The notes beneath the pieces were generated by a model that was not told the DNA's origin, made no database searches, and saw only the letters and a program-made list of their open reading frames with translations. A stretch of DNA of 64,000 nucleotides from a bacterium. Its GTDB lineage: Bacteria; Verrucomicrobiota; Verrucomicrobiia; Chthoniobacterales; UBA6821. How positions within the stretch are numbered: the stretch's first letter is position 1; every line of letters starts with the position of its first letter. Position numbers and translations under genes: made by a program. Of this stretch, positions 1 to 64,000 are shown in pieces. Location: positions 81,229-145,228 of the forward strand of contig JAJZSL010000002.1 in NCBI GenBank assembly GCA_021849805.1. Direction: 5' to 3'.

Positions 1-2433
1 TCTGAGTTAACTCATAAACGCCGTCTCTCTGCTCTTGGTCCGGGGGGATTGAGTCGTGATCGTGCAGGTTTTGAGGTTCGTGATGTTCATCCAACTCATT
101 ATGGTCGAATTTGCCCTATTGAAACACCAGAAGGTCCTAATATTGGACTGATTAGTTCACTGAGTACTTTTGCTCGAATTAATGATTTTGGTTTTATTGA
201 AACTCCTTATCGAAAAGTAGTCAATAATCATGTTACCAATGAAATTGTTTACTTAACAGGAGACCAAGATGAAAATTTTTACATTGCTCAAGCAAATTCG
301 TTAATTGATGGGAAAGGAAAACTCCTTGGAGATACTGTCCTTGCTCGATTTCGTGGTGAGTCGCTTGGAGTAGAGCCTGAAAAAATTGAATATATGGATG
401 TTTCCCCCAAGCAGCTCGTTTCCGTAGCAGCAGGGCTTATTCCATTCTTAGAACATGATGATGCAAATCGTGCATTGATGGGATCGAATATGCAACGTCA
501 GGGAGTACCACTGCTTGTTTCTGAATCACCTATTATTGGTACAGGTTTGGAGGGTCGTGTTGCTCGTGACTCTAAAGCAGTCGTTCTTGCTGAGGCAAAT
601 GGTAAGGTTGCTTCCGTTGATTCATGTCGCATTATTGTTACTAAAAACGGAGAGCTTCCAGAAGGCAAAAAGAAAATTAAGCATGCTCCGGAAAATGGAG
701 TTTTTGTTTACGAGCTTAGGAAATTTATGCGCTCAAATAGTAGCACTTGTATTAACCAGCGGCCTATTGTTAGAAAAGGTCAGAGCGTTAAAGCAGGTGA
801 TGTACTAGCTGATGGACCGAGCACAGAACAGGGAGAGTTAGCTCTTGGAAGGAATGTCCTCGTTGCTTTTATGCCATGGAATGGATATAATTTTGAGGAT
901 GCGATCATGATTTCTGAGCGTGTGGTTAAGGAAGATATTTATACTTCCATTCACATTGATGAATTTGAAATAGGAGCTCGTGATACAAAGCTTGGTCCTG
1001 AAGAAATCACTCGTGACATTCCTAATGTGAGTGAGGAAGCGTTGAAGAACTTACGAGCTGATGGGGTTATTCGTATTGGAGCAGAAGTTAAGCCAGGTGA
1101 CATCTTAGTTGGAAAAATTACTCCAAAGAGTGAAACAGAATTAGCTCCTGAAGAGCGTCTCTTGAGAGCTATTTTTGGTGAAAAAGCAGCTGACGTGCGC
1201 GACACATCACTTACTGTTCCTTCTGGAACATATGGCATTGTCATGGATGTTCGTGTTTCCTCTAAAAAAGAAGTAACTAAACTGAAGATTACACCTGTTG
1301 AAGCTAAACGTCAGCTCAAGGTCATTCAAGAAGATTACAAAAAACGGAAAGAGGAACTTCACGAACTCCTTACTGAAGCACTATCAAATATTCTTTTGGG
1401 AGAAAAAATTCCACTTGATGTTGTCAATGGTGAAACAGGGGAAATTATTATTCCATCTAATCGTAAAATTACCAAGATGCTACTTAGAAAACTAGCTAGT
1501 GTCTATAACCACGTTGAAATCGATCCAAGTCCCATTCGGAATAAAATTCGAGAAATCATGGGGCAGTTTGAGCATCGCTTTGCCGACCTCGAAAATGAAA
1601 AAGATGAAAGTCTTGGTCGTATTGAAAGTGGTGATGATGTTGATCCTGGTATTATTAAACAAGTCAAAGTCTATGTAGCCAGCAAGCGTAAGTTGAGTGT
1701 TGGAGACAAAATGGCAGGTCGTCATGGTAATAAAGGCGTTGTTGCTAAAATTGTTCCAGAGGAAGATATGCCTTATCTTGCTGATGGAACTCCTGTAGAC
1801 ATTGTTCTGAACCCACTTGGCGTTCCAAGCCGAATGAATGTAGGACAAGTTTTAGAAACACACCTCGGTATTGCTGCAAAAGCTTTGGGATTCAAGGTTG
1901 CAACACCGGTTTTTGATGGTATTTCTGAAGATCGTATTCGTGAATATTTGAAAGAAGCCAAGGAAAAAGAAAATTTCTCTTGGATTCAAGAAAACGGAAA
2001 GTCAACTCTTTACAATGGACTCACGGGTGAAGAATTTGATCAGCAAGTCGTTGTCGGAATCATCTACATGATGAAATTGGGACATTTAGTTGCTGATAAA
2101 ATTCATGCTCGCGCTGTTGGACCGTACTCATTGGTTACTCAACAGCCTCTTGGTGGTAAAGCTCAATATGGTGGTCAACGCTTTGGGGAAATGGAAGTCT
2201 GGGCACTACAAGCTTATGGTGCTGCCTACACGTTACAAGAACTCTTGACAGTCAAATCGGATGATGTGCAAGGAAGAACACGCATTTATGAAAGCATTGT
2301 TAAAGGCGACAATTCTCTAGAAGCAGGCGTTCCTGAGTCGTTTAATGTTTTGATTAAAGAGATGCAAGGTCTTTGCTTGAACGTTTCGGTAGGTCAGAGA
2401 GATCCTTCTCTTGCACTTACTGAAAATATCTAA
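1..2433 (+). CDS. rpoB: DNA-directed RNA polymerase beta subunit (5' end truncated by the window edge)
   Basis: The frame is open from base 1 ([30 protein letters not shown]). Conserved beta-subunit motifs are present: [18 protein letters not shown] and [28 protein letters not shown]. The track start at 49 is a TTG artefact inside the gene. Confidence 0.97.
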
Positions 2434-2487
2434 GATAGAACGTTTGCCAACCCACTGTTATACCATAGGAAAACTTAATCGTTAGTT

Positions 2488-5400
2488 ATGATTGAACAAG
2501 AAACAACCGACCTGTTAGAAAATCCGTTTAGTAACTCTTTTGATCAAGTGCAGATCACTGTAGCTTCTCCAGAAATGATGCGCTCTTGGAGTCAGGGTGA
2601 AATAAAAAATCCTGAGACCATTAACTACCGTACTTTTAAGCCTGAAAAGGGAGGTCTCTTCTGTGAGCGTATCTTTGGTCCAACCCGTGATTGGGAATGC
2701 TCCTGCGGAAAGTATAAAAGAATCAAGCACAAGAATGTCGTTTGTGATCGTTGTGGCGTTGAAGTAACGCTCAGTCGTGTCCGTCGTGAACGCATGGGGC
2801 ATATTGATCTTGCTGTTCCAGTTTCACACATTTGGTTCTACAAATGTATGCCATCTCGCATTGGTCTTATGCTTGATATGACGGGTCGCCAACTGGAACG
2901 TGTCATCTACTACGAAGATTATGTTGTTATTGACCCAGGTAAAACACCTTTGGAGAAGGGACAACTCCTCAGTGAAAGTGAATTTCATGAAGCTGAAGAT
3001 CAATATGGAGAGGATTTCAGATGTAGCATGGGTGCAGAGGCTATCCAGAAACTTTTAGAATCGATGGATCTTAAAAAAGAGCATATTGCTATTGAAAAGC
3101 AAATGACTCAGACCAAGAGCAAGCAAATTCGAAAAAAGTTGGCCAAGCGCTTGAAATTAGTTCAGGGATTTTTGAATTCAAAAACTCGTCCTGAATGGAT
3201 GATTCTCAATGTCCTACCGGTCATTCCGCCAGACTTACGTCCGCTAGTTCCACTGGAAGGAGGACGCTTTGCAACCTCTGATCTCAATGACCTCTATCGA
3301 CGTGTTATTAATAGAAATAATCGACTCAGAACATTATTACAACTTAAGACGCCAGAAGTTATCATTCGTAACGAAAAGCGAATGCTTCAAGAAGCTGTTG
3401 ATGCTGTTTTTGATAATGGGCGTCATGGTAGAGCTGTTACGGGTGCTGCTAATCGTCCGCTTAAGTCATTGAGCGATATGCTCAAGGGGAAAGGAGGGCG
3501 CTTCCGTCAGAATCTCCTTGGAAAGCGTGTTGATTACTCGGGACGTTCTGTCATTGTTATTGGTCCAGAATTAAAGCTCAACCAATGCGGCTTACCTAAA
3601 AAAATGGCTCTTGTTCTCTTCGAGCCTTTCATTATCCGCCGCCTCAAGGAACTAGGCTATGTCCATACCGTTCGTAGCGCTAAGAAACTCATTGAGCGTC
3701 AGACTCCTGAAGTTTGGGATATTTTAGATGAAGTAACGCGTGGACATGCCATTATGCTCAATAGAGCCCCAACACTCCACCGACTTTCTATTCAAGCTTT
3801 CGAGCCAATTTTAATCGAAGGAGAAGCAATCCGTGTTCACCCCTTAGTTTGTACAGCTTACAACGCAGATTTTGATGGAGATCAAATGGCTGTTCATGTC
3901 CCTCTCTCAATTGAAGCTCAGCTAGAAGCACGAACACTGATGCTTGCTCCTAACAACATCTTCTCTCCATCAAGTGGTAAACCGATTACTAATCCATCAC
4001 AAGATATTCCTCTAGGATGTTACTATCTTACTCAAGCTCCTCGTATTTTGCTTAATTCTAAAGAAGAGCGTCTTCCTCTTTTCGAGAGTTCTGCTCAAGT
4101 TGAAATGGCTCTCAGTGAAGGATCGATCAAAGTTCATACTCGTATTCGGTTACAAAATCCTGATCGTGGAAAAACAACAGTCTATGGTAATAGTGAGCTC
4201 TCAGTCATTGAAACAACAGCAGGCCGTGTTCTCTTCAATGAGATTTGGCCTAGTGAGCTTGGTTTTTATAACAAAGTAGCAGGTAAAAAACAGCTTAGTG
4301 ACATTATTTGGCGTTGTTACAAAGCTGTTGGTCAGCAACGTACCGTCGAAACCTTAGATCGCTTGAAAGAAGTAGGATTCCGCGAAGTAACTCGAGCTGG
4401 TGCTTCTATTGGTATCAACGACATGATGATTCCTAAGGAAAAAGCAACTTTAATTGAAAGTGCAGAAAAGCAGATCGCTGAAGTCCAAAAGCAATATCGT
4501 CGTGGTATTATTACGGATGGAGAGCGCAAGAACAAAGTTCAAGATATTTGGACTCATACAGGTGAAGAAATTGCTAATGCTCTCTTTAGAACTATTGAGC
4601 ATAATGATGGTCATCAAGAAATGAATCCGCTCTTCATGATGGTTGATTCTGGAGCTCGTGGGACTCGTACTCAAATTAAACAATTAGCTGGAATGCGTGG
4701 TTTAATGGCCAAACCAAACGGTGAAATCATGGATCAGCCCATTCTCTCTAACTTCCGTGAAGGTCTCTCCGTTCTTGAATATTTTATTTCTACTCATGGA
4801 GCCCGTAAGGGACTTTCTGATACGGCTCTTAAAACAGCTGATTCTGGCTATCTTACACGTAAACTCGTTGATGCAGCCCAGGATGTCATTATTACTGAAG
4901 ATGACTGTGGAACGGTTAATGGTATTGTTGTTCATCCGATTTATGAAGGAGATGAAGAAGTTGTTAGCCTTGCAACACGTATTATGGGACGTGTTAGCTG
5001 CGAATCAGTGAAAGATCCTATTACTGGTAGTGTTATTGTCAAAACCAACCAACTCATTAATGAAGAAATTACCTTAGCACTCGAAAAAATTGGTCATGAA
5101 CAACTCAAGATTCGTTCTGTTCTCACTTGTGAAAGCAAGCGTGGAGCCTGTGTTCGTTGTTATGGCAGTAATTTGGCTACAGGAGAGTTGATTTCTCATG
5201 GTGAAGCTGTTGGTATTATTGCTGCTCAGAGTATTGGTGAGCCAGGAACACAATTGACGATGCGTACCTTCCACGTTGGAGGAACAGCAAGCCAAACTTT
5301 CAAACAGCCTATTATTAAGTCTAAAAATGAGGGAATTGTCCGTTTTCATGACATGCGTACTGTTCAAGCATTAGATGGTACTTTTATTGTACTAAGTAAA

Positions 5401-6591
5401 AATGGGACAGTTGGTATTTATGGAAAAGATGGAAGAGAGCTAGAAAATCATGTAGTTGTGATTGGTTCTGTTATTTCTGTTGCTGATGGAGCATCTATTA
5501 AGAAAGGAGTCCCTTTTGTACAATGGGATCCTTACAACATTCCTATTATCACAGAAAAAGCTGGTAAGGTTGAATTTCGTGATATGATCCCTGGTGTAAC
5601 AATTCGAAAGGAGATTGATGAGGAAACTGGGGTCATGGAAACGGTAGTTATTGAACACAAAGAAGATCTTCATCCTCAATTAGCAATTGTTGATGCTAGT
5701 AAGCAAGTTCTTGCTAGCTATTCCATTCCTGCAGGAGCTCACTTGGAAGTCAAAGAAGGAGCAGCTATTCAAGCTGGTCAACGTCTTGCTAAAACTCCTC
5801 GTAGAATTGCAAAAACAAAAGATATTACTGGAGGTCTCCCACGAGTAGCTGAATTATTCGAAGCTCGTCGTCCTAAAGAAGCTTGTGAAATTGCCCGTAT
5901 TGATGGTGTTGTCGATATTGCTGGAACTGTTCGTGGCAAAAGAAAATTAGTGGTTCGCGATCCACAAACAGGAGCAGAAGAGGAGCATCTTATTCCACTT
6001 TCCAAGCATATTATTGCTTTTAAAGGCGACTTTGTAAAAAAAGGACAACAGTTAACTGATGGTCCTGTAGTACCACATGAAATTCTTGATGTTTGTGGGC
6101 CTCAGGAGCTCCAAGAGCATCTTCTTAATGAAGTACAGGAAGTCTATCGTTTGCAAGGTGTTGAAATCAATGATAAGCATATTGAAATCATTATTCGTCA
6201 AATGCTCAGAAAGGTTAAAATTACTGATCCTGGTGATACAACGCTACTCTGGGGGGATCAAATTGATCGTTTAGAATTCGAAAAAGAGAATTCGATTGTT
6301 ATTGCTAAGGGTGGTAAGCCTGCAGAAGCAATGCCAGTACTTCTAGGAATAACGAAGGCTTCTCTTGAAACAGATAGCTTCATTTCAGCTGCATCGTTCC
6401 AAGATACAACCCGTGTTCTTACTGAAGCGGCAACTCTTGGTAAAGTAGATCGTCTTCTTGGTTTTAAAGAAAATGTTATTATGGGGCACCTTATCCCTGC
6501 TGGTACTGGATTTAAGACCAATCGACAATTTGACTTGGCATTATCCGATGAACTTTCAGCAATAGGAGAAGCTGAAAAAGAAGAAATTTAA
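2488..6591 (+). CDS. rpoC: DNA-directed RNA polymerase beta-prime subunit
   Basis: 1367 aa. It has the Zn-binding [23 protein letters not shown], the catalytic [12 protein letters not shown], and [18 protein letters not shown]. It lies directly after rpoB. Confidence 0.97.
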
Positions 6592-6623
6592 CCATCCTAC
6601 AACGTACTCAAAATCTATTTCTC

Positions 6624-7403
6624 ATGTCTCTTGAACTCATGACTGAACTACTCGAAGCTGGTGTCCACTACGGTCATCAAACAAAGCGCTGGAATCCTAA
6701 AATGAAGGATTTTATTCTCGAGGAAAAAAACTCTATTTATATTATCAATCTAGCAAAAACAATTGACCAGTTAGCGGAGGCAACTAATTTTCTTAGCAAG
6801 CTTTCGAGGAATCGTGGGAAAATTCTTTTTGTTGGTTGTAAAAAACAAGCTCAAGAGGCTGTTAAAGAAGCTGCATTAGCGTGTGGTCAGTTTTATGTAA
6901 ATCAACGCTGGCTTGGAGGAACCTTGACCAATCTTATAACGATTCGCAAAAGCGTTAGTAAGCTACTGGAGTTTGAAGCACTCGAAAAAACTGCTGGATT
7001 CCATAAAATTAATAAATCAGAAGCTAGTGCTTTGCGACGCGAAGCCTCTAAAATCCGCAAAAATCTTGATGGTGTTCTAGCAATGGAAAAGTTACCTGAC
7101 GCTATTATTATCATTGATACTGTTCGTGAAAGTATCGCTGTTGCTGAAGCTCGACGCCTTCATATTCCCATTGTGGCGATTGCAGATACTAATAGTGATC
7201 CTGAAATGATTGATTTTCCGATTGCAGGTAACGATGACGCTATTCGCTCTATTCGTATTATTCTTCAAAAAATAGTAGATGCTATTCTCCTTGGAAATAC
7301 TGGCGACCTTTTGGCTGAAAAAAAAGGCTTTACTTCTGAGAGTGAAAATCTTCTAAAACATGATTCATCCGTAGAAGAGGAGTATGTTGTTTTGAATAGT
7401 TAA
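6624..7403 (+). CDS. rpsB: 30S ribosomal protein S2
   Basis: LLEAGVHYGHQTKRWNPKM and the VNQRWLGGTLTN motif. It sits in the classic rpsB-tsf pair. Confidence 0.95.
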   Translation: MSLELMTELLEAGVHYGHQTKRWNPKMKDFILEEKNSIYIINLAKTIDQLAEATNFLSKLSRNRGKILFVGCKKQAQEAVKEAALACGQFYVNQRWLGGTLTNLITIRKSVSKLLEFEALEKTAGFHKINKSEASALRREASKIRKNLDGVLAMEKLPDAIIIIDTVRESIAVAEARRLHIPIVAIADTNSDPEMIDFPIAGNDDAIRSIRIILQKIVDAILLGNTGDLLAEKKGFTSESENLLKHDSSVEEEYVVLNS

Positions 7404-7487
7404 GAGGAATTGAAATTTTTAAAAGGAAGTCTTACTTCTAACAAAAAGAATATATTTTAATATTAAAAAATTTTCACAATTTCATTT

Positions 7488-8120
7488 ATGATAGACCCTA
7501 ACTTAGTCAAAAAACTCCGAGAAAAAACAAATGCCGGCATGATGGATTGTAAACGTGCTCTTGAAGAAACCGGAGGTGACTTTCAACAGGCAGAGACTCT
7601 TTTACGAACAAAAGGAATTGCCAGTGCTGATAAGAAATCAGCACGCGTTACAAAAGAAGGAGTGATTGCTTCTTATATTCACTTACAAGGAAGAGTAGGT
7701 GTCCTCATTGAAGTCAACTGTGAAACTGACTTTGTCGCTAAAAATGAAATCTTCCGCGAATTTGTTAAAGAGATAACGCTTCAAATTGCTGCAGCTAGTC
7801 CTTTAGTAGTCAGTCGTGATCAAGTTGATACTAAGATTATCCAAGCAGAACGCTCTATTTATGAAGCTCAAGTCAAAGATAAACCAGCAGCTATTGTTGA
7901 TAAAATTGTCGCTGGGAAACTTGATAAATTTTATGCTACTGTATCACTTATGGAGCAAAATTTCATTAAAAACCCAGAGCTCACTGTTAAGGATTATGTT
8001 GCTTCAAAGATTGCTGAGCTTGGTGAGAACATTATCATACGACGTTTTGTACGATATGCAGTAGGTGAAGATCTTGGAGAAAATTGTTCTTCAGAGCATT
8101 CTTCTTGCCACCTTGGGTAA
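7488..8120 (+). CDS. tsf: Elongation factor Ts (short form, about 210 aa)
   Basis: The UBA-like N-terminus is LVKKLREKTNAGMMDCKRALEETGGDFQQA, and VLIEVNCETDFVAKNE is present. It follows rpsB. Confidence 0.9.
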   Translation: MIDPNLVKKLREKTNAGMMDCKRALEETGGDFQQAETLLRTKGIASADKKSARVTKEGVIASYIHLQGRVGVLIEVNCETDFVAKNEIFREFVKEITLQIAAASPLVVSRDQVDTKIIQAERSIYEAQVKDKPAAIVDKIVAGKLDKFYATVSLMEQNFIKNPELTVKDYVASKIAELGENIIIRRFVRYAVGEDLGENCSSEHSSCHLG

Positions 8121-8168
8121 AGAGTCAAAGAATCAAAAAGTTTTCATATTCATACTTTTCTTCCTACA

Positions 8169-8633
8169 ATGCTTAGTAGGTTGCTTTCAGAAAATCAGAT
8201 TATCGCTAACATGTTGGCTACTGAAAAGTGCCAAGCTATCGAAGAAATAGTCGATTTTCTTATTGAAGGTCACTACGTTCAAAAAAAAGATCGAGAAGAA
8301 GTTCTTGCATCATTGTTTCAACGTGAGGAGACAATGAGTACGGGCATTGGATTTGGAGTTGCTGTTCCTCATGTTGCTTCGAATTGTGTTAAGCAGCTCA
8401 CGGTAGCTTTTGGTCGTTCACAGTCAGGTATTGAATTCGAATCATTAGATAACAAACTAGTTCATTTTATTGTTCTTCTTCTAATTCCTGATCATGAGCT
8501 TGAAAAACATCTTCAAACTCTTTCTGCGATTGCTAAATTTTTTAATGATCGATTTGTTCGTGATTCTCTTGTGAAAGCTTCTGATGCAACAGCAATCATG
8601 AATGTTTTTCACCATGAAGCTCACTCTCTTTGA
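8169..8633 (+). CDS. PTS EIIA-type (PtsN / EIIA-Ntr-like) regulatory protein
   Basis: 154 aa. The active-site region MSTGIGFGVAVPHV is typical of the fructose/mannitol-family EIIA and of PtsN. Confidence 0.72.
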   Translation: MLSRLLSENQIIANMLATEKCQAIEEIVDFLIEGHYVQKKDREEVLASLFQREETMSTGIGFGVAVPHVASNCVKQLTVAFGRSQSGIEFESLDNKLVHFIVLLLIPDHELEKHLQTLSAIAKFFNDRFVRDSLVKASDATAIMNVFHHEAHSL

Positions 8634-8719
8634 GTTTTATCAGTCTGAAACTTAAAGGTTCTGAGTGCTAGAGTGTGCTTAATACATGAAGAAAATTTTT
8701 TAGATATGCTCTAATAGGC

Positions 8720-8885
8720 TATAGTCAAATTACTTAGAAATTACAGGAAATGGACTTGATCTTATTTAAAAAGTGCAGTGTTCTCCTCCCATCACCTTAT
8801 CGTTGAGATAGCGCTCGGTCTTTGGCCTTGCCTTTTTTAAAAATCTCTGCACTCTTTCCTGTAATTTCTAAGTAATTTGACTATA
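8720..8885. repeat. 31-bp perfect inverted repeat (arms 8720-8750 and 8855-8885) around a 104-bp spacer; MITE-like or long hairpin element
   Basis: Read directly. The left arm is tatagtcaaattacttagaaattacaggaaa and the right arm is its exact reverse complement, tttcctgtaatttctaagtaatttgactata. The right arm contains the stop codon and last codons of the minus-strand ORF 8868..9854. Confidence 0.85.
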
Positions 8886-9854
8886 CTCGCAGTGGCTAAG
8901 ATGATATTTTCTTTCTAATTTGGAGCAACTCAGTGAGTATGAGGAGCTATTAGTCTGATTTTCCGTAGGAGTAAGCTCCAGGAGAATGGACTGTTCGACA
9001 GTTCCGGCGATAGGATTGTCATTTTCTTGGTGAAGAGAAATCATTTCAAGATCTGCTTGTTTACCGATGGTAACTTTTTGCAAAAGAACATCTGTGCTTC
9101 CTTTCGATTCAATGCTGATTTTAAAACAATTTCCCCCTTCTTCTTGGTCAATATGAATCATTGTTACTATACCCTCTGCTTGTCTACTTGCAGCGATTTC
9201 AGCATGAATAGTACCTTCCGGAGCATCATCTAGAATGTTCTTAAGAATGACATCCGTTGCAGTGTTGGGAATCGTTTGACATAAAATAGGAAGAATACTC
9301 GGAGCAGCAGCTCCAAAAAATTTTTCTAAGACAGCTATATCTTCCACTTTTTCTCCATGAAGAAGATAACAAATACGGTTAATATCTGCTTTGAGTGTGT
9401 ATTTTGGATCAGAGCTGTCGTTGAGCTGCTGATTTTTTTTCTCTAAAAGTTGAGCAAAATTGCTTCGAACTTGTGCACTTGCTTGAAGTGAACCTTCTTT
9501 TGGTAAGAGCTTTTTACTCTGCTTGAGAGAAGAGCGAGAAAGACTGTTGAAATCATCAAAGCTTAGAGTTGGAATTGAAGAATTGGAAACTTCTATTTCC
9601 TCAGAACTAGACTGAAAGATAGTTTTTCTTGGAGGCACTTCCGTAATGAATTGAAGTGGAAAGGTAGTTGCTGCTTTTTTCTGCCTAAAAAATGATCCTA
9701 TAAAAGAAGTCACCTTTGAAGACCATCCATGATGTTCATGATGATCAGCAGAAAGAGAATGTGGCGAATTCTCCGTAGAAGAAGAGATATTTTCTTCCAA
9801 GCTCAAAGAGTCGGAAGAGGGAGAAGTTGAGCGAGAGGAAATTTTTGAATTCAT
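8868..9854 (-). CDS. Hypothetical protein with a Ser-rich disordered N-terminus (no recognisable family)
   Basis: This 328-aa ORF does not overlap any other gene. About the first 40 residues are Ser/Thr/Glu-rich (MNSKISSRSTSPSSDSLSLEENISSSTENSPHS). I recognise no motif. Confidence 0.5.
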   Translation of the reverse strand: MNSKISSRSTSPSSDSLSLEENISSSTENSPHSLSADHHEHHGWSSKVTSFIGSFFRQKKAATTFPLQFITEVPPRKTIFQSSSEEIEVSNSSIPTLSFDDFNSLSRSSLKQSKKLLPKEGSLQASAQVRSNFAQLLEKKNQQLNDSSDPKYTLKADINRICYLLHGEKVEDIAVLEKFFGAAAPSILPILCQTIPNTATDVILKNILDDAPEGTIHAEIAASRQAEGIVTMIHIDQEEGGNCFKISIESKGSTDVLLQKVTIGKQADLEMISLHQENDNPIAGTVEQSILLELTPTENQTNSSSYSLSCSKLERKYHLSHCEYSQIT

Positions 9855-10204
9855 AAAAAATTATTTGAGAAGGAGCAATGAGTTTTTAAATTGAGGAAAT
9901 AGGAATAGAAATACTAATCTTCAAGTGTCTAGAGAAGTATAGAATTCAAGAAACTTCGATGATCTAAGCATAATATCATGGTTGGAGAAACTATTTCTTG
10001 GAAAGGATCAAAGCAAGTTTTTCTCAGAGGAGAAGAATCTATATTTTCATACTGAGGTTATTTTTCTTTTGAGTATTGAATAGCTAGCTCCTCGTTTAAT
10101 ATCAAATGATTTCTCCGGCAATAGTGAGTAGGCCTTTAGGCTCTTCTCGATCTTCCTTCACGATTGTATCAGGAATTAGAGCGCTTTGTGGCTAGTGAGA
10201 AAGA

Positions 10205-10561
10205 ATGGTAGAAGTTTCTAGCACTCTCTTCTTGAGGAGAGAAAAATCATTGATTTTTTGCTTTCGCCCTCCTAAGAATATTCAAGTTATGCACGACAAT
10301 TCTTATCACCATTCCTACTCCCCACCTTATCGCCATCATCCTACTAGCCAAACACTCGAATCTCGCGAGATTCAAATTGAGCGTAAATTCTTTACTGCTC
10401 AAATCCGAGAAAATGAGAGGGGTAAATTTTTGCGTCTTACTGAAGAAGCACAAGGTCGTCGTAATACAGTCATTATTCCAAGTAGTGGATTTGCTGATTT
10501 CGCTAATCTTATTAGCGAAATTTTATCGACTCAAGCAGCCGAGGAACAAAGCAAGGGTTAG
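10205..10561 (+). CDS. PUR-alpha-like (DUF3276-type) nucleic-acid-binding protein; alternative ATG at 10289
   Basis: The segment LESREIQIERKFFTAQIRENERGKFLRLTEEAQGRRNTVIIPSSGFADFANLISEIL matches the PUR repeat pattern: L.S..I..E.K.F....ENERG.FLRI.E, then a short run, then F. Confidence 0.5.
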   Translation: MVEVSSTLFLRREKSLIFCFRPPKNIQVMHDNSYHHSYSPPYRHHPTSQTLESREIQIERKFFTAQIRENERGKFLRLTEEAQGRRNTVIIPSSGFADFANLISEILSTQAAEEQSKG

Positions 10562-10706
10562 AGTTTGATGAGACTTAGGTAGCACTATCACTGATGCACT
10601 AGAGAAAACGAGTCGTGCAGAAATCCAGTTTGCATAACGAACAAAGAAGACGTTGAGTGTAATAACAGCTCTATAATGTGCAGCTATCATTTGACTATAT
10701 GACCCC

Positions 10707-11387
10707 CTAGAGATCAGATCGTGTTTTGATTTCTAGCTGATCTTTCTTTCTCACAACACTTCTTGAAGGCAAAACGCCACTCCAAGAAACCATGGGATAG
10801 ATGCAGCTTTCTTTTCCAAGAATGGATCCAGGGCTTAGCAGTGCATTACATCCAATTTCAACATAGTCGCCTAGAATAGCTCCAAACTTTCTAAGTCCAG
10901 TAAGAATTTTTTCTTTTTCTGTTCTAACAACAATTTCTCTTCGATCAAGACGAACATTAGAGAGAATAGCTCCTGCTCCGAGGTGAGTACGAAAGCCGAG
11001 AATCGAATCGCCGACGTAGTTGAAGTGAGGAATTTGAACTTCATCAAAGAGGAAGGCATTTTTTAATTCGCAAGAATTTCCAATAATTGACCGATTCCCC
11101 ACAATGACGTTTTCTCGAATGTAGCACCCTTTGCGTAGCTGGCAACCTTCACCAATCCAAGCAGGGCCTTTAATCATAGCTCCTTCTTCAATAATGGTGT
11201 TCGCACCAATGAAGACCTGCTCGCCAAGAAAAAAAGTTCCATAGCCAATTCCATGATTAGCTGGTTGAAGGGTTAGAGAAAGATAGTCAGCAATTTTTGA
11301 AAGAATCGTCCAAACGGGTTCTTTAGTTTCCAGAAGGTGATGGTGATCCGTGTGATCAAAATCGAAGTAAGTATCAGGATAAAACAT
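10707..11387 (-). CDS. Left-handed beta-helix (hexapeptide-repeat) transferase, GlmU C-terminal-like
   Basis: 226 aa with repeated [LIV]-G-x-x-x-x hexapeptides: IGANTIIEEGAMIKGPAWIGEGCQLRKGCYIRENVIVGNRSIIGNSCEL and later GAGAILSNV. Confidence 0.7.
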   Translation of the reverse strand: MFYPDTYFDFDHTDHHHLLETKEPVWTILSKIADYLSLTLQPANHGIGYGTFFLGEQVFIGANTIIEEGAMIKGPAWIGEGCQLRKGCYIRENVIVGNRSIIGNSCELKNAFLFDEVQIPHFNYVGDSILGFRTHLGAGAILSNVRLDRREIVVRTEKEKILTGLRKFGAILGDYVEIGCNALLSPGSILGKESCIYPMVSWSGVLPSRSVVRKKDQLEIKTRSDL

Positions 11388-11647
11388 GAGAGAGAATAGT
11401 GTGGGGTATGATAATGGATGAAATTGAAAAGAGCATTCTGCCAGTTTGCTTTTTTTCTCTAAGAATGCGTTCTCAAATCTTCCATGATCGTTGGCGTTGT
11501 TCTAAGAAAAAATTTCTCTGCTCTGAGAGAGCTTTTTCTGACGCTCTCTTTTCAAGGGAATAAACGATCATGGTGAAAACGCTATGAGCAGAAAAATAGC
11601 AAGTGGAAATTTCGAATGTTTCTTAGCAAAAGTTTACAGACTGAGTA

Positions 11648-14347
11648 TTATTGCAGCCACTGTTTTTTTGCTATTTTGGGAATCAATGATGATTCTGAGA
11701 AAGGAGGTTTCTTCTCTTCTTGATTGGGTAGCAGTAGGATAGAGGCTTCAAGGAGGGCAGTAGCACTTCTTTCTCCTTGAGCATTAAGAGTCTCTCCCAA
11801 AATGTAGACGCGGAAAGCTCGTGATTGGAGTGTGCAAAGAGAAATGAATTTTCCAAAGCCTTCTTCGCGTGCTCGATCAAAAACAGCTGCTAGAGGCTTT
11901 CCTCCAATAAGTACATTGGTGGAGAGAGAAGGTGTGTAGGTAGTAGCATTAGCAAGCAGGGGAGTCATGATTGATAGATCGGAGAGTTTTTCATAAGGGC
12001 GTTGTTTTTGAAGGTATGCTGCTAGCTCTTGAGCTGTGGTTAAGGAGATGCTGGAGTTGGTGAAGCGTTGGTCAGAAGTAGGAGTAATTTGATAAAAAAG
12101 GGAAGTGAGTACTTGAGTGGAAGCTGTATTCACATTGATGAGTCCTTGACGCCAAAGAGAAGAAGATGCAGAAGTTTGTTCATCTCGGGCGATGGCTGCT
12201 GATCGATTATTAGTCGTAGCGACTGTAAAAAGGTCGATAAGGTCAATAGCTCTTTTTCCTGGAGTGTCCCAGTAAGGGAATTCTGGTTGTCCTACACGCA
12301 GTGTTCGTCCCCCTCCTGAAGCATAGATGCTAGCCCTATTCTCGCTGGAACCAGCAGCTGGAGCAGCTCCTAGATCGTCAGCTTGGGCAGGATCATTGAT
12401 GTTACCAAGCTCGACAATCGAATTCATTGGCCCATGCCGTAAGAAGAGTGGAGCTGTCTTTGAATCTCGCCATGGTTCATAGGGAGAGATAACTTCATCA
12501 GGAGTCATGGAACGAGAGAGTGGTTTATTACCTGGAGTAGGGTTCAGTGGAACAAAATCTCGCTCTTTCCAGGATTTGTAAGGATCAAAGAGCCGTTCTT
12601 CACTCGCTACCTGCATGGCCCCTTTCCAGCATGTTTCATTGAGATAACTTTTTTCGCTGGAATAGGACTTCCAAAGATAGTTGCTCAAATAGTTTTCTCG
12701 AGGATCTCCTACAAAGCGAAAGTGTCCCGTATGATCTTCTTGAGTGGGAATAAAATTACACTGCCAAAAATTGAAGTGATCTTCCAGTGATTGAGCATCG
12801 TGTTCAAGTCCTCCCAGTGCCGACCCTGGACCAACTGGAGGAGAACGACTCATCATGACCAAGTGATCATTCCAGTAAAAATGAAAGGACTGATGCTCGC
12901 TAGGATGAGCATTTCCTTCTGGTCCGCTAAGCCAATAGGGATGCTCGGAGGGTAAAATAGGTTGTGAAGAGTTCCATACTTGGATCACCGAGGGGAAGCG
13001 AAGAACGATCGACTCGTTGGGACGTAGAGGTAGTAATGTGGAGGCTTCTTCAACATAGTCCTTGAATGCTCCTAAGGTTGTTTGGCCAGCGTGGAGTATT
13101 TGACGATTTTTTATCTCCAGTGTTGCTCTACCACCAGCTGGAATCATTGTTGTGTAAGGATTCCAGAGTTGAAGAAAATATTGATTTTCAATGGTTATAC
13201 TATTGCTTGTTTGTTCTAGGAGGCGACAGCGTTCTGCTGTTTGAGTAACCAGTGGTGTTAAAGCAGCTCCTGCAGGCTCCCCTCCGTTCACCAAAATAGG
13301 TTCTGCTTCTGGAGAAATATAATTGACAATACAGGCAGCAAGACGATTGAGGTAGCGACGTTCTTCTGCAGCTCCCAGATTTCTAAGACTAGGATCCCGT
13401 TCTTTAAAATGAGGGAAAGAGTGATCGATGAGCATGGCAAGATGCAGAGCGCGATCGGAGGGAGTTTGTCCATAGAGTCGGTTGGTCGCTAGATCATTGA
13501 GGTCATATTTGAAACGGCCAGCCTCAGGGAGCCCTTCTGGAATCAAGTCTGGTAGGGAGGTCGAAACTGTTGTTAGAAATTCTTTTTTTTCATCATAAGC
13601 AGCTCGATTTTCAAAAAGAGCTCGCCATCCCTCCAGACTAAGAAAAGAAGTAGAGAGATGTTCTACTTTTTCTTCTTCGAGCTTGTTAAGTAGTAGGGAA
13701 GAGGAAAGTGAAGCAGAGCCATGATCCCAATTAATGGGGTCATCTCTTGGTTCTCCTCGATGGAAGAGGGGATGAAGGCGTGCCTCTTCATCAAGCATCA
13801 CATAGGCATAGCGTGCTATCGGATGACCGTGTTGATCTTTCAGGAAAACCCAAGGAGCAAGGTATTTTCCATGTGCAGCAAGGAAGTGATAATTTTCATT
13901 AAGGTCAACATATTGGCTCTTATCTGCTGAAAAAAGAGGTTGAAGGTAAGAGTCAAAACGATTGTTCTCCAAGATAGATTCATCCTTGAGAAGCGTGAGG
14001 TTGCCTGAGACAAGAGGAATGAGTTCTTCTTTTTTTCTTAAGCCATGACTCCCTACCACTAGGATAGGAGCAGACTCTGGGATGGAGAGAACATTGGTTA
14101 TTCCAACTAAAAAGTTGGGATGGTTGCTTGTTGCAAGAGCAAGGTGCTCTCTAGCGGCGTAAAGCCCTGATTCTGCTGCAAGCATCGCTTGATACCTCTG
14201 AAGATCGTATAGGCTCTTTTTTCTCCTGAACTGAACTTCTTGAGCTAGTGTGAAGAGTAGGAGGCTAGAGAATCCTAGAACAATAAGAACCATCAAGAGA
14301 GCAGATCCACAGGAGGTGTATGTAGAAACTGATGTTCTTGATTTCAA
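11648..14347 (-). CDS. Giant GspK-like minor pseudopilin (899 aa)
   Basis: The N-terminus GSALLMVLIVLGFSSLLLFTL is a prepilin-like hydrophobic helix lacking Glu+5, as in GspK. The C-terminal region has the GspK helix-hairpin-helix signatures GLINVNTASTQVLTSLF and LTTAQELAAYLQKQRPYEKLSDL. There is a 4-nt overlap with the upstream pseudopilin gene. Confidence 0.65.
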   Translation of the reverse strand: MKSRTSVSTYTSCGSALLMVLIVLGFSSLLLFTLAQEVQFRRKKSLYDLQRYQAMLAAESGLYAAREHLALATSNHPNFLVGITNVLSIPESAPILVVGSHGLRKKEELIPLVSGNLTLLKDESILENNRFDSYLQPLFSADKSQYVDLNENYHFLAAHGKYLAPWVFLKDQHGHPIARYAYVMLDEEARLHPLFHRGEPRDDPINWDHGSASLSSSLLLNKLEEEKVEHLSTSFLSLEGWRALFENRAAYDEKKEFLTTVSTSLPDLIPEGLPEAGRFKYDLNDLATNRLYGQTPSDRALHLAMLIDHSFPHFKERDPSLRNLGAAEERRYLNRLAACIVNYISPEAEPILVNGGEPAGAALTPLVTQTAERCRLLEQTSNSITIENQYFLQLWNPYTTMIPAGGRATLEIKNRQILHAGQTTLGAFKDYVEEASTLLPLRPNESIVLRFPSVIQVWNSSQPILPSEHPYWLSGPEGNAHPSEHQSFHFYWNDHLVMMSRSPPVGPGSALGGLEHDAQSLEDHFNFWQCNFIPTQEDHTGHFRFVGDPRENYLSNYLWKSYSSEKSYLNETCWKGAMQVASEERLFDPYKSWKERDFVPLNPTPGNKPLSRSMTPDEVISPYEPWRDSKTAPLFLRHGPMNSIVELGNINDPAQADDLGAAPAAGSSENRASIYASGGGRTLRVGQPEFPYWDTPGKRAIDLIDLFTVATTNNRSAAIARDEQTSASSSLWRQGLINVNTASTQVLTSLFYQITPTSDQRFTNSSISLTTAQELAAYLQKQRPYEKLSDLSIMTPLLANATTYTPSLSTNVLIGGKPLAAVFDRAREEGFGKFISLCTLQSRAFRVYILGETLNAQGERSATALLEASILLLPNQEEKKPPFSESSLIPKIAKKQWLQ

Positions 14348-15069
14348 GGTTTCGGGGGAAGAGCAATTGTTGTAGAGAACATGTTGGTTGCTACTATTTT
14401 TTTAGAGAAAGAAGCAGGAGATGGATGCTGGAGTGCTATGTTGATTTCAAGAAGCGAGGGGGATTGCTCATAAGATCCTTCAGAAGAAGAGGAGACCTGA
14501 GTCCATGCTCCATCGATGAGCCAAACGGGATGGATCTTCCACTCCAAAATAGAGGACGCCATGGGAGGAGAAGCAGTGATCTCCTTCAGAGAGATGCTGG
14601 AGAAGAGCATGGTGATATTTTCGTGCTCAAGGGCAGTGCGTGTTTCTTGAGCATTAGCTAAGAAGCGGTAACAAGTAGCAGAAGAAGCATTTTGCTCCTC
14701 TTGTATCAAAAAGTATCCTACAGCACGTAAATCCTCTTCTGAGTTGAGAGAAGAGAGTGTTAAGAAAATAAGATTTTTTCTGCAACGAGGATCAACGGTT
14801 GGTAGATTGATAAAGAAACTACGCTCTAGCATGACGGAGGAGTGTAGATCATGCGTGATTTGCTCAAGCAGAGAGGAGAGCTGAGAGGTCTTTTTCTCTT
14901 CGTCTGCCTGCTGTTGCCACTTTTTCCAAAGACTACTACTGAAACTAAGAAAAAGAGTGATAATGGAAGCAAGGAGCACCATTGAACAAAGTAGCTCTAG
15001 CAGAGAGAAAGCTCTTTGATGTATGGAGATCTTAGAGCGTGGAAGTATTGCTAGGAAAAGTGCGGCCAT
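14344..15069 (-). CDS. Prepilin-type N-terminal domain protein (GspJ-position minor pseudopilin)
   Basis: The N-terminus is HQRAFSLLELLCSMVLLASIITLFL (class III signal peptide with Glu+5). It is translationally coupled to the GspK-like gene. Confidence 0.65.
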   Translation of the reverse strand: MAALFLAILPRSKISIHQRAFSLLELLCSMVLLASIITLFLSFSSSLWKKWQQQADEEKKTSQLSSLLEQITHDLHSSVMLERSFFINLPTVDPRCRKNLIFLTLSSLNSEEDLRAVGYFLIQEEQNASSATCYRFLANAQETRTALEHENITMLFSSISLKEITASPPMASSILEWKIHPVWLIDGAWTQVSSSSEGSYEQSPSLLEINIALQHPSPASFSKKIVATNMFSTTIALPPKP

Positions 15070-15173
15070 ACAACATTGTCTCTTTTCATGATGGATGAAG
15101 ACGAGGGAGCTTCCCTAGAACGTTCGTGAGAAAAGATGAAGATGATCATTGTTTTTTAGTCGATCCTTGTTAC

Positions 15174-15692
15174 CTAAAATTCACTTGGTAGTAGGAGAGA
15201 AAGAGTCACGTGGTCTCTCTCTTTTTCTGGCTTTTTTGCTGGAGAGCTAACATCAATGAAAATCTGACTCAATCCTAATACAGGAGAGGGGCTAGTGGAG
15301 ATTTTAACAATGCTTTTTATTGGGACCTTTCTTAAGGATGCTTCTCTCCCTCCTTGCTGATATTCTCGCTGCTCTAGGAGACCAGCGGGTTCTCCCATCT
15401 TAGTATAAGCAAGATAATATTCATTAGGAATTTTTAGATCCAGAGTGATCGAGTCAACAGCAAGGTTTTTCCACTGAGGACCGATAGCTATTTTGCTCTC
15501 CGGGGAGGAAGCTTGAAGTATTTCTGCAATGCTTTTGGCAAGATATAGTTCACTTTCATGGCGCTCTCTGCTCTCAGCGATTCGTAGAACTGTTTTCCAG
15601 AGATGAAGAATCGTTACCATTGCCAAGGTGACAAGGATGATGGTGATGGAAACCTCCAGTAGAGAAAATGCAGAAGAAGGTGCATGCTTCAT
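15174..15692 (-). CDS. Prepilin-type N-terminal domain protein (GspH/I-like minor pseudopilin)
   Basis: The N-terminus is MKHAPSSAFSLLEVSITIILVTLAMVTIL. It is 172 aa and is the first gene of the three-gene pseudopilin operon. Confidence 0.65.
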   Translation of the reverse strand: MKHAPSSAFSLLEVSITIILVTLAMVTILHLWKTVLRIAESRERHESELYLAKSIAEILQASSPESKIAIGPQWKNLAVDSITLDLKIPNEYYLAYTKMGEPAGLLEQREYQQGGREASLRKVPIKSIVKISTSPSPVLGLSQIFIDVSSPAKKPEKERDHVTLSLLLPSEF

Positions 15693-15873
15693 GAGGAGGA
15701 GCTATTTGGTGTAGAGCATTGAAAAATTTCTAGTGCCGTGCATGGCATCGTCGCTCTGGTGTTCACCTCCTCGAGTGTTTCTATAGAGATGCCAGTTGCT
15801 ATTTCCCTCGCTTCTTGCACTGCATGACAATAATTTTTCACATGCGCTAGGATGGTTATCGTTTTATTTAAAT

Positions 15874-15901
15874 TGCTCTAGGGTTGATGCTCTAGGGTCG
15901 A
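15874..15901. repeat. Two tandem 14-bp copies (tgctctagggttga / tgctctagggtcga)
   Basis: Read directly. There is one mismatch between the copies. It lies in the 249-bp gap between the hrpB stop and the pseudopilin operon start. Confidence 0.8.
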
Positions 15902-15941
15902 TTCTTGAAAATTGGAACATGGAGAGAAGAGTCCTCAAACG

Positions 15942-18485
15942 CTATTTCCAGCGATGTTTCGGGTAGCGAGGAGCAAGTTCTATCTTGATTTTGGGATAAG
16001 TTTCCCTCCAAAAAGAATTTAAATCATCAGTAATTTGGAGAAGACGCTTATTAGGGGCTAAAATTTCAAAAGTGATGGCAACTCTCCCATCAGCTAGTCG
16101 AGGAGTATTCAGAAGTCCGAAAAGGTCTTGGATGGTTGCACGCAGTGTGACCTTGCCACTGCTCTGATAGTGAAGAAGAGTGCTACGGCCTGAGGGAAGC
16201 TGATAACTGGCAGGAGCTAATTGTTCGAAAGCACGCTCTTGTGCTGGAGTGAAGAGTCGCTTGAGAAGAGGTAAGAGAGGGCGGTCTTTCACCTCTCGAT
16301 AAGCAGTCGCTCCTGCACACCATAACTCCAAAATATTCTGGTGATGCTCCTCACTCCAACGTGGCCACTGCCATTGAGGATAAAAATGAGATAGCCATCC
16401 TAGACGTTCCAACCAAGGATCTAGGTGCGCTTCCCAACTGGGTAGTGGAAGATTATTCTCCAAGAGAGCCAGAGCAAGAGTTCGACTTGCTTCTAGAGAA
16501 GGAGTAGCTTCTCGACAAATAGACTCAATGACTAAATCCCGATAAATTTTCTCTTCCTTCCAGAAGAGACGATGGAGTGTTGTGTCAAAAAACAAGAGGC
16601 GCTTCTCCTCAACATCATTGGGAAAGAGTTCCCGCAATATTTTTTCATCGAGAGCAGAAGCTAGAGAGAATTGAGTACGAAGATCTCCAGACTCTTCACC
16701 AATTTCAGTAATCTGGGCAGCAACAAAGAGTCGGCTTGCTGCTGCAGCACTGTTTTTTATGAGGAGCCCGCGACGTCCATGAACCATATCAGCAAGGTTT
16801 GTTCCCATATTTCTTCTCCGTGCGACTTGATCTGCAAAACCGAGAAGAAGAGACTTGATGAGCCCTTCATCAGAAGTAGAACTACTCTCAAGAGAAAGAC
16901 CCTGAGTCTTTGCTAAGGAGCAGAGTTGTTCAAAAATTTGGTTTGTTTCCCTTGCTGCAGGAGCATGGATAGCATATTGGCGACACGCTTCTGCTCTAAA
17001 TCCATGGCGCTTAGCCCAGCTAAAAACACCAAAGAGGACTAAGAAATCTGAATCACCTCCTTCAAAGAGATCTCTTCGTTTCTCTTCTGTTCTACGATCT
17101 GTGCGCAGTAGCAGTGGACGTGATTGAGTCAAGGCTGCCATGAGGGCCACTTGTCGTACACAGCCAAATTGCTCTGCAGCAAGGAGCATGCGTGCATAAC
17201 GGGGATGCACTGGAAAAGAGAGCATCTCTCTTCCTAAGGAAGTTATTTTTCCATCATGGTCAAGAGCTCCTAGATCATGGAGCAGCTGTGTTGATTGTTG
17301 GATGGCATCTTCTTGAGGTCGATCAAGCCAAGGGATGGTTTCTCTCTGAGAAAAATCCATGGCTTTGAGTATTAGTAAGACTTCAGATAGGTCGACTCGC
17401 TGGATTTCTGGTGTTTGGCGGAGGGGGCGACGCATTTGTTCTCGCTCGCTCCAGAGTCGAAGACAATAACCAGGAGCCGTTCTTCCAGCTCGCCCAGCAC
17501 GCTGGTCGGCAGAAGCACGGCTGATTTTTTCAATCAAGAGAGTATTCATCCTCCGACGTGAATCAAAACGTGCTATGCGAGCTAGTCCCGAATCAATCAC
17601 CCCTTCAACGCCATCAATAGTCAATGATGTCTCCGCTACATTCGTAGCAACGATAATTTTCCTTCCTTCACTTTTACTCAAAGCAGCATCCTGCTCCTCT
17701 GTTGAGAGTTCTCCGTGTAAGGGAAGAATGGTGATGGAGGAGGGAAGTTGAGCTCGTAGGGTAGTGATTGTTCTTGAGATTTCATAGGCTCCTGGCATGA
17801 AGACGAGTAAATGACCGCTCGTGCACCGGAGTGCTTTTTCAACTCCTTGAGTAGCAAGATCCCAAATTTTTTCTTCTTCTCTGCATTTTTCTAGGTACTC
17901 GATGGTGACGGGATGACTTCGAGTGGAGGAGCGCAAGAGTTCACATGGCTCTAAGTAGTCTGCTAAAGCCGATGTCTCCAAGGTTGCCGACATGATCACG
18001 ATCTTCAAATCAGGGCGACTGGTTTGCTGAACTTCTAAGGCTTGCATAAGACTAATGTCACTGTAGAGATGACGTTCGTGAAATTCATCAAAGAGCAGAG
18101 CTCCTACTCCTTGGAGGGAAGGGTTGGTGAGGATTTGACGCAAGAGGATTCCCTCGGTAACAAAAAGAAGCCGTGTTGATGCTCCGCACCGTGTATCGTG
18201 ACGGATACAATAGCCAACTTCTTCCCCCAAGGAGCTCTGGCGCTCGTGAGCAACACGAGCTGCTAGAAGGCGAGCTGCTAGACGTCGTGGCTGCAAAATC
18301 ATGATTTTACCGGAGCCCAGAAGATCACTCTCTAAGAGCATTTGTGGAACTTTTGTGGACTTGCCACAACCAGTAGGAGCTTCGATGATCAAGCGATTGC
18401 TCTGCTGCAGCGCTCGAAAGATATCCTCTCGCAATGCCTCTATGGGAAGATTGCTGTAGCCAGGGGGAGGAGAAGAAATGGACAT
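15942..18485 (-). CDS. hrpB: ATP-dependent DEAH-box RNA helicase HrpB
   Basis: 847 aa. Walker A is APTGCGKST, the DEAH box is DEFHERH, and motif VI is QRAGRAGR. The long C-terminal extension is typical of HrpB. Confidence 0.85.
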   Translation of the reverse strand: MSISSPPPGYSNLPIEALREDIFRALQQSNRLIIEAPTGCGKSTKVPQMLLESDLLGSGKIMILQPRRLAARLLAARVAHERQSSLGEEVGYCIRHDTRCGASTRLLFVTEGILLRQILTNPSLQGVGALLFDEFHERHLYSDISLMQALEVQQTSRPDLKIVIMSATLETSALADYLEPCELLRSSTRSHPVTIEYLEKCREEEKIWDLATQGVEKALRCTSGHLLVFMPGAYEISRTITTLRAQLPSSITILPLHGELSTEEQDAALSKSEGRKIIVATNVAETSLTIDGVEGVIDSGLARIARFDSRRRMNTLLIEKISRASADQRAGRAGRTAPGYCLRLWSEREQMRRPLRQTPEIQRVDLSEVLLILKAMDFSQRETIPWLDRPQEDAIQQSTQLLHDLGALDHDGKITSLGREMLSFPVHPRYARMLLAAEQFGCVRQVALMAALTQSRPLLLRTDRRTEEKRRDLFEGGDSDFLVLFGVFSWAKRHGFRAEACRQYAIHAPAARETNQIFEQLCSLAKTQGLSLESSSTSDEGLIKSLLLGFADQVARRRNMGTNLADMVHGRRGLLIKNSAAAASRLFVAAQITEIGEESGDLRTQFSLASALDEKILRELFPNDVEEKRLLFFDTTLHRLFWKEEKIYRDLVIESICREATPSLEASRTLALALLENNLPLPSWEAHLDPWLERLGWLSHFYPQWQWPRWSEEHHQNILELWCAGATAYREVKDRPLLPLLKRLFTPAQERAFEQLAPASYQLPSGRSTLLHYQSSGKVTLRATIQDLFGLLNTPRLADGRVAITFEILAPNKRLLQITDDLNSFWRETYPKIKIELAPRYPKHRWK

Positions 18486-18572
18486 CAGGAATGCTAGTGC
18501 AGAGGTCGACTATTGGAATGAAAAGAATGTTTTCAAAAGTATGATCAAAAACTCAACGAGCCATCTCAAATA

Positions 18573-19121
18573 CTACTTCCACCAAACTCCCTCCGAGGGA
18601 AGAGGAAGAGCATACTTCGGATTGAAGATTGGTGGGTCTCCCCAGGTTTTGGTGTAGGGGGGATTATCTTTTATGTTTACTAAATCAGTAGCATCTAGTT
18701 GTCCGAAATTAATTACGTTTTTATCTATCAATTTAATAAAACAATAATTAGAGGAACTAGCTAATGGTGCATACTCTTCCAAAAATTGGTCAATTTCTAT
18801 TGTTTGTCCTACTTGAGCTATACCTATAATAAATCCATCAGAATATTTAGTTTTAATATATTTCTGATCGACTTTATTAGGAAGTCCAAAGGCATTTCCT
18901 AGGTATAAATGTGTAGACTTACGAAAAGTATATATATACAAATCCTGCTGCAGTACAAATTTTTTGCCGATTGCTTCTGAGTAAGGCTCCTGGTGGCTGA
19001 GGTCCACGGTTCTATGGCAAGAGGAGAAGAAGAGACAAGTAGTGTAGAGAGTGAAGAAGAAAAGGAGTCTTCGACTCAGGGAGAACTTTTCTTCAGAAAG
19101 CTGGTCGAATGGAAGGAGCAT
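18573..19121 (-). CDS. Putative lipoprotein, candidate immunity protein for the Rhs C-terminal toxin (track ORF extends to a TTG at 19181)
   Basis: It lies immediately downstream of the Rhs gene and overlaps it (29 nt from the ATG at 19121). The signal sequence has a lipobox-like end: SRRLLFFFTLYTTCLFFSSC. Sampled lines are about 25-30% GC against about 40-42% in the flanks. Confidence 0.45.
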   Translation of the reverse strand: MLLPFDQLSEEKFSLSRRLLFFFTLYTTCLFFSSCHRTVDLSHQEPYSEAIGKKFVLQQDLYIYTFRKSTHLYLGNAFGLPNKVDQKYIKTKYSDGFIIGIAQVGQTIEIDQFLEEYAPLASSSNYCFIKLIDKNVINFGQLDATDLVNIKDNPPYTKTWGDPPIFNPKYALPLPSEGVWWK

Positions 19122-22100
19122 AATAATTTTTAAAATTGTGTGCTTGAAAAGGATGTTTCCAATCAAAAGCAGGGCCTTCAATCAGTTCATAAGCCTTGTT
19201 CCTATTGCTCAGATTGAAGGAGGGAATGGGATCGGAGGGGACTCGATAGTTGATTGAGGAATGCAAGCCGTAGCGATTTTGGTCAATGAAGACCTGCCCT
19301 CCTAAGGCTTGAACATCCATTCTTGATTTGACATCGTCATGAACAAAAGGGAGTGCTCCAAGAAGAAGAGAGCTCCCATTGCTGTAGGAGACAACATGAA
19401 TCTTCCCAGCAGCACTAGCATTGAACGTATCTGCGGCTCGCAGAGAGGTGAGATCGGTGATTCCTAGGTTTTGGCCAGCAGCTCTGATGAGATCAAAGAA
19501 TATTCCATGAGTTGGGTTAGGGATCGGAGTTACTTGATCTACGTGAAGATGATTAGAAACATTTTGGGACATTTCTTTTGACATAGCATCATTCATATTC
19601 ACTCCATTAATACTATAATTAACTGCCTCGGAAGAGGAGGTGATGGAAGTATCGCCGAGGTTTTGATCTAAGAGACTGAGGCCAAGGCCACGGAGGATAC
19701 TCATTCCTAGGGAGGGGTCGGATTGTTCGCGTGCTTTTTCAATCATGTAGCCAGCATTTTGATATTCTGTCTCATCGAGATACCCTCTGCTATGAGCACT
19801 CTCCACACACCTTCCATCAGGGTCGATCCCATTGACCGGATCACCATGACAATAATCATAGAGATTCAAACTTGCGGCATGTCCCAGAGGATCTGGAGAG
19901 AGGAATCTCCCACTCTTCGGTTCGTAATACCGAGTTCCCAAGTAGTAGAAGCCACTCCAATCCAGGTAGCGATCTCTCCATTGAGCAACCAGATCAGTAT
20001 TGAGAGAAGAGCCAGGCATGGCTCCATAGCCTCCAAGAACATTGCCCCAAGGATAGAGACCAGCATCGGTCGTGATTGCTAAGGAGTCTCCAAAGTAGTT
20101 ATTGATAACTCCATGGAGGTTCTGGCCATTTTCTTCATAGGTGGCCTCTAAGCCGCCGATGCCTTCTGCTCCACCGTAGAAGCCAGAGCGATCTGGTCCA
20201 TAGAGATTCCAAATGGTCTCTAGTCTGCTTGAGGGAGATATTGCAGAGGGCCAGCTGGAGAAGCTTTCATGAACGTAGGAGTGCCCTAGCTCGAGAAATT
20301 CAATTTCTGGATCATAGTAGTAGCGTAGCTTTAAGGGAGTGGAGGTTTCACTATTGCCACTAGCATCTGCATACCTAGTTTCAATACGTCTTCCCAGTCC
20401 ATCATAGCTTGTGGACCAATTGTAGCCTTGATCTTTAGCATTCCGCTGAGAGATTCTTACTAATCTTCCAAAGCTATCCCAGCTGAGTGATTGCGTTGTA
20501 AAATTTTCACTATGGCGCACTGTCACTTCTCCAAGACCATCGTAGTCCATGCTCCATGGATAATTGTACCAGTCGCTTGAGTAGTCGATATCCAAGGTAG
20601 GTTGATGAAAACTGTTTTCAGATTTTACGATATATCCACTAGAGCCTGTCAATGTTTTTCCACTAGGGCTTATGGAAGAGGAGTCTCGAATTCCTAAATT
20701 GTCAAATGAGTAGCCAGCGGTGTGTGTTCCAGCGGCAAGGAGGCTCGGATTGGCTGATTCCAGCAAGGTATATGGCTCTTCAATAAGATTTCCTCGACCA
20801 TCATATTTGTAGTTGCGTGTTTCATTGTCGATACCTGCGATACTATAACTAGCTATTTTTTTACCTTCTCTCCAAGAGAGACTTTCTACTGATCCATCGG
20901 GAAGCTTTGTGTGGATAATATTTCCATAGTTATCACGAGTTAGCGTTGTGTTACCTGCTGGCGTTTGCTTCCAGAGAAGAAGTCCATGATCTCCGTAGCC
21001 ATAAGAGCAAGTACTTCCTCGCGCTTGAGAACCAGCTTGGAGGTTGTTCATTTGGGCACCAGTCATCATTCCCAGCGCATTGTAGGAAAAATGATAAGCT
21101 GGTCCAGAAGCTCTTCCTGCTTCTCCTGGAGCTGCTAGTTTCCAGTTCAGTCCTATCCGCCTTCCAGAGTCATCCCATGTCTGCTCCCAGGAGGAAATGA
21201 TATTTCCATTAAGTGATGTAGCTTCACTACTGAGATCGCCTTGAGCACTATAGGTTCTAGAAACTAGTGTGGAAGGGCCTGTAGAAGGATCACTATAGCT
21301 TTGAGCTACGGAGGTGAGTAATCCTCGTGGATCATAAGTATAGCATGTATTTTGATTTTGCTCTGGGACTTTGGAGCCATTGGAGGTGATGGTGAGGGGG
21401 TGACCCCAGGCATCGTAGGTGAAGGAGGTGCTAAAACCGCGAGGATCCTTGATGTTACTCAGTAAGCCATCTTGGTACTCATAGGTATGATGGCGAGTTA
21501 TCGAGCCATCACTTCCAAGGAGAGCATCAGCAATTTTCTGACCTGCTTGGTCATATTCATTTTCCTCAATGAGTCCCTCGGGCATGATTCGTTTGAGGAT
21601 TTCACCAGCAGCATTGCGTTCGTAGTGTACTTGAGCATTATCACTGGAATCCGTGAAGGGGAGCATTTCAGTTTCAAGTTGATTCAAAGAATTGTAGCTA
21701 AAAGAGCGCTGGATTCCATTATCATCTCGATACCAGAGAAGTTGACCACCTGGTAGGTAGGAAAAGAGTGTGCAACTTGTCGGATGCGTTATGATGAGTG
21801 GTCTTCCTTGGAGATCGCTTGTGGTTGTTGTCGTGATGGCATTGATTCCACTTCCCATCGTTTTGCTCACACTTTGATGGTCCCCGGAGTAGACCTTGCT
21901 CTCCTCATAAGCCACACTCCCATCAGCGTTAAAGAGAGTTGTTAGAACCGAACGTCCGATCCCATCAATAAAATCATTTTGCCATTCTCCTTGTTCATTC
22001 ACCCAGCTTGTGCAGCCCGGTTTGTAGAAGTAGTTCTTTCCTCGAAGGGGACCATGTTCACTTTTGAGACGCCCTAATCCATCGTACGTATCATTCCAAG

Positions 22101-25100
22101 TATTACCAGCAAGGTCTCTTTTACTCGTTAGATTTCCACGTCCATCATAACTCTGGGATATACTTCCTAAGCTCTTTCCAGCTCCATCCAAAAGTGCTCG
22201 AACCATGGTGTTGCCATCGTACGTAATCTGAGCATGTGTTCCATTGGAGAAGATTTCTTCAACTAAGCGACCCGAGAGATCGTAGCGATAGGTGCTTGTC
22301 CTTCCATTAGCTTGTGTAACTGATAAAAGTTGGCCTTTGGAGTTATAAATATTACTTTCGATTCCTCCTAGTACCGTTTTGTGAGTAGCAATCTTTCCGC
22401 CTGGCTCATAGGTGAAGGATTCGCTTGCTGCACCGCTACCCAAAGAACGCGTTAGCATATTGCCAAGCGCATCGTAGCTCATGGTGGTAATATTTCCATT
22501 AGGATCAGTAATAGAGAGGCAGTTGCCAAGTGCATCATAGCTGTATTGGGTGGCTGCTATACCAACACTAGTGACACCTTTTTCACTAAGGCCACTGAGC
22601 CAAACTCCTTGGTGAAGGAGGTGGCCAGCTCGATCGTAGTCGTAGTAGGTATAATCAACGGGGTTAAAACGAGTCCCTTGTTCCCACTCAAGTTCTCCGT
22701 TCCAGTTGTAATACCAGCTATGCCATTGAAGAGGATTGCCAACTTTATCAAAAGTTTCCTCAAAGGTAGGATGCCCGAAGGCATCATAGGAATATTTCTT
22801 CAAGATTCCCTCTGCATCCAATTGAAAAACGATCTCTCCACGAGCATTCGTGTTCATTGTTGTTGTGATATTGGGATCATCAGTTCCACTATTCTGAGTC
22901 ATGGAAGTGAGAAAACCATATTGATTGTAGCTATAGCTGGTCGTGAAGCCATCAACATTAACAGAAGCTGGAAGACCAAAATTACCGTAATTGAACTGAG
23001 TGGAGCTTATCGTTTTTCCCTCGGCTCTTCTGGTAATTGCTGTTGGTTGGAGTGGGTGGCTGGAATCAGTATAAGCGTAGGAGGTAGTATTCCCCATGGG
23101 ATCGCTCAGAGAGGTCAGCATATTGTTTGCATTATAGATGAAGCTGCTCTTAGCGTTTTCACTAGAAGAATAACCAGTGATATTTCCATTGAAGGTCTGG
23201 CTGATGAGGTTTCCTTGAGTGTCATATTCAAAGCTACTGATCAATCCTCGAGAATCAATACGGCTGGTAAGGCAGCGCAGAAGGGGATTCCAATTCTGCA
23301 CAATGGTTCTATTACCTGGATCATGAATTTTGCTGATTTGACTATTAAGAATGGAATAAGTTGTAGTGCTACCGAGCGCATTTTTCACACTCGTCGTGCC
23401 ATTGATGGTGTTATCAGCATTGCTGCTACTCACGCTATAAGTAAAGCTAGCACTCAAGGTCGGTTTAGGATTCGTGCCAACAGTAGACGCTTGGCTTATC
23501 ACCCGCCTTTGCTCGTCATAGCTATTTTCTATAATGCGACCGTTCGGTGTTTTCTCCTGTGTTAAGAGATGGGTGGAGTAGAATTTTCCATCAGCATTTT
23601 TTGCATGCTGGTAGGAGTAATTGATCACGGAGTTATCAGCAAGAGTGACTTGTGTAAGATCCCCCAAGGAATCGTAAGCATATTTAATGGTTCTTCCATC
23701 CTTAGAAGTGACTTCTGTGATATTTCCCAAGGCTCCATAATGGAAGTAAAGGCTATTGCCATTGTTGGAAGTAATATTGATTAATTCTCCATAATCACTT
23801 CTCTTGGGATCTGCTCCATAAGAGAAATGATAACCATTGCCATTGGTATCACTCCAACTATCTAAGTAGGGACGAGTTCGATTAATTTCTGGTGATTCTA
23901 GTGAAGGAAAAGAGCGAACCTTAAAGGTGCGTAGCGTTCCATGAGAGCTTTGTAATAAATAGGTATTCTCCTCTTTTTTAGTAATGAAGTTATTGAAGAG
24001 ATTGTGACTCTCAAGAGTAGAACCATCATTAGGGTTCATCAGATTCGGATTGTCACTTAAGGTAGGCCTCCACGTTTTCTCATTAGCCTTGTAGCGATAA
24101 GCAATAACCGATCCATCCTCTTCTGCTGCATAAATCAATGCTGGAGGAGTGGTCTCATTTCCATCTACTGAGAGAAGAAGATAGTGAAAGAAATTTAATT
24201 TCCATCCTCCTCCAAGATTATTGCCAGCAATGTTTTTAGATCCATAGAGGCGCCTTACTTCCAGCGGCATTGGGCCATTGAGCTTCAGATCAAGAGCATT
24301 AATGTAGAATTCCCCAGTAACAACATTCACCGGATCCATGACAAAATTAATCAGTTTCTCATAGTACGAAGGAGAACCCATATATCCATGATTGTTCAGC
24401 TCTGTATTGAGAAGAGATAATGAGGCAGAGGGTTGAGTATTCGGATGATTCGGAGTTGGTTCTGCTCCTGGTGAACCATTAGGAGCTGATGATGGTGGGG
24501 TCGAATTGTTGCTTTGAGGTGGTGGTGTTGGCTCGTAATATGGACTGCTAGGATCATGAGTCATATCATACTCATGATCGTTCTGTGTATTATTAGTCGG
24601 ATCAATATCATCACCATCGTTATCATCATCCATACTGGAATTAAGGTCGACAATCGGCGCAGGATCATCACCACTAATATCGTTTAATGGAGGATTGTTG
24701 CTAGAGATGGGATCATCCAAAGGTTCTCCATAGCCACCATGATCGACAAAGCTGCTATCTGAAATGATGGCTCCAGAAGATCCAGAAGATAGGGTCAGCG
24801 CTCCCATGCCAGTATAGTGACCATAACTAATAGCTCCTTGATGGCAGAGAACAACCCCTTCTAGATGATCCTTCAGCGTGCTCTCTATACTGTCCCAGAG
24901 GCCATACTCTTTTGTTGCACTCAGGAAGGGAACGGGATTCCCATTGATACTATAATTATCTTTTGTAAAGAGACCAACATTCGCTGCGGGGTGAGCTGCG
25001 ATACCGGTTGTTTCACTCCATCCTTGTGCTATATCCAAAAGTCGTAGGGTGGAAATAGCTCCCTTTTGATTAAAAAACTCATTGATAATACGATGTTCTT

Positions 25101-28100
25101 GAGAGGAGCTCTCGAGGGTAAAAAGACGTTCCTCTCCATTAGATTCAAAATAAAAGCTCGTACCAGAGTCATTGTGAGCTGTGTTATTCCAAAGATCGAC
25201 ATCTTCATGAAAGAACATATCGACTCGTGGATAAACGAGGTTAAAGTCCATTTCTCCCTTGCTATTTTTGACTGTTATAGGATTGCGATGACTGTCACGT
25301 GCTGGACTTAGCTTGCTCAGTCCTTCTGCTCGTGTAGTAATCGTGTGAGTTTTAGTAAGACGCTCTAACTGCTGACGAAATTGACTGCAGTAGTAATAGT
25401 AGGCTCTTCCCATGAGGTGGAGCATTTGTCCTGTGGCTATTTCAGGATCAATGGGAAGAGTTGGGTTCTTTTTTATCTTTTTTTGATAGGCCGTATATTT
25501 TGCTAGTTCAAATTCTTTCATCCTCTCGCTAACACGACCATAATTTAAACTCAAGGCAGCCATATCACCTTTTTCTAGGGGGCGCTCGATGCTATTTGTT
25601 AAGCACTCTCCTCCTATTGGGAATTGTTCAAAGTAGTTGAGCTCCTTGCTTTTTGCTTGCTGATGATGGGTGGAGGAGATGATGTAGCTTAAACTTCCAT
25701 CATGAGTGCCTAGGTTGGCAGTAATTTTTTGAGGACTTTGAAAATCTCCTTGATCGGGATTGCTACCTTTGAAGAAGGTGTGCGATTTTTCCTCTTCTTG
25801 GTTATTATTATAAGCTTCGAGTGATAGGGTAATGGTATAATTTCCATCAGGATTAATGTGATGGTAGAGTAAGAGGCGTCGATCATGAATATCGACATAA
25901 CGCATGATTCCAGTTTCTAGGAGTACTGGATTATTCGGATCACTTGCTCCTTTACCATTGCGATTGCTAACGATCTTGATCTCCAGTGTGTCAAAAAGAT
26001 CCTTAAGATACGCTTCTAGCTTTTCGTTATGCTTGAGTGATGCCACATCGAGAACTTCTGTAATATTGTCTCCTGTGATGAGTGGCGTTTGCCATGGTCG
26101 AGGAAAGTCACTCCAATCGGTATAGTAGTGAGGCTGATTGATAAATGAAATCCCCACATCGTCGAGGGAGAGATTATTTTTTGCTAATTCCTGCTCAGCG
26201 AATAAAGGAAAAAGAGTCCCCGGATTATCATTGCTTAAGATTTCAGCATCGTTTGTGTTCAGTGGATTTCGAATTTTCTGATTGTTGAGCACATAGCCAA
26301 ATAGCCATTTTGTGGGAGTATTGAATTCACTTGGAAAGTAGTTCCAAAGATTTTTTCCTTCTTTGACTTGAGTATCTTTCATCCATGGGAAAAGATGAAT
26401 CCAGCTTCCATTCACGTAAGTAGTAACCCAAGGGTAATTAATAGGAATAAGCTCGGGAAGATTAGCAGGAACAAAGGCATTGATGGCTCCTCGGATTTGA
26501 GTGTGAAGTATTTTGCTCAGTTGCTCATCGAAGAGAAGAGTTTTATTATTCTCTGGAAAGACATAGGCTGCAGGATATCCAGCTCTTCTCAAGAGGTAGA
26601 TGAGTAAGGCGCACTGTTCTAGTGGAGATCCTTGCCCTTCGAGATAAGTAGCTAAGGCATCACGAGACATGCCTTGTGGATTGATAGAGAGAGCACTGAT
26701 ACTATCACTCGTATTATAGCCGATGGCATCGGTTAGTTCGATTTCGTTTTGAACATAATTAGCCAAAGCCATAGGATCTCCTCCTTTTTCTTCAACGATA
26801 CTATCAAGTTGGGGATGAATTTTTAATTCAGGGCTCACTCCAAGGCTCAAATACTGATTTTCCTTGGGTGCCAGAAGGGTGTCTGATACTTGAGGGGCTT
26901 GGTGAATGAGTTCATCGACACTTTTTCCTAGGTAAGTACTTGGAAGAGGTATTCCTTGAAAATAAGGAAGATGGAGAAACGTTGTTCTCCAAGAACCAGG
27001 ATCATCAAAATCTAAGGTGTAAGTAAGATTATAAGTATGGGCCTTATGAGGATCCGCTTTTAAGTCTTCTAGAGAAAGTGAAGACTTCATTTGTTGACTG
27101 GCTAGAGAAACATATTCCCAGGATCCCTTTTCGTCAGTGGTTACTTCTTCTGCTCCCAAAATACTTATTTTATAATAATAAGAACTGTTGGCTGCACGGT
27201 GTGTTATGAGAAAAGGATAGGGAAGATCCTCGCCCCAAGTCTCTAGAAGATTGTCTGAGAGGATATATTCAATTTGTGTGTCAAAATCGATTGGAATTTG
27301 ATGACTGTTATCAACGATATGATAATCAATGGTATTACCATGAGCGAGAAGATCACTAAAAGGAGCTTGTGCTGGATGCGCTGGGTCTTTTTTATCTAGG
27401 CTCGAGGGAAGTGAGTATCTTCGTACGCAAATGGGGGCAACCAGCGTTGCTCCATGATCAAAAGATTTTTTGTCATAAATTTCAATCAAGAGATCATAAT
27501 CATCATGAAAATGTAGATTTTTTCCTCCTGCCGCTATTCCAAAATGATAATCTTCATTAATATATAAAGGGCTACCCCCACCTTGACTTCCAAAAGCAAC
27601 AAAGGGAGGTTGCCCACCTGTTACTCTGTTTTCTAGTTTAGGAAGTGTGTTTACTGCTGTATAAGCAAGATGATTAAAGCGTAAGTCAAGATGATAGCAG
27701 GGATTATTAAGTTCTGGTACCGAGGAGACATAACGTAAGAACCAGGGATAAGAAGGATATTGGTCTGCACGAAAACATTCTCGAAAATCATCAATTCCAT
27801 CCAAAGAAATAGCGGTTTCCTCATCCATAGCAATCATACTGCTATAGCAGAGTCCAGCGCCATCAAAACCTCGATAGTAGCGATTGCAGGGTAAAACGTT
27901 GAGTTCTAGAACAGCACTCGTACTCTCTCCCAAGTTATCATAGGCTACTGCGGTGATATGATAATTCCCACTTTGAGGAATAGAACAAGAGAGCTCATAA
28001 GGTTCCTCTCTAAGAGTAGCTATGAAACCGACTTCATTATCATAAAATACTACCTGCTTGATGAGGGTTCCCTGAGGATGCGTTACATGAGCAATCAGGG

Positions 28101-28797
28101 TAACATTAGCAGGGGCTCTGTAAGGACCAGTAGCTGCAATACTAATACTGAAGGGAAGATCGGGAGCAGGTTGATTTTTCCCTGCATCGCTATAGGAGAG
28201 CAGGTTGATTTTGTTATCAGAGTACCCGCTAGCATGAAGTATCTCTTCTACTTTGGTTTGATATTGGAGTGGAGAAGTTGTTTGCTGAGAAAAAGTATCT
28301 TCTTTTTTTGTGGGTTGACTCTTATCGCTAGATTGTTGTTGAGCTTCTGTTCTTTTGTCTAAAGAAATTTCATCATCACTATTCCAAATGCTCCCATCTT
28401 TTTTATAGGCAATGGTCGTAGTATCGCTGCAAGAAATACGAATAACATTTTCTAGAGGTCCTGCGGAGGTTTCTACAGGAAGGAAATACTCTTGAGAAGT
28501 TACTCCAACACCAAGTTGGCCATGTCGATTTTTTCCTTTTCCCCAAAGTGTCCCATCTTTTTTTAAAACAATGGTGAAATCTGCCTGCTCTTTTTGCTGA
28601 GCAACTTCCTTCATGACGATGGAATGATCCGGCAACTTAGAATTTTCTTCCCCCTGTTTTGAACTAAGAGCTCTATGAGAGAATAAGAAGGTGGAAACAA
28701 AAAGAGGATAAAGAACTCTTTTTAAGCAGAAAAATTTCATGAAATAGTTCAAGGAGAGGGGGCGCAACTTGCCTGGTAAGGTAGGCACAACTTTCAT
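19093..28797 (-). CDS. Rhs/YD-repeat polymorphic toxin with RCC1-like, Ig-like and transglutaminase-like N-terminal regions (3234 aa)
   Basis: The N-terminus is hydrophobic and signal-like (MKFFCLKRVLYPLFVSTFLFSHRALS from the alternative ATG at 28740; the ATG at 28797 has a GAGGA Shine-Dalgarno sequence). An RCC1-like motif DGTLWGKGKNRHGQLGVG is present. The transglutaminase-like core is GSPLEQCALLIYLLRRAGYPA ... WIHLFPW. The Rhs plug is DPVNVVTGEFYINALDLKLNGPMPLEVRRLY. Dozens of YD repeats follow (YxYDxxGNL/RL). The terminal motif is YYLGTRYYEPKSGRFLSPDPLGH...GDPVNGIDPDGR. Confidence 0.9.
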   Translation of the reverse strand: MKVVPTLPGKLRPLSLNYFMKFFCLKRVLYPLFVSTFLFSHRALSSKQGEENSKLPDHSIVMKEVAQQKEQADFTIVLKKDGTLWGKGKNRHGQLGVGVTSQEYFLPVETSAGPLENVIRISCSDTTTIAYKKDGSIWNSDDEISLDKRTEAQQQSSDKSQPTKKEDTFSQQTTSPLQYQTKVEEILHASGYSDNKINLLSYSDAGKNQPAPDLPFSISIAATGPYRAPANVTLIAHVTHPQGTLIKQVVFYDNEVGFIATLREEPYELSCSIPQSGNYHITAVAYDNLGESTSAVLELNVLPCNRYYRGFDGAGLCYSSMIAMDEETAISLDGIDDFRECFRADQYPSYPWFLRYVSSVPELNNPCYHLDLRFNHLAYTAVNTLPKLENRVTGGQPPFVAFGSQGGGSPLYINEDYHFGIAAGGKNLHFHDDYDLLIEIYDKKSFDHGATLVAPICVRRYSLPSSLDKKDPAHPAQAPFSDLLAHGNTIDYHIVDNSHQIPIDFDTQIEYILSDNLLETWGEDLPYPFLITHRAANSSYYYKISILGAEEVTTDEKGSWEYVSLASQQMKSSLSLEDLKADPHKAHTYNLTYTLDFDDPGSWRTTFLHLPYFQGIPLPSTYLGKSVDELIHQAPQVSDTLLAPKENQYLSLGVSPELKIHPQLDSIVEEKGGDPMALANYVQNEIELTDAIGYNTSDSISALSINPQGMSRDALATYLEGQGSPLEQCALLIYLLRRAGYPAAYVFPENNKTLLFDEQLSKILHTQIRGAINAFVPANLPELIPINYPWVTTYVNGSWIHLFPWMKDTQVKEGKNLWNYFPSEFNTPTKWLFGYVLNNQKIRNPLNTNDAEILSNDNPGTLFPLFAEQELAKNNLSLDDVGISFINQPHYYTDWSDFPRPWQTPLITGDNITEVLDVASLKHNEKLEAYLKDLFDTLEIKIVSNRNGKGASDPNNPVLLETGIMRYVDIHDRRLLLYHHINPDGNYTITLSLEAYNNNQEEEKSHTFFKGSNPDQGDFQSPQKITANLGTHDGSLSYIISSTHHQQAKSKELNYFEQFPIGGECLTNSIERPLEKGDMAALSLNYGRVSERMKEFELAKYTAYQKKIKKNPTLPIDPEIATGQMLHLMGRAYYYYCSQFRQQLERLTKTHTITTRAEGLSKLSPARDSHRNPITVKNSKGEMDFNLVYPRVDMFFHEDVDLWNNTAHNDSGTSFYFESNGEERLFTLESSSQEHRIINEFFNQKGAISTLRLLDIAQGWSETTGIAAHPAANVGLFTKDNYSINGNPVPFLSATKEYGLWDSIESTLKDHLEGVVLCHQGAISYGHYTGMGALTLSSGSSGAIISDSSFVDHGGYGEPLDDPISSNNPPLNDISGDDPAPIVDLNSSMDDDNDGDDIDPTNNTQNDHEYDMTHDPSSPYYEPTPPPQSNNSTPPSSAPNGSPGAEPTPNHPNTQPSASLSLLNTELNNHGYMGSPSYYEKLINFVMDPVNVVTGEFYINALDLKLNGPMPLEVRRLYGSKNIAGNNLGGGWKLNFFHYLLLSVDGNETTPPALIYAAEEDGSVIAYRYKANEKTWRPTLSDNPNLMNPNDGSTLESHNLFNNFITKKEENTYLLQSSHGTLRTFKVRSFPSLESPEINRTRPYLDSWSDTNGNGYHFSYGADPKRSDYGELINITSNNGNSLYFHYGALGNITEVTSKDGRTIKYAYDSLGDLTQVTLADNSVINYSYQHAKNADGKFYSTHLLTQEKTPNGRIIENSYDEQRRVISQASTVGTNPKPTLSASFTYSVSSSNADNTINGTTSVKNALGSTTTYSILNSQISKIHDPGNRTIVQNWNPLLRCLTSRIDSRGLISSFEYDTQGNLISQTFNGNITGYSSSENAKSSFIYNANNMLTSLSDPMGNTTSYAYTDSSHPLQPTAITRRAEGKTISSTQFNYGNFGLPASVNVDGFTTSYSYNQYGFLTSMTQNSGTDDPNITTTMNTNARGEIVFQLDAEGILKKYSYDAFGHPTFEETFDKVGNPLQWHSWYYNWNGELEWEQGTRFNPVDYTYYDYDRAGHLLHQGVWLSGLSEKGVTSVGIAATQYSYDALGNCLSITDPNGNITTMSYDALGNMLTRSLGSGAASESFTYEPGGKIATHKTVLGGIESNIYNSKGQLLSVTQANGRTSTYRYDLSGRLVEEIFSNGTHAQITYDGNTMVRALLDGAGKSLGSISQSYDGRGNLTSKRDLAGNTWNDTYDGLGRLKSEHGPLRGKNYFYKPGCTSWVNEQGEWQNDFIDGIGRSVLTTLFNADGSVAYEESKVYSGDHQSVSKTMGSGINAITTTTTSDLQGRPLIITHPTSCTLFSYLPGGQLLWYRDDNGIQRSFSYNSLNQLETEMLPFTDSSDNAQVHYERNAAGEILKRIMPEGLIEENEYDQAGQKIADALLGSDGSITRHHTYEYQDGLLSNIKDPRGFSTSFTYDAWGHPLTITSNGSKVPEQNQNTCYTYDPRGLLTSVAQSYSDPSTGPSTLVSRTYSAQGDLSSEATSLNGNIISSWEQTWDDSGRRIGLNWKLAAPGEAGRASGPAYHFSYNALGMMTGAQMNNLQAGSQARGSTCSYGYGDHGLLLWKQTPAGNTTLTRDNYGNIIHTKLPDGSVESLSWREGKKIASYSIAGIDNETRNYKYDGRGNLIEEPYTLLESANPSLLAAGTHTAGYSFDNLGIRDSSSISPSGKTLTGSSGYIVKSENSFHQPTLDIDYSSDWYNYPWSMDYDGLGEVTVRHSENFTTQSLSWDSFGRLVRISQRNAKDQGYNWSTSYDGLGRRIETRYADASGNSETSTPLKLRYYYDPEIEFLELGHSYVHESFSSWPSAISPSSRLETIWNLYGPDRSGFYGGAEGIGGLEATYEENGQNLHGVINNYFGDSLAITTDAGLYPWGNVLGGYGAMPGSSLNTDLVAQWRDRYLDWSGFYYLGTRYYEPKSGRFLSPDPLGHAASLNLYDYCHGDPVNGIDPDGRCVESAHSRGYLDETEYQNAGYMIEKAREQSDPSLGMSILRGLGLSLLDQNLGDTSITSSSEAVNYSINGVNMNDAMSKEMSQNVSNHLHVDQVTPIPNPTHGIFFDLIRAAGQNLGITDLTSLRAADTFNASAAGKIHVVSYSNGSSLLLGALPFVHDDVKSRMDVQALGGQVFIDQNRYGLHSSINYRVPSDPIPSFNLSNRNKAYELIEGPAFDWKHPFQAHNFKNYYAPSIRPAF
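19096..19809 (-). other. Variable C-terminal toxin domain (238 aa), possibly an alpha/beta-hydrolase-like esterase or lipase
   Basis: This is the sequence after the Rhs end motif and has no YD repeats. It contains a beta-strand plus nucleophile-elbow-like stretch, GKIHVVSYSNGSSLLLGAL, and later Asp/His candidates (FVHDD, WKHPFQAHN). The functional call is inference only. Confidence 0.35.
19810..24336 (-). other. Rhs/YD-repeat shell region of the toxin (about residues 1488-2996)
   Basis: It is bounded by the DPVNVVTGEF plug motif (Asp codon at 24334-24336) and the GDPVNGIDPDGR end motif (last codon ends at 19810). Confidence 0.8.
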
Positions 28798-29087
28798 GTT
28801 GTTTCCTCAAAGTCAAGAAAATTAACCAACAAAAATAAATCATTATTTTATTGACTTTCAGATATTTACTGCTCTTTAAGGAGGCATCCTCTTCCATGCT
28901 ATTCCCGTCGATAGAACTGGTGCTCTCAAAAACTAAAATTTTATAGGGTTGACGTTTCTTAGTTGATGCTATGATGAGAGAACAATGTTGTTTTTTTTAA
29001 TAGCATCGACGATATCTTTTCTCTTAGCTTTCTTTGGTAATACTTCTGAAAAGTTCTGCGCTTCTTTAACCTAAGTTTCAGCAATTA

Positions 29088-31754
29088 ATGCCTACGGAAA
29101 ATCATCCAGAAGTAGTTCGCATGGAAGAACGTGATGGGCATTTGAAAGATTGGGGACTTTGGGGGTCTTATCTCAGTGATCGTCAATGGGGGACGGTGAG
29201 AGAAGATTATTCAGCGAATGGAGATGCTTGGTCCTACTTTCCTTTTGATCATGCTCACTTACGTGTTTATCGCTGGGGAGAGGATGGTCTTCTGGGTATT
29301 TGTGATAGTGATAATCGACTCTGTTTTTCTCCTGCTTTTTGGAATGGAAAAGATTCTATTCTCAAAGAACGTCCTTTTGGACTTTCCAATCCTCAGGGAA
29401 ATCATGGAGAAGATGTGAAGGATTATTTCTATCATTTAGAAAATACTCCTTCCTATTCTTTTATGAGTGGTCTCTATAAATACCCTCAGCAAGCCTTTCC
29501 CTATGATCAACTTGTTCAAGAAAATAAAAAGCGTTCTCGTGAAGAACCAGAATATGAACTAGTTGATACAGGAATTTTTGAGGAGGGACGCTATTTTGAC
29601 ATTTTCATCGAGTATGCCAAAGCAGATGTTGATGACCTCTGTATTAGGATTCGTTCCATCAATCGAGGTCCGGAAGAGTCTCCTCTTTTTGTTTTGCCAA
29701 CACTCTGGTTTCGTAATGTTTGGTCTTGGGGGCAGAAGGATGTCATGAAGCCATTGTTTTATCTTCATGAAGAAATCATCCATGCTCAACCTTGGGGACT
29801 TGAAGAATATCTTTTTCTCTATGATGGAGAACCAGAAAAAATTCTCTTCACGGAGAATGAAACGAACAACGAGCAACTTTTTAAGTCAAAAAATGCTTCA
29901 CCCTACCTCAAGGATGCTTTTCATCGTTATCTCATCAATCACGAGCAAGCAGCCGTTAATCCTCAGCAGCAAGGAACTAAAGTAGCTCCACTCTACTACC
30001 ATCTCTTAAAACCTGGTGAAGAGTGGGTGATTCAATTGAGGCTTTGTACAAAAAAACATGCTCTCGAGCAACCCCGTGCTCACTATTTTGGTCCTTCCTT
30101 CGATCTCACAATGAAAACGAGAGAAGAAGAATGCTTGAGCTATTATCGAATGCTTCATCCTAATCTCGATGAGGAGTTTTTTTTAATACAGCGCCGCGCT
30201 TTTGCTGGTCTTCTCTGGTGCAAAAAATTTTATTACTATCCTCTGATTAATTGGCTTCGTGGAGATCCCACAATGCCGCAGCCACCGTCTGCTCGATGGA
30301 ATAGTAGTAATGCTTTTTGGAAAGAATTACATGCCCATGATCTTATTTCCATGCCAGATTCTTGGGAATACCCCTACTTTTGTAGCTGGGATCTGATGTT
30401 TCATTCTGTTGCTTTTGCACTTATTGATCCAGCAGTAGCAAAGAGGCAAAGTATTTTACTGCGAGGAGAGCGCTATACTGCTCCTAATGCTCAATCTCCT
30501 TCTTATGAGTGGTCCTTATCTGATGCAACACCACCTGTGGATGCTTGGGCCACATGGCGAATTTACTCCATTGAAAAAGCTAGAAGAGGTCTTGGCGATC
30601 ATGCTTATTTAAGGAAGGCATTTAACAAACTTTTATTAACTTATGCTTGGTGGGCAAATCGTGTTGATGCTACTGGCGAGAATGTTTTTGCAGGCGGATT
30701 CTTAGGTCTTGATAATGTGAGTGTATTTGATCGACGCTATCGTCTTCTTGATGGAAGTACCATCATGCAAAGTGATGGAACAGCATGGATGTCGATGTTT
30801 GCTCTCAATATGCTCACCATTGCTATGGAGCTTGCTAAGAGAGATGGAGAGTATGAGCATATTGCTGATAAATTCTTAAGTGACTTTGTTTATTTAGCTT
30901 CAGCTACTAATAATATCGGAACGCAAGGATACAGTCTCTGGAATGAAGAAGATGGTTTCTACTATGATGTTATTAAGCGTCCCAATGGTTCCTCAGAGCA
31001 TTTGAGGGTGCGTTCTTTAGTCGGGCTAACACCACTTTTTGCTGTCGAGAGCTTTGATATGCTCACCGTCAAAGAATCTTCAACTCTCCTGAAGCGTTTT
31101 GATTGGTTTGCTCATCATCGTCCTGAACTAATGGTTGAGCTAAAGCACCTCGAGGAAATGAGAAATGAGAAGAGGATTATTTCTCTAGTTCCTCCTAATC
31201 GACTGGTGCGTTTACTCAGTCGCCTCTTCGATGAAGAAGAATTTCTCTCTCCCTATGGTATTAGGTCACTCTCCCGTTACTACCACGATCATCCCTATAC
31301 TTTTAGGGAAGGAGCAGATTCTGGAACGGTCCAGTACGCTCCAGCAGAAAGCACAACAAGTATGTTTGGAGGAAATTCCAATTGGCGTGGTCCGATTTGG
31401 ATGCCCATGAATATGCTTCTCATTGAATCACTGCAGAAATTTTCTTACTACTACGGTGACAGTCTCAAGGTTGAGTTTCCAACAGGCAGCGGTAACTTTA
31501 TGAATCTTTGGGAAATTTCACTGCAACTGGAAGGTCGTCTCATTGCTATTTTTACTAAAAATGAAGAGGGTAGGCGTTGCTTTCATGGCCATGTTGATCT
31601 CTTTAAGAGAGACCCTCATTGGAGGGATCAAATTTATTTTAATGAATACTTTCATGGGGATACAGCTGCTGGCCTAGGAGCAAGTCATCAAACGGGTTGG
31701 ACGGCTTTGATTGCTAAGATGATTCAACAAGTTTCTTCCTATCAAGGGAAGTGA
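29088..31754 (+). CDS. GH63 / MGH1-like glucosidase (about 890-aa bacterial glucosidase family)
   Basis: 888 aa. The N-terminus WGLWGSYLSDRQWGTVREDYSANGDAWSYFPFDHAHLRVYRWGEDGL and the (alpha/alpha)6-type C-terminal half (SNWRGPIWMPMNMLLIESL, HQTGWTALIAKM) resemble this family from memory. Confidence 0.6.
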   Translation: MPTENHPEVVRMEERDGHLKDWGLWGSYLSDRQWGTVREDYSANGDAWSYFPFDHAHLRVYRWGEDGLLGICDSDNRLCFSPAFWNGKDSILKERPFGLSNPQGNHGEDVKDYFYHLENTPSYSFMSGLYKYPQQAFPYDQLVQENKKRSREEPEYELVDTGIFEEGRYFDIFIEYAKADVDDLCIRIRSINRGPEESPLFVLPTLWFRNVWSWGQKDVMKPLFYLHEEIIHAQPWGLEEYLFLYDGEPEKILFTENETNNEQLFKSKNASPYLKDAFHRYLINHEQAAVNPQQQGTKVAPLYYHLLKPGEEWVIQLRLCTKKHALEQPRAHYFGPSFDLTMKTREEECLSYYRMLHPNLDEEFFLIQRRAFAGLLWCKKFYYYPLINWLRGDPTMPQPPSARWNSSNAFWKELHAHDLISMPDSWEYPYFCSWDLMFHSVAFALIDPAVAKRQSILLRGERYTAPNAQSPSYEWSLSDATPPVDAWATWRIYSIEKARRGLGDHAYLRKAFNKLLLTYAWWANRVDATGENVFAGGFLGLDNVSVFDRRYRLLDGSTIMQSDGTAWMSMFALNMLTIAMELAKRDGEYEHIADKFLSDFVYLASATNNIGTQGYSLWNEEDGFYYDVIKRPNGSSEHLRVRSLVGLTPLFAVESFDMLTVKESSTLLKRFDWFAHHRPELMVELKHLEEMRNEKRIISLVPPNRLVRLLSRLFDEEEFLSPYGIRSLSRYYHDHPYTFREGADSGTVQYAPAESTTSMFGGNSNWRGPIWMPMNMLLIESLQKFSYYYGDSLKVEFPTGSGNFMNLWEISLQLEGRLIAIFTKNEEGRRCFHGHVDLFKRDPHWRDQIYFNEYFHGDTAAGLGASHQTGWTALIAKMIQQVSSYQGK

Positions 31755-33008
31755 TTACTCTGAAGAAGGAGGAGAGAGCTTTTCAAGTTTTTCTGTATTT
31801 GGCAAAAAAATGGTCAAAAAGCCCAATAGCGGGAGGAGAGAGCAGAGATGGAAGACAAAGCTAATGCTCGTATGATCGGCCAGAGCTCCTAGGACAACGG
31901 AGCCAATGCCAGCCATGCCAAAAGCAAGCCCAAAGAAAAGTCCGGAGATCATACCAACGTTTCCAGGAATCAGTTCTTGAGCATAAATTAAAATGGCAGA
32001 AAAAGCAGAAGCGATAATTAGTCCAATAATCGTACTGAGGATAGCAACGCCTAAGAGTGAAGCATAGGGAAGGGAAAGAGAAAAGGGAGCACTACCAAGG
32101 ATAGAGAACCAGATAATTTTTTTGCGACCAATACGATCTCCTAATGGTCCTCCCAAGAGTGTTCCAAGAGCCATTGCGAAAAGAAAAAGGAAGAGAAAAT
32201 ATTGTGCTTGTGCAATGGAGAGATGAAATTTTTTGATCAAGAAGAAAGTATAGTAGCTCATCATACTGCTGAAGTAGAAAAATTTTGAAAAAACCAGAAT
32301 GATCAAAATAGTAATCGCAAGGCCCAAGTGGCGAGTTGAAAGATGTTGGTATTTCTCTCTAGCAGCAGTCTTATTTGCAAGGCGATGAATATTTTTAGAA
32401 AACCATTTTCCAACTTTTTCTAGAATAAGAATTGCTATGAGAATTAGCAGACCAAGCCATAAGATCTGAATACGTCCATACGGTACGATAAAGAGTGCAG
32501 CAAGAAGTGGCCCAAGAGAAGTTCCCATGTTTCCTCCTACTTGAAAGAGAGACTGAGCAAGTCCATGTCGTCCACCAGAAGCCATGTGTGCGACACGTGA
32601 TCCTTCTGGATGGAAAATAGAAGCTCCCAATCCAATGAAAACAACAGCAAGAAGTACTTGATAATAATTATTTGCTGTGGCAAGAAGGAGTAGCCCCAAC
32701 AGAGAAGAGCACATTCCCAAGGCGAGAGAATAAGGTTTTGGATAGCGATCTGTATAAAATCCAATCATCGGCTGAAACACAGACCCTACGCATTGCATCG
32801 TTAGTGTGATGATTCCGATTTGAAAAAAACTCAAGTGGAATGAATTTTTCAGCAGAGGATAAATTGCTGGAACTAATGATTGTAGTACATCAGTGGTTAA
32901 ATGGCAGAAGGAGAGTGCAACTAAGAGCAGAAGGAGAGTTTGTTTTTTGTTTTTCTCTTGCTTCCTAGTTTTGCTTTGAGGAGAAAGGATAATTTTTTTA
33001 AAATTCAT
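31755..33008 (-). CDS. MFS transporter (Fsr-like)
   Basis: 417 aa with about 12 hydrophobic segments. The MFS loop motif is GPLGDRIGRKK. Its stop codon abuts the stop of the convergent glucosidase gene. Confidence 0.8.
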   Translation of the reverse strand: MNFKKIILSPQSKTRKQEKNKKQTLLLLLVALSFCHLTTDVLQSLVPAIYPLLKNSFHLSFFQIGIITLTMQCVGSVFQPMIGFYTDRYPKPYSLALGMCSSLLGLLLLATANNYYQVLLAVVFIGLGASIFHPEGSRVAHMASGGRHGLAQSLFQVGGNMGTSLGPLLAALFIVPYGRIQILWLGLLILIAILILEKVGKWFSKNIHRLANKTAAREKYQHLSTRHLGLAITILIILVFSKFFYFSSMMSYYTFFLIKKFHLSIAQAQYFLFLFLFAMALGTLLGGPLGDRIGRKKIIWFSILGSAPFSLSLPYASLLGVAILSTIIGLIIASAFSAILIYAQELIPGNVGMISGLFFGLAFGMAGIGSVVLGALADHTSISFVFHLCSLLPLLGFLTIFLPNTEKLEKLSPPSSE

Positions 33009-33035
33009 GAAATAAAATTAATCAATATTCATTGT

Positions 33036-34190
33036 TCATGTGTGCTTAGGCTTCTCTTTTTGAGAAGAGCGATTGCCTTTCATGATTTTAATGAGTAGTT
33101 CTGTTAGCAGTACAGAAGTGGAGCGTTGACCTTGCAGCAAACGGACATGAGTGTTACGACAGGCTAGAAATCCATCAAGGAGCTCTTGACGTTCAAAAGC
33201 TACAGCATTTATTGCACTGATGCCTAACCCGTAAGCATTGAGTGTACCATCTTTTTTTCTAGGAAGATGATTAGTCGCCTCAGCAGGTAGTTTCTGGAGT
33301 ATTGCCGAGAAAAAAGCAGGCTTGGCGGGAGGTTTTATTCGATGACGCTCCATGAGTTCTTTGACAAGAAGAAGGTTTCGCACTGTTGGAGTAATAGCAG
33401 CGAGAAGTAACCCTAAAGCTGATTCACCTTGATATAAAAGTTGTTCGAGTGTTTTCAAAGCAATAGGAAGGTTGCGTTGTGCTAGAGCATTACTTAAATC
33501 AAAAATTCCTCCAAGGCGAGTAAGAGGAACAAGTTGTTCAACTAATTCTTTGGTAATATAGTTACTAGCACCTGCAGCTGTACCCAGCTTGAGTAATTCG
33601 ATCTCTAGCTCTCCTGAATTAGCCCCAAGGCGTGTTGCCAATATTTCAGCTGCTTGAGGATCCAGAGAGAGAGCATGAGCATGAGCACGCTGAATCATCC
33701 ACTCAATGATGTCTTCTTCACTAGCATTGAAACCAAAGTCCGGCTTGTCACAAAGAATCAAGGTTGCTAGGGAAGAGAGTCCTTTGTAGAAAGAGCGACG
33801 TTTATCAGGTTGAGGAGCACTCATGAGAAAAGTCACTCCCTCTAAAAGGCCTGCCTGAAGAAGCACAAGTAATTCTTCTAAGGTAGATTGGACTCTTGGA
33901 GAACGCCCTGTGGGAGTTTCTTTGAGACAGGAAATATTTTTGAGCCAAACTAATTTTTTTCCTCCTAAGAATGGAAAGGTCAAGAGTGCTTGAATCGTTT
34001 TCTCCAGAGCATCTATGGTCTGATCAACAGCATCACTGCTTGCTTCAATGATCTCTAACCCAAAAATATCATGAGGGTCAGGAACTAATTCTAAGACTTT
34101 TTCTTGAGCTCTACGACGCACTTGAGATTCATCGTTTCCAGTAACAAAGTAGAGTGATGATGAAATTTTCTTGATGGAGGAAGATCCCAT
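33036..34190 (-). CDS. holA: DNA polymerase III delta subunit
   Basis: The delta-like N-terminus is YFVTGNDESQVRRRAQEKVLELV and the C-terminal region is helical. The start is trimmed to the ATG at 34190, 1 nt after the uvrB stop. The longer track ORF would overlap uvrB by 188 nt. Confidence 0.7.
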   Translation of the reverse strand: MGSSSIKKISSSLYFVTGNDESQVRRRAQEKVLELVPDPHDIFGLEIIEASSDAVDQTIDALEKTIQALLTFPFLGGKKLVWLKNISCLKETPTGRSPRVQSTLEELLVLLQAGLLEGVTFLMSAPQPDKRRSFYKGLSSLATLILCDKPDFGFNASEEDIIEWMIQRAHAHALSLDPQAAEILATRLGANSGELEIELLKLGTAAGASNYITKELVEQLVPLTRLGGIFDLSNALAQRNLPIALKTLEQLLYQGESALGLLLAAITPTVRNLLLVKELMERHRIKPPAKPAFFSAILQKLPAEATNHLPRKKDGTLNAYGLGISAINAVAFERQELLDGFLACRNTHVRLLQGQRSTSVLLTELLIKIMKGNRSSQKEKPKHT

Positions 34191-34191
34191 A

Positions 34192-36288
34192 TCAATGTTT
34201 TTGAGTCTTTTTCTTAGTAGTAGTCTTTTTCTCTGATTGAAGCTCTCTGATTTGATCGCGCAGAAGAGCCGCTTTTTCGTATTCCATTCTACTGGAAGCA
34301 GCAGCCATTTCTTTTTGTAGCTCTTGAATAAAGGCTTCTCTCTCTCGTGGCGCTTTCTCAAGAGGATTATTGGAATCATTCTGAAGCATCACTCGAAGAC
34401 TCTCTTGAAGTGGGCGTTGAACACTTCGCGGAGTAATTTTATTTTTTTGGTTGTACTCCATTTGACGGCGTCGACGATATTCCGTCACTTCTAAAAGAGC
34501 ACGGATACTATCCGTCACTGTGTCAGCAAAGAGATAGACTTCTCCATGAAGATGACGAGCAGCACGTCCAGCTGTTTGAATAAGAGAAGTCTTGCTACGA
34601 AGAAATCCTTCCTTATCAGCATCGAGAATGCAGACTAAGCTAACTTCTGGCAAATCGAGTCCTTCACGAAGTAAATTAATACCGACAACAATATCGCATT
34701 CTCCGGCGCGCAGTGATCGTAGAATTTCGACACGCTCGATGGTATCAACATCGCTATGGAGATAGGTGACGCTAAGACCTACTTCTTTTAAATAATCACT
34801 AAGATCCTCAGCTGTTCGTTTGGTGAGTGTTGTGACGAGAACACGCTCACTACGTTGCACACGAAGGCGAGCCAGCTCAATGGTTTCATCAATTTGTCCA
34901 CGAAGAGGCCGAAGAATAATACGGGGATCCAAGAGCCCAGTGGGGCGAATGATTTGTTCTACAATTAAAGGAGTGCCTTGAAGATCAACAGGGAGTTTTT
35001 CTTCAGCTGGATTGGCATGAATGCAGGAAACTTGGTCAGAGCTGATTTGAGAAGCTGCTAGAAAATGCTTATTCCCAACAAAGCTATTGTAGAGTTCAAA
35101 CTTACTGGGAGTAGCACTGATATAGAGTTTTTGTTTTTTAATGTTCATGAACTCATCAAAACTCAAGGGACGATTATCTAGAGCGCTAGGTAATCGAAAT
35201 CCATAATCTACTAAAGTCATTTTACGAGCACGATCTCCCGCATACATGCCACCAATTTGAGGAATGGTCACATGTGATTCATCAATCATAATGATGGTTT
35301 CCTCCGGTAAGAAATCCATGAGTGTATAAGGAGAGGCTCCTGGTTCTCGGGCTGTAAGATGGCGTGAATAGTTTTCAATGCCACTACAGTATCCCATTTC
35401 CTGCATCATTTCTAAATCATAGTCCGTTCGCATTTTTAAGCGTTGTGCTTCGAGGTATTTGCCATTTGCCTCTAGCCAGGCAAGACGATCTTTTAGCTCT
35501 TCTTTAATAGTGATGATGGCTTGCTGAAGTTTCTCCTTTGGTGTTACAAATTGTTTTGCTGGAAAGAGAGTCACCTCCGCTAGCTCTTCTTGAGCACGTC
35601 CACTGAGTGGATCAAAGTAAGAGAGCCGCTCGATTTCATCTCCAAAAAATTCAATTCTAACTGCTCGTTCTTCTTCTGCGGCTGGATAAACTTCAACGAC
35701 ATCACCCCGAACACGAAAGCGGCCGCGTGCAAATTCCATTTCATGCCTTTCATAGAGCATCTCGACCATACGTTGGAGAAATTCTTCACGGCCAAGATGA
35801 GCTCCTTTCTTCAAGATGAGGAGCATTTGGAAAAAATCATCTGGAGAAGCCAATCCATAGATGCAAGAAACACTTGCAACAACAATAACATCTTGCCGCA
35901 TCATCAGCGAACTAGTGGCAGAGAGACGTAATCGCTCGATTTCCTCATTAATGGAACTATCTTTTTCAATGTAGGTATCAGAGCGTGGAATATAGGCCTC
36001 GGGCTGATAATAATCGAAATAACTCACAAAGTATTCCACAGCATTATGCGGAAAAAACTGCTTGAACTCTGAGTAAAGTTGTGCAGCAAGCGTCTTATTG
36101 TGTGATATCATCAATGTGGGACGATTGAGATTTGCAATAATATTAGCTGCTGTGAATGTTTTCCCGGAACCGGTCACTCCTAAGAGCGTCTGATGGAGGT
36201 TGCCAGAACGCAGCGAAGAGCTCAGTTTTTCAATAGCCTGTCCTTGATCTCCACACGGCTGATAGTTGGCTTGCAAATCAAAGAGCAT
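34192..36288 (-). CDS. uvrB: Excinuclease ABC subunit B
   Basis: YQPCGDQGQAIEKL, Walker A GVTGSGKTFT, DESH, the beta-hairpin region, and a C-terminal UVR domain (MEYEKAALLRDQIRELQ). Confidence 0.97.
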   Translation of the reverse strand: MLFDLQANYQPCGDQGQAIEKLSSSLRSGNLHQTLLGVTGSGKTFTAANIIANLNRPTLMISHNKTLAAQLYSEFKQFFPHNAVEYFVSYFDYYQPEAYIPRSDTYIEKDSSINEEIERLRLSATSSLMMRQDVIVVASVSCIYGLASPDDFFQMLLILKKGAHLGREEFLQRMVEMLYERHEMEFARGRFRVRGDVVEVYPAAEEERAVRIEFFGDEIERLSYFDPLSGRAQEELAEVTLFPAKQFVTPKEKLQQAIITIKEELKDRLAWLEANGKYLEAQRLKMRTDYDLEMMQEMGYCSGIENYSRHLTAREPGASPYTLMDFLPEETIIMIDESHVTIPQIGGMYAGDRARKMTLVDYGFRLPSALDNRPLSFDEFMNIKKQKLYISATPSKFELYNSFVGNKHFLAASQISSDQVSCIHANPAEEKLPVDLQGTPLIVEQIIRPTGLLDPRIILRPLRGQIDETIELARLRVQRSERVLVTTLTKRTAEDLSDYLKEVGLSVTYLHSDVDTIERVEILRSLRAGECDIVVGINLLREGLDLPEVSLVCILDADKEGFLRSKTSLIQTAGRAARHLHGEVYLFADTVTDSIRALLEVTEYRRRRQMEYNQKNKITPRSVQRPLQESLRVMLQNDSNNPLEKAPREREAFIQELQKEMAAASSRMEYEKAALLRDQIRELQSEKKTTTKKKTQKH

Positions 36289-36383
36289 GGGAAGAAATCA
36301 TAGTCTGAAATACTCTTTAAAGCGAGAAGAGAGTTTTTTTCGATGCATCAGAGAATGATCCCGTTTATGATAGCTGCTTCACC

Positions 36384-37493
36384 ATGAAATCACGTGATCC
36401 TGCACTCAGATCTCTTTGGAAAAAAGTAGAGTCCCAAACGCGTTTTTCTCTTGAGGATGCCATGACTCTTTATCGCTCTAGCGATCTTGCTGCTCTGGGT
36501 GCTATGGCTAATATGGTCAGAGAGCGACTCCATGGAAACAAGGCGACCTATATTTTCAATCGTTACATTAATTATTCCAATATTTGTATTTTGAATTGTC
36601 AGTTTTGTGCTTTCGGAGCTAAAAAACGCGATGCTCATGCTTTTCAACTAGCAATTCCTCAGATTGTTGAGGTCACGGCTCAAGCATGGAAGAGGGGAGC
36701 TACTGAGATTCATATGGTTGGAGGATTGCATCCTTCTCTCCCAGCAGCATGGTATCTAGAACTTTTGCGTGAAATACGAAAGATAAGTCCTACACTTCAT
36801 CTCAAAGCTTTTACTGCTATTGAAGTAAGGCACTTGGCCTTTCGTATTTTTAAAAAACCATTACGTGAAACCTTAGAACTACTGCGGGAAGCAGGCCTTA
36901 ATACACTTACAGGAGGAGGAGCTGAAATTTTTGACCCTGTCATTCGTGATCGTATTTGTCGAGGTAAAGAAACAGCTCAAGAATGGCTTGAAGTTCATCA
37001 AACCTGGCATGAAATGGGGATGCGCAGTAATGCTACTATGCTCTTTGGCCATTTGGAAACAATCGAACATCGAGTTGATCATTTGTCTCGATTACGTCAA
37101 CTCCAAGACCAGACTCACGGGTTTACAGCTTTTCTTCCTTATGCTTTTGTTCCTGAAACAACAGCACTTGCTCATATTCCACCTGCTGGTGAAGAGGAGT
37201 GTCTTAGAAACTTAGCGGTTGCGCGACTTTTTCTCGATAACTTTGATCATATCACGGCTTATTGGATTAGTTTTGGACTACCGCTTGCAGCTCAATCACT
37301 CCACTATGGTGTTGATGATCTCCATGGGACTATTGAAGAAGAGAAAATATTTCATATGGCTGGAGCTACAACGCCAGAAGAGCAAACGGTTGAAAGCTTA
37401 GAAAAGGCTATCTCTTCTGTTGGCCGAACTCCCTTCCAGCGAGATACATTTTATCGGATTATTCAGAAATCTTCATTGCCTACTACTGGATGA
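36384..37493 (+). CDS. Radical SAM enzyme of the futalosine menaquinone pathway (MqnE/MqnC family; MqnE favoured by adjacency to mqnA)
   Basis: The CxxxCxxC cluster sits in INYSNICILNCQFCAF. The protein is about 370 aa, and its stop overlaps the mqnA start by 4 nt. Confidence 0.72.
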   Translation: MKSRDPALRSLWKKVESQTRFSLEDAMTLYRSSDLAALGAMANMVRERLHGNKATYIFNRYINYSNICILNCQFCAFGAKKRDAHAFQLAIPQIVEVTAQAWKRGATEIHMVGGLHPSLPAAWYLELLREIRKISPTLHLKAFTAIEVRHLAFRIFKKPLRETLELLREAGLNTLTGGGAEIFDPVIRDRICRGKETAQEWLEVHQTWHEMGMRSNATMLFGHLETIEHRVDHLSRLRQLQDQTHGFTAFLPYAFVPETTALAHIPPAGEEECLRNLAVARLFLDNFDHITAYWISFGLPLAAQSLHYGVDDLHGTIEEEKIFHMAGATTPEEQTVESLEKAISSVGRTPFQRDTFYRIIQKSSLPTTG

Positions 37494-38248
37494 CTCCTAG
37501 AGAAGAAGATTTTCGCTTAGGAGCTGTTTCCTATTTGAATACATTGCCTCTGATTGAAACATTAGGTTCATCTATTTATAAGGATGTTCCTGCTAATTTA
37601 ATTCACGTTTTTAATCAGGGAGTTCTTGATGCTGCACTACTTCCTATTTATGACATTTTTCAATTACCCGATCCAGAAGTTGTCCAACATATTGCCATTG
37701 CAGCTCGAGGAGATGTCTACAGCGTGATTTTAGCCTACCAAGGGGCATTAGAAAAAGTCCGCCAAGTAAGCCTAGATCCCTCTTCGCATACATCGAATCA
37801 ATTAGTAAAAGTAATTTTAGCTGAGTTTTACTCTCTTTATCCCCATTACATCGAAGAGAAGAGAGCAGATGGAACATTAGTTGAAGGGAGTGCAAAAGTG
37901 ATTATTGGTGATCCTGCGCTTCATTTTCGTCAACAAGCAAGTTGTTCTATTTTGGATCTTGGAGGAGCTTGGTATCATTTCACCAAGTTGCCTTTTGTTT
38001 TTGCTATGTGGTGCTTAAATAAAAAAACAGTTCAACGAGAATATTTAAAAAAAATGCTTCTCACTGCTAAGGAAGAAGGTTTACGGTTACGAAACGTCAT
38101 TGCAGCTAGAGAGCCCAATCCTGCTTTGGCACTCTACTATTTGACCAAATGTATTCACTATGATGTTGGTCCTAGAGAGTTAGAAGGTATCACTCTGTTT
38201 AAATCACTTTTGAAAAAACATGCTCTTGACGGAGGCGCTATTGTATAA
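37490..38248 (+). CDS. mqnA: Chorismate dehydratase MqnA
   Basis: The N-terminus RLGAVSYLNTLPL and a periplasmic-binding-protein-like size (252 aa) are characteristic of MqnA. Confidence 0.75.
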   Translation: MTPREEDFRLGAVSYLNTLPLIETLGSSIYKDVPANLIHVFNQGVLDAALLPIYDIFQLPDPEVVQHIAIAARGDVYSVILAYQGALEKVRQVSLDPSSHTSNQLVKVILAEFYSLYPHYIEEKRADGTLVEGSAKVIIGDPALHFRQQASCSILDLGGAWYHFTKLPFVFAMWCLNKKTVQREYLKKMLLTAKEEGLRLRNVIAAREPNPALALYYLTKCIHYDVGPRELEGITLFKSLLKKHALDGGAIV

Positions 38249-38307
38249 AAAGTTTGTTGATGCAGACTAGATCTACTCGAATAATCAATATAATCGATAG
38301 CTAATAG

Positions 38308-38907
38308 ATGATGACTAAACTCGGAGCTCCTCAAAAAATTTATTCTAAAGAGAGATCTTTTGTTCGAGATCAGATTCCACGAACAGCTTCTGGAATAGAG
38401 ATCTATACTCGTTTCCAAAACTACGCTTTTCGCTCCAATCCCCAAAAAAGTCCCATGGCTCGAGCTCTAGTAGCTCATGGCTATGAAGTCTCTAATCATC
38501 CTCTCTATCCTCAGTATACTGATACTGATTGGTTAGCTTCTCATGTCTCCATGAGAGGTCTGAGTATTGTTTTTCGACAGCCTACAGAGAAAGATCTCTT
38601 GGTTTGCTATATTAAAAGGGAGGGAGAACATCAGAATATGAGATCATCTCTTCTTGGTATTGCTCAATTTTTTAGTTGTTGTCGTTATGACTGTCCTGAT
38701 CTTCGTTATGTAGGAGGTCATCTTGAGAAGCAAAACAATGACATAAAGATGCGATCTCCTCTAACAATGGATCGATTAATTTCCTTCTATCATCACCATC
38801 TAGGAGATTTGGAGGCCTACCAGAGAGCAGGAACATTTTTTATTTATGCAGAGCTTCACCGTGATCAACGCTTTGAACATTTCCCTCTTTGGAAGAAATG
38901 TCGTTAA
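38308..38907 (+). CDS. Hypothetical protein (199 aa) at the left border of the T3SS locus
   Basis: An isolated ORF on the same strand as the T3SS genes. I recognise no motif. Confidence 0.4.
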   Translation: MMTKLGAPQKIYSKERSFVRDQIPRTASGIEIYTRFQNYAFRSNPQKSPMARALVAHGYEVSNHPLYPQYTDTDWLASHVSMRGLSIVFRQPTEKDLLVCYIKREGEHQNMRSSLLGIAQFFSCCRYDCPDLRYVGGHLEKQNNDIKMRSPLTMDRLISFYHHHLGDLEAYQRAGTFFIYAELHRDQRFEHFPLWKKCR

Positions 38908-38951
38908 AGAAGCTTTTTGACCTTGTGAGAAAACTGAGTTATTGCTAGCGG

Positions 38952-39533
38952 ATGGCTAATTCTCAAGAAACCATAGAAGAGGATATAACACGTCCTTTAG
39001 ATCAAGCAGGTCAAGAAGGTGTGATTAAAGAAGGTGATACTTCTCAAACTGGAGAAGTGCCTCAAGCAGCACCCACAGAAAACATGACCGAAGAAGAAGA
39101 GTTCACTGCCCACCGAAAGGATGAACATCGTCTTGCAGAACAATCAGAAGAGGAGCCAGTTTCACTGGAGCAATTTGCTAAGGAGCTTACTTCAACATCT
39201 TCTCTTCCAAATGCAGTTTCCTCATTACCCGTAGCGTCACCTTCAGCAAAGGAAGAATCAGTGCTTCCTCCTGCTTTGGGAATCAGTACAAAAGCTAGTG
39301 CGCAACCTCTCGTGGATCCTCTTGATCTAGAAGTGGAATTGTCTTTTTCCTTAGGAAAAAAGTTGGTTCCACTCAAGGAGGTGAAGACGCTTCTGGAAGG
39401 CAAGTTTCTTTCTCTTGGTGGAACAGATTTTCAAGTAAGTATTTTGCTTGAGAAGAAAGTAATTGCTTTTGCCCAGCTGGTCTTAGTGGAGGGAGTTCCA
39501 TCGTTGCAGATTATCAAAAGTGTTACTCCTTGA
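38952..39533 (+). CDS. SpoA-domain protein (SctQ/FliN family) with an acidic disordered N-terminal half
   Basis: The C-terminal roughly 75 aa, LEVELSFSLGKKLVPLKEVKTLLEGKFLSLGG...VIAFAQLVLVEGVPSLQIIKSV, match the surface-presentation-of-antigens (FliN/SctQ C-terminal) pattern. Confidence 0.6.
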   Translation: MANSQETIEEDITRPLDQAGQEGVIKEGDTSQTGEVPQAAPTENMTEEEEFTAHRKDEHRLAEQSEEEPVSLEQFAKELTSTSSLPNAVSSLPVASPSAKEESVLPPALGISTKASAQPLVDPLDLEVELSFSLGKKLVPLKEVKTLLEGKFLSLGGTDFQVSILLEKKVIAFAQLVLVEGVPSLQIIKSVTP

Positions 39534-39572
39534 TATGTTCCTGTTTGATTAAAAGAAGAATGCCTTTAGGAA

Positions 39573-40769
39573 ATGAATCCTAGAATTTTATCCCGAAGGG
39601 TCCTGTCACCAGGAGGAGATATTGACACTTCTGATCTACAAGGAGTCGGGCTTTATCGTGGAAAAGAGATTAAGAAATCAAAATTTAATGATGATCTAGA
39701 ATTTGGTGTACATGATGAGGCAGACGATCAAGACGGTCAATCGGCAAGGAGTGATCATGTTGAATTAAAAAGTGCTTTTCAAAAAAAAGAAAAAAATGCT
39801 TTTGATGATCAGCAGAAGAGTCTTCCTGATTTTGATGAATTTGCTAGCTCTCCTGATTTTCAAAAATTCATGGCTCAGCTTAGGAGAAGTCAGCGAGGTG
39901 GAAATTATCAAGAAGTAGAAAATACGTTAAATTCTCTTTTTGAAGATCCAACGCTTAAAAATGCTGCTCTCAATGTTGCGCTCCGGTTACTCGGTGACCA
40001 AGCAGCTGATACTGACTTAAAAGAACTCTTGGAGCAAATGCTTCATGATTTGAATGAGAGCCATGGAGCTGAAATTCGAGCTGGTTATAATGTTTCTCAA
40101 GTTGCTGCATCCAGTATTAGTAATGAAGCTGAGCTTATCGCTGCACTTCGAGACTTCTATTGTCAAGTTATTTTTGGAGATCAAAATTTAATCACTAATT
40201 ATCGAACAATCATGAATTCTTTCCCTGAGCTCGATAAAATCAAACGGGATCAGAAAAAGAAAAAAAAGAAACAAGAGGAAAAAGAAGAAGAGCCCGATGG
40301 AAAAGAAGGTCAGCAAAGGCTTGAGAAAGCATTAGAGTTTCTTTTGCGTTCTCTAGCTGCTGAACTAAAATCAAATGCTCCTTCGCTAGAGCCTCCTTTA
40401 CTCAAGGCGGTGATGGATGGCTTGTGTCAAATGGAATTTTTCCGTAACGCTTATCGCTCTTTTCTACAAATGCTCACCAAAATGAACATTACTAACGCTG
40501 CTATCCCCGTAAAACCTTCTCGTCTTATTAATGAAATCTTGACTTGTATTAGTAAGGAAACGCTACTCGATGATGAGTTCTTACGTATTGCAGAAAAATT
40601 TTCTGTTCCTCCACTACAGCTCTCCATTGAGTTTCTAACACGTATCTATGAGATGATACGACTTTTTCCAGAAAGAATTTTCCCATCAACAGTCAATCGC
40701 GATCATTGCTTGAAAGCCGTACAATCTTCTCTTGATTCTGCTATTGCTCGAGAGAGTGAAGTGGCATGA
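39573..40769 (+). CDS. sctW: T3SS gatekeeper SctW (fused YopN/TyeA-type, HrpJ-like)
   Basis: 398 aa. HGAEIRAGYNVSQVAA resembles the YopN/MxiC-family AGLN signature. Its position directly upstream of the chaperone triplet and sctV supports the call. Confidence 0.72.
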   Translation: MNPRILSRRVLSPGGDIDTSDLQGVGLYRGKEIKKSKFNDDLEFGVHDEADDQDGQSARSDHVELKSAFQKKEKNAFDDQQKSLPDFDEFASSPDFQKFMAQLRRSQRGGNYQEVENTLNSLFEDPTLKNAALNVALRLLGDQAADTDLKELLEQMLHDLNESHGAEIRAGYNVSQVAASSISNEAELIAALRDFYCQVIFGDQNLITNYRTIMNSFPELDKIKRDQKKKKKKQEEKEEEPDGKEGQQRLEKALEFLLRSLAAELKSNAPSLEPPLLKAVMDGLCQMEFFRNAYRSFLQMLTKMNITNAAIPVKPSRLINEILTCISKETLLDDEFLRIAEKFSVPPLQLSIEFLTRIYEMIRLFPERIFPSTVNRDHCLKAVQSSLDSAIARESEVA

Positions 40770-40815
40770 AGAAGCGACTTTTTAATAACTAAGAGAATAA
40801 TCCATTGAAAATCTC

Positions 40816-41184
40816 ATGACGATTTCAAGTACTATTGAACAATTTCTTCAACAATGTGGCCTCCATGGTATCAGTATGGAAGAAGGAGGAAGCTTGAATC
40901 TGACTATTGAAGCAACTGGTAAACTTCAACTGCTTCATCGCCCCCCTCATTTTTTAATAGGAATCAATAGAAAAGTAGAAAATCTCTATTCCTTAGATGC
41001 ACGAAAAATTCTTGCTCGTGCTCATTATCGAGAAAAAAAAATCAAACCTCTCCACATGAGACTTCATGATAATGTATTGGGAATTTATTATATTTTCGGA
41101 GAACGAGAAATTGACTCTTCTCTTTTGTCAACGGCTCTAGATTCTCTCACCGAGCTAATAGAACAAATATTCCAAACGCTCTAA
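40816..41184 (+). CDS. Class I T3SS chaperone (SycN/Pcr2 position, CesT/SycE-like)
   Basis: 122 aa and acidic. The N-terminal IEQFLQQCGL...LNLTIEATGKLQL pattern is typical of CesT-fold chaperones, and synteny agrees. Confidence 0.5.
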   Translation: MTISSTIEQFLQQCGLHGISMEEGGSLNLTIEATGKLQLLHRPPHFLIGINRKVENLYSLDARKILARAHYREKKIKPLHMRLHDNVLGIYYIFGEREIDSSLLSTALDSLTELIEQIFQTL

Positions 41185-41192
41185 ATTTTTTA

Positions 41193-41579
41193 ATGGAGTT
41201 TAAACCGATTTCCCCATTTGATTTTAGAAGTGATGGGCTGACGCTCTTACCATCAGATCGCCCACAAAAGCTTCCTCCACAAAAGCTTTCTCCTCCTTCT
41301 CTGGGAGAAACACCCGCACTCACAAAATTACAGGAGCTCTTCCAGAGCAATCAGCTAGAAAATCTTGAGTTGAATTCGATGGCACTTGCTCAAGAAACGC
41401 TTAATGTTCTTGCTCAAGAGACACTCAAGTCCTTGATAGCTGATACCTCTTCTTTACTCAAAGCTGCAAACGGCATTGCTCCCATCCATGAAATCGAAGA
41501 GGTGGCTGCAATGTTCAATGAAGAATTGATGAACCAAGAACTTCTTGCTGCTTTACGAAGGACAATTCTTGGAGGCTGA
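41193..41579 (+). CDS. Small T3SS-associated protein in the YscX/Pcr3 position
   Basis: The call rests on size (128 aa) and position only. It starts 8 nt after the preceding chaperone gene. I recognise no sequence motif. Confidence 0.3.
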   Translation: MEFKPISPFDFRSDGLTLLPSDRPQKLPPQKLSPPSLGETPALTKLQELFQSNQLENLELNSMALAQETLNVLAQETLKSLIADTSSLLKAANGIAPIHEIEEVAAMFNEELMNQELLAALRRTILGG

Positions 41580-41602
41580 ATGTTGATTTCAAATCATCAA
41601 AA

Positions 41603-41977
41603 ATGCTCTCTACATGTCTTATGTTACAAGAAAAGCAATATACTCCTCGAGAACGCTTACATGCACTCTTAGATTTATTAAGTTACTTTTACATGACTTA
41701 TGGAAAACCGGAGCGAGCCTGTTCTTACTTGCGCTTGCTCACGAAACTAATGCCCGGTGACCATCGTCTTTTAAGATCACTAGCACGTAGTGAAATGGAA
41801 TCAGGCAATGCAGAGGTTGCCAGAGAAATCTTGGAGCGTCATTTGACCATGACCATGACATCAGAAGAGAGGGCTGCCACGCTCCTTCTCTTGAGTAGGG
41901 TTTTTTTGAGGTTAGAACAACTAGAAAACTCTTCTCAAGCTATCGCTCAATTTTTAGAAATCAAAAAAAGAAACTAA
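41603..41977 (+). CDS. TPR-like T3SS chaperone in the YscY/Pcr4 position
   Basis: 124 aa of helical TPR-like repeats (LSYFYMTYGKPERACSYLRLLTKLMPGDHRLLRSLARSEMESGNAEVAREIL), immediately upstream of sctV. Confidence 0.5.
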   Translation: MLSTCLMLQEKQYTPRERLHALLDLLSYFYMTYGKPERACSYLRLLTKLMPGDHRLLRSLARSEMESGNAEVAREILERHLTMTMTSEERAATLLLLSRVFLRLEQLENSSQAIAQFLEIKKRN

Positions 41978-42132
41978 GAGACTAAACTGCTAGCACCATC
42001 AACTATTCCTTCGAAAAACCAGATTATTTTTTGATGATTTCTTTTTTAAGAAAGGCTGTTCATACTCCAAAATTTCAAAAAGCCAACGTGGAGTGATTCT
42101 ACTCCTTTCTAAGCAAACCAAAGAGCTCTTTA

Positions 42133-44250
42133 ATGAATGAATTTCTAGAACAGTTTCAAACGTGGATTACACGTTCTAAGAAATTTGGTGATTTCTATAT
42201 AGCATTTCTCATTGTTGCTATTATTGCTCTTTTTATTCTGCCAGTTCCCTCTTGGCTCCTCGATGGTCTGATTTCACTTAATCTTACCATCTCCATCATT
42301 ATGCTCATGATGGCTCTCTATGTGCCTAACGTCTTGGCGTTTTCCACTTTTCCAAGTTTACTTTTGATTACAACGCTCTTTCGATTGTCACTCAATATCA
42401 CCTCCACACGCATGATTCTGTTGGACGGTTACGCAGGAGAAATTATTTATGCGTTTGGAAATTTTGTTGTAGGAGGGAACTTTGTAGTTGGTGTTGTCAT
42501 TTGGATGATTTTGCTCGTTGTCCAATTTATTGTTGTCACCAAAGGTGCAGAACGTGTTGCAGAAGTCGCTGCTCGATTCACTCTTGATGCCATGCCCGGT
42601 AAGCAAATGAGTATTGATGCTGATATGAGAGCTGGGGTCATTGATATCAAGGAAGCTCAGAAACGACGTCATAATGTTGAGAAAGAGAGCCAAGTCTTCG
42701 GTTCCATGGATGGTGCTATGAAATTTGTTAAAGGAGATGCCATTGCAACGCTCATCATTGTTTCCATCAACGTGATTGCTGGAATTACGATTGGTGTTTT
42801 ACAAAAAAAAATGCAGTTAGGCACTGCAGTACAAAATTACTCCATTCTCTCTATTGGAGATGCTCTCGTTTCTCAAATTCCTGGATTACTTATCACCATT
42901 ACAGCAGGTATTATTGTTACTCGTGTTGGTTCTGAAGAAAAAACGGGACTTGGAACGGACATTTTCTCTCAGGTTCTAGCAATTCCTAAAGCTTTGTTGA
43001 TTGCTGGAACAATTCTTCTCTTTTTTGCTATTGTTCCTGGATTTCCAAAAATCCAATTTGGATTTTTATCTATCATCGTTCTTGTATTCGGTTACATGCT
43101 CGATCATGGATCAATACCAATGCTGAAGAAAGGAGGGAGCCTGCTACTTTCTCCTGGTGCAAAAAAACCATCAGCAGCCCCGGGAGAGCCTTCAGTAGGA
43201 GATGGAAAAGAAACTTCCCATGAGGAAGAGTTTTCGATCACTGTTCCTGTTTTGTTAGAAATCGATGCTGCTATTCAAGAATTCATTTCTCCTGATGCGC
43301 TCAATACAGAACTCATCCAAGTAAGACGTGCTCTTTATCATGATTTAGGTGTTCCTTTTCCTGGAATCCACTTGCGTTTTAATGAGAATCTCAAAAAAGG
43401 AGAATACCAGCTCTTATTACAAGAAGTCCCTATGTCCTCAGGTCTTTTGCGTCCAGAATTTCTCTATGTGCGTGAAAGTCAGGAACACCTCTTAGCTTTT
43501 CATATTCCCTTTGACCCTGTTCAATCCCCTCCAGATCAGATTCCTGCTGTTTGGGTCGCTCTAGCACAAAAAGGACTTCTAGAGCAAATCGGTCTTACTG
43601 GAATGGATTCCTCTAAGCTTTTAAGTTTTCATATTTCTCTTGTACTCAAAAAATATGCTGCAGATTTTATTGGTCTTCAAGAAACCAGAAAACTTCTTTC
43701 TCAAATGGAAGCAGACAATGCAGAAGTGGTTCGCGAAGTTCAACGGGTTTTGCCTCCGACAAAAATTGCAGAAGTTCTTCAACGTTTAGTTCAAGAAGAA
43801 ATTTCTATTCGCAATCTACGTACTATTTTTCAAGCTCTTATTGAATGGGCTCCCAAAGAAAAAGATGTATTACTACTCACCGAATATGTACGTATTGCTC
43901 TTCGTCGTTACATTAGCTACCACTTCAGTGGTGGAAGAAATGTTCTTGTGGCCTACATTTTGGAGCCAAGTGCTGAGGAACAGATTAGGAAATCTATTCG
44001 ACAAACCTCTGCAGGTAGTTTCTTGGCTATGGAACCTGTCATGAGTAAGAAGCTTATTGATGCTGTCAAAAACCAAGTGGGCGATCTTGCTCACAAGGAA
44101 CGACCTCCTGTTCTACTGGCTTCTATGGATGTACGCCGCTATATGAAAAAACTTATTGAGCTTGATATTCCTCAGTTAGCAGTGCTCTCTCTTCAGGAAA
44201 TAACAGAAGAAATCAATGTACAGCCTCTAGGCCGCATTGGGATTAATTAG
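42133..44250 (+). CDS. sctV: T3SS export apparatus major subunit SctV (LcrD/InvA/FHIPEP family)
   Basis: 705 aa. FHIPEP signatures are present: FPSLLLITTLFRLSLNITSTRMIL, VVQFIVVTKGAERVAEVAARFTLDAMPGKQMSIDAD, and GSMDGAMKFVKGDAIA. Confidence 0.95.
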   Translation: MNEFLEQFQTWITRSKKFGDFYIAFLIVAIIALFILPVPSWLLDGLISLNLTISIIMLMMALYVPNVLAFSTFPSLLLITTLFRLSLNITSTRMILLDGYAGEIIYAFGNFVVGGNFVVGVVIWMILLVVQFIVVTKGAERVAEVAARFTLDAMPGKQMSIDADMRAGVIDIKEAQKRRHNVEKESQVFGSMDGAMKFVKGDAIATLIIVSINVIAGITIGVLQKKMQLGTAVQNYSILSIGDALVSQIPGLLITITAGIIVTRVGSEEKTGLGTDIFSQVLAIPKALLIAGTILLFFAIVPGFPKIQFGFLSIIVLVFGYMLDHGSIPMLKKGGSLLLSPGAKKPSAAPGEPSVGDGKETSHEEEFSITVPVLLEIDAAIQEFISPDALNTELIQVRRALYHDLGVPFPGIHLRFNENLKKGEYQLLLQEVPMSSGLLRPEFLYVRESQEHLLAFHIPFDPVQSPPDQIPAVWVALAQKGLLEQIGLTGMDSSKLLSFHISLVLKKYAADFIGLQETRKLLSQMEADNAEVVREVQRVLPPTKIAEVLQRLVQEEISIRNLRTIFQALIEWAPKEKDVLLLTEYVRIALRRYISYHFSGGRNVLVAYILEPSAEEQIRKSIRQTSAGSFLAMEPVMSKKLIDAVKNQVGDLAHKERPPVLLASMDVRRYMKKLIELDIPQLAVLSLQEITEEINVQPLGRIGIN

Positions 44251-44450
44251 AGCGTTCAACTAAAGTCATAACTGTGCATGAGAGCATCATTCCAATGATC
44301 ATTTTCTCATGGTTCTTCAACAGCATGAAGAATAATCATTTTAATTCTTTCATTTTTTTTTTCTTTATTTATAACGATGCTTTTTCCATGAAACAACAAT
44401 GCTTGTTATTCTCGATAATGCTCAAGAAAGTCTCATGAGCATTTGATATT

Positions 44451-45860
44451 ATGAGTCTCGAAAAACCATGGCTGCTTAAAGTCCTTAATGGGCCTAATGC
44501 AGGAGCTCAAATTTTGATTTCAAAGGAAGTTACCATTGGTACTTCACTTCAAAGTGATCTTATTTTAAATGATCCTCACATTGCTGCTACCCACTGTAAG
44601 ATTGAAAAACTCAAGAAAGAGGAGGGATTCCAAGTTATTGCCTCTGATGGAGCTATTTTTATTAATGGTATTGAAGTAAGTGAGAAAGAGAATCTCTTAA
44701 AGCTAGGAGATGTCTTAACACTTGGAAGTACGCATTTGACGGGAGGTCCTAGCGAAGAGCTTTGGCCGCCTATTAAGATTCCAGAAATTAAAGAAATAGG
44801 ATCAGCTCCTCAACAAGAAGAAAAAAATTCTCTTCCTAAAGAAACTTCAGGAGAACTCAACATAACCAAGAAAAAAAGCTTTTCTAATTTATCACTTACG
44901 ATTCTCGTTGTTGTAGGAGCTTGTGTTTTTATGGGTTTGGCGCTCTTTAAGTGGATTGCTCATAAAAATCTCATGCTTCCAAGAGCTCAATTCCAGCCAT
45001 CATTTTTTGATCAAGATGACAAAAGTCTCCTCACCAAGCAACAGGCTAGTGCAGAAGCTGTCGTAGCATTGTTGAAGAAAAAATTTCCCAAAAATACTAT
45101 TAAAGTAGTTCAAAGAAATGAAGGAACGATGCTTTATATCTACGTGCATGATCAACTTCAAAACGACTATGTTCGCAAGACCATGAATGAAATGAGCCTC
45201 CCAATAGCTTGTAACATTATTAATATTAGTGACATTGATGATAGTGGATTAGCCATGATGAAAGCGCTCCATTTTGCTGTTTCCATGGCTGTTGATGAAA
45301 ATACCGGCAAAGTAACCTGGAATGGTTATCTCCCCAATGAGGAGCTTTTTAATCTCATGAAAAGCCAGATTCAGCGAGATCTTCCAGCTATTACCGAAGA
45401 AGAGTTTCAGATTATTCTGGGTGAAGATGCTCGGGAGAAAATACGTGCCATACTATCGAAAAACTATTTTTCAAATATCACTATAACGCCTGAGCGTGAA
45501 AATATAACTTTAACAGGTATGATTGGAGTAGGTGAGAGCATGCGTTGGGAGAAAGTATTAAAAGAACTTGATGATGCTTTTAAGCAGCGGATTAAATTCT
45601 CCAACATGGTTACTATTAATTCTGGAGCCATAAGAGCACATGGATTTTTTAATGCTCCAGTTGTTTCTATTTCAATCTCCTCATTTCCTTATGCCATCCT
45701 TCAAAATGGAGAGCGCATTTTCCTTGGTGCAAGAGCCAATAATGGTTACGTTGTTGACTCCATTACTAGCAATGGTATTGAGCTAGTTAATCATGGTGAA
45801 CGGAAAATTGTTCCTCTCATGGGTCAGTCAACAACTGCAGAAATCGATTTTTGTAAATAA
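44451..45860 (+). CDS. sctD: T3SS inner-membrane ring protein SctD (YscD-like, N-terminal FHA-like domain)
   Basis: The N-terminus is FHA-like (LLKVLNGPNAGAQILISKEVTIGTSLQSDLILNDPHIAATHCKI). There is a single central transmembrane helix (LSLTILVVVGACVFMGLALFKWI). The periplasmic region has a YscD-like C-terminal end (PYAILQNGERIFLGA...VVDSITSNGIELV). Confidence 0.75.
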   Translation: MSLEKPWLLKVLNGPNAGAQILISKEVTIGTSLQSDLILNDPHIAATHCKIEKLKKEEGFQVIASDGAIFINGIEVSEKENLLKLGDVLTLGSTHLTGGPSEELWPPIKIPEIKEIGSAPQQEEKNSLPKETSGELNITKKKSFSNLSLTILVVVGACVFMGLALFKWIAHKNLMLPRAQFQPSFFDQDDKSLLTKQQASAEAVVALLKKKFPKNTIKVVQRNEGTMLYIYVHDQLQNDYVRKTMNEMSLPIACNIINISDIDDSGLAMMKALHFAVSMAVDENTGKVTWNGYLPNEELFNLMKSQIQRDLPAITEEEFQIILGEDAREKIRAILSKNYFSNITITPERENITLTGMIGVGESMRWEKVLKELDDAFKQRIKFSNMVTINSGAIRAHGFFNAPVVSISISSFPYAILQNGERIFLGARANNGYVVDSITSNGIELVNHGERKIVPLMGQSTTAEIDFCK

Positions 45861-45866
45861 AAACGT

Positions 45867-46130
45867 ATGATCAATAGTAAAAAACAGGTTATGGAGATGG
45901 GAGTTTCTCTTCAAAACGATTGCAATGGACAGTATCGGCAAATGCTTCGCAATCGCATTCTTGCTTTACGTCAAAAAACAGAGCACAAACTTACTGAAGA
46001 AAAAGATCATCCAAAAATGAAACGTCTTGAAGCAATGATGCGAGCCTTGATGATTGCTGATCGGATTTTGGATAAATTATTTGCTGCAGAGCCTCATGAA
46101 ATGAATGCTCAAAGTCGTATCGTAGAATAG
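45867..46130 (+). CDS. Small helical protein in the SctE (YscE) position
   Basis: 87 aa, starting 6 nt after the sctD stop. The composition suggests a helical hairpin. The assignment is by position only. Confidence 0.3.
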   Translation: MINSKKQVMEMGVSLQNDCNGQYRQMLRNRILALRQKTEHKLTEEKDHPKMKRLEAMMRALMIADRILDKLFAAEPHEMNAQSRIVE

Positions 46131-46205
46131 TTCTTATGAACTTCTCTCATTGAGAGAGGAAGTCAGGGAGTATCTTTTCAAAAGACCTAATTGCTACTCC
46201 TTGTA

Positions 46206-46295
46206 TGGCGGAGGGGGTGGGATTCGAACCCACGAAGGCTTGAAGACCTCTCCGGTTTTCAAGACCGGTGCAATCAACCACTCTACCACCCCTCC
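46206..46295 (-). tRNA. tRNA-Ser (anticodon UGA), CCA encoded
   Basis: The reverse complement reads GGAGGGGUGGUAGAGUGGUUGAUUGCACCGGUCUUGAAAACCGGAGAGGUCUUCAAGCCUUCGUGGGUUCGAAUCCCACCCCCUCCGCCA. The acceptor stem is 7 bp, the anticodon loop is CUUGAAA, the variable arm is long, and the T-loop is GGUUCGAAUCC. Confidence 0.92.
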
Positions 46296-46375
46296 AAAAA
46301 GTCCTCCCTCATTGATTTTAGGTTTAAAATGACGGAGAAGGAAAAGCTATTCTACGCTATCTTTCAAAAACTTGA

Positions 46376-46394
46376 AAGAGAGTACTGCTCTCTT
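46376..46394 (-). terminator. Possible intrinsic terminator downstream of the EVE-domain gene
   Basis: A 7-bp perfect stem (aagagag / ctctctt) with a 5-nt loop. On the minus strand it is followed by tcaagttttt. The stem is short and the U-tract is offset. Confidence 0.3.
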
Positions 46395-46426
46395 GAGTTT
46401 TTCTAAAAATGCTATAGATGGTAGTT

Positions 46427-46903
46427 TTAATTTTTCGCATGTTGACCCAATTCTAAAATTCTTAAAAACTCTTTTTCTTTTAGTGGCATCACACTAAGGC
46501 GAGATTGTTTGAGTAGTGGTATTTCCAAGAGATGAGGATCAGCTTTTATTTGAGCTAAGGAGAGAGGATGTTTTAGGGTAAATAATGCTTTAAGATCAAC
46601 AGCACTCCAATTCTCTCCAGGTGAGGTTGGATCAGGATAAGCGGTTTTAATGACGGTGGCAACACCGACGACACTTGGGTTACTCACACTATGGTAAAAA
46701 AGTACCTGATCTCCTAGATGCATAGATCGAAGATGGTTGCGTGCCTGAAAATTTCTTACACCAGTCCATGACGTTGCTCCTTCTTTGAGAAAAGTATCCC
46801 AGCTATAAGCGGTTGGCTCTTGCTTCACTAACCAATAATGTGCTCCTTGAGAGGCAAGCGAAGATCCTGAGTGATGATTTGTTTCCAATTTTTTGGTGAC
46901 CAT
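46427..46903 (-). CDS. EVE (PUA-like) domain protein
   Basis: YWLVKQEPTAYSWDTF...WTGVRNFQARNHLRSMHLGDQVLFYHS...VVGVATVIKTAYPDPT matches the EVE/thymocyte-nuclear-protein-like pattern. Confidence 0.8.
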   Translation of the reverse strand: MVTKKLETNHHSGSSLASQGAHYWLVKQEPTAYSWDTFLKEGATSWTGVRNFQARNHLRSMHLGDQVLFYHSVSNPSVVGVATVIKTAYPDPTSPGENWSAVDLKALFTLKHPLSLAQIKADPHLLEIPLLKQSRLSVMPLKEKEFLRILELGQHAKN

Positions 46904-46969
46904 AGAAATCTTGTCGTACTTATTAGTGCTCTTTAAAATAGAAGAAAATATTCAACGTAAATCACTCTC

Positions 46970-47629
46970 ATGTCTATCTTATCACCATCGGGTCTTTTTA
47001 TTACATTTGAAGGCTCAGAGGGATGTGGCAAGTCAACCCAGATTAGCGCACTTGCAAAATATATCACTCAAAAAAAAGGGGATCGAGAGCTTCTTCGCCT
47101 TCGTGAGCCTGGTAGTACTGAACTAGGAGAGAAAATTCGTTCTCTTTTAACTCAAGAGGAGAGCGGAATTTCTATGCGAGCAGAAACAGAACTTTTGCTT
47201 TTTGCTGCAAGTCGAGCACAACTGGTTGGTGAAGTGATTGCCCCAGCTCTCCAGCGAGGTGCAATCGTTCTCTGCGATCGTTTCCTAGATTCTACTACTG
47301 TTTATCAAGGAGTAGCCCGTGCTCTTAAAGCAGAAGATACAGCTGTTGTGAATCGTCTTGCCACAGGCAATTTGCTTCCAGATATTACTATTCTACTCGA
47401 TCTTGAAACTTCTCTCGCACAGGCTCGTATGCTCAAGCGCAATAAAAAGTCCTCAAGATTTGACCGCATGGAGCAGGAGCCAGTATCATTTTATGAAGCT
47501 GTGCGCTCTGGATATCTAGCACTAGCACAGAGAGAACCTCAGCGTTGGATTATTATTGATGCTTCTAGAAAACGAGATCGTGTGACCGAAGAAATCATCA
47601 GTAGCCTCCATCAACGAGGAGTGCTATAG
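46970..47629 (+). CDS. tmk: Thymidylate kinase
   Basis: The P-loop is ITFEGSEGCGKSTQ, the DRF motif is LCDRFLDST, and the size is 219 aa. Confidence 0.9.
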   Translation: MSILSPSGLFITFEGSEGCGKSTQISALAKYITQKKGDRELLRLREPGSTELGEKIRSLLTQEESGISMRAETELLLFAASRAQLVGEVIAPALQRGAIVLCDRFLDSTTVYQGVARALKAEDTAVVNRLATGNLLPDITILLDLETSLAQARMLKRNKKSSRFDRMEQEPVSFYEAVRSGYLALAQREPQRWIIIDASRKRDRVTEEIISSLHQRGVL

Positions 47630-47657
47630 CCAATTTTTCGCTCAGAGAATTAAGACA

Positions 47658-48635
47658 ATGGCCTTTTCAAAACAAAGAATTCTTACACTATTTCAGAAAG
47701 CTATTCTTGAAGATCGTCTGGCTCATGCTTACTTATTGTGTGGTTCTTCTAAGGAAGAAGTAGGGATTGTCAGTGAAGAGGTAAGTGCATTGATTTTGAA
47801 GTGTCATTTAATGCATCTTCCAGAGCATCCAGATTTTTATCAATTAGAGCCAGAATCTAAAGCTCGTAAAATTCTCATTGAACAAGTACGTCACCTTCAA
47901 GAGGCTCTTCACTTGAAAGCTCAAGAAGATAATTCTTATAAAATTGCACTTATTCATGATGCTGATCGCATGGTCCCCGCAGCAGCTAATGCTTTCCTCA
48001 AGACGTTAGAAGAACCTCCGGAAAAAACAGTTCTTTTTTTAGTTACCTTACTACCTCAAGCTCTTTTAGAAACAGTTCGGTCACGATGCATCACTATTTG
48101 GATACAAGAAAAAGAGCATGCTATTGAAAATCAGTATGCCAAGGAGACTCGAAAAATCTTAGATCAGTTTTTCCAAAAAAAAGAAATACTTGGATTAACA
48201 GCTGCCTTTCAAAGTGCACGTGCGCTGGAAGAACTCTTATCTCAAGCAAGAAAAGCAGCACTGGAAGAAGTAGAAGAGGAGTTTGAAAATGAAAAAAAGC
48301 GTTATGCTCAAGCAACAGATGGTTCTTGGCAAGAGGAGCATGAAGAGCGTTTCAGAGCAGCAGCAGAATTGATGGCTCTGGAAGTTCGCTCATTATTGCT
48401 TACTGCCATAGAAGATTACTTAGGAGCTCATTTAAGGAAGCTTTATCAAGCAGAGGGAGGAGAGAGTCGTCATGAAAAAATAGCCTCCTTACTACGTGCT
48501 CTAGACGTTGTTCAGGCTCTTGGTCATTTTCTCGAGCAAGGAATTCAAGAATCGTTGGTTCTAGAAACCGGGTTCATTGAGTTAGCTCAGGCTCTTGAGG
48601 GGACTTCACTATTGACTCTTAGCTCGAGTCGATGA
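47658..48635 (+). CDS. holB: DNA polymerase III delta-prime subunit
   Basis: RLAHAYLLCG, DADRMVPAAANAFLKTLEEPP and SRC (VRSRCITI). It follows tmk, as in many bacteria. Confidence 0.8.
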   Translation: MAFSKQRILTLFQKAILEDRLAHAYLLCGSSKEEVGIVSEEVSALILKCHLMHLPEHPDFYQLEPESKARKILIEQVRHLQEALHLKAQEDNSYKIALIHDADRMVPAAANAFLKTLEEPPEKTVLFLVTLLPQALLETVRSRCITIWIQEKEHAIENQYAKETRKILDQFFQKKEILGLTAAFQSARALEELLSQARKAALEEVEEEFENEKKRYAQATDGSWQEEHEERFRAAAELMALEVRSLLLTAIEDYLGAHLRKLYQAEGGESRHEKIASLLRALDVVQALGHFLEQGIQESLVLETGFIELAQALEGTSLLTLSSSR

Positions 48636-49283
48636 GTAGGAAAAAGTTCGAGAGGCTACTACTATATAATAAGCCGTGGTAGCACCAACCCAAGCGCCAG
48701 CGACGCAATCACCAAGAAAATGATAATTATTAGCAAGAAGTCCGATAATAATGGAAAGAGCAACTAAAAGGCCTAAACAACGGAAATAACGATTCGAATA
48801 AGTCAGCCAAAGCGCTGTGAGGAAAGCAAGAGCAACCGTGGTGTGACCCGAAGGGAAAGATTGATAGATGACTCCTTGATGGAACCAGTGGAAACCATAA
48901 GCATGATCGTGAATGAGTGAAGGGTTATTATTGGTCCAAGTACTAGGCCAATAGCGACCAAAAGGAGCTTTAAGAGCATCTTTGATAAAAATGGAAATGG
49001 AAACACTATTGGCGATGATTAAACCTGGCCATGATTTCTCTCTAGGATCTCTTTGTTTAGAAAATGACCAAGCAAAATAGAAATAGTAGAGAGCACTCCA
49101 AATCATGATTAAATCAACGAAGTGGGTTGCATAATTGAAGATAGGGAATCGTTTAAAATTTTCATGATCAATCCAAAATGCGAAGGTGAGATCAGCCCAA
49201 AAATAACAAAGAAGGATCAGAAGTATTGTTGTGACCAGAGAGAGTAGCGTCTTTCTGAAAAGAGAACTTATAGAGTAATTCAT
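48609..49283 (-). CDS. PAP2-superfamily membrane phosphatase
   Basis: There are multiple transmembrane segments, an FPSGHT motif and a later HFLGD motif. Its 3' end overlaps the convergent holB by 27 nt. Confidence 0.7.
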   Translation of the reverse strand: MNYSISSLFRKTLLSLVTTILLILLCYFWADLTFAFWIDHENFKRFPIFNYATHFVDLIMIWSALYYFYFAWSFSKQRDPREKSWPGLIIANSVSISIFIKDALKAPFGRYWPSTWTNNNPSLIHDHAYGFHWFHQGVIYQSFPSGHTTVALAFLTALWLTYSNRYFRCLGLLVALSIIIGLLANNYHFLGDCVAGAWVGATTAYYIVVASRTFSYSSTRAKSQ

Positions 49284-49334
49284 AGAATAGAGGAGGAGAG
49301 GTTGATTGTTTAAAAGAGATAAAGAAAACTTTTT

Positions 49335-49937
49335 TCAAGAAAAATATCCTTTTCTACTAGCATCACTAATCATTTCTTTAGCTACTTGCCAGAGCACACT
49401 TGAGCCATCACCAATTTGCTGATTTTTTTGGAGAATCTCCGTGGGAGTCAGTGAATATTTCTTCCAAAGTTTGTGTTCAGAGTGACAATGAAGCAGCATC
49501 GGCATCCAGCGATCAATACTAGTAGCGAATTTAGCTTCGGGAGTTTCTCGCTTCTCAAATTCCATCCAAAGTAAGAGAAGTTTCTTGCCTTGATCAGAGG
49601 GTAAGAGTCCAAAGATTTTTTTTGCAGCTTCCTCTTCTTTTGATGCAAGTTGGCTATCAGCTTCTTTATGATAGTGAAAAACATCTCCACAATAAATCTC
49701 AATGAGATCATGAAGGAGTAGCATCTTGATAACGTGGGAGAGATTGACTTTCTCATTGGCATACTCTGCTAAGATCATGGCAGCTAGAGCGAGATGCCAG
49801 CTATGTTGAGCAGCATCTTCAAAGCGATCTTCTTGGAGGATTTTTGTTTTGCGCAGAATGGTTTTCAAGCTATCAATTTCAAGAAGAAAATCGATTTGTT
49901 CTTTTAATCTTTTTTGGGAAAAGGGTTTTATTTTCAT
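49335..49937 (-). CDS. HD-domain metal-dependent phosphohydrolase (YfbR/HD_3-like)
   Basis: RFEDAAQHSWHLALAAMILAEY and LLLHDLIEIYCGD supply the H...HD...D metal ligands. Confidence 0.7.
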   Translation of the reverse strand: MKIKPFSQKRLKEQIDFLLEIDSLKTILRKTKILQEDRFEDAAQHSWHLALAAMILAEYANEKVNLSHVIKMLLLHDLIEIYCGDVFHYHKEADSQLASKEEEAAKKIFGLLPSDQGKKLLLLWMEFEKRETPEAKFATSIDRWMPMLLHCHSEHKLWKKYSLTPTEILQKNQQIGDGSSVLWQVAKEMISDASRKGYFS

Positions 49938-49959
49938 AAGAACAACCTGATTGAGTAAG

Positions 49960-50679
49960 TCATTTCAAGGCTTCTTGATAGGAGAGGATGGTTTTCTCTA
50001 GTCCAAGGTAGAGAGCATCCACAATCAAAGCATGTCCAATACTTACTTCATCGATCCAAGGGATCCTCTTTTTTAAAAAATGAAGATTTTCTAAATCTAA
50101 GTCATGACCTGCATTGAGCCCTAATCCTAGCTCTCGAGCTCTTTGAGCAGCCTGGAGATAGGGTGCGATCGCTTTTTCTCTAAAACCAAGGGCATATTTT
50201 TTTGCATAATCTTCTGTGTATAGCTCAATACGATCGACTTCTAGTTCAGCAGCTCCTTCGATCATCGTGAGGTCAGGATCAAGAAAAAGAGAAGTTCGAA
50301 TTCCTGATTTTTTAAAGAGAGCAATATATTTTTTTAATTCTTCCTGCTGCTCAAGTGTATTCCATCCATGATCAGAGGTGAGTTGTCCAAGGGTATCGGG
50401 AACAAGGGTAACTTGGTCAGGTTGCACTTCTAAGACAAGATCTACGAATTTTTCATAGGTGGGATTACCCTCAATATTAAACTCAGTCGTAATTTTTTTT
50501 TTAAGCTCACGCACATCTGCGTAGCGAATATGGCGTTCATCAGGACGAGGATGAACTGTGATTCCATCGGCCCCAAAGCGTTCACTATCGATAGCTACTT
50601 GGAGCACATTGGGAAGGTTGCCTCCACGAGCATTTCTCAAAGTGGCAATTTTATTGATATTGACCGAGAGTTTTGTCAT
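49960..50679 (-). CDS. pdxJ: Pyridoxine 5'-phosphate synthase
   Basis: [30 protein letters not shown] and NIEGNP; 239 aa. Confidence 0.9.
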
Positions 50680-50909
50680 GAATTTTTTGAAGTTTTAGAG
50701 AAAAATGATGGCAGCTAAAGCTCAAAACCATAGCGTAGGTAGAGGCGATGAGCCTTATTACGGGTGTAGCTGCTATCCAGATGCACTTGATCACAATGAT
50801 ATTTTTTTGCTCCTAAGGTGTAAGGTGTGGACGTAGTTCCAAATAAGCATCAAAACAAGCACTTATTTCCTCAGAAGAGGTGACACATTTTATGGGCATA
50901 AAATGTTGG

Positions 50910-52862
50910 TTACGCAATTTTTATTGCAAAGAGATGAGCAGGGTGAGTGAGAGGATGAAGTGATACAAAGTTATGAGCGCCTCTCCAGGAGTACGATTCC
51001 TCCGTGAGAAGATCATGGACTCTATAGGAGTGGTTCGGCGGAATTTTTAAATAATCAAGAGGGAGTGTAATTGTTGATTCTTGCTGAGCGTGAGGATTGA
51101 GATTCACGATGACTAGAAGGTGATTCTCCTCTTCCTCCGAGGATCGTAAGTAGGCAATAATGGAGCTATTATTGCTAGGACAAAAGCGAAGGTAGTGCAT
51201 GCTTTGAAGAGCACGATTGTTGCGGCGAATCTCATTGAGACGTGTGATCCAAGGTTTGATGTTGCCAGGAGCATTCCAGTTGCGTTCTTTAAACTGATAT
51301 TTTTCAGAATCGAGATATTCCTCTTTTCCTGGAAGAGCTACATTTTCACAAAGCTCAAAGCCACTATAAATTCCATAGAGAGAAGAGAGTGTCGCTGCTA
51401 GAATAGCTCTAATCATGAAGGCAGGGCGACCTCCTTCTTGAAGGTAAAAGGGAAGAATATCAGGTGTGTTGGGAAAGAGATGAGGACGGAAGTACTCTTT
51501 CATTTCTGACTCAGTGAGCTCGTTGAAGTACTCCTCAAGTTCTTCTTTGCTGTTACGCCATGTAAAGTAGGTGTAGCTCTGAGTGAAGCCAACTTTTGCT
51601 AATTTTTTCATCATTGCTGGATGAGTAAAAGCTTCACTTAAAAAAATGACTTCTGGAAATTGTTCTTGAACGCGAGCAATAACCCATTCCCAAAAAGCCA
51701 CTGGTTTAGTATGGGGATTATCAACACGGAAAATATGAACTCCCTGAGAAGCCCAAAAAATCAAAAGGCGGAGCATCTCCTCCCAAAGCTCACGCCACTG
51801 GACATTATAGAAATTGAGAGGAAAAACATCTTCATATTTTTTAGGAGGATTTTCAGCATATTTGATGGAACCATCAGGTCGATGGAAGAACCACTCTGGG
51901 TGCTCTCTCACATAAGGGTGATCAGGAGAACAGTTGAGTGCAAAATCAAGCGCTACTTCCATGCCTCTGGCTTCGATCTCTTGGAGAAGCCATTGAAAGT
52001 CCTCCAGTGTTCCTAAAAGAGGCTCGATAGCATCATGACCTCCAGCTTCAGAACCAATAGCATAAGGAACACCAGGATCTCCAGGGAGAGAGGCAAGAGT
52101 ATTATTGGGTCCTTTACGACCAGTGATTCCTATAGGATGAATGGGCGGGAAGTAAATAACATCAAATCCCATCGCTTTGGCATCATCGATTCGTCCTAGA
52201 GTATCTCGAAGAGAGGAGCCAGTCTCTTTTTTTCCTTCTGCGGAACGTGGAAAAAATTCATACCAGGCTGCAAAGCTAGCTGCTGGGCGATCCACACGCA
52301 GAGAGTGAAAAGGTGTATAAGTTGTCGAGAGAGAACGATCTGGATAGCAGTGCATCAAGGTGAGTAAGGATTCTTTTTTTAAAAACTCTTTCAAAAAAGT
52401 AACCGTTGGTTCTCTCCTTAATTGATCGGCATGGAGGAGGAGATCTTCTCTCGCCTTAGCTTGCTCTGATCGTTCTGCAGCGCTGCGTAGGAGAAGGAGC
52501 CCCTCTTCCACTTCGACTTGCAGATCATGAAGGCCTGCCTCTATTTTTTTCTCAAGATCACTTTTCCAAGACTCAAAAGGATCGCCCCATCCTTCAATGG
52601 TATACTCAAATAATCCAATGGTATTGGTTTGAAACGATGCTTCAAAGCGATGATTACCCAGGTTCCTCATAGGAACTTCTTGCCAGAGTAAGGTATTTTT
52701 AGGACGCCATTTCAGTAAGGCTCGTAGAGTATCATGACCTTCTTTGTAGATGGTTGCTTGGAGCTCCACGGGCTGACCTAACGTACGTTTGATGGGGAAT
52801 TTTCCTCCTTCAATGGAAGGAGAAATATCTTCAATAATAATGCTTGGAAAAGGAGAGGGCAC
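50910..52862 (-). CDS. glgE: Alpha-1,4-glucan:maltose-1-phosphate maltosyltransferase GlgE (GTG start)
   Basis: The GlgE-specific N-terminus is IIIEDISPSIEGGKFPIKRTLGQPVELQATIYKEGHD. The GH13 catalytic regions are GFDVIYFPPIHPIG, IFRVDNPHTKP and FLSEAFT. Confidence 0.85.
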   Translation of the reverse strand: MPSPFPSIIIEDISPSIEGGKFPIKRTLGQPVELQATIYKEGHDTLRALLKWRPKNTLLWQEVPMRNLGNHRFEASFQTNTIGLFEYTIEGWGDPFESWKSDLEKKIEAGLHDLQVEVEEGLLLLRSAAERSEQAKAREDLLLHADQLRREPTVTFLKEFLKKESLLTLMHCYPDRSLSTTYTPFHSLRVDRPAASFAAWYEFFPRSAEGKKETGSSLRDTLGRIDDAKAMGFDVIYFPPIHPIGITGRKGPNNTLASLPGDPGVPYAIGSEAGGHDAIEPLLGTLEDFQWLLQEIEARGMEVALDFALNCSPDHPYVREHPEWFFHRPDGSIKYAENPPKKYEDVFPLNFYNVQWRELWEEMLRLLIFWASQGVHIFRVDNPHTKPVAFWEWVIARVQEQFPEVIFLSEAFTHPAMMKKLAKVGFTQSYTYFTWRNSKEELEEYFNELTESEMKEYFRPHLFPNTPDILPFYLQEGGRPAFMIRAILAATLSSLYGIYSGFELCENVALPGKEEYLDSEKYQFKERNWNAPGNIKPWITRLNEIRRNNRALQSMHYLRFCPSNNSSIIAYLRSSEEEENHLLVIVNLNPHAQQESTITLPLDYLKIPPNHSYRVHDLLTEESYSWRGAHNFVSLHPLTHPAHLFAIKIA

Positions 52863-52896
52863 GTTAGTAATCGTAATGGGTACTCCTAGGGGGGCT

Positions 52897-53904
52897 TCAA
52901 CATCCAGAAGGACTCATGGAGGATAGAAGAGAGAAGAGTTTTTCAGAGCGATAGCTGGGATGGAGTTGCTCTAAGACAAGGTGCAGTCGCTTGAGTGCTG
53001 TGGGAACATGTTCTAGAAAATGAGTTTTACCACGATGAAGCCCCAAGTAGCCATAGCAACCTAAAGCCTGCATAAGGCGTTGAGCAGCACACTTCCAGAA
53101 AACTTCTTCAAGATCAAAAGGAAGAGAGTAATTCTGTTTTTCGATTTCCTGTTCATAGAAATGAAGTAATTCTTTTTGCTGGGAGCTAGTGAGTGTTACG
53201 TAAGGGTCAAAGAGTAAAGAGGCCAGATCATAAGGAGCAAGACCGGCCCGCATTCCCTGAAAATCAATCAAATAAGCTTCCTCACGGAGCAGGAGAATAT
53301 TTTGAGATTGAAGGTCACGATGAATGAGCTGGCGAGGAAGTTCTGCTAAATGACTGGAGAGATCTTCCAGAGCCCTGCAAGCAAGTAATTTTTCTCTGGT
53401 GATAGGATCAACTTTAAGAAGGGATCCCAGAGCATATTCAAAAAAATAGTTTTGCTCAAAGCGATAGAGCTCTTGATCAAAAGGTTTCTGCAAGATGATT
53501 CCTTCTGCTTGAAGTTGAGAAAGGGGGAGAGCATGAAGTCGTGCAATCTGAGTGAGAGTACGCTCATACCAAGGACGTCGTAGTTCCCAGGAAGTAGTAC
53601 GAATACTCCAGAGAGTCTGATTTCCTAGATCCTCAAGCCAGAGCAAAGAATCCCCTGCGCTTTCTCCTAGCAGATGAGGCACGGAAATTTTTTTCTTTTT
53701 TAGAAAAAGAGCATGGTGACCATAGTGGTTATTCTCTTCTTTTTCGCGATTATAGTGAACAATGATCAGTGAATTACCATGGTCATTAGTACAACGATAG
53801 AAGTGACGATCCGAGCCACTTTGCTCAAGAAGTGTTAAAGAACTGTTTTTAAAGTGAGAAAAACGTTCTTTTGTTTTTTCTAGAATATGGTGAGCAGAGA
53901 TCAT
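52897..53904 (-). CDS. APH/AmgK-fold phosphotransferase (anomeric sugar kinase-like); candidate maltokinase by context
   Basis: The catalytic loop is LIHRDLQSQNILL, followed by YLIDFQGMRAGLAPYDLASLLFD. This closely resembles the AmgK-type HRD...N / DFQ...YDL.SLL pattern. It sits between glgE and glgX. Confidence 0.6.
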   Translation of the reverse strand: MISAHHILEKTKERFSHFKNSSLTLLEQSGSDRHFYRCTNDHGNSLIIVHYNREKEENNHYGHHALFLKKKKISVPHLLGESAGDSLLWLEDLGNQTLWSIRTTSWELRRPWYERTLTQIARLHALPLSQLQAEGIILQKPFDQELYRFEQNYFFEYALGSLLKVDPITREKLLACRALEDLSSHLAELPRQLIHRDLQSQNILLLREEAYLIDFQGMRAGLAPYDLASLLFDPYVTLTSSQQKELLHFYEQEIEKQNYSLPFDLEEVFWKCAAQRLMQALGCYGYLGLHRGKTHFLEHVPTALKRLHLVLEQLHPSYRSEKLFSLLSSMSPSGC

Positions 53905-53982
53905 CTTCTAGTGATGATGATCGGGGAGAAGCTCGATGGCAAGCGCTCAAGGTTTTTCTCCTTTTCCAAAACTTGCTGGTGT

Positions 53983-56070
53983 TCATAGTTGTGCTTTTGA
54001 CATCAAGATGGCAATAGAGCGCGGTTCTAGTAAGTAAGAAGAGTTTTTTAGAGGAGGGGCATCGCTCCAAGATAGAATATCATTGGGGAATTGTAGGAAA
54101 GTATCAATACAACGCCGCCAGGGGGAATGAGAAGAATGGCAAGGGGGAATTTGAAACTCTAATTTTTTCCAGTAAGTATTGATCATGAGATGAATCATCA
54201 CCTCTTCCTCCACATAGTGCATGGTGGCTGCTAGAGCATGAGATTGAGGACCAAAGTCAGGAGAGTGAAGTTTTACTCCATGCCACTGAATTGATTCTTC
54301 GGTGAGCATCTCTCGTAATGTTTTGCGATGTTTACCACAGAGGTAGTGATGGTCTAAGCGGAAGCGAATTAGTTGTTTGGTGAAATGATAAATATCTTGA
54401 TGTTTTTTCAGTAACGACCAATCAAACCATCCTAGTTCTCCAGATTGACAATAGGCGTTATTATTCCCATGTTGGGTTCGTCTGACTTCATCACCAGCCA
54501 AGATCATCGGTGTTCCTACAGAAAAAAAGAGGACTGTTAGAAAATTTTTAATTTGGCGATTTCTTAATTTTTCTACTTCAGGATTGTCTGTTGGCCCTTC
54601 TATACCACAGTTCCAACTGTAGTTGCTGTTTGTTCCATCTCGGTTATGCTCTCTGTTGGCTTCATTATGTTTCTCGTTGTAGCTAACAAGATCATTGAGT
54701 GTGAAACCATCGTGGCAGGTAATAAAGTTAACACTTTGATTAGAGCTACGCTCTTCGTTCTCGTAAATATCGGGGCTACCAGTCATCCGATAAGCAAAGG
54801 AGCGAATGATATTATTATCACCTTTGAGAAAAGAGCGCACATCATCACGAAAGCGGCCATTCCATTCATTCCAAGCATCACCAGGAAAACAGCCAACTTG
54901 ATAGAGCCCCGCAGCATCCCATGCCTCGGCAAACAATTTGATATTGGCTAAAATAGGATCTGATTCAATATCCCAGATTGTTGGTGGATAGGACATCGGC
55001 TTGCCTGATTCATCACGAGAGAGAATAGAAGCAAGATCAAAGCGGAAACCATCAACATGCATCTCTTTAACCCAATAGCGTAAGGAATCTAAAATAAGAC
55101 GGCGAACAATTGATTCGTTAGCGTTTAAAGTATTACCACAGCCGCTAAAATCAGCATAAGTTGATTTATCTTGACCTAGGATATAATAAGTTTCGTTGGC
55201 AAGACCGCGAAAAGAAAGCGTAGGTCCATCTTGATTGCCTTCTGTTGTATGATTGAAGACAACGTCAAGAATGACTTCAATGTTGGCACGATGGAGCGCT
55301 TTAACCATGGCTCGAAACTCATCGAGTGCAGCTAGAGGATTTTTTTCTGATGCATAGTGAGGGTGTGGTGCAAAAAAAGAGAGTGGCTGATACCCCCAAA
55401 CATTTGTTAACCCTTCTGGTGCATCTTGAGGATCGAAAGCAAAGACCGGAAGCAATTCTACAGCAGTGATTCCCAAATCTCGAAGATAAGGTATTTTCTC
55501 AATAACTCCTAAGTAGGTTCCTTGTTTTTGAGTAGCGATATTGGCATTGGGATTACTCGTGAAGGTCCCTACGTTCATTTCATAAATAATCGTTTTGCAT
55601 AAGGGATGTCGCGGATGAACATCTCCTTCCCAATCATAAGCTGAAGAATGAACAACAACATTCTTAAGGGCACTGGCACTATTATCACCAGGAAGTGCAG
55701 CAGCTCGACGTGATCGTTTTGAAGGAATGGCTAAGCATTTTCCATAAGGGTCAAGCAATACTTTTTGAGCATCAAATCGAAGGCCTCCAGAGGGATGAAA
55801 AGGACCATACATCCTCCAAGCGTAAATTTGACCTTCGCCAATTCCTGGAATAAAAATATGCCAATAATGATAAGATCTATTTTTTTCAGGAGTTAAGCGA
55901 AAAACATGAGCTGGTTGAAGGTCCTCAAGAGAGTCAAAGAGCAAGAGTTCAGCTTCTTTAGAATGTTTAGAGAAAATACTAAAATTCACTCCATAGGCAT
56001 CAACAGTAGCTCCCAAAGGAAAGCTTTGGCCAGCGCCTTCCCCAAAAGCAACCGTGATTTCTTCAAGCAT
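53983..56070 (-). CDS. glgX: Glycogen debranching enzyme GlgX (GH13_11)
   Basis: The N-terminal CBM48-like region is PLGATVDAYGVNFSIFS. GH13 motifs are ILDVVFNHT, GFRFDLAS, AEAWD and FITCHDGFTLNDL. Confidence 0.9.
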   Translation of the reverse strand: MLEEITVAFGEGAGQSFPLGATVDAYGVNFSIFSKHSKEAELLLFDSLEDLQPAHVFRLTPEKNRSYHYWHIFIPGIGEGQIYAWRMYGPFHPSGGLRFDAQKVLLDPYGKCLAIPSKRSRRAAALPGDNSASALKNVVVHSSAYDWEGDVHPRHPLCKTIIYEMNVGTFTSNPNANIATQKQGTYLGVIEKIPYLRDLGITAVELLPVFAFDPQDAPEGLTNVWGYQPLSFFAPHPHYASEKNPLAALDEFRAMVKALHRANIEVILDVVFNHTTEGNQDGPTLSFRGLANETYYILGQDKSTYADFSGCGNTLNANESIVRRLILDSLRYWVKEMHVDGFRFDLASILSRDESGKPMSYPPTIWDIESDPILANIKLFAEAWDAAGLYQVGCFPGDAWNEWNGRFRDDVRSFLKGDNNIIRSFAYRMTGSPDIYENEERSSNQSVNFITCHDGFTLNDLVSYNEKHNEANREHNRDGTNSNYSWNCGIEGPTDNPEVEKLRNRQIKNFLTVLFFSVGTPMILAGDEVRRTQHGNNNAYCQSGELGWFDWSLLKKHQDIYHFTKQLIRFRLDHHYLCGKHRKTLREMLTEESIQWHGVKLHSPDFGPQSHALAATMHYVEEEVMIHLMINTYWKKLEFQIPPCHSSHSPWRRCIDTFLQFPNDILSWSDAPPLKNSSYLLEPRSIAILMSKAQL

Positions 56071-56099
56071 ATCCGAGAGAGGTCTCTTGATCCTGATCC

Positions 56100-57254
56100 C
56101 TAGGAGATAGAACTAACCTTAGTTAAGCGACGCAAATGTCGGCTAGCATGACTATAGCTACTTTTGAGATAAGTCTGTGTAAGATCCCATGCTTCTTCAA
56201 CTCCCATGGTTCTTCCTCCCAAACAGAGGATATTGATATGATCATCTTCAACCCCTTGTTTAGCAGAAAAATGATCTCCAATGAGTGCAGCTCGAACTCC
56301 TGAAACTTTGTTAGCGCAGACACTAACCCCAACACCACTGCCACAAACGGCAATGCCACGAGCAATGGTTCCTTGAGAAACAGCTCTTGCAAGAGGAATC
56401 ACGTAGTCCGGATAATCATCTCCTGAAACAAGAGAAGAAGCTCCAAAGTCGGTAACAAGATATCCTGCAAAACGAAGACGTCGAAGAAGTTCTTCTTTGA
56501 GCTCAAAACCACCATGGTCAGAAGCAATACCAAGAGAGAGATGGAAGTTCCTTTGTAAGGATTTATTTAGTTCATCAGCTGCACTCTGATCTGCAAAAAG
56601 TGTTGCCTTCTGCTGGTCGATTGTTCCTGCAGGAATAAATGATTCACGATTGATGAGATGACCTAATGCCTCTACTTTGTCAGCACCAGTAACAACCCAA
56701 AGTATTTTTCTAGATCGATTGATAGCTGGATAAGTCAGTGTCATTCGTTGATGATGCTGATAGGTACCAGTGATGGCTACATCTCGATCAAGGACCTTCA
56801 AAACGGGATCTTCTGGAATTAAGGAAGCTGTGTGACCATCAGCGCCAAGTCCAAGATGGATGACATCAAAAATAATAGGAAAACCAGCGATGGATTCAAT
56901 GAGACGTGCATATTTTTTAGTGGCACTTCCGAGATCCGTTTCTTCAACAGGCATGGCGTAAATTTGATCTGCTTTCAGAGGCACACAACTTAATAAAGTT
57001 TCTTGTAAGTGTGTTAAATTACGATCAGCTGATCCACGAGGAGCAATGCGCTCATCAACTTGGAAAAGATGAACACTTTCCCAAGGGATACGCTCGCCAG
57101 CAAGAGCCTTTAGCATCATCCAAGGTGTTTTACCACCACTGAGAGCAATGATAAAACGACCACGTTGCGCAATAGCTGAACGAGCTTCTGCAGCAATAAA
57201 GGCAGCAGCTTCTTGAGCAACAGTACTAGCATCAGGAAAAATATTAATATTCAT
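56100..57254 (-). CDS. Fusion protein: 6-phosphogluconolactonase (N-terminal) plus ribose-5-phosphate isomerase B (C-terminal)
   Basis: The N-terminal half has the Pgl/DevB pattern (IALSGGKTPWMMLKAL...VHLFQVDERI). The C-terminal roughly 145 aa have the RpiB/LacAB pattern (IASDHGGFELKEEL...GIAVCGSGVGVSVCANKVSGVRAAL...NILCLGGR). The start is trimmed to the ATG at 57254, 7 nt after the zwf stop. Confidence 0.8.
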   Translation of the reverse strand: MNINIFPDASTVAQEAAAFIAAEARSAIAQRGRFIIALSGGKTPWMMLKALAGERIPWESVHLFQVDERIAPRGSADRNLTHLQETLLSCVPLKADQIYAMPVEETDLGSATKKYARLIESIAGFPIIFDVIHLGLGADGHTASLIPEDPVLKVLDRDVAITGTYQHHQRMTLTYPAINRSRKILWVVTGADKVEALGHLINRESFIPAGTIDQQKATLFADQSAADELNKSLQRNFHLSLGIASDHGGFELKEELLRRLRFAGYLVTDFGASSLVSGDDYPDYVIPLARAVSQGTIARGIAVCGSGVGVSVCANKVSGVRAALIGDHFSAKQGVEDDHINILCLGGRTMGVEEAWDLTQTYLKSSYSHASRHLRRLTKVSSIS

Positions 57255-57261
57255 AAATTTG

Positions 57262-58632
57262 TTATTCTGGATGATGCCATCCTCCTTTTGGAGCGATCGT
57301 GGTATTGACCTCTTGAGGTCCCCAAGTATGAATGGGGTACTGATAGAGTGGAGTGTCTGCTTTGAGCATTGGATCGACAATACGCCATGCTTCCTCGACA
57401 TAATCCTCACGAGCAAAAAGTGTTGGATCACCAGCGAGGGCGTCCGTGAGAACGCGCTCGTAAGCTGTCATTTCTAAACTATCTGGGTGATGATTGGCAA
57501 CGAGTTCGACTGGAAGGTTTTCTGATTCACAATCAGGATTAATCGTATTGATTCCCATAGCAATCGTGACTTGAGGACTAATACGAATACGAATATGGTT
57601 TTTTGAAATTTGATAATTTGTATAGGAAGTAGAAGTTGATTTAAGAGGAATAAAAATTTCAGTACACTCGATAGGGAGGTTTTTCCCGGCCCTCAAGTAG
57701 ATAGGGACTCCTTTCCAGCGCGGCAATTGAACTTCTAATTCTAAGGCAGCAAAAGTCTCTGTTTTTGAGTCCGCCTGCACTCCTGGTTCTTGGAGATATC
57801 CCTCAAATTGTCCTCGGAGAATATTTTTTGCAGAAAGTGTGGGGATAGCTTTGAGTATTTTTACTTTCTCATCTCGAATCGACTCGCTATCGAATGATTG
57901 AGGTTTTTCCATGAGTAGATTGGTAAGGAGTTGGAAAAGATGATTTTCTATGACATCACGCACAGTACCTGTTTTGTCATAAAAACTACCTCTTCCTTGA
58001 ACACCAAAATCTTCTGCCATGGTGATTTGTATATTGTCAATATATTGGTTGCTCCAGAGAGCCTCAGGAATGATATTGGTGAACCTGAAGAAGAGCATGT
58101 TGTGTACGGGAGGTTTCCCCAAATAGTGATCAATACGGAAGATGCGTGATTCATTAAAGGCCCTGAGCAAAATAGAATTTAAATTTTTTGCTGATTGCAA
58201 ATCAGTACCAAATGGTTTTTCAATAACGATGCGGGAATTTTCTTTTGCATATCCAAAGGAACTGAGTTTTTCAACAACAAGGCCAAAAAGAAGAGGTGGA
58301 ATCGCTAAATAGTGTGTAGGGCAAGCTGCTTGATCTAGTTCTCGGGAAAGGTGCTCATAAGTTTGAGAATCGTTGTAATCTCCATCCACGTAATGAAGAA
58401 GAGAAGAAAGTTTTTCCCAAGCTTCAGGGTCAAGACCTCCATGTTTCTGAAGACTATCTTGAGCACGCGCTTTGAATTGATCTAAATTCCATCCTGATTT
58501 AGCAACTCCAATAACAGGTATGTTCAAGTGACCACGTTTAACCATGGCCTGTAGGGAAGGGAAGATTTTTTTGTAGGCGAGATCGCCAGTAGCTCCAAAA
58601 AACACAAGAGCATCAGAAGGTTGCTTTTTCAT
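57262..58632 (-). CDS. zwf: Glucose-6-phosphate 1-dehydrogenase
   Basis: VFFGATGDLAYKKIFPSL, the RIDHYLGK active-site motif, and a size of 456 aa. Confidence 0.92.
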   Translation of the reverse strand: MKKQPSDALVFFGATGDLAYKKIFPSLQAMVKRGHLNIPVIGVAKSGWNLDQFKARAQDSLQKHGGLDPEAWEKLSSLLHYVDGDYNDSQTYEHLSRELDQAACPTHYLAIPPLLFGLVVEKLSSFGYAKENSRIVIEKPFGTDLQSAKNLNSILLRAFNESRIFRIDHYLGKPPVHNMLFFRFTNIIPEALWSNQYIDNIQITMAEDFGVQGRGSFYDKTGTVRDVIENHLFQLLTNLLMEKPQSFDSESIRDEKVKILKAIPTLSAKNILRGQFEGYLQEPGVQADSKTETFAALELEVQLPRWKGVPIYLRAGKNLPIECTEIFIPLKSTSTSYTNYQISKNHIRIRISPQVTIAMGINTINPDCESENLPVELVANHHPDSLEMTAYERVLTDALAGDPTLFAREDYVEEAWRIVDPMLKADTPLYQYPIHTWGPQEVNTTIAPKGGWHHPE

Positions 58633-58747
58633 GATAACAAAGATAGAGAGCGTGTTTTAGTAAAATAAAGAGTGCAACAAGATTTCTTGAATGTGCTTCG
58701 ATTTTTTCAAGAGCATGATGAAGAAAAGCCTGACAATGGAGAGCGAG

Positions 58748-59779
58748 TTATTTTTTCTCGAGATGCCCTCCAAAACCAAAGCGCATTGCTGAGAGAATTT
58801 TATTCTGAAATTCGGCTTCTCCACGTGAGCTGAAGCGCTCATATAATGCTGTTGTGAGAACCGGAGCAGGAGTTCCTTCATCAATAGCAGCTTTAATAGT
58901 CCAGCGTCCTTCTCCAGAGTCAGAAACGCGACCTGCAAATTGACTGAGTTCAGGGTCTTTAATAAAGGCTTCAGCAGTGAGATCGAGTAACCAAGAAGCA
59001 ATAACACTTCCTCGGCGCCAGACTTCAGCAATTTCAGGAAGATCCATGTCGTAGCAATAGTGTTCAGGATCTCTTAGGGGAGTTGTTTCAGCATCAATTT
59101 CATGGGTTCTCTTCCCTACATTAGCATTTTTGATAATACTTAAACCTTCTGCGTAGGAAGCCATAATGGCATATTCAATACCATTGTGAACCATCTTTAC
59201 AAAATGCCCAGCTCCATTGGGTCCACAATGAAGATAGCCTTGCTCGGCAGTTCCTTGATTGATGGGGCGTCCTGAAGTTCGTGGAATAGTACCAAGACCA
59301 GGAGCTAGAGTAGCAAAAATAGGATCTAAATATTGAACAACCGGTTTTTCTCCTCCAATCATCATACAATAACCACGCTCTAACCCCCAAACACCACCAC
59401 TAGTTCCGACATCAACATAGTGAATCTGTTTGAAAGAGAGTTCTTGAGCTCGACGAATATCATCGATGTAGTAAGAGTTACCGCCATCAATGATGATATC
59501 TTCTTTTTCTAAATGAGGAAGCAGCTCTCCAATAGTTTCATCCACAACAGCAGCAGGAACCATGAGCCAAATCACACGTGGGCTATTCAATTGAGCAACC
59601 ATCTCCTCAAGCGAATAAGCAGCTGAGGCACCTTCCTTGCTCAGTTCGTTGATTGCTTCAACAGAGCGATCAAAAATAACAGACTGATGACCATGACGAA
59701 GAAGACGACGGACCATGTTAGCACCCATACGACCAAGACCGACCATACCAAGTTGCATTGTTTTTTTAGTAGTATTCAT
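58748..59779 (-). CDS. gnd: 6-phosphogluconate dehydrogenase, decarboxylating (short Gnd/YqeC-like form)
   Basis: The Rossmann N-terminus is MQLGMVGLGRMGANMVRRL. GAGHFVKMVHNGIEY is present and the size is about 340 aa. Confidence 0.85.
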   Translation of the reverse strand: MNTTKKTMQLGMVGLGRMGANMVRRLLRHGHQSVIFDRSVEAINELSKEGASAAYSLEEMVAQLNSPRVIWLMVPAAVVDETIGELLPHLEKEDIIIDGGNSYYIDDIRRAQELSFKQIHYVDVGTSGGVWGLERGYCMMIGGEKPVVQYLDPIFATLAPGLGTIPRTSGRPINQGTAEQGYLHCGPNGAGHFVKMVHNGIEYAIMASYAEGLSIIKNANVGKRTHEIDAETTPLRDPEHYCYDMDLPEIAEVWRRGSVIASWLLDLTAEAFIKDPELSQFAGRVSDSGEGRWTIKAAIDEGTPAPVLTTALYERFSSRGEAEFQNKILSAMRFGFGGHLEKK

Positions 59780-59851
59780 GATTTTTGATGTGTTGATGTT
59801 GAGTGAGTGTTTTCAATGAGTATAAGAATAAATTGATGAAGCAAGAATAGT

Positions 59852-60532
59852 CTACGAAGTCAGCACTGAACTACTTTTTTGTAATGCATCCATTGCTTGA
59901 AGAATGCCACGAGGGTTTTGAAAGATAAAAGTGCCAGCAACAAAAACAGTAGCTCCTGCCCTTTGAGCAAGAAGGATGGTTGTTGCATCGATTCCTCCAT
60001 CCACTTCAATCTCAGCAGAATGGTTCTGCTCTTGGAGTAGGCGCTCAACTTGGGTAATCTTTGTCAGTGTGAAGGGTAGAAAATGTTGGTTTCCAAAACC
60101 AGGATTAACCGTCATGACGAGTACAAGATCTAGCTCTGATAGAATAGCCTCTAGAGCTGAAGCGGGAGTAGCAGGGTTAAGAGCAACTCCAATTTTTTTA
60201 CCTAAGCTTTTAGCTTTTTGAAGGGTACGGTGAAGATTCTTGTTTCCTTCGTAATGAACAATAAACGAGTCAGCTCCCGCAGCAGCAAATTCTTCTAAGA
60301 AAAGATCAGGATCAGTAACCATAAGATGCACTTCTAAAGGAAGCTTGGTCACCGGTCGTAGAGATTTAATAATAGGCTCTCCCATCGAAAGATTAGGAAC
60401 AAAGTGTCCATCCATGACATCGATATGAATGCGATCAGCTCCCGCTTGTGCGGCAATAGTAACTTGGTTACCTAAGTTAGCAAAATCAGCAGCAAGAATA
60501 GAGGGAGCAAGTCGACGTAGAGAAGTATTCAC
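59852..60532 (-). CDS. rpe: Ribulose-phosphate 3-epimerase
   Basis: APSILAADFANLG, HIDVMDGHFVPNLS, VMTVNPGFGNQ and EVDGGI. Confidence 0.92.
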   Translation of the reverse strand: MNTSLRRLAPSILAADFANLGNQVTIAAQAGADRIHIDVMDGHFVPNLSMGEPIIKSLRPVTKLPLEVHLMVTDPDLFLEEFAAAGADSFIVHYEGNKNLHRTLQKAKSLGKKIGVALNPATPASALEAILSELDLVLVMTVNPGFGNQHFLPFTLTKITQVERLLQEQNHSAEIEVDGGIDATTILLAQRAGATVFVAGTFIFQNPRGILQAMDALQKSSSVLTS

Positions 60533-60589
60533 AAAGTCAATAGTGGAAGGAGAAACTAGTCGATAAAATCAAAGAAATATAAATTCTTC

Positions 60590-62233
60590 TTAGATTTTAT
60601 TTTTTCGATAGAGGCTGATCAGGTGATTGGTAGAGCTATCATGGTTGAGCATTGGTTCTGATGAGCTCTGAAGTTGAGGAATAATTTTTTGAGCAAGTAC
60701 TTTTCCTAATTCAACTCCCCATTGATCAAAAGAGTTAATGCCCCAAATAGCTCCTTGGGTGAAAACATTATGTTCATAGAGAGCCACTAATTTTCCAAGA
60801 GTTGACGGGGTGAGTACATCAGCTAGCAAAATATTAGAAGGACGATTACCTTTGAAAACTCGATGAGGAAGAAGTGATGTAGGAGTGCCCTCAGCTTGGA
60901 CTTCTTGAGCTGTTTTTCCAAAGGCAAGAGCCTGAGCTTGAGCAAAGACATTGGAAAGGAGAAGGTCATGATGAGTTCCAAGAGGGTTAAGGCTTTTGTA
61001 GAAGGCAATGAAATCACAAGGAATGAAACGTGTTCCTTGATGAATTAATTGATAGAAGGAATGTTGTCCATTGGTTCCAGGTTCTCCCCAATAAATTGGT
61101 CCTGTATTTACAGTCACTTCTTCTCCATGAAGAGTGACATGTTTCCCATTACTCTCCATAGTGAGTTGTTGAAGGTACGCTGGGAAGCGCTTTAGGTATT
61201 GCTCATAAGGAAGAATGGCTACTGTTTGAGCTCCAAAGAAATTGTTGTACCAAATTGATAAAAGTCCCAAGAGTACAGGCATGTTTGCTTCAAAAGGTGC
61301 ATTTTTAAAATGTTCATCCATTTCATGAAAGCCAGCAAGTAATTGGTAAAAATGATCAGCTCCAATGGCAATCATCGTAGAAAGGCCAATGGCAGAGTCC
61401 ATGGAGTAACGACCACCAACCCAATCCCAAAATCCAAACATATTCGCTGTGTCAATTCCGAAAGCAGCAACTTTGGGAGCATTTGTAGAAACAGCAACAA
61501 AATGTTTGGCAACGGCTCTCTGATCTCCCCCTAAACCTTGGAGCAACCAATCGCGAGCGCTGTGAGCATTGGTCAATGTTTCGAGTGTTCCAAAAGTTTT
61601 AGAAGCAACAATGAATAAAGTTTCTGCAGGATCTAAATCCCGTGTTGCTTCTACAAAATCGGTAGCATCAACATTAGAAATAAAGCGAAATGTCATGAAG
61701 CGGTCACTGTAATGACGAAGTGCTTCGTAAGCCATGACTGGGCCGAGGTCAGAGCCTCCAATGCCGATATTAATAATATTTTTGATCGGCTTTCCGCTAT
61801 GCCCTCTCCATTCTCCAGAACGAATTGAATGAGAAAAGCGGGCCATGCGTTCAAGGACAGCATGCACTTGAGCAACGACATCTTCTCCATCTACCATGAT
61901 TTTTTCTCCCTTAGGAGTGCGAAGAGCAACATGAAGTACAGAACGATTTTCAGAAGTGTTGATTCTCTCACCACGAAACATCTCATCAATACGGTCACGA
62001 AGCCCTGACTCATCAGCCAAGGAGAGGAGGAGTTTGATGGTTTCTTCGGTAAGATGATTTTTTGAGTAGTCAAGAAAGAGACCTGCTGATTGCAAGGTCC
62101 ACTTTGTACCCCGCTCTGGATCTTGATGGAAAAGTTCTTTCAGGTTCGTTTGATCAAAAATTTTTCGATGTATAAGAAGTTTTTTCCATGAAGTCCGCTC
62201 GATAAGTGGAGAAGATAGAGAAGTCATAGGCAT
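60590..62233 (-). CDS. pgi: Glucose-6-phosphate isomerase
   Basis: 547 aa. [10 protein letters not shown], the GGRYS(M) motif, ESNGK and GVELGK. Confidence 0.95.
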
Positions 62234-62368
62234 AGTTTTTTGAAAAATGGTCTTCTAGCAACTCAACATATGGGAAAGCTGATTGCTCAAGAAGAGAAAA
62301 TCCTTGAACGCCGCAGGTGAGTTTTTTGATTTTTTAGGGTGAAGGAGATTATTGCTCTCTTTTGTATC

Positions 62369-63193
62369 TTACTTGTGTGAGGAACGGGAAGCTAAGGCTG
62401 CTTTTAGAGATGGTTTTCTGATGTTCGTTGATTTCTTAGAAGCTCTCTTGAATGAGGGTGTTCGTTTTTTCGTAGATTTTGGGATTGCTCTCAGTTGGCC
62501 AGGAAAGTGCTCCCATAAGCGAAATCCTCCAATAAAAGCGTTAGAGTTAGCAGCTACAGTACATCCTAGAGGAATGGCAGTAAGGATTTGTGCGTTTCCA
62601 CCACCAAGAACGGTTTTTTCAGGTTGAAGTGCTGCTTGGAAAATTTCAACAATATGGAGTACTTCTTTTTGCCACTTTTTCTTGCCATATTTTTTTAAAG
62701 CATGAAGACCAACATAATCTTCAAACGTCTTTTTTTTGTAAGGAAGATGAGCTAATTCCATAGGAAGGATCACCCCATCTTCAATCATCGCCGATCCTAA
62801 ACCAGTTCCTAAGCCAAGAAAAAGCATGCGACCACCTCGATAGTCACCGAGTGCCTGCATGGCTGCATCATTGATCATTTGTACTGGACAACTAAAAGCT
62901 GCTTCGTAATTAAAATCAACCCATCCTTTAGCAAGATTAACAGGTTCCTTCAGTGGTTTTCCTTCTTTAGAAACAGGCATGGGGCAGCCGATAGAAACAA
63001 CATCGTAATGCCATCCTTTGGCTAGTTCTTTCACTCCATCGACCATCATTTGAGGCGTCATTGTTGGTCCTGAGATAAATTTTTTCTCTACTTTACTATT
63101 GGTGCATTTAATTTTGACTTTGCTTCCACCAATATCGACAACAAGAACGGAGAGTTTAACATTTTTCATTTTTTCTAAGAGAGAAGCACTCAC
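62369..63193 (-). CDS. ROK-family glucokinase, polyphosphate-glucokinase-like, with a basic C-terminal tail
   Basis: The ATPase phosphate-1 motif is VLVVDIGGSKVKI. NDAAMQALG and LFLGLGTGLGSAMIEDGVILPMELAHL are present, and there is no ROK Zn-Cys motif, as in PpgK. It lies between pgi and tal. Confidence 0.6.
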   Translation of the reverse strand: MSASLLEKMKNVKLSVLVVDIGGSKVKIKCTNSKVEKKFISGPTMTPQMMVDGVKELAKGWHYDVVSIGCPMPVSKEGKPLKEPVNLAKGWVDFNYEAAFSCPVQMINDAAMQALGDYRGGRMLFLGLGTGLGSAMIEDGVILPMELAHLPYKKKTFEDYVGLHALKKYGKKKWQKEVLHIVEIFQAALQPEKTVLGGGNAQILTAIPLGCTVAANSNAFIGGFRLWEHFPGQLRAIPKSTKKRTPSFKRASKKSTNIRKPSLKAALASRSSHK

Positions 63194-63212
63194 AAATAAT
63201 CAACTATCTCAA

Positions 63213-64000
63213 CTAAGCATTGCAAGAGCTACTTTTAGAATTAATGATTGATATCAAATCTTTCCATGAAGCAACAAAAGATGCTGCTCCTTCTTCTTGG
63301 AGTTTGGCTCCAAGTGCTTGGAGATCGATTCCAGATTTTTTAATTTCTCTAAGCATTGAGGAGGCGCGCAAACCATCCGAGGAGATCACATCAACAACAT
63401 GACCATGATCAGCAAAAGCAAGGAGTGTCTTCTCGGGCATGGTATTGACGGTAAAAGGTGCAGCTAGTCCTTCAATGTAGAGAGTATCAGAAGCTTTTGG
63501 GTCTTTTGTTCCTGTGCTTGCAAAGAGGAGTCGTTGAATAGCAGCTCCAGAATTTAAGAGTCTAAGATAGCGTGGTGATTGAATAAGATTGCAATAGGCA
63601 TGATAACTCTCCATCCCAACGGCAATACCAAGCTGATCTTTTAGGTTCTCGGGAACTCTAGAAGCTATGGCAACATCCCATCGGCTAATGAAAAGAGAAG
63701 CTACAGATTGAACGTTGGGATTTAATCCTGCAGCAAGACGACGTTCGATACCTCGAAGATAAGCCTCTGCTGCTGCTAGATAGTGCTCACAGGAGAAAAG
63801 AAGTGTTACATTTACAGGAATGCCAGCAAAAATGGATTCTTCGATAGCAGGCAGGCCTTCTTTTGTTCCAGGAATTTTAATGAAGAGATTGGGACGTGCT
63901 GCACGATGATGAAGTTCTTGAGCAGCTTTCATTGTTAGCTTGGTGTCATAAGCTAGAAGAGGAGAAACCTCTAGTGAAACCCATCCATCAGTACCATGAG
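63213..64000 (-). CDS. tal: Transaldolase (3' part only; the 5' end lies beyond the window edge)
   Basis: NLFIKIPGTKEGLPAIEESIFAGIPVNVTLLFS. The frame stays open upstream of the track ATG to the window end and reads ...DGWVSLEVSPLLAYDTKLT..., a conserved transaldolase segment. Confidence 0.87.
   Translation of the reverse strand, partial: HGTDGWVSLEVSPLLAYDTKLTMKAAQELHHRAARPNLFIKIPGTKEGLPAIEESIFAGIPVNVTLLFSCEHYLAAAEAYLRGIERRLAAGLNPNVQSVASLFISRWDVAIASRVPENLKDQLGIAVGMESYHAYCNLIQSPRYLRLLNSGAAIQRLLFASTGTKDPKASDTLYIEGLAAPFTVNTMPEKTLLAFADHGHVVDVISSDGLRASSMLREIKKSGIDLQALGAKLQEEGAASFVASWKDLISIINSKSSSCNA

Follow-up and report, generated by a model that had tools for sequence, protein, structure and literature searches.

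The 64-kb window (the whole stretch of DNA that was analysed) belongs to a Chthoniobacterales bacterium (Verrucomicrobiota), which is a soil or freshwater Verrucomicrobium; RpoC clusters at 90% identity or more with a protein from a Chthoniobacterales MAG. It carries a gene for a large Rhs/YD-repeat protein, followed on the same strand by a gene for a small lipoprotein (Table 1). The preliminary description had read the 3234-aa product as containing a complete Rhs cage, and this is borne out by matches to RHS_repeat (Pfam, E 7.9e-66), DUF6531, TIGR01643 (YD repeats, E 2.9e-58) and TIGR03696. The plug includes the motif DPVNVVTGEF...PLEVRRLY, and the Rhs-associated core carries the autoprotease-type end motif ...SPDPLGH...GDPVNGIDPDG, the last residue of which is G2995. 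A full-length homologue (P0004) is 46% identical to the Rhs protein over 3116 aa.

Table 1. Features of the Rhs/lipoprotein locus and export genes of the same window.
Feature	Position	Strand	Basis or remark
Rhs/YD-repeat polymorphic toxin gene, 3234 aa + stop	19093..28797	-	ORF list, translation
N-terminal Sec-type signal peptide, aa 1-46 (alternative start M20)	28660..28797	-	by eye from sequence
Short RCC1-like repeat remnant, aa 71-138	28384..28587	-	Pfam RCC1 E 6e-06, also RCC1_2
Conserved ~1,150-aa N-terminal module, aa 215-1370	24688..28155	-	local BLAST against large Rhs proteins; alignments A3, A4
Bacterial Ig-like (Big/Fn3-like) domain, aa ~220-300	27898..28140	-	PDB profile search, Foldseek
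Transglutaminase-like core in module, aa 682-810, invariant Cys729	26368..26754	-	Pfam, Foldseek, alignment
Pro/Ser/Asn/Asp-rich low-complexity linker, aa ~1365-1460	24418..24705	-	read from translation
DUF6531 plug domain, aa 1488-1544	24166..24336	-	Pfam PF20148, E 4.6e-13
YD-repeat shell, aa 1545-2915	20053..24165	-	RHS_repeat, TIGR01643, partial NF041261
Rhs-associated core, aa 2916-2995	19813..20052	-	TIGR03696, E 1.1e-17
C-terminal toxin domain (predicted), 239 aa, R2996/C2997 to F3234	19096..19812	-	tail family, AF2, Foldseek
Putative catalytic residue Ser3139	19381..19383	-	
Putative catalytic residue Asp3189	19231..19233	-	
Putative catalytic residue His3220	19138..19140	-	
Cognate lipoprotein gene (predicted immunity protein), 182 aa + stop	18573..19121	-	linkage to tail
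Lipoprotein signal peptide, lipobox F-S-S-C35	19017..19121	-	read from sequence
Pseudopilin-like genes	11648..15692		3.4-7 kb from toxin locus
Type III secretion (Ysc-type T3SS) cluster	38952..45860		in window

The Rhs protein begins with a putative signal peptide which, judged by eye, has a basic n-region, a hydrophobic stretch VLYPLFVSTFLF and then ALS/S. Counted from M20, with M1 as the alternative start, the N-terminus reads MKFFCLKRVLYPLFVSTFLFSHRALS/S and is likewise signal-peptide-like by eye. Clear signal peptides are found in the relatives throughout the family, and Pfam detects no PAAR or prePAAR domain in the 3234-aa protein, in agreement with the earlier view of this N-terminus as signal-peptide-like rather than PAAR. 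The RCC1-like remnant that follows (PDB matches to UVR8/RCC1 at 2.5e-07) is common to two relatives, L007 and L009. The Ig-like domain matches CbhA Fn3-like modules and the bacterial Ig domain B1 in the PDB profile search (1.5e-12 to 5.6e-09) and 9kvu/3pdg in Foldseek (TMt ~0.7), and PF17957 is found in relatives.

Many verrucomicrobial Rhs proteins share the N-terminal module at 27-56% identity. Module and cage are conserved in at least 80 genome loci, almost all of which carry a Verrucomicrobiota label, and every one of these loci has a tail of its own. The AF2 model of the module has a pLDDT of 65, falling below 50 at the linker end. The transglutaminase-like core is below threshold for Pfam Transglut_core (E 0.013) and is matched by Foldseek to TG2/FXIII (2.6e-05) and to the bacterial transglutaminase-like protease 3isr (prob 0.99). 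C729 is invariant, and the canonical His and Asp positions, aligned to the motif by eye, are occupied by Y788 and F803.

The architecture of signal peptide, transglutaminase-like domain and RHS repeats is already known in silico from Zhang et al. 2012 (PMC3482391), who assigned proteins whose RHS repeats follow an N-terminal 'inactive transglutaminase' to the Sec/T2SS class of polymorphic toxins. The present protein shares with that class the signal peptide, the occasional bacterial Ig domain, the transglutaminase-like domain, the RHS repeats and the variable C-terminal toxin, and differs in that the module spans ~1,150 aa and its catalytic Cys is invariant. The delivery context had been called unusual in the preliminary description, a judgement that goes too far given the recurrence of the architecture in at least 80 loci and its classification since 2012, albeit in a purely computational description that gives no delivery mechanism.

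A separate non-repeat tail follows the Rhs end motif, as proposed earlier. Homology to ~35 sister proteins ends at aa 2995-3006, and the unrelated tails of these proteins begin exactly at the end motif. Proteins that have all or part of the N-terminal region in common with this one carry other tails, namely TNT, SsdA-type deaminase and DUF687-like hydrolase domains. The tail studied here is one of at least 50 related C-terminal domains and has no Pfam match at threshold and no PDB sequence match even at E <= 10. It confidently models as a minimal cutinase-like alpha/beta hydrolase (AF2 pLDDT 92.9, pTM 0.88) with a predicted Ser3139-Asp3189-His3220 triad. Across 35 aligned relatives, a G, an N, a D, the S and the second D are invariant and the H is nearly so. 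The tail is thus a domain of its own and not an extension of the shell devoid of a catalytic constellation. In the model, Ser3139 comes after strand E143-148 and before helix H151-161, which is the nucleophile-elbow position, so that the IHVVSYSNGSS segment, previously noted as a possible esterase or lipase elbow, would supply the nucleophile of the conserved triad. An elbow of this kind is usually G/A-x-S-x-G; it reads S-Y-S-N-G here, A/G/M-[FY]-S-N-[GA] in close relatives and AHSQG in most relatives.

The nearest solved folds in Foldseek are cutinases, PETases/PET hydrolases and CALB (lipase B), with 4pse as the best match (E 8.8e-4, prob 0.99). Sub-threshold matches point the same way, to the cutinase/lipase elbow in the PDB profile search and to DUF676, Lipase_3, DUF900, Cutinase and Tle3 in Pfam. 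Given that solved hydrolases resemble the model weakly (TM 0.34-0.47) and that no curated alpha/beta-hydrolase model is matched at threshold, the substrate class is still wide, and may be a lipid, a peptidoglycan O-acetyl group or another ester. Toxin tails with an alpha/beta-hydrolase fold were also reported in PMC3482391 (Tox-ABhydrolase-1/2/3). The immunity partners listed for Tox-ABhydrolase-2/3 are SUKH, Imm66 and Imm69 proteins, whereas the predicted partner here is a lipoprotein. The domain would represent a previously unnamed lipase/esterase-like Rhs warhead.

The downstream open reading frame spans 18573..19181, and its ATG at 19121 lies inside the last nine codons of the toxin gene, giving a 29-nt overlap that is seen likewise in the homologous locus L002. 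The product has no Pfam or NCBIfam match. Its signal ends in ...CLFFSS-C35, and the homologues all carry canonical lipoboxes at the aligned position (LASC, LIGC, LAGC, CSGC, LTSC, TQGC). The overlap with the toxin stop and the lipobox-like LFFSSC signal described before are both upheld.

It is clear that the lipoprotein follows the tail. Homologues of it lie directly 3' of the same tail in nine other loci (L001, L002, L003, L004, L011, L015, L047, L084 and L086), ten with the present one. The family is absent from every locus without this tail among the first 83 loci, including ~50 related Rhs loci whose tails are different, so that the proposed co-conservation of the downstream frame with homologous C-terminal domains does hold. 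In L085 and L087, where the tail is a more distant member of its family, unrelated genes follow. Locus L011 has three copies of the lipoprotein and two orphan tail fragments, each with a lipoprotein paralogue after it. In L084 and L086, the pair is joined to Rhs proteins whose N-termini are different, indicating that tail and lipoprotein move as a cassette. The linkage in nine other loci, its absence from the ~50 sister loci and the orphans of L011 support a candidate toxin/immunity pair that would act in the cell envelope in the manner of Tle/Tli systems.

The reading that we favor, with a probability of roughly 0.7, is that of a chromosomal Rhs polymorphic toxin/immunity pair in which the tail is a predicted envelope-acting esterase/lipase, the lipoprotein its predicted immunity protein, and export is Sec-first and does not use a T6SS. 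The pair would be a real but fairly ordinary case of bacterial toxin-antidote weaponry. In Rhs/Tc/teneurin-type toxins, the tail after the end motif is encapsulated and autoproteolytically released. By the same logic, the cage would enclose the tail and an aspartyl autoprotease at the DPxG motif would cut it free. Once delivered into neighboring diderm bacteria, the tail may work in their periplasm or membrane as an esterase or lipase, with a lipid or ester of the envelope as its substrate, while the periplasm-facing lipoprotein, by analogy with Tle/Tli systems, would bind and block the enzyme and so shield the producer cell and its kin. Tli3, an outer-membrane lipoprotein (PMC9860674), is a precedent for a lipoprotein that confers immunity to a lipase effector acting on the envelope. 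In T6SS Tle/Tli pairs (e.g., Tle3/Tli3, PMC9860674), as is predicted here, a Ser-Asp-His alpha/beta-hydrolase acts in the target periplasm or membranes and a neighboring gene encodes a periplasm-facing immunity protein that is often a lipoprotein. The tail differs from them in matching no Tle Pfam model at threshold, in being much smaller (~180 aa core, five strands), and in being the end of an Rhs cage that would enclose it, with no T6SS context found in the window. For export, Sec as the first step is most likely; the second, outer step, which may be type II secretion or surface display via the N-terminal module, is the least certain.

Delivery by a T6SS whose genes, along with those for VgrG and the adaptor, are encoded outside the window, the toxin being mounted on the spike through its N-terminal module, is unlikely. 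Most of the Rhs toxins characterized in diderm bacteria are delivered by a T6SS, and the window covers 64 kb of a ~318-kb contig, so that a distant T6SS could lie outside it. The T6SS Rhs effectors of Proteobacteria (Photorhabdus Rhs1, PMC8636562; Serratia Rhs, PMC4524185) also share the DUF6531 plug, the YD cage, the DPxG-ended core, the variable C-terminal toxin and the immunity gene directly 3'. They carry, however, PAAR/prePAAR domains together with vgrG and chaperone genes, whereas the present protein, which has neither domain, carries a signal peptide and a large Ig and transglutaminase-like module. The Sec signals of the family look cleavable, while cytoplasmically loaded T6SS cargo has no such signals. 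No T6SS genes were found in the 64-kb window, and its scanned ORFs (all those of at least 100 aa that are not nested in another scanned gene, apart from the rpoB fragment at 49..2433) contain no PAAR, VgrG, Hcp, TcA/TcB or T7SS family, in line with the preliminary description. The sampled flanks contain no PAAR, VgrG or Hcp, and no VgrG-, Hcp- or Eag-like family recurs around the 80 related loci. The Sec/T2SS-dependent class assigned to this architecture (PMC3482391) also speaks for Sec-first export. WapA of Bacillus subtilis and Streptococcus suis (PMC12704120) is likewise an Rhs-type toxin that is exported by means of a signal peptide, without a T6SS, and has its immunity gene downstream; it is anchored to the cell wall of a monoderm, whereas the present producer is a diderm, for which a step across the outer membrane is needed. 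Among the nearby export genes, the pseudopilin-like genes had been pointed out correctly; the T3SS cluster in the same window had gone unmentioned.

This Ysc-type cluster hints at dealings with eukaryotes. Rhs cages of Tc systems deliver anti-eukaryotic toxins, and host membranes are open to attack by cutinase- or lipase-like enzymes. It is nonetheless quite unlikely that the target is eukaryotic and that the lipoprotein guards only the envelope of the producer during the periplasmic passage of the toxin. The protein shares with the TcB-TcC cocoons and the teneurin YD shells a YD-repeat shell that encloses and autoproteolytically cleaves a C-terminal toxin, but it differs in that its N-terminus is neither a TcB-type beta-propeller nor of the SpvB type, that the scanned window has no TcA-like translocator, and that a cognate predicted immunity gene is present. 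In addition, tail and lipoprotein form strict cassettes, and both tandem paralogues of the immunity gene and orphan pieces of the tail occur, all of which typify systems for kin discrimination between bacteria. The TNT and DNA-deaminase tails of N-terminally related proteins belong to families known from antibacterial polymorphic toxins.

That the lipoprotein is an accessory factor of the toxin (outer-membrane tether, export helper or activator) and not its immunity protein is very unlikely: co-occurrence alone does not separate the two roles, and the immunity protein of an Enterobacter Tle/Tli pair is documented to activate its lipase as well (PMC10294624), but the lipoprotein goes with the tail and not with the export module, since it follows this tail in proteins of three different N-terminal architectures, and is kept beside truncated orphan tails incapable of export, which is the behavior expected of immunity genes.

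The preliminary description of this locus had reported a giant Rhs/YD open reading frame and a shorter one overlapping its 3' end, and both were found in place. The Rhs cage that had been read in the former, with its plug, YD repeats and end motif, is borne out by matches to PF20148, PF05593, TIGR01643 and TIGR03696 (see the table), and a PxxxxDPxG-type motif closes the Rhs-associated core at G2995. The N-terminus is a signal peptide, as judged by eye from the sequence and its homologues, and signal peptides are also found at the start of the members of the Rhs family. The number of sites returned by a promoter and terminator scan was not above that in shuffled sequence. Following the signal peptide there are RCC1-type blades, only one to two (28384..28587, minus strand, aa 71-138), where a propeller needs more; several relatives (loci L057, L064 and L067) have longer RCC1-like regions or separate upstream RCC1-repeat genes.

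Coordinates of the features of the Rhs locus, of its surroundings and of one related locus
Feature	Position	Strand	Basis or remark
Rhs/YD ORF, 3234 aa	19093..28797	-	
Transglutaminase-like core (candidate)	aa 682-810, 26368..26754	-	
DUF6531 plug	aa 1488-1544		PF20148, E 4.6e-13
RHS/YD repeat shell			RHS_repeat PF05593, E 7.9e-66; TIGR01643, E 2.9e-58
Rhs-associated core	aa 2916-2995		TIGR03696, E 1.1e-17; end ...SPDPLGH...GDPVNGIDPDG
Lipoprotein ORF, 182 aa	ATG 19121, stop at 18573	-	overlaps last 29 nt of the Rhs gene
Three pseudopilin-like genes	11648..15692	-	
T3SS cluster, Ysc-type	38952..45860	+	
L011 region (uncultured Chthoniobacter, CAYOAN010000006.1)	18028-20417		tail fragments 18613-18972 and 19621-19908

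A pattern scan of species-representative genomes revealed at least 80 loci with a related scaffold (27-56% identical), almost all of them from Chthoniobacterales, Limisphaerales and other Verrucomicrobiota. In about 35 of these relatives the homology stops at aa 2995-3006 and gives way to an unrelated tail of 180-465 aa, while in those with the hydrolase tail described below it continues to the end of the protein. A TNT NAD-glycohydrolase, a deaminase of the SsdA type and a hydrolase resembling DUF687 are among the tails of further proteins that have some or all of the N-terminal region in common with the window protein. As a polymorphic toxin the scaffold is thus widespread in Verrucomicrobiota, and there is a whole clade of giant Sec-signal Rhs toxins in this abundant but poorly studied phylum of soil and freshwater. 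In 41 more distant loci, mostly from Limisphaerales and other Verrucomicrobiota, a signal-anchored protein of approximately 140 aa without a Pfam match lies directly upstream on the same strand (e.g., L072:7673-8146); the window lacks it. In some of these loci there are, to judge from the look of the sequences, TraG/VirD4-like and ParA-like genes as well, which suggests mobile elements.

The 239 residues past G2995, hereafter the tail, have no match in Pfam, NCBIfam or PDB sequences, even at E <= 10. A word-indexed protein search gave one match with the tail and three with a 35-sequence profile. By an exhaustive profile HMM search the tail was found in 50 of the best 151 matches after removal of those matching the core only, so that the family has at least 50 members; the query alignment of this search (A1) included 43 aa of the Rhs core, and about two thirds of the top 150 matches were core-only and were removed by phmmer with the tail alone. 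The tail is nearly always at the C-terminal end of the protein, and many of its carriers are giant Rhs proteins. In an alignment of 35 tail domains, G3065, N3094, D3102, S3139 and D3189 do not vary and the conservation of H3220 is at least 90%, with the Ser, acid, His order kept (S3139, D3189, H3220). The nucleophile elbow proposed in the preliminary description, IHVVSYSNGSS, is where the invariant Ser3139 sits, with a strand before it and a helix after it; the elbow reads SYSNG in the window and AHSQG in most relatives.

The AlphaFold2 model of the tail, built from the 35-domain alignment, has a pLDDT of 92.9 and a pTM of 0.88. It contains a parallel sheet of five strands, in which S3139 lies between strand E143-148 and helix H151-161, the Asp past the last strand, and the His in the loop preceding the final helix. 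The nearest solved folds retrieved by Foldseek are cutinases, PET hydrolases (PETases) and Candida lipase B (CALB), and the best match is 4pse (E 8.8e-4, probability 0.99); the TM values do not exceed the range 0.34-0.47, and some flavodoxin-like folds are interspersed among the matches. Profile comparison with the PDB and Pfam scans of each member gave only sub-threshold matches, all of them to esterases or lipases (cutinase, thermostable lipases, DUF676, Lipase_3, DUF900 and Tle3). Taken together, the model and the sequence conservation give good support to an alpha/beta hydrolase with a Ser-Asp-His triad, as regards both fold class and triad. A predicted fold and a putative catalytic triad are hereby assigned to a toxin family of at least 50 members that had not been modelled before. 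The preliminary description had named a structural extension of the shell with no catalytic constellation as the outcome that would speak against a toxin; such an extension is rejected, because the tail models as a fold of its own and keeps its triad.

The tail does not reach the threshold of any curated alpha/beta-hydrolase family model in Pfam, and its relatives touch such models (DUF676, Lipase_3, DUF900 and Cutinase) only below threshold. It lies outside the Tle1 (DUF2235), Tle2 (Lipase_3), Tle3 and Tle4 families, given that only two to three of the 35 relatives touch Lipase_3 or Tle3 (E 0.004-0.03). The window tail has no match to DUF687 (PF05095), a family of alpha/beta-hydrolase-like proteins of Chlamydia, either. 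The tail of a related protein, P0072, matches DUF687 above threshold (E 4e-08) and aligns to the window tail family with an hhalign probability of 97.5%, which points to a distant kinship of the tail family with DUF687 and not to membership. All descriptions of DUF687 so far are, to our knowledge, of Inc-like proteins from Chlamydia, and the family is said to lack catalytic residues. In P0072 (2752 aa) the DUF687-matching tail makes up the last 250 aa and keeps a VHSQG motif, and the protein shares the parts ~620-900 and ~1125-1370 (window protein numbering) of the N-terminal module.

The lipoprotein encoded by the overlapping frame has no family match in Pfam, NCBIfam or PDB sequences. The preliminary claim that this frame is co-conserved with the tail was confirmed, since a homologue directly follows the tail in all ten loci of this branch, the window included, and a search of all frames of the first 83 related loci with an HMM of the lipoprotein family gave no copy beyond the tail loci; about 50 of these 83 are sister Rhs loci with other tails. 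The homologues of L001 and L002 are both 45% identical to the window lipoprotein, and that of L002 has the same 29-nt overlap, while that of L003 is 24% identical (E 3e-8) and follows a tail that is only 29% identical. Homologues after the tail are also present in L004, L011, L015 and L047, from genomes labelled Verrucomicrobiota. The lipobox cysteine is at the same aligned position in every member of the family. In L085 and L087, where the tails are remoter members of the family, the downstream genes are unrelated and, therefore, the pairing is confined to this branch of the tail and does not extend to every distant relative.

In L084 and L086 the tail and the lipoprotein stand behind Rhs proteins with quite different N-termini, which indicates that the pair moves as a unit between scaffolds. 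Of the N-termini seen in these two loci (L084:4001-15531 and L086:4001-13019), one is of the Laminin_G type and the other, from GCA_021772635.1, of the Transglut_core plus Big_9 type. In L011 three lipoprotein paralogues come after the full-length Rhs gene, with two truncated tail fragments between them, and such orphan units of tail and immunity gene are familiar from loci of the Rhs and CDI kinds. By its sequence relationships the lipoprotein behaves as the cognate partner of the tail, with a predicted role in immunity, and it would represent a new immunity family that travels as a cassette with the tail domain. A lipoprotein that is an accessory of the tail, and does not protect the cell, fits less well with this cassette behavior, the orphan fragments and the signal peptides.

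The region between the signal peptide and the plug contains a module (aa ~215-1370) that is common to other giant Rhs proteins at 28-46% identity. An Ig-like domain is found in it (1.5e-12), and three weak lines of evidence point to a transglutaminase-like core: a sub-threshold match to Transglut_core in Pfam (E 0.013), a PF01841 match in P0107 (a member of the tail family with an N-terminus weakly similar to the module), and Foldseek matches to TG2 (2.6e-05) and to the bacterial transglutaminase-like protease 3isr (probability 0.99), which are only indicative because the model, obtained from a 16-sequence alignment, has a pLDDT of just 65. All 23 relatives compared keep Cys729. When the motifs are aligned, Tyr788 and Phe803, likewise without variation, stand where the canonical His and Asp would be, and the nearby His801 and Asp808 are conserved in 20 of the 23 sequences. 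This core may, from its sequence, be inactive or may have a shifted triad with His801 and Asp808. The remaining ~600 aa of the module have no detectable relatives.

The architecture of the scaffold is known in outline, given its in silico description in 2012 (PMC3482391). In that work Zhang et al. reported toxins of the Sec/T2SS class with an inactive transglutaminase that comes after the signal peptide and ahead of the RHS repeats, in some cases with neighboring bacterial Ig domains. These toxins share with the window protein the signal peptide, the transglutaminase-like domain in that position and the Ig-like domain. The same study reported three alpha/beta-hydrolase toxin families, and the immunity partners of Tox-ABhydrolase-2/-3, namely SUKH, Imm66 and Imm69 (PMC3482391), are not lipoproteins, in contrast with the partner found in the window. 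By sequence the tail may itself belong to one of these hydrolase families. Apparently new here are a hydrolase toxin domain and a predicted lipoprotein immunity family, both without a name so far; the scaffold that carries them had already been described in silico, and the current understanding of Rhs systems is not challenged. The closest functional parallel is that of the Tle/Tli pairs of T6SS, in which a Ser-Asp-His lipase acts in the periplasm of the target and is blocked by a periplasmic partner, often a lipoprotein. Tli3, for instance, is an outer-membrane lipoprotein (PMC9860674). The window tail differs from these pairs in that it belongs to no Tle sequence family and has no T6SS context. 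WapA is a Sec-dependent Rhs toxin studied in monoderm bacteria, whereas the window scaffold lies in a diderm.

The analysis shows how the domains are arranged, where the polymorphic boundary lies, that the tail models as a hydrolase with its triad and that tail and lipoprotein are strictly linked. The biology of Rhs, Tc and Tle/Tli systems suggests how the locus would work. The tail would be encapsulated in the cage and released by autoproteolysis, and it would then act as an esterase or lipase on an envelope substrate of neighboring diderm cells, with the lipoprotein protecting the producer and its kin. The interpretation given in the preliminary description, of a released toxin, perhaps an esterase or lipase, with an immunity lipoprotein, is supported at the computational level. 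The least certain step is the exit from the producer and the entry into the target. Exit would start with Sec, through the signal peptide, and could continue by type II secretion or by surface display through the N-terminal module. It is also conceivable, if rather unlikely, that this module is a self-contained, T6SS-independent delivery device that, after Sec export, displays the cage on the cell surface or releases it, and mediates receptor binding and the entry into neighboring diderm cells; if true, this would be a new Rhs delivery route, widespread in Verrucomicrobiota. The question raised is how a cage of more than 300 kDa passes the outer membrane of a diderm and reaches the periplasm of a competitor without a T6SS. 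This Rhs locus, in which an easy esterase assay would go together with the fitting antidote, would make a convenient and tractable model for T6SS-independent Rhs delivery in Verrucomicrobiota.

The window had been described as devoid of T6SS, Tc and T7SS genes, and the family scans agree. No PAAR, VgrG, Hcp, Tc or T7SS component was found in the window ORFs of at least 100 aa outside the larger scanned genes (excepting the rpoB fragment at 49..2433), and the scanned ORFs encode housekeeping and sugar-metabolism proteins. The Rhs protein itself has no PAAR or prePAAR family in whole-protein and N-terminal scans with Pfam and NCBIfam, and no TcB-type N-terminus (SpvB, TcdB mid domains or beta-propeller), and the window has no TcA gene. 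Genes for vgrG, hcp, an Eag chaperone or the T6SS core are absent from the 64 kb, and none recurs in the flanks of the related loci. Delivery of the Rhs protein by a T6SS encoded elsewhere in the genome is a less likely alternative, with which the cassette behavior, the orphan tail fragments and the signal peptides agree less well.

The earlier survey of export genes was right about the pseudopilins and left the T3SS cluster unmentioned. One of the pseudopilin-like genes encodes 899 aa, of which the first ~70 residues match GspK and the rest has no family match. Related loci do not share this proximity of pseudopilin genes to the Rhs gene and, when these loci were searched for a conserved export neighbor, the lipoprotein alone was common with the window. 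A secretin, encoded in L011 at 2.2 kb upstream of Rhs, and SecA near L015 were each seen only once. The T3SS genes follow a Yersinia-like order, with a SctQ-like protein, a gatekeeper SctW made of fused YopN and TyeA, a SycN-like chaperone, an unassigned 128-aa ORF, a SctY-like TPR chaperone, SctV and SctD. The presence of a T3SS in a Chthoniobacterales genome hints at interaction with eukaryotic cells and, by the same token, at a eukaryotic target for the Rhs toxin; the same three features, cassette, orphan fragments and signal peptides, are less readily accommodated by such a target than by neighboring bacteria.

As regards the origin of the window, RpoC (2488..6591) shares a cluster of at least 90% identity with a MAG protein that carries the NCBI label Chthoniobacterales, an order in Verrucomicrobiota. 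A chlamydial affinity, considered from the fused YopN-TyeA, the futalosine genes and GlgE, is countered by RpoC, by the Ysc-like order of the T3SS and by the Rhs relatives labelled Verrucomicrobiota. Elsewhere in the window, a single ORF at 56100..57431 (minus strand) fuses a 6-phosphogluconolactonase-type domain with RpiB, and EF-Ts (7488..8120, plus strand) is unusually short, with 210 aa. The holA-like (33036..34379) and uvrB (34192..36288) ORFs, both on the minus strand, overlap by 188 nt, and the listed start of the holA-like ORF is probably too far upstream.

Follow-up and report, generated by a model that had tools for sequence, protein, structure and literature searches.

A probable Bordetella-type gatekeeper, export-gate and inner-ring module of a dispersed injectisome in an uncultured Verrucomicrobium

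The bsc locus of Bordetella has, from BP2257 to BP2263, the gene order bopN-orf4-bscX-bscY-bcrD-bscD-bscE with a fused gatekeeper (PMC7498569). [quoted passage not shown] The survey of Abby and Rocha (2012) found non-flagellar type III secretion systems (T3SS) only in Chlamydiae, Proteobacteria and Verrucomicrobia (PMC3459982), and a passage in a further paper describes the T3SS of Verrucomicrobium spinosum as used in invertebrate pathogenicity (PMC3681970). Here we consider a window, meaning the whole stretch of 64,000 nucleotides that was analysed, in which positions 38308-46130 on the + strand hold nine intact ORFs of an injectisome, covering its gatekeeper, its export gate and its inner ring. 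Judging from sequence, we think it quite likely that these genes are the gatekeeper/export-gate/inner-ring module of one Ysc-family (Bsc-like) injectisome, spread over at least two loci among the housekeeping genes of a Verrucomicrobium. The nearest named relatives of the host are Chthoniobacterales and Verrucomicrobia MAGs, which agrees with the PVC-like host of the original prediction and points to an uncultured member of the Verrucomicrobia, similar to Chthoniobacterales and sampled from mine drainage.

The nine genes run in the order LcrR-like, extra SpoA, fused SctW, SycN-like, SctX, SctY, SctV, SctD and a YscE-type candidate. The original prediction had the locus span 38952-46130; each gene that it named there was recovered as an intact ORF on the + strand, while the left end had to be moved to 38308 to take in one earlier LcrR-like gene. 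The borders are as proposed, with mqnA (PF02621) upstream and, downstream, tmk (PF02223) and a tRNA-Ser(UGA) (46206..46295, - strand, found by ARAGORN) that marks the right-hand end of the locus; on the + strand, a terminator-like hairpin outside any gene first occurs at 46376-46394. None of the remaining ORFs of the window resembles any ORF from 80 related T3SS or flagellar loci, which agrees with the original prediction that these 64 kb lack sctC/F/J/N/R/S/T/U.

The added first gene (38308..38907, + strand) encodes a 199-aa protein matching the LcrR family (Pfam PF09621) with an E of 0.0014 and 18.6 bits (cut-off 21.2), and its orthologue in a relative (L178:9865-10431; 49% identical, E 1.6e-64) scores 30.2 bits against the same cut-off. 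The SpoA protein noted upstream of sctW is encoded at 38952..39533 (+ strand, 193 aa), with PF01052 covering residues 125-189 at 24.7 bits (cut-off 23.8). Its N-terminal half is acidic and of low complexity, its C-terminus is SctQ-C/FliN-like, and it matches TIGR02551 (SctQ) at E 3e-9; a full-length SctQ of 346 aa is encoded apart from it, in the second locus described below. By analogy with characterised systems, the LcrR-like and extra SpoA proteins may act as modulators of regulation and of the sorting platform.

SctW (39573..40769, + strand) was described as a single fused 398-aa protein, and this is what we find: one ORF carries HrpJ (PF07201, E 7.5e-17, 62.6 bits) followed by TyeA (PF09059, E 4.4e-12, 46.4 bits), both above their cut-offs and joined by a K/E-rich linker, the domain order that identifies a gatekeeper. 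The protein also matches TIGR02568 and TIGR02511, and its closest PDB match is 7yyg, a "putative outer protein N" of 365 aa (E 1.2e-8), which from its name and length we take to be Bordetella BopN. The split into YopN and TyeA of the Yersinia/Pseudomonas type is absent from the window and occurs in two relatives (L167 and L169). For the three small ORFs between sctW and sctV, the expected likeness to SycN, YscX and SctY profiles was found in each case. The SycN-like class I chaperone (40816..41184, + strand, 122 aa) matches TIGR02503 at E 6.4e-9, below the cut-off of that model, and a profile of five orthologues aligns over its full length with SycN in PDB 1xkp_B (residues 2-117 on 4-120, E 4.6e-5). 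SctX (41193..41579, + strand, 128 aa) gives a full-length match to PF09474 that is weak alone (E 0.0095); four of five aligned orthologues match the same family, the best at E 1.1e-16, and the C-terminal helix motif ELLAALRRxxLGG is conserved. The TPR chaperone SctY (41603..41977, + strand, 124 aa) matches NF052415 at E 3.4e-18 with 66.1 bits (cut-off 70), and PDB 8arc, named "SctY", at E 0.01. The public gene call for SctY starts at 41621 and gives 118 aa. The presence of both SctX and SctY marks the system as one of the Ysc family.

The export gate SctV (42133..44250, + strand, 705 aa) reaches 873.5 bits with TIGR01399 (cut-off 692). Over its full length the PDB bit scores are 786 for 7alw, which is identical to the YscV chain 7qij across the cytoplasmic domain, 472 for SsaV and 402 for FlhA; over the cytoplasmic domain they are 367 for 7qij (YscV), 277 for 6wa6, which we take to be chlamydial CdsV, 170 for EscV, 167 for InvA and 140 for MxiA. 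The YscV residues R551, R669 and R701, reported to contact the C-terminus of YscX, are conserved in the alignment. In a FastTree phylogeny, built without any Yersinia or Pseudomonas aeruginosa sequence, the window SctV lies inside a Verrucomicrobiota clade (support 99) that is nested with Lentisphaerota/Kiritimatiellota, Desulfovibrionaceae and Achromobacter-type (Bsc-type) sequences (support 95), apart from Chlamydiota, which form a separate clade (support 100), and from the clades that are presumably Hrp-type and rhizobial. It is about 54% identical to the Achromobacter SctV of this neighbouring Bsc-type clade, and the Achromobacter locus has the same W...Y-V-D-85 aa order. The scores and the tree thus group SctV with the Ysc family, as does the gatekeeper-SycN-X-Y-V order. 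Membership of the chlamydial T3SS family was considered and rejected, given that SctX and SctY are present, that the Chlamydiota SctV clade is separate and that 6wa6 scores below YscV.

The two genes that follow sctV were proposed to repeat the yscD-yscE order, and profile evidence agrees with this for sctD and, at candidate level, for the E-type gene. The inner-membrane ring protein SctD (44451..45860, + strand, 469 aa) reaches 89.1 bits with TIGR02500 (cut-off 86) and matches PF16697 (E 1.9e-13) and PF23893 (E 1.9e-7), with a layout of FHA-like cytoplasmic domain, single membrane span and periplasmic domains. The 87-aa protein encoded directly after it (45867..46130, + strand), in the position expected of a YscE-type co-chaperone, has no Pfam or NCBIfam match as a single sequence; a profile built from four positional orthologues matches the EscE/YscE/SsaE-type structures PDB 7y6c (E 2.1e-5) and 7y6b (E 9.2e-5), both at full length, which makes it a candidate needle co-chaperone of the YscE/EscE/SsaE type.

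The original prediction left it undecided whether the machine was split into several loci or was a remnant, and the first of these is supported. By exact-protein look-ups we found a second locus (L173) with eleven intact core genes, sctJ-K-L-N-O-P-Q-R-S-T-U, among which SctJ (205 bits, cut-off 162), SctL (100.8, cut-off 78.7) and SctN (666, cut-off 657) exceed curated cut-offs, SctO, a SctP-like protein and SctQ are also encoded, and SctR/S/T/U were assigned by Pfam. Its genes share ENA sample ERZ27237442 and Logan run SRR13221995 with those of the window, the GC contents are 41.7% and 41.5%, respectively, and the records of SctU (P0154), of the window SctD and of the window SctW all give a longest contig of 318,353 bp. 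From these matching records, the second locus appears to lie on the same contig as the window genes in one public assembly, and so would be at another site of the one chromosome, no more than about 318 kb away. The core genes found are D and V in the window and J, K, L, N, O, P, Q, R, S, T and U in the second locus, complementary sets with zero duplicates. With eleven more core genes probably elsewhere on the chromosome, the locus in the window is best read as one part of a machine whose genes are scattered, rather than as a dead remnant.

It would still be conceivable that the outer parts (secretin, needle and translocon) have been lost and that the genes are disappearing or no longer form an injectisome, since sctC, sctF, sctI and translocators were seen neither in the window nor in the 21 kb around the second locus, yscG/yscB-type chaperones were not found for this genome, and the two secretin candidates looked up both come from other samples. 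We regard such decay as highly improbable. All nine window ORFs and all eleven of the second locus are intact, the candidate needle co-chaperone gene is kept, and related genomes retain a stand-alone T3SS secretin. Furthermore, relative to the closest relative (whose SmpB is 72% identical to that of this genome), synonymous sites of the window genes are saturated (dS 1.8-4.5), every frame is intact and dN remains low, with a value of 0.11 in SctV and none above 0.54 in the other genes, so that the genes have been held intact by long-term purifying selection. Metatranscriptomes from the same study yielded nothing from this organism. The system is, on genomic evidence, a real and probably working dispersed member of the Ysc/Bsc family.

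A second concern is whether the two loci belong together at all. They could be drawn from different T3SS lineages, sctW-V-D-E from one and sctJ-U from another, with a second SctV elsewhere in the genome or the original one replaced. Database relatives are indeed uneven, with about ten clusters at 84-91% identity to SctU and, for the window SctV, just two above 65% (P0001 at 84% and the partial P0017 at 88%); a large tight SctV clade is just 62-64% identical to the window protein, and in run X1 another contig (depth 15 vs 36) overlaps the conserved part of sctV. This mismatch could mean that the histories of the modules differ or that a second SctV exists. However, sctV is often broken in metagenome assemblies, so its database entries could be thinned, and a third SctU clade is paired with a different SctV. 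Outgroup distances agree (SctV 65% and SctU 47% for L169; 63% and 51% for the pair P0393/P0137, which by matching longest-contig records appears to share one contig of 54,999 bp), the core genes of the two loci are exactly complementary, and the LcrR-like orthologue, which is the next gene after sctU in a relative (L178), links the window module to the sctJ-U module. We therefore judge a mixed origin unlikely and favour a single, split injectisome. One relative (L169/L170, 65% identical) has the genes all contiguous, as N-O-..-Q-R-S-T-U-W-TyeA-SycN-X-Y-V-...-D-E-F-...-C. The ancestor probably had one contiguous cluster J...U, LcrR, SpoA, W, SycN, X, Y, V, D, E, which rearrangements would then have split at breakpoints that differ among relatives.

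In the single split injectisome, roles can be proposed by analogy with characterised Ysc systems. SctV would form a nonameric export gate; SctX would be carried by SctY, its conserved C-terminal helix docking between SctV subunits and so licensing export of early substrates. SctW with the SycN-like chaperone would plug the gate until host contact and set the switch from translocator to effector, SctD would form the outer inner-membrane ring surrounding SctJ, and the 87-aa protein may serve as co-chaperone of the needle subunit. That outer components were located neither within the window nor within the 21 kb around the second locus would also fit a secretin-less or altered T3SS-derived export device of the periplasm or membrane that injects nothing into eukaryotes, as has been proposed for some myxobacterial systems. 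We consider this very unlikely, as the gatekeeper, SctX/SctY and the candidate needle co-chaperone belong to the parts peculiar to systems that form a needle and are regulated by contact, and same-clade relatives have a T3SS-type secretin adjoining a SopB/IpgD-like effector and a CesT chaperone.

A wider reading, which we offer tentatively although it is quite possible, is that widespread uncultured Chthoniobacterales-like Verrucomicrobia of mine drainage, lakes and groundwater have a working Bordetella-type injectisome, with a stand-alone secretin and varying breakpoints, that became scattered independently of, but parallel to, that of Chlamydiae. These bacteria are usually regarded as free-living; if the reading is true, protists or other eukaryotes are the targets into which they inject proteins, and T3SS gene dispersal recurs among PVC bacteria instead of being peculiar to Chlamydiae.

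Compared with known systems, the Ysc/Psc operon order originally proposed is sustained, with sctW, SycN-like, X, Y and V found in sequence, and can be sharpened to the Bordetella bsc order, since the seven genes from sctW to the E-type gene are arranged identically there (PMC7498569). BopN is likewise a fused HrpJ+TyeA protein, of 365 aa against the 398 aa of SctW. In contrast, bsc is one locus that continues into bscF (BP2264) and has translocators beside bopN, whereas the window locus stops before a needle gene at tRNA-Ser, has LcrR-like and extra SpoA genes before sctW, has its sctJ-U block elsewhere and belongs to a Verrucomicrobium. With Yersinia virA (yopN-tyeA-sycN-yscX-yscY-yscV-lcrR) and Pseudomonas popN-pcr1-4-pcrD it shares the order gatekeeper, SycN, X, Y, V, but their gatekeeper is split into YopN and TyeA, and the window lacks adjacent lcrG/V/H or yopB/D genes; lcrR follows yscV in virA and the LcrR-like gene of the window lies upstream of sctW, and Yersinia yscD/E are in the virC operon while sctD and the E-type gene here follow sctV. 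The chlamydial T3SS (CdsV, CopN) likewise has a PVC host, genes scattered among housekeeping genes and a fused gatekeeper; the predicted Chlamydiae-like splitting is thus apt for the dispersal of genes, while the T3SS family differs, and in two Chlamydiota MAG loci sctW comes after sctV and not before it. By published description, the T3SS of Verrucomicrobium spinosum, which represents Verrucomicrobia in the survey of Abby and Rocha (2012), is also non-flagellar and from the same phylum, whereas the lineage here is uncultured and Chthoniobacterales-like and its system is split.

Nine intact, co-directional reading frames lie on the plus strand between mqnA (37490–38248, PF02621), which forms the upstream flank, and a minus-strand tRNA-Ser(UGA) gene (46206–46295) on the right, with intergenic gaps of 6 to 46 nt apart from two wider ones, of 155 nt in front of sctV and 200 nt in front of sctD. 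The type III secretion (T3SS) genes named in the original prediction are all present as intact, profile-supported frames, but the locus really starts one gene earlier than had been proposed, with a 199-aa LcrR-like gene (38308–38907; PF09621 at 18.6 bits against a cut-off of 21.2). It is followed by a 193-aa SpoA protein (38952–39533; PF01052, 24.7 bits), a 398-aa SctW gatekeeper in which HrpJ and TyeA domains are fused (39573–40769; E = 7.5e-17 and 4.4e-12), a 122-aa SycN-like protein (40816–41184; TIGR02503, E = 6.4e-9), the 128-aa YscX-like SctX (41193–41579; PF09474, E = 0.0095), the 124-aa SctY (41603–41977; NF052415, E = 3.4e-18), the 705-aa SctV (42133–44250; TIGR01399 at 873.5 bits, cut-off 692), the 469-aa SctD (44451–45860; TIGR02500 at 89.1 bits, cut-off 86) and an 87-aa frame (45867–46130) that has no family match as a single sequence. 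Compared with the ORFs of 80 T3SS or flagellar loci, the remaining ORFs in the window showed no resemblance. The linker between the two SctW domains is K/E-rich and of low complexity, and its A-rich DNA (40107–40407) draws unrelated contigs in read mapping, reaching a depth of 850 from one run against about 3 alongside.

The weaker assignments were firmed up with orthologues from related loci, used as profiles and aligned sets. The three small frames between sctW and sctV, on which the predicted gene order depended, do resemble the expected proteins: the SycN-like orthologue profile matches SycN in the PDB (1xkp_B) end to end (E = 4.6e-5), PF09474 matches four of the five aligned proteins at the X position (best E = 1.1e-16), and the third frame has the NF052415 match to SctY; no YscX chain was matched by sequence when the SctX profile was run against the PDB. 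The profile of the 87-aa family finds the EscE/YscE/SsaE co-chaperones (7y6c, E = 2.1e-5; 7y6b, E = 9.2e-5), and the orthologue of the 199-aa protein in the related locus L178 scores 30.2 bits for LcrR, above the threshold.

The original prediction allowed for either a remnant or a machine split into several loci, and it is the split that is supported by a second locus, traced via exact-protein look-ups. In the relative L169/L170, whose SctV is 65% identical, the whole system lies in one cluster in the order sctN-O-..-Q-R-S-T-U-HrpJ-TyeA-SycN-X-Y-V-...-D-E-F-...-translocator-like genes-sctC. A search with its SctU found the SctU P0154, whose recorded longest contig, at 318,353 bp, is the same as for the SctD and SctW of the window. 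The window is on ENA contig ERZ27237442:k141_421409 (207,590 bp), P0154 is on k141_190344 (120,145 bp, also at NCBI) of the same sample, ERZ27237442, and both P0154 and the window SctD occur in Logan run SRR13221995. The locus on this second contig, L173 (L173:1–21065), reads sctJ-K-L-N-O-P-Q-R-S-T-U with cox, sco, smpB, rpoZ and dxs flanking it; in the profile search its SctJ, SctL and SctN exceed the curated cut-offs, and its GC content is 41.7% compared with 41.5% for the window. Since the window locus and L173 have no core gene in common, together they make up a complementary set. L173 is taken to be a second T3SS locus of the same organism.

In L178, sctU is directly followed by an orthologue of the 199-aa gene of the window (49% identity, E = 1.6e-64), so that the LcrR-like gene is found on either side of the break, depending on the genome. 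This is the placement that would be expected had a single ancestral cluster been broken at points that differ between genomes, and, judging by gene order, 38308–38907 appears to mark the old junction of the two T3SS modules. The rpoZ-smpB pair lies 8 kb past sctU in L173 and ~5 kb past the sctD and 87-aa genes in the closest relative (L162/L164), a shift that points to a possible rearrangement between the modules, by inversion or translocation. Divergent from sctJ and just upstream of it, L173 (1156–1584, minus) and L178 (214–633, minus) carry an ORF of 139–142 aa without family match, 42% identical between the two. Another clade, P0161/P0162/P0164, was considered as the source of the host's SctU and rejected, as it comes from other samples and its partner SctV is different and convergently oriented. 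In this third verrucomicrobial SctU clade the sctJ-U block is followed by the convergent sctV (L171:5247–5460), whose C-terminus is only ~60% identical to all other collected SctV.

Among the matches listed, the SctU of L173 has many database relatives at 84–91% identity and the window SctV only two above 65%, which places SctU closer to its relatives than SctV, contrary to the order of conservation that is usual. This gap could arise from gaps in the database, as the most conserved stretch of sctV is where the Logan assembly interrupts the gene. In the assembly of the source run the break falls at 42594–42615, where contigs of other depth overlap (15 and 8 vs. 36) and where the assembly graph is tangled by SctV/FlhA genes from elsewhere in the community. 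The gap could also mean that W, V and D have a separate history as a module, or that the genome has a second SctV in another place. A second system, however, fits poorly with two loci that complement each other and are tied by the LcrR-like gene, and with SctV/SctU distances that match in each comparison (65%/47% to L169 and 63%/51% to the P0393/P0137 pair).

The remnant half of the original prediction is unlikely. The window locus has its closest relative in L163 (SctV 84% and SmpB 72% identical). Between the two, dS is saturated at 1.8–4.5 (SctX excepted, for which the estimate failed), dN is 0.11 for SctV while among the small proteins and SctD it is 0.33–0.54, and every reading frame is intact; saturated dS with low dN and intact frames means that the locus is not decaying. 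Recent arrival as an island at tRNA-Ser was also considered and rejected, as there is no integrase, GC content is only slightly lower (39.1% vs. 41.5%) and the SctV tree puts the protein in a clade of Verrucomicrobiota. L163 itself (3492–6489) has two unassigned ORFs (212 and 201 aa) between the SycN-like gene and sctX, no recognisable sctW, and Phd/YoeB and ParD toxin-antitoxin genes just upstream.

Exact-protein look-ups, together with the window and L173, did not locate sctC, sctF, sctI, YscG/YscB-type partners or translocators in this genome, and tblastn with the needle, rod, tip and translocator proteins of the relatives L167 and L169 gave no match in the window or L173. A search with a relative's secretin returned a clade of stand-alone T3SS secretins of 700–810 aa from Chthoniobacterales-like genomes, and by analogy this genome probably has a stand-alone sctC too. 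Two secretins of the clade, P0253 and P0263, share a conserved neighbourhood that includes a SopB/IpgD-like gene and a CesT chaperone; picked by source pattern and clade as candidates for the host's own secretin, they proved to belong to other samples and other genomes. In two related genomes (L177:1863–12421 and L179:504–12394) lgt, the SopB/IpgD-like and CesT chaperone genes, pyruvate dehydrogenase genes, YggS, sctC and brnQ lie together, the stand-alone secretins being 797–806 aa long and encoded some 8 kb from the SopB-like and CesT genes.

The metatranscriptomes of the study yielded no sequence of this organism. Promoter-like sites number 10, below the mean of 21.1 in shuffled sequence, and terminator-like sites are in no clear excess (10 vs. 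6.8, sd 2.2); neither count is evidence of operon structure. On the plus strand, the intergenic gaps before 46376 hold no terminator-like hairpin.

Reasoning from characterised Ysc systems, SctV would form the nonameric export gate and SctY, a TPR chaperone, would keep SctX soluble until the C-terminal helix of SctX, with its conserved ELLAALRRxxLGG in the alignment, enters between SctV subunits and allows early substrates to be exported. The SycN-like chaperone would deliver SctW, which would bar effector export until contact, while SctD would form a ring around SctJ in the inner membrane and the 87-aa protein would help to hold the needle subunit monomeric. In other systems the SctQ-C fragment arises by internal translation initiation; here L173 has a full-length SctQ gene, and the extra SpoA protein may replace the fragment.

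Non-flagellar T3SS have been known in Verrucomicrobia since at least 2012 (PMC3459982), and PMC3681970 describes Verrucomicrobium spinosum as using one in its pathogenicity towards invertebrates. The kind of system is not new; our literature search turned up no publication about T3SS in Chthoniobacterales. The SctV search, with ~50 database clusters at 61–88% identity and ~70 more at 55–60% among the matches listed, shows a large uncultured family. The SctX/SctY-dependent Ysc/Bsc injectisome, known almost entirely from work on pathogenic proteobacteria, is common in environmental Verrucomicrobia, and these uncultured bacteria probably live in partnership with eukaryotic microbes or prey on them. 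The interest is moderate and lies in the dispersed architecture and its implications for host ecology: a T3SS can persist under purifying selection though split into separate chromosomal loci, and these genomes offer a natural experiment on gene linkage, in which W-SycN-X-Y-V always stay together and D-E, J-U and C do not.

In a FastTree tree of 91 sequences of SctV and FlhA, which includes no canonical Yersinia or Pseudomonas sequence, the window SctV groups with uncultured relatives in a clade of eight sequences (support 100), nested in a Verrucomicrobiota clade (support 99); the latter adjoins Lentisphaerota/Kiritimatiellota and Desulfovibrionaceae, with an Achromobacter-type group as sister (support 95), and Chlamydiota SctV form a separate clade (support 100). 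An SctV scan of public genome and metagenome contig collections, whose matches were used for synteny and the tree only, recovered relatives of at most 58% identity and missed the host genome. Scores for the cytoplasmic domain of SctV are 367 bits against Yersinia YscV (7qij), 277 bits against 6wa6, which we take to be chlamydial CdsV, and 140–170 bits against EscV, InvA and MxiA. The arginines R551, R669 and R701 of YscV, reported to hold the YscX C-terminus (PMC9163089), are conserved in the alignment with the window SctV, which is consistent with the YscX-gate mechanism, though unspecific to it. On these comparisons the window system is of the Ysc/Bsc family in a PVC bacterium and not of chlamydial type. 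SctX and SctY are reported to be unique to the Ysc family (PMC9163089; PMC7498569), and whereas Chlamydia is reported to have neither (PMC9163089), the window locus carries both. Its order of fused SctW, chaperone, X, Y, V, D and E is that of Bordetella BP2257–BP2263 (BopN, Orf4, BscX, BscY, BcrD, BscD and BscE), the single-polypeptide gatekeeper included (PMC7498569), and an Achromobacter locus has the same layout.
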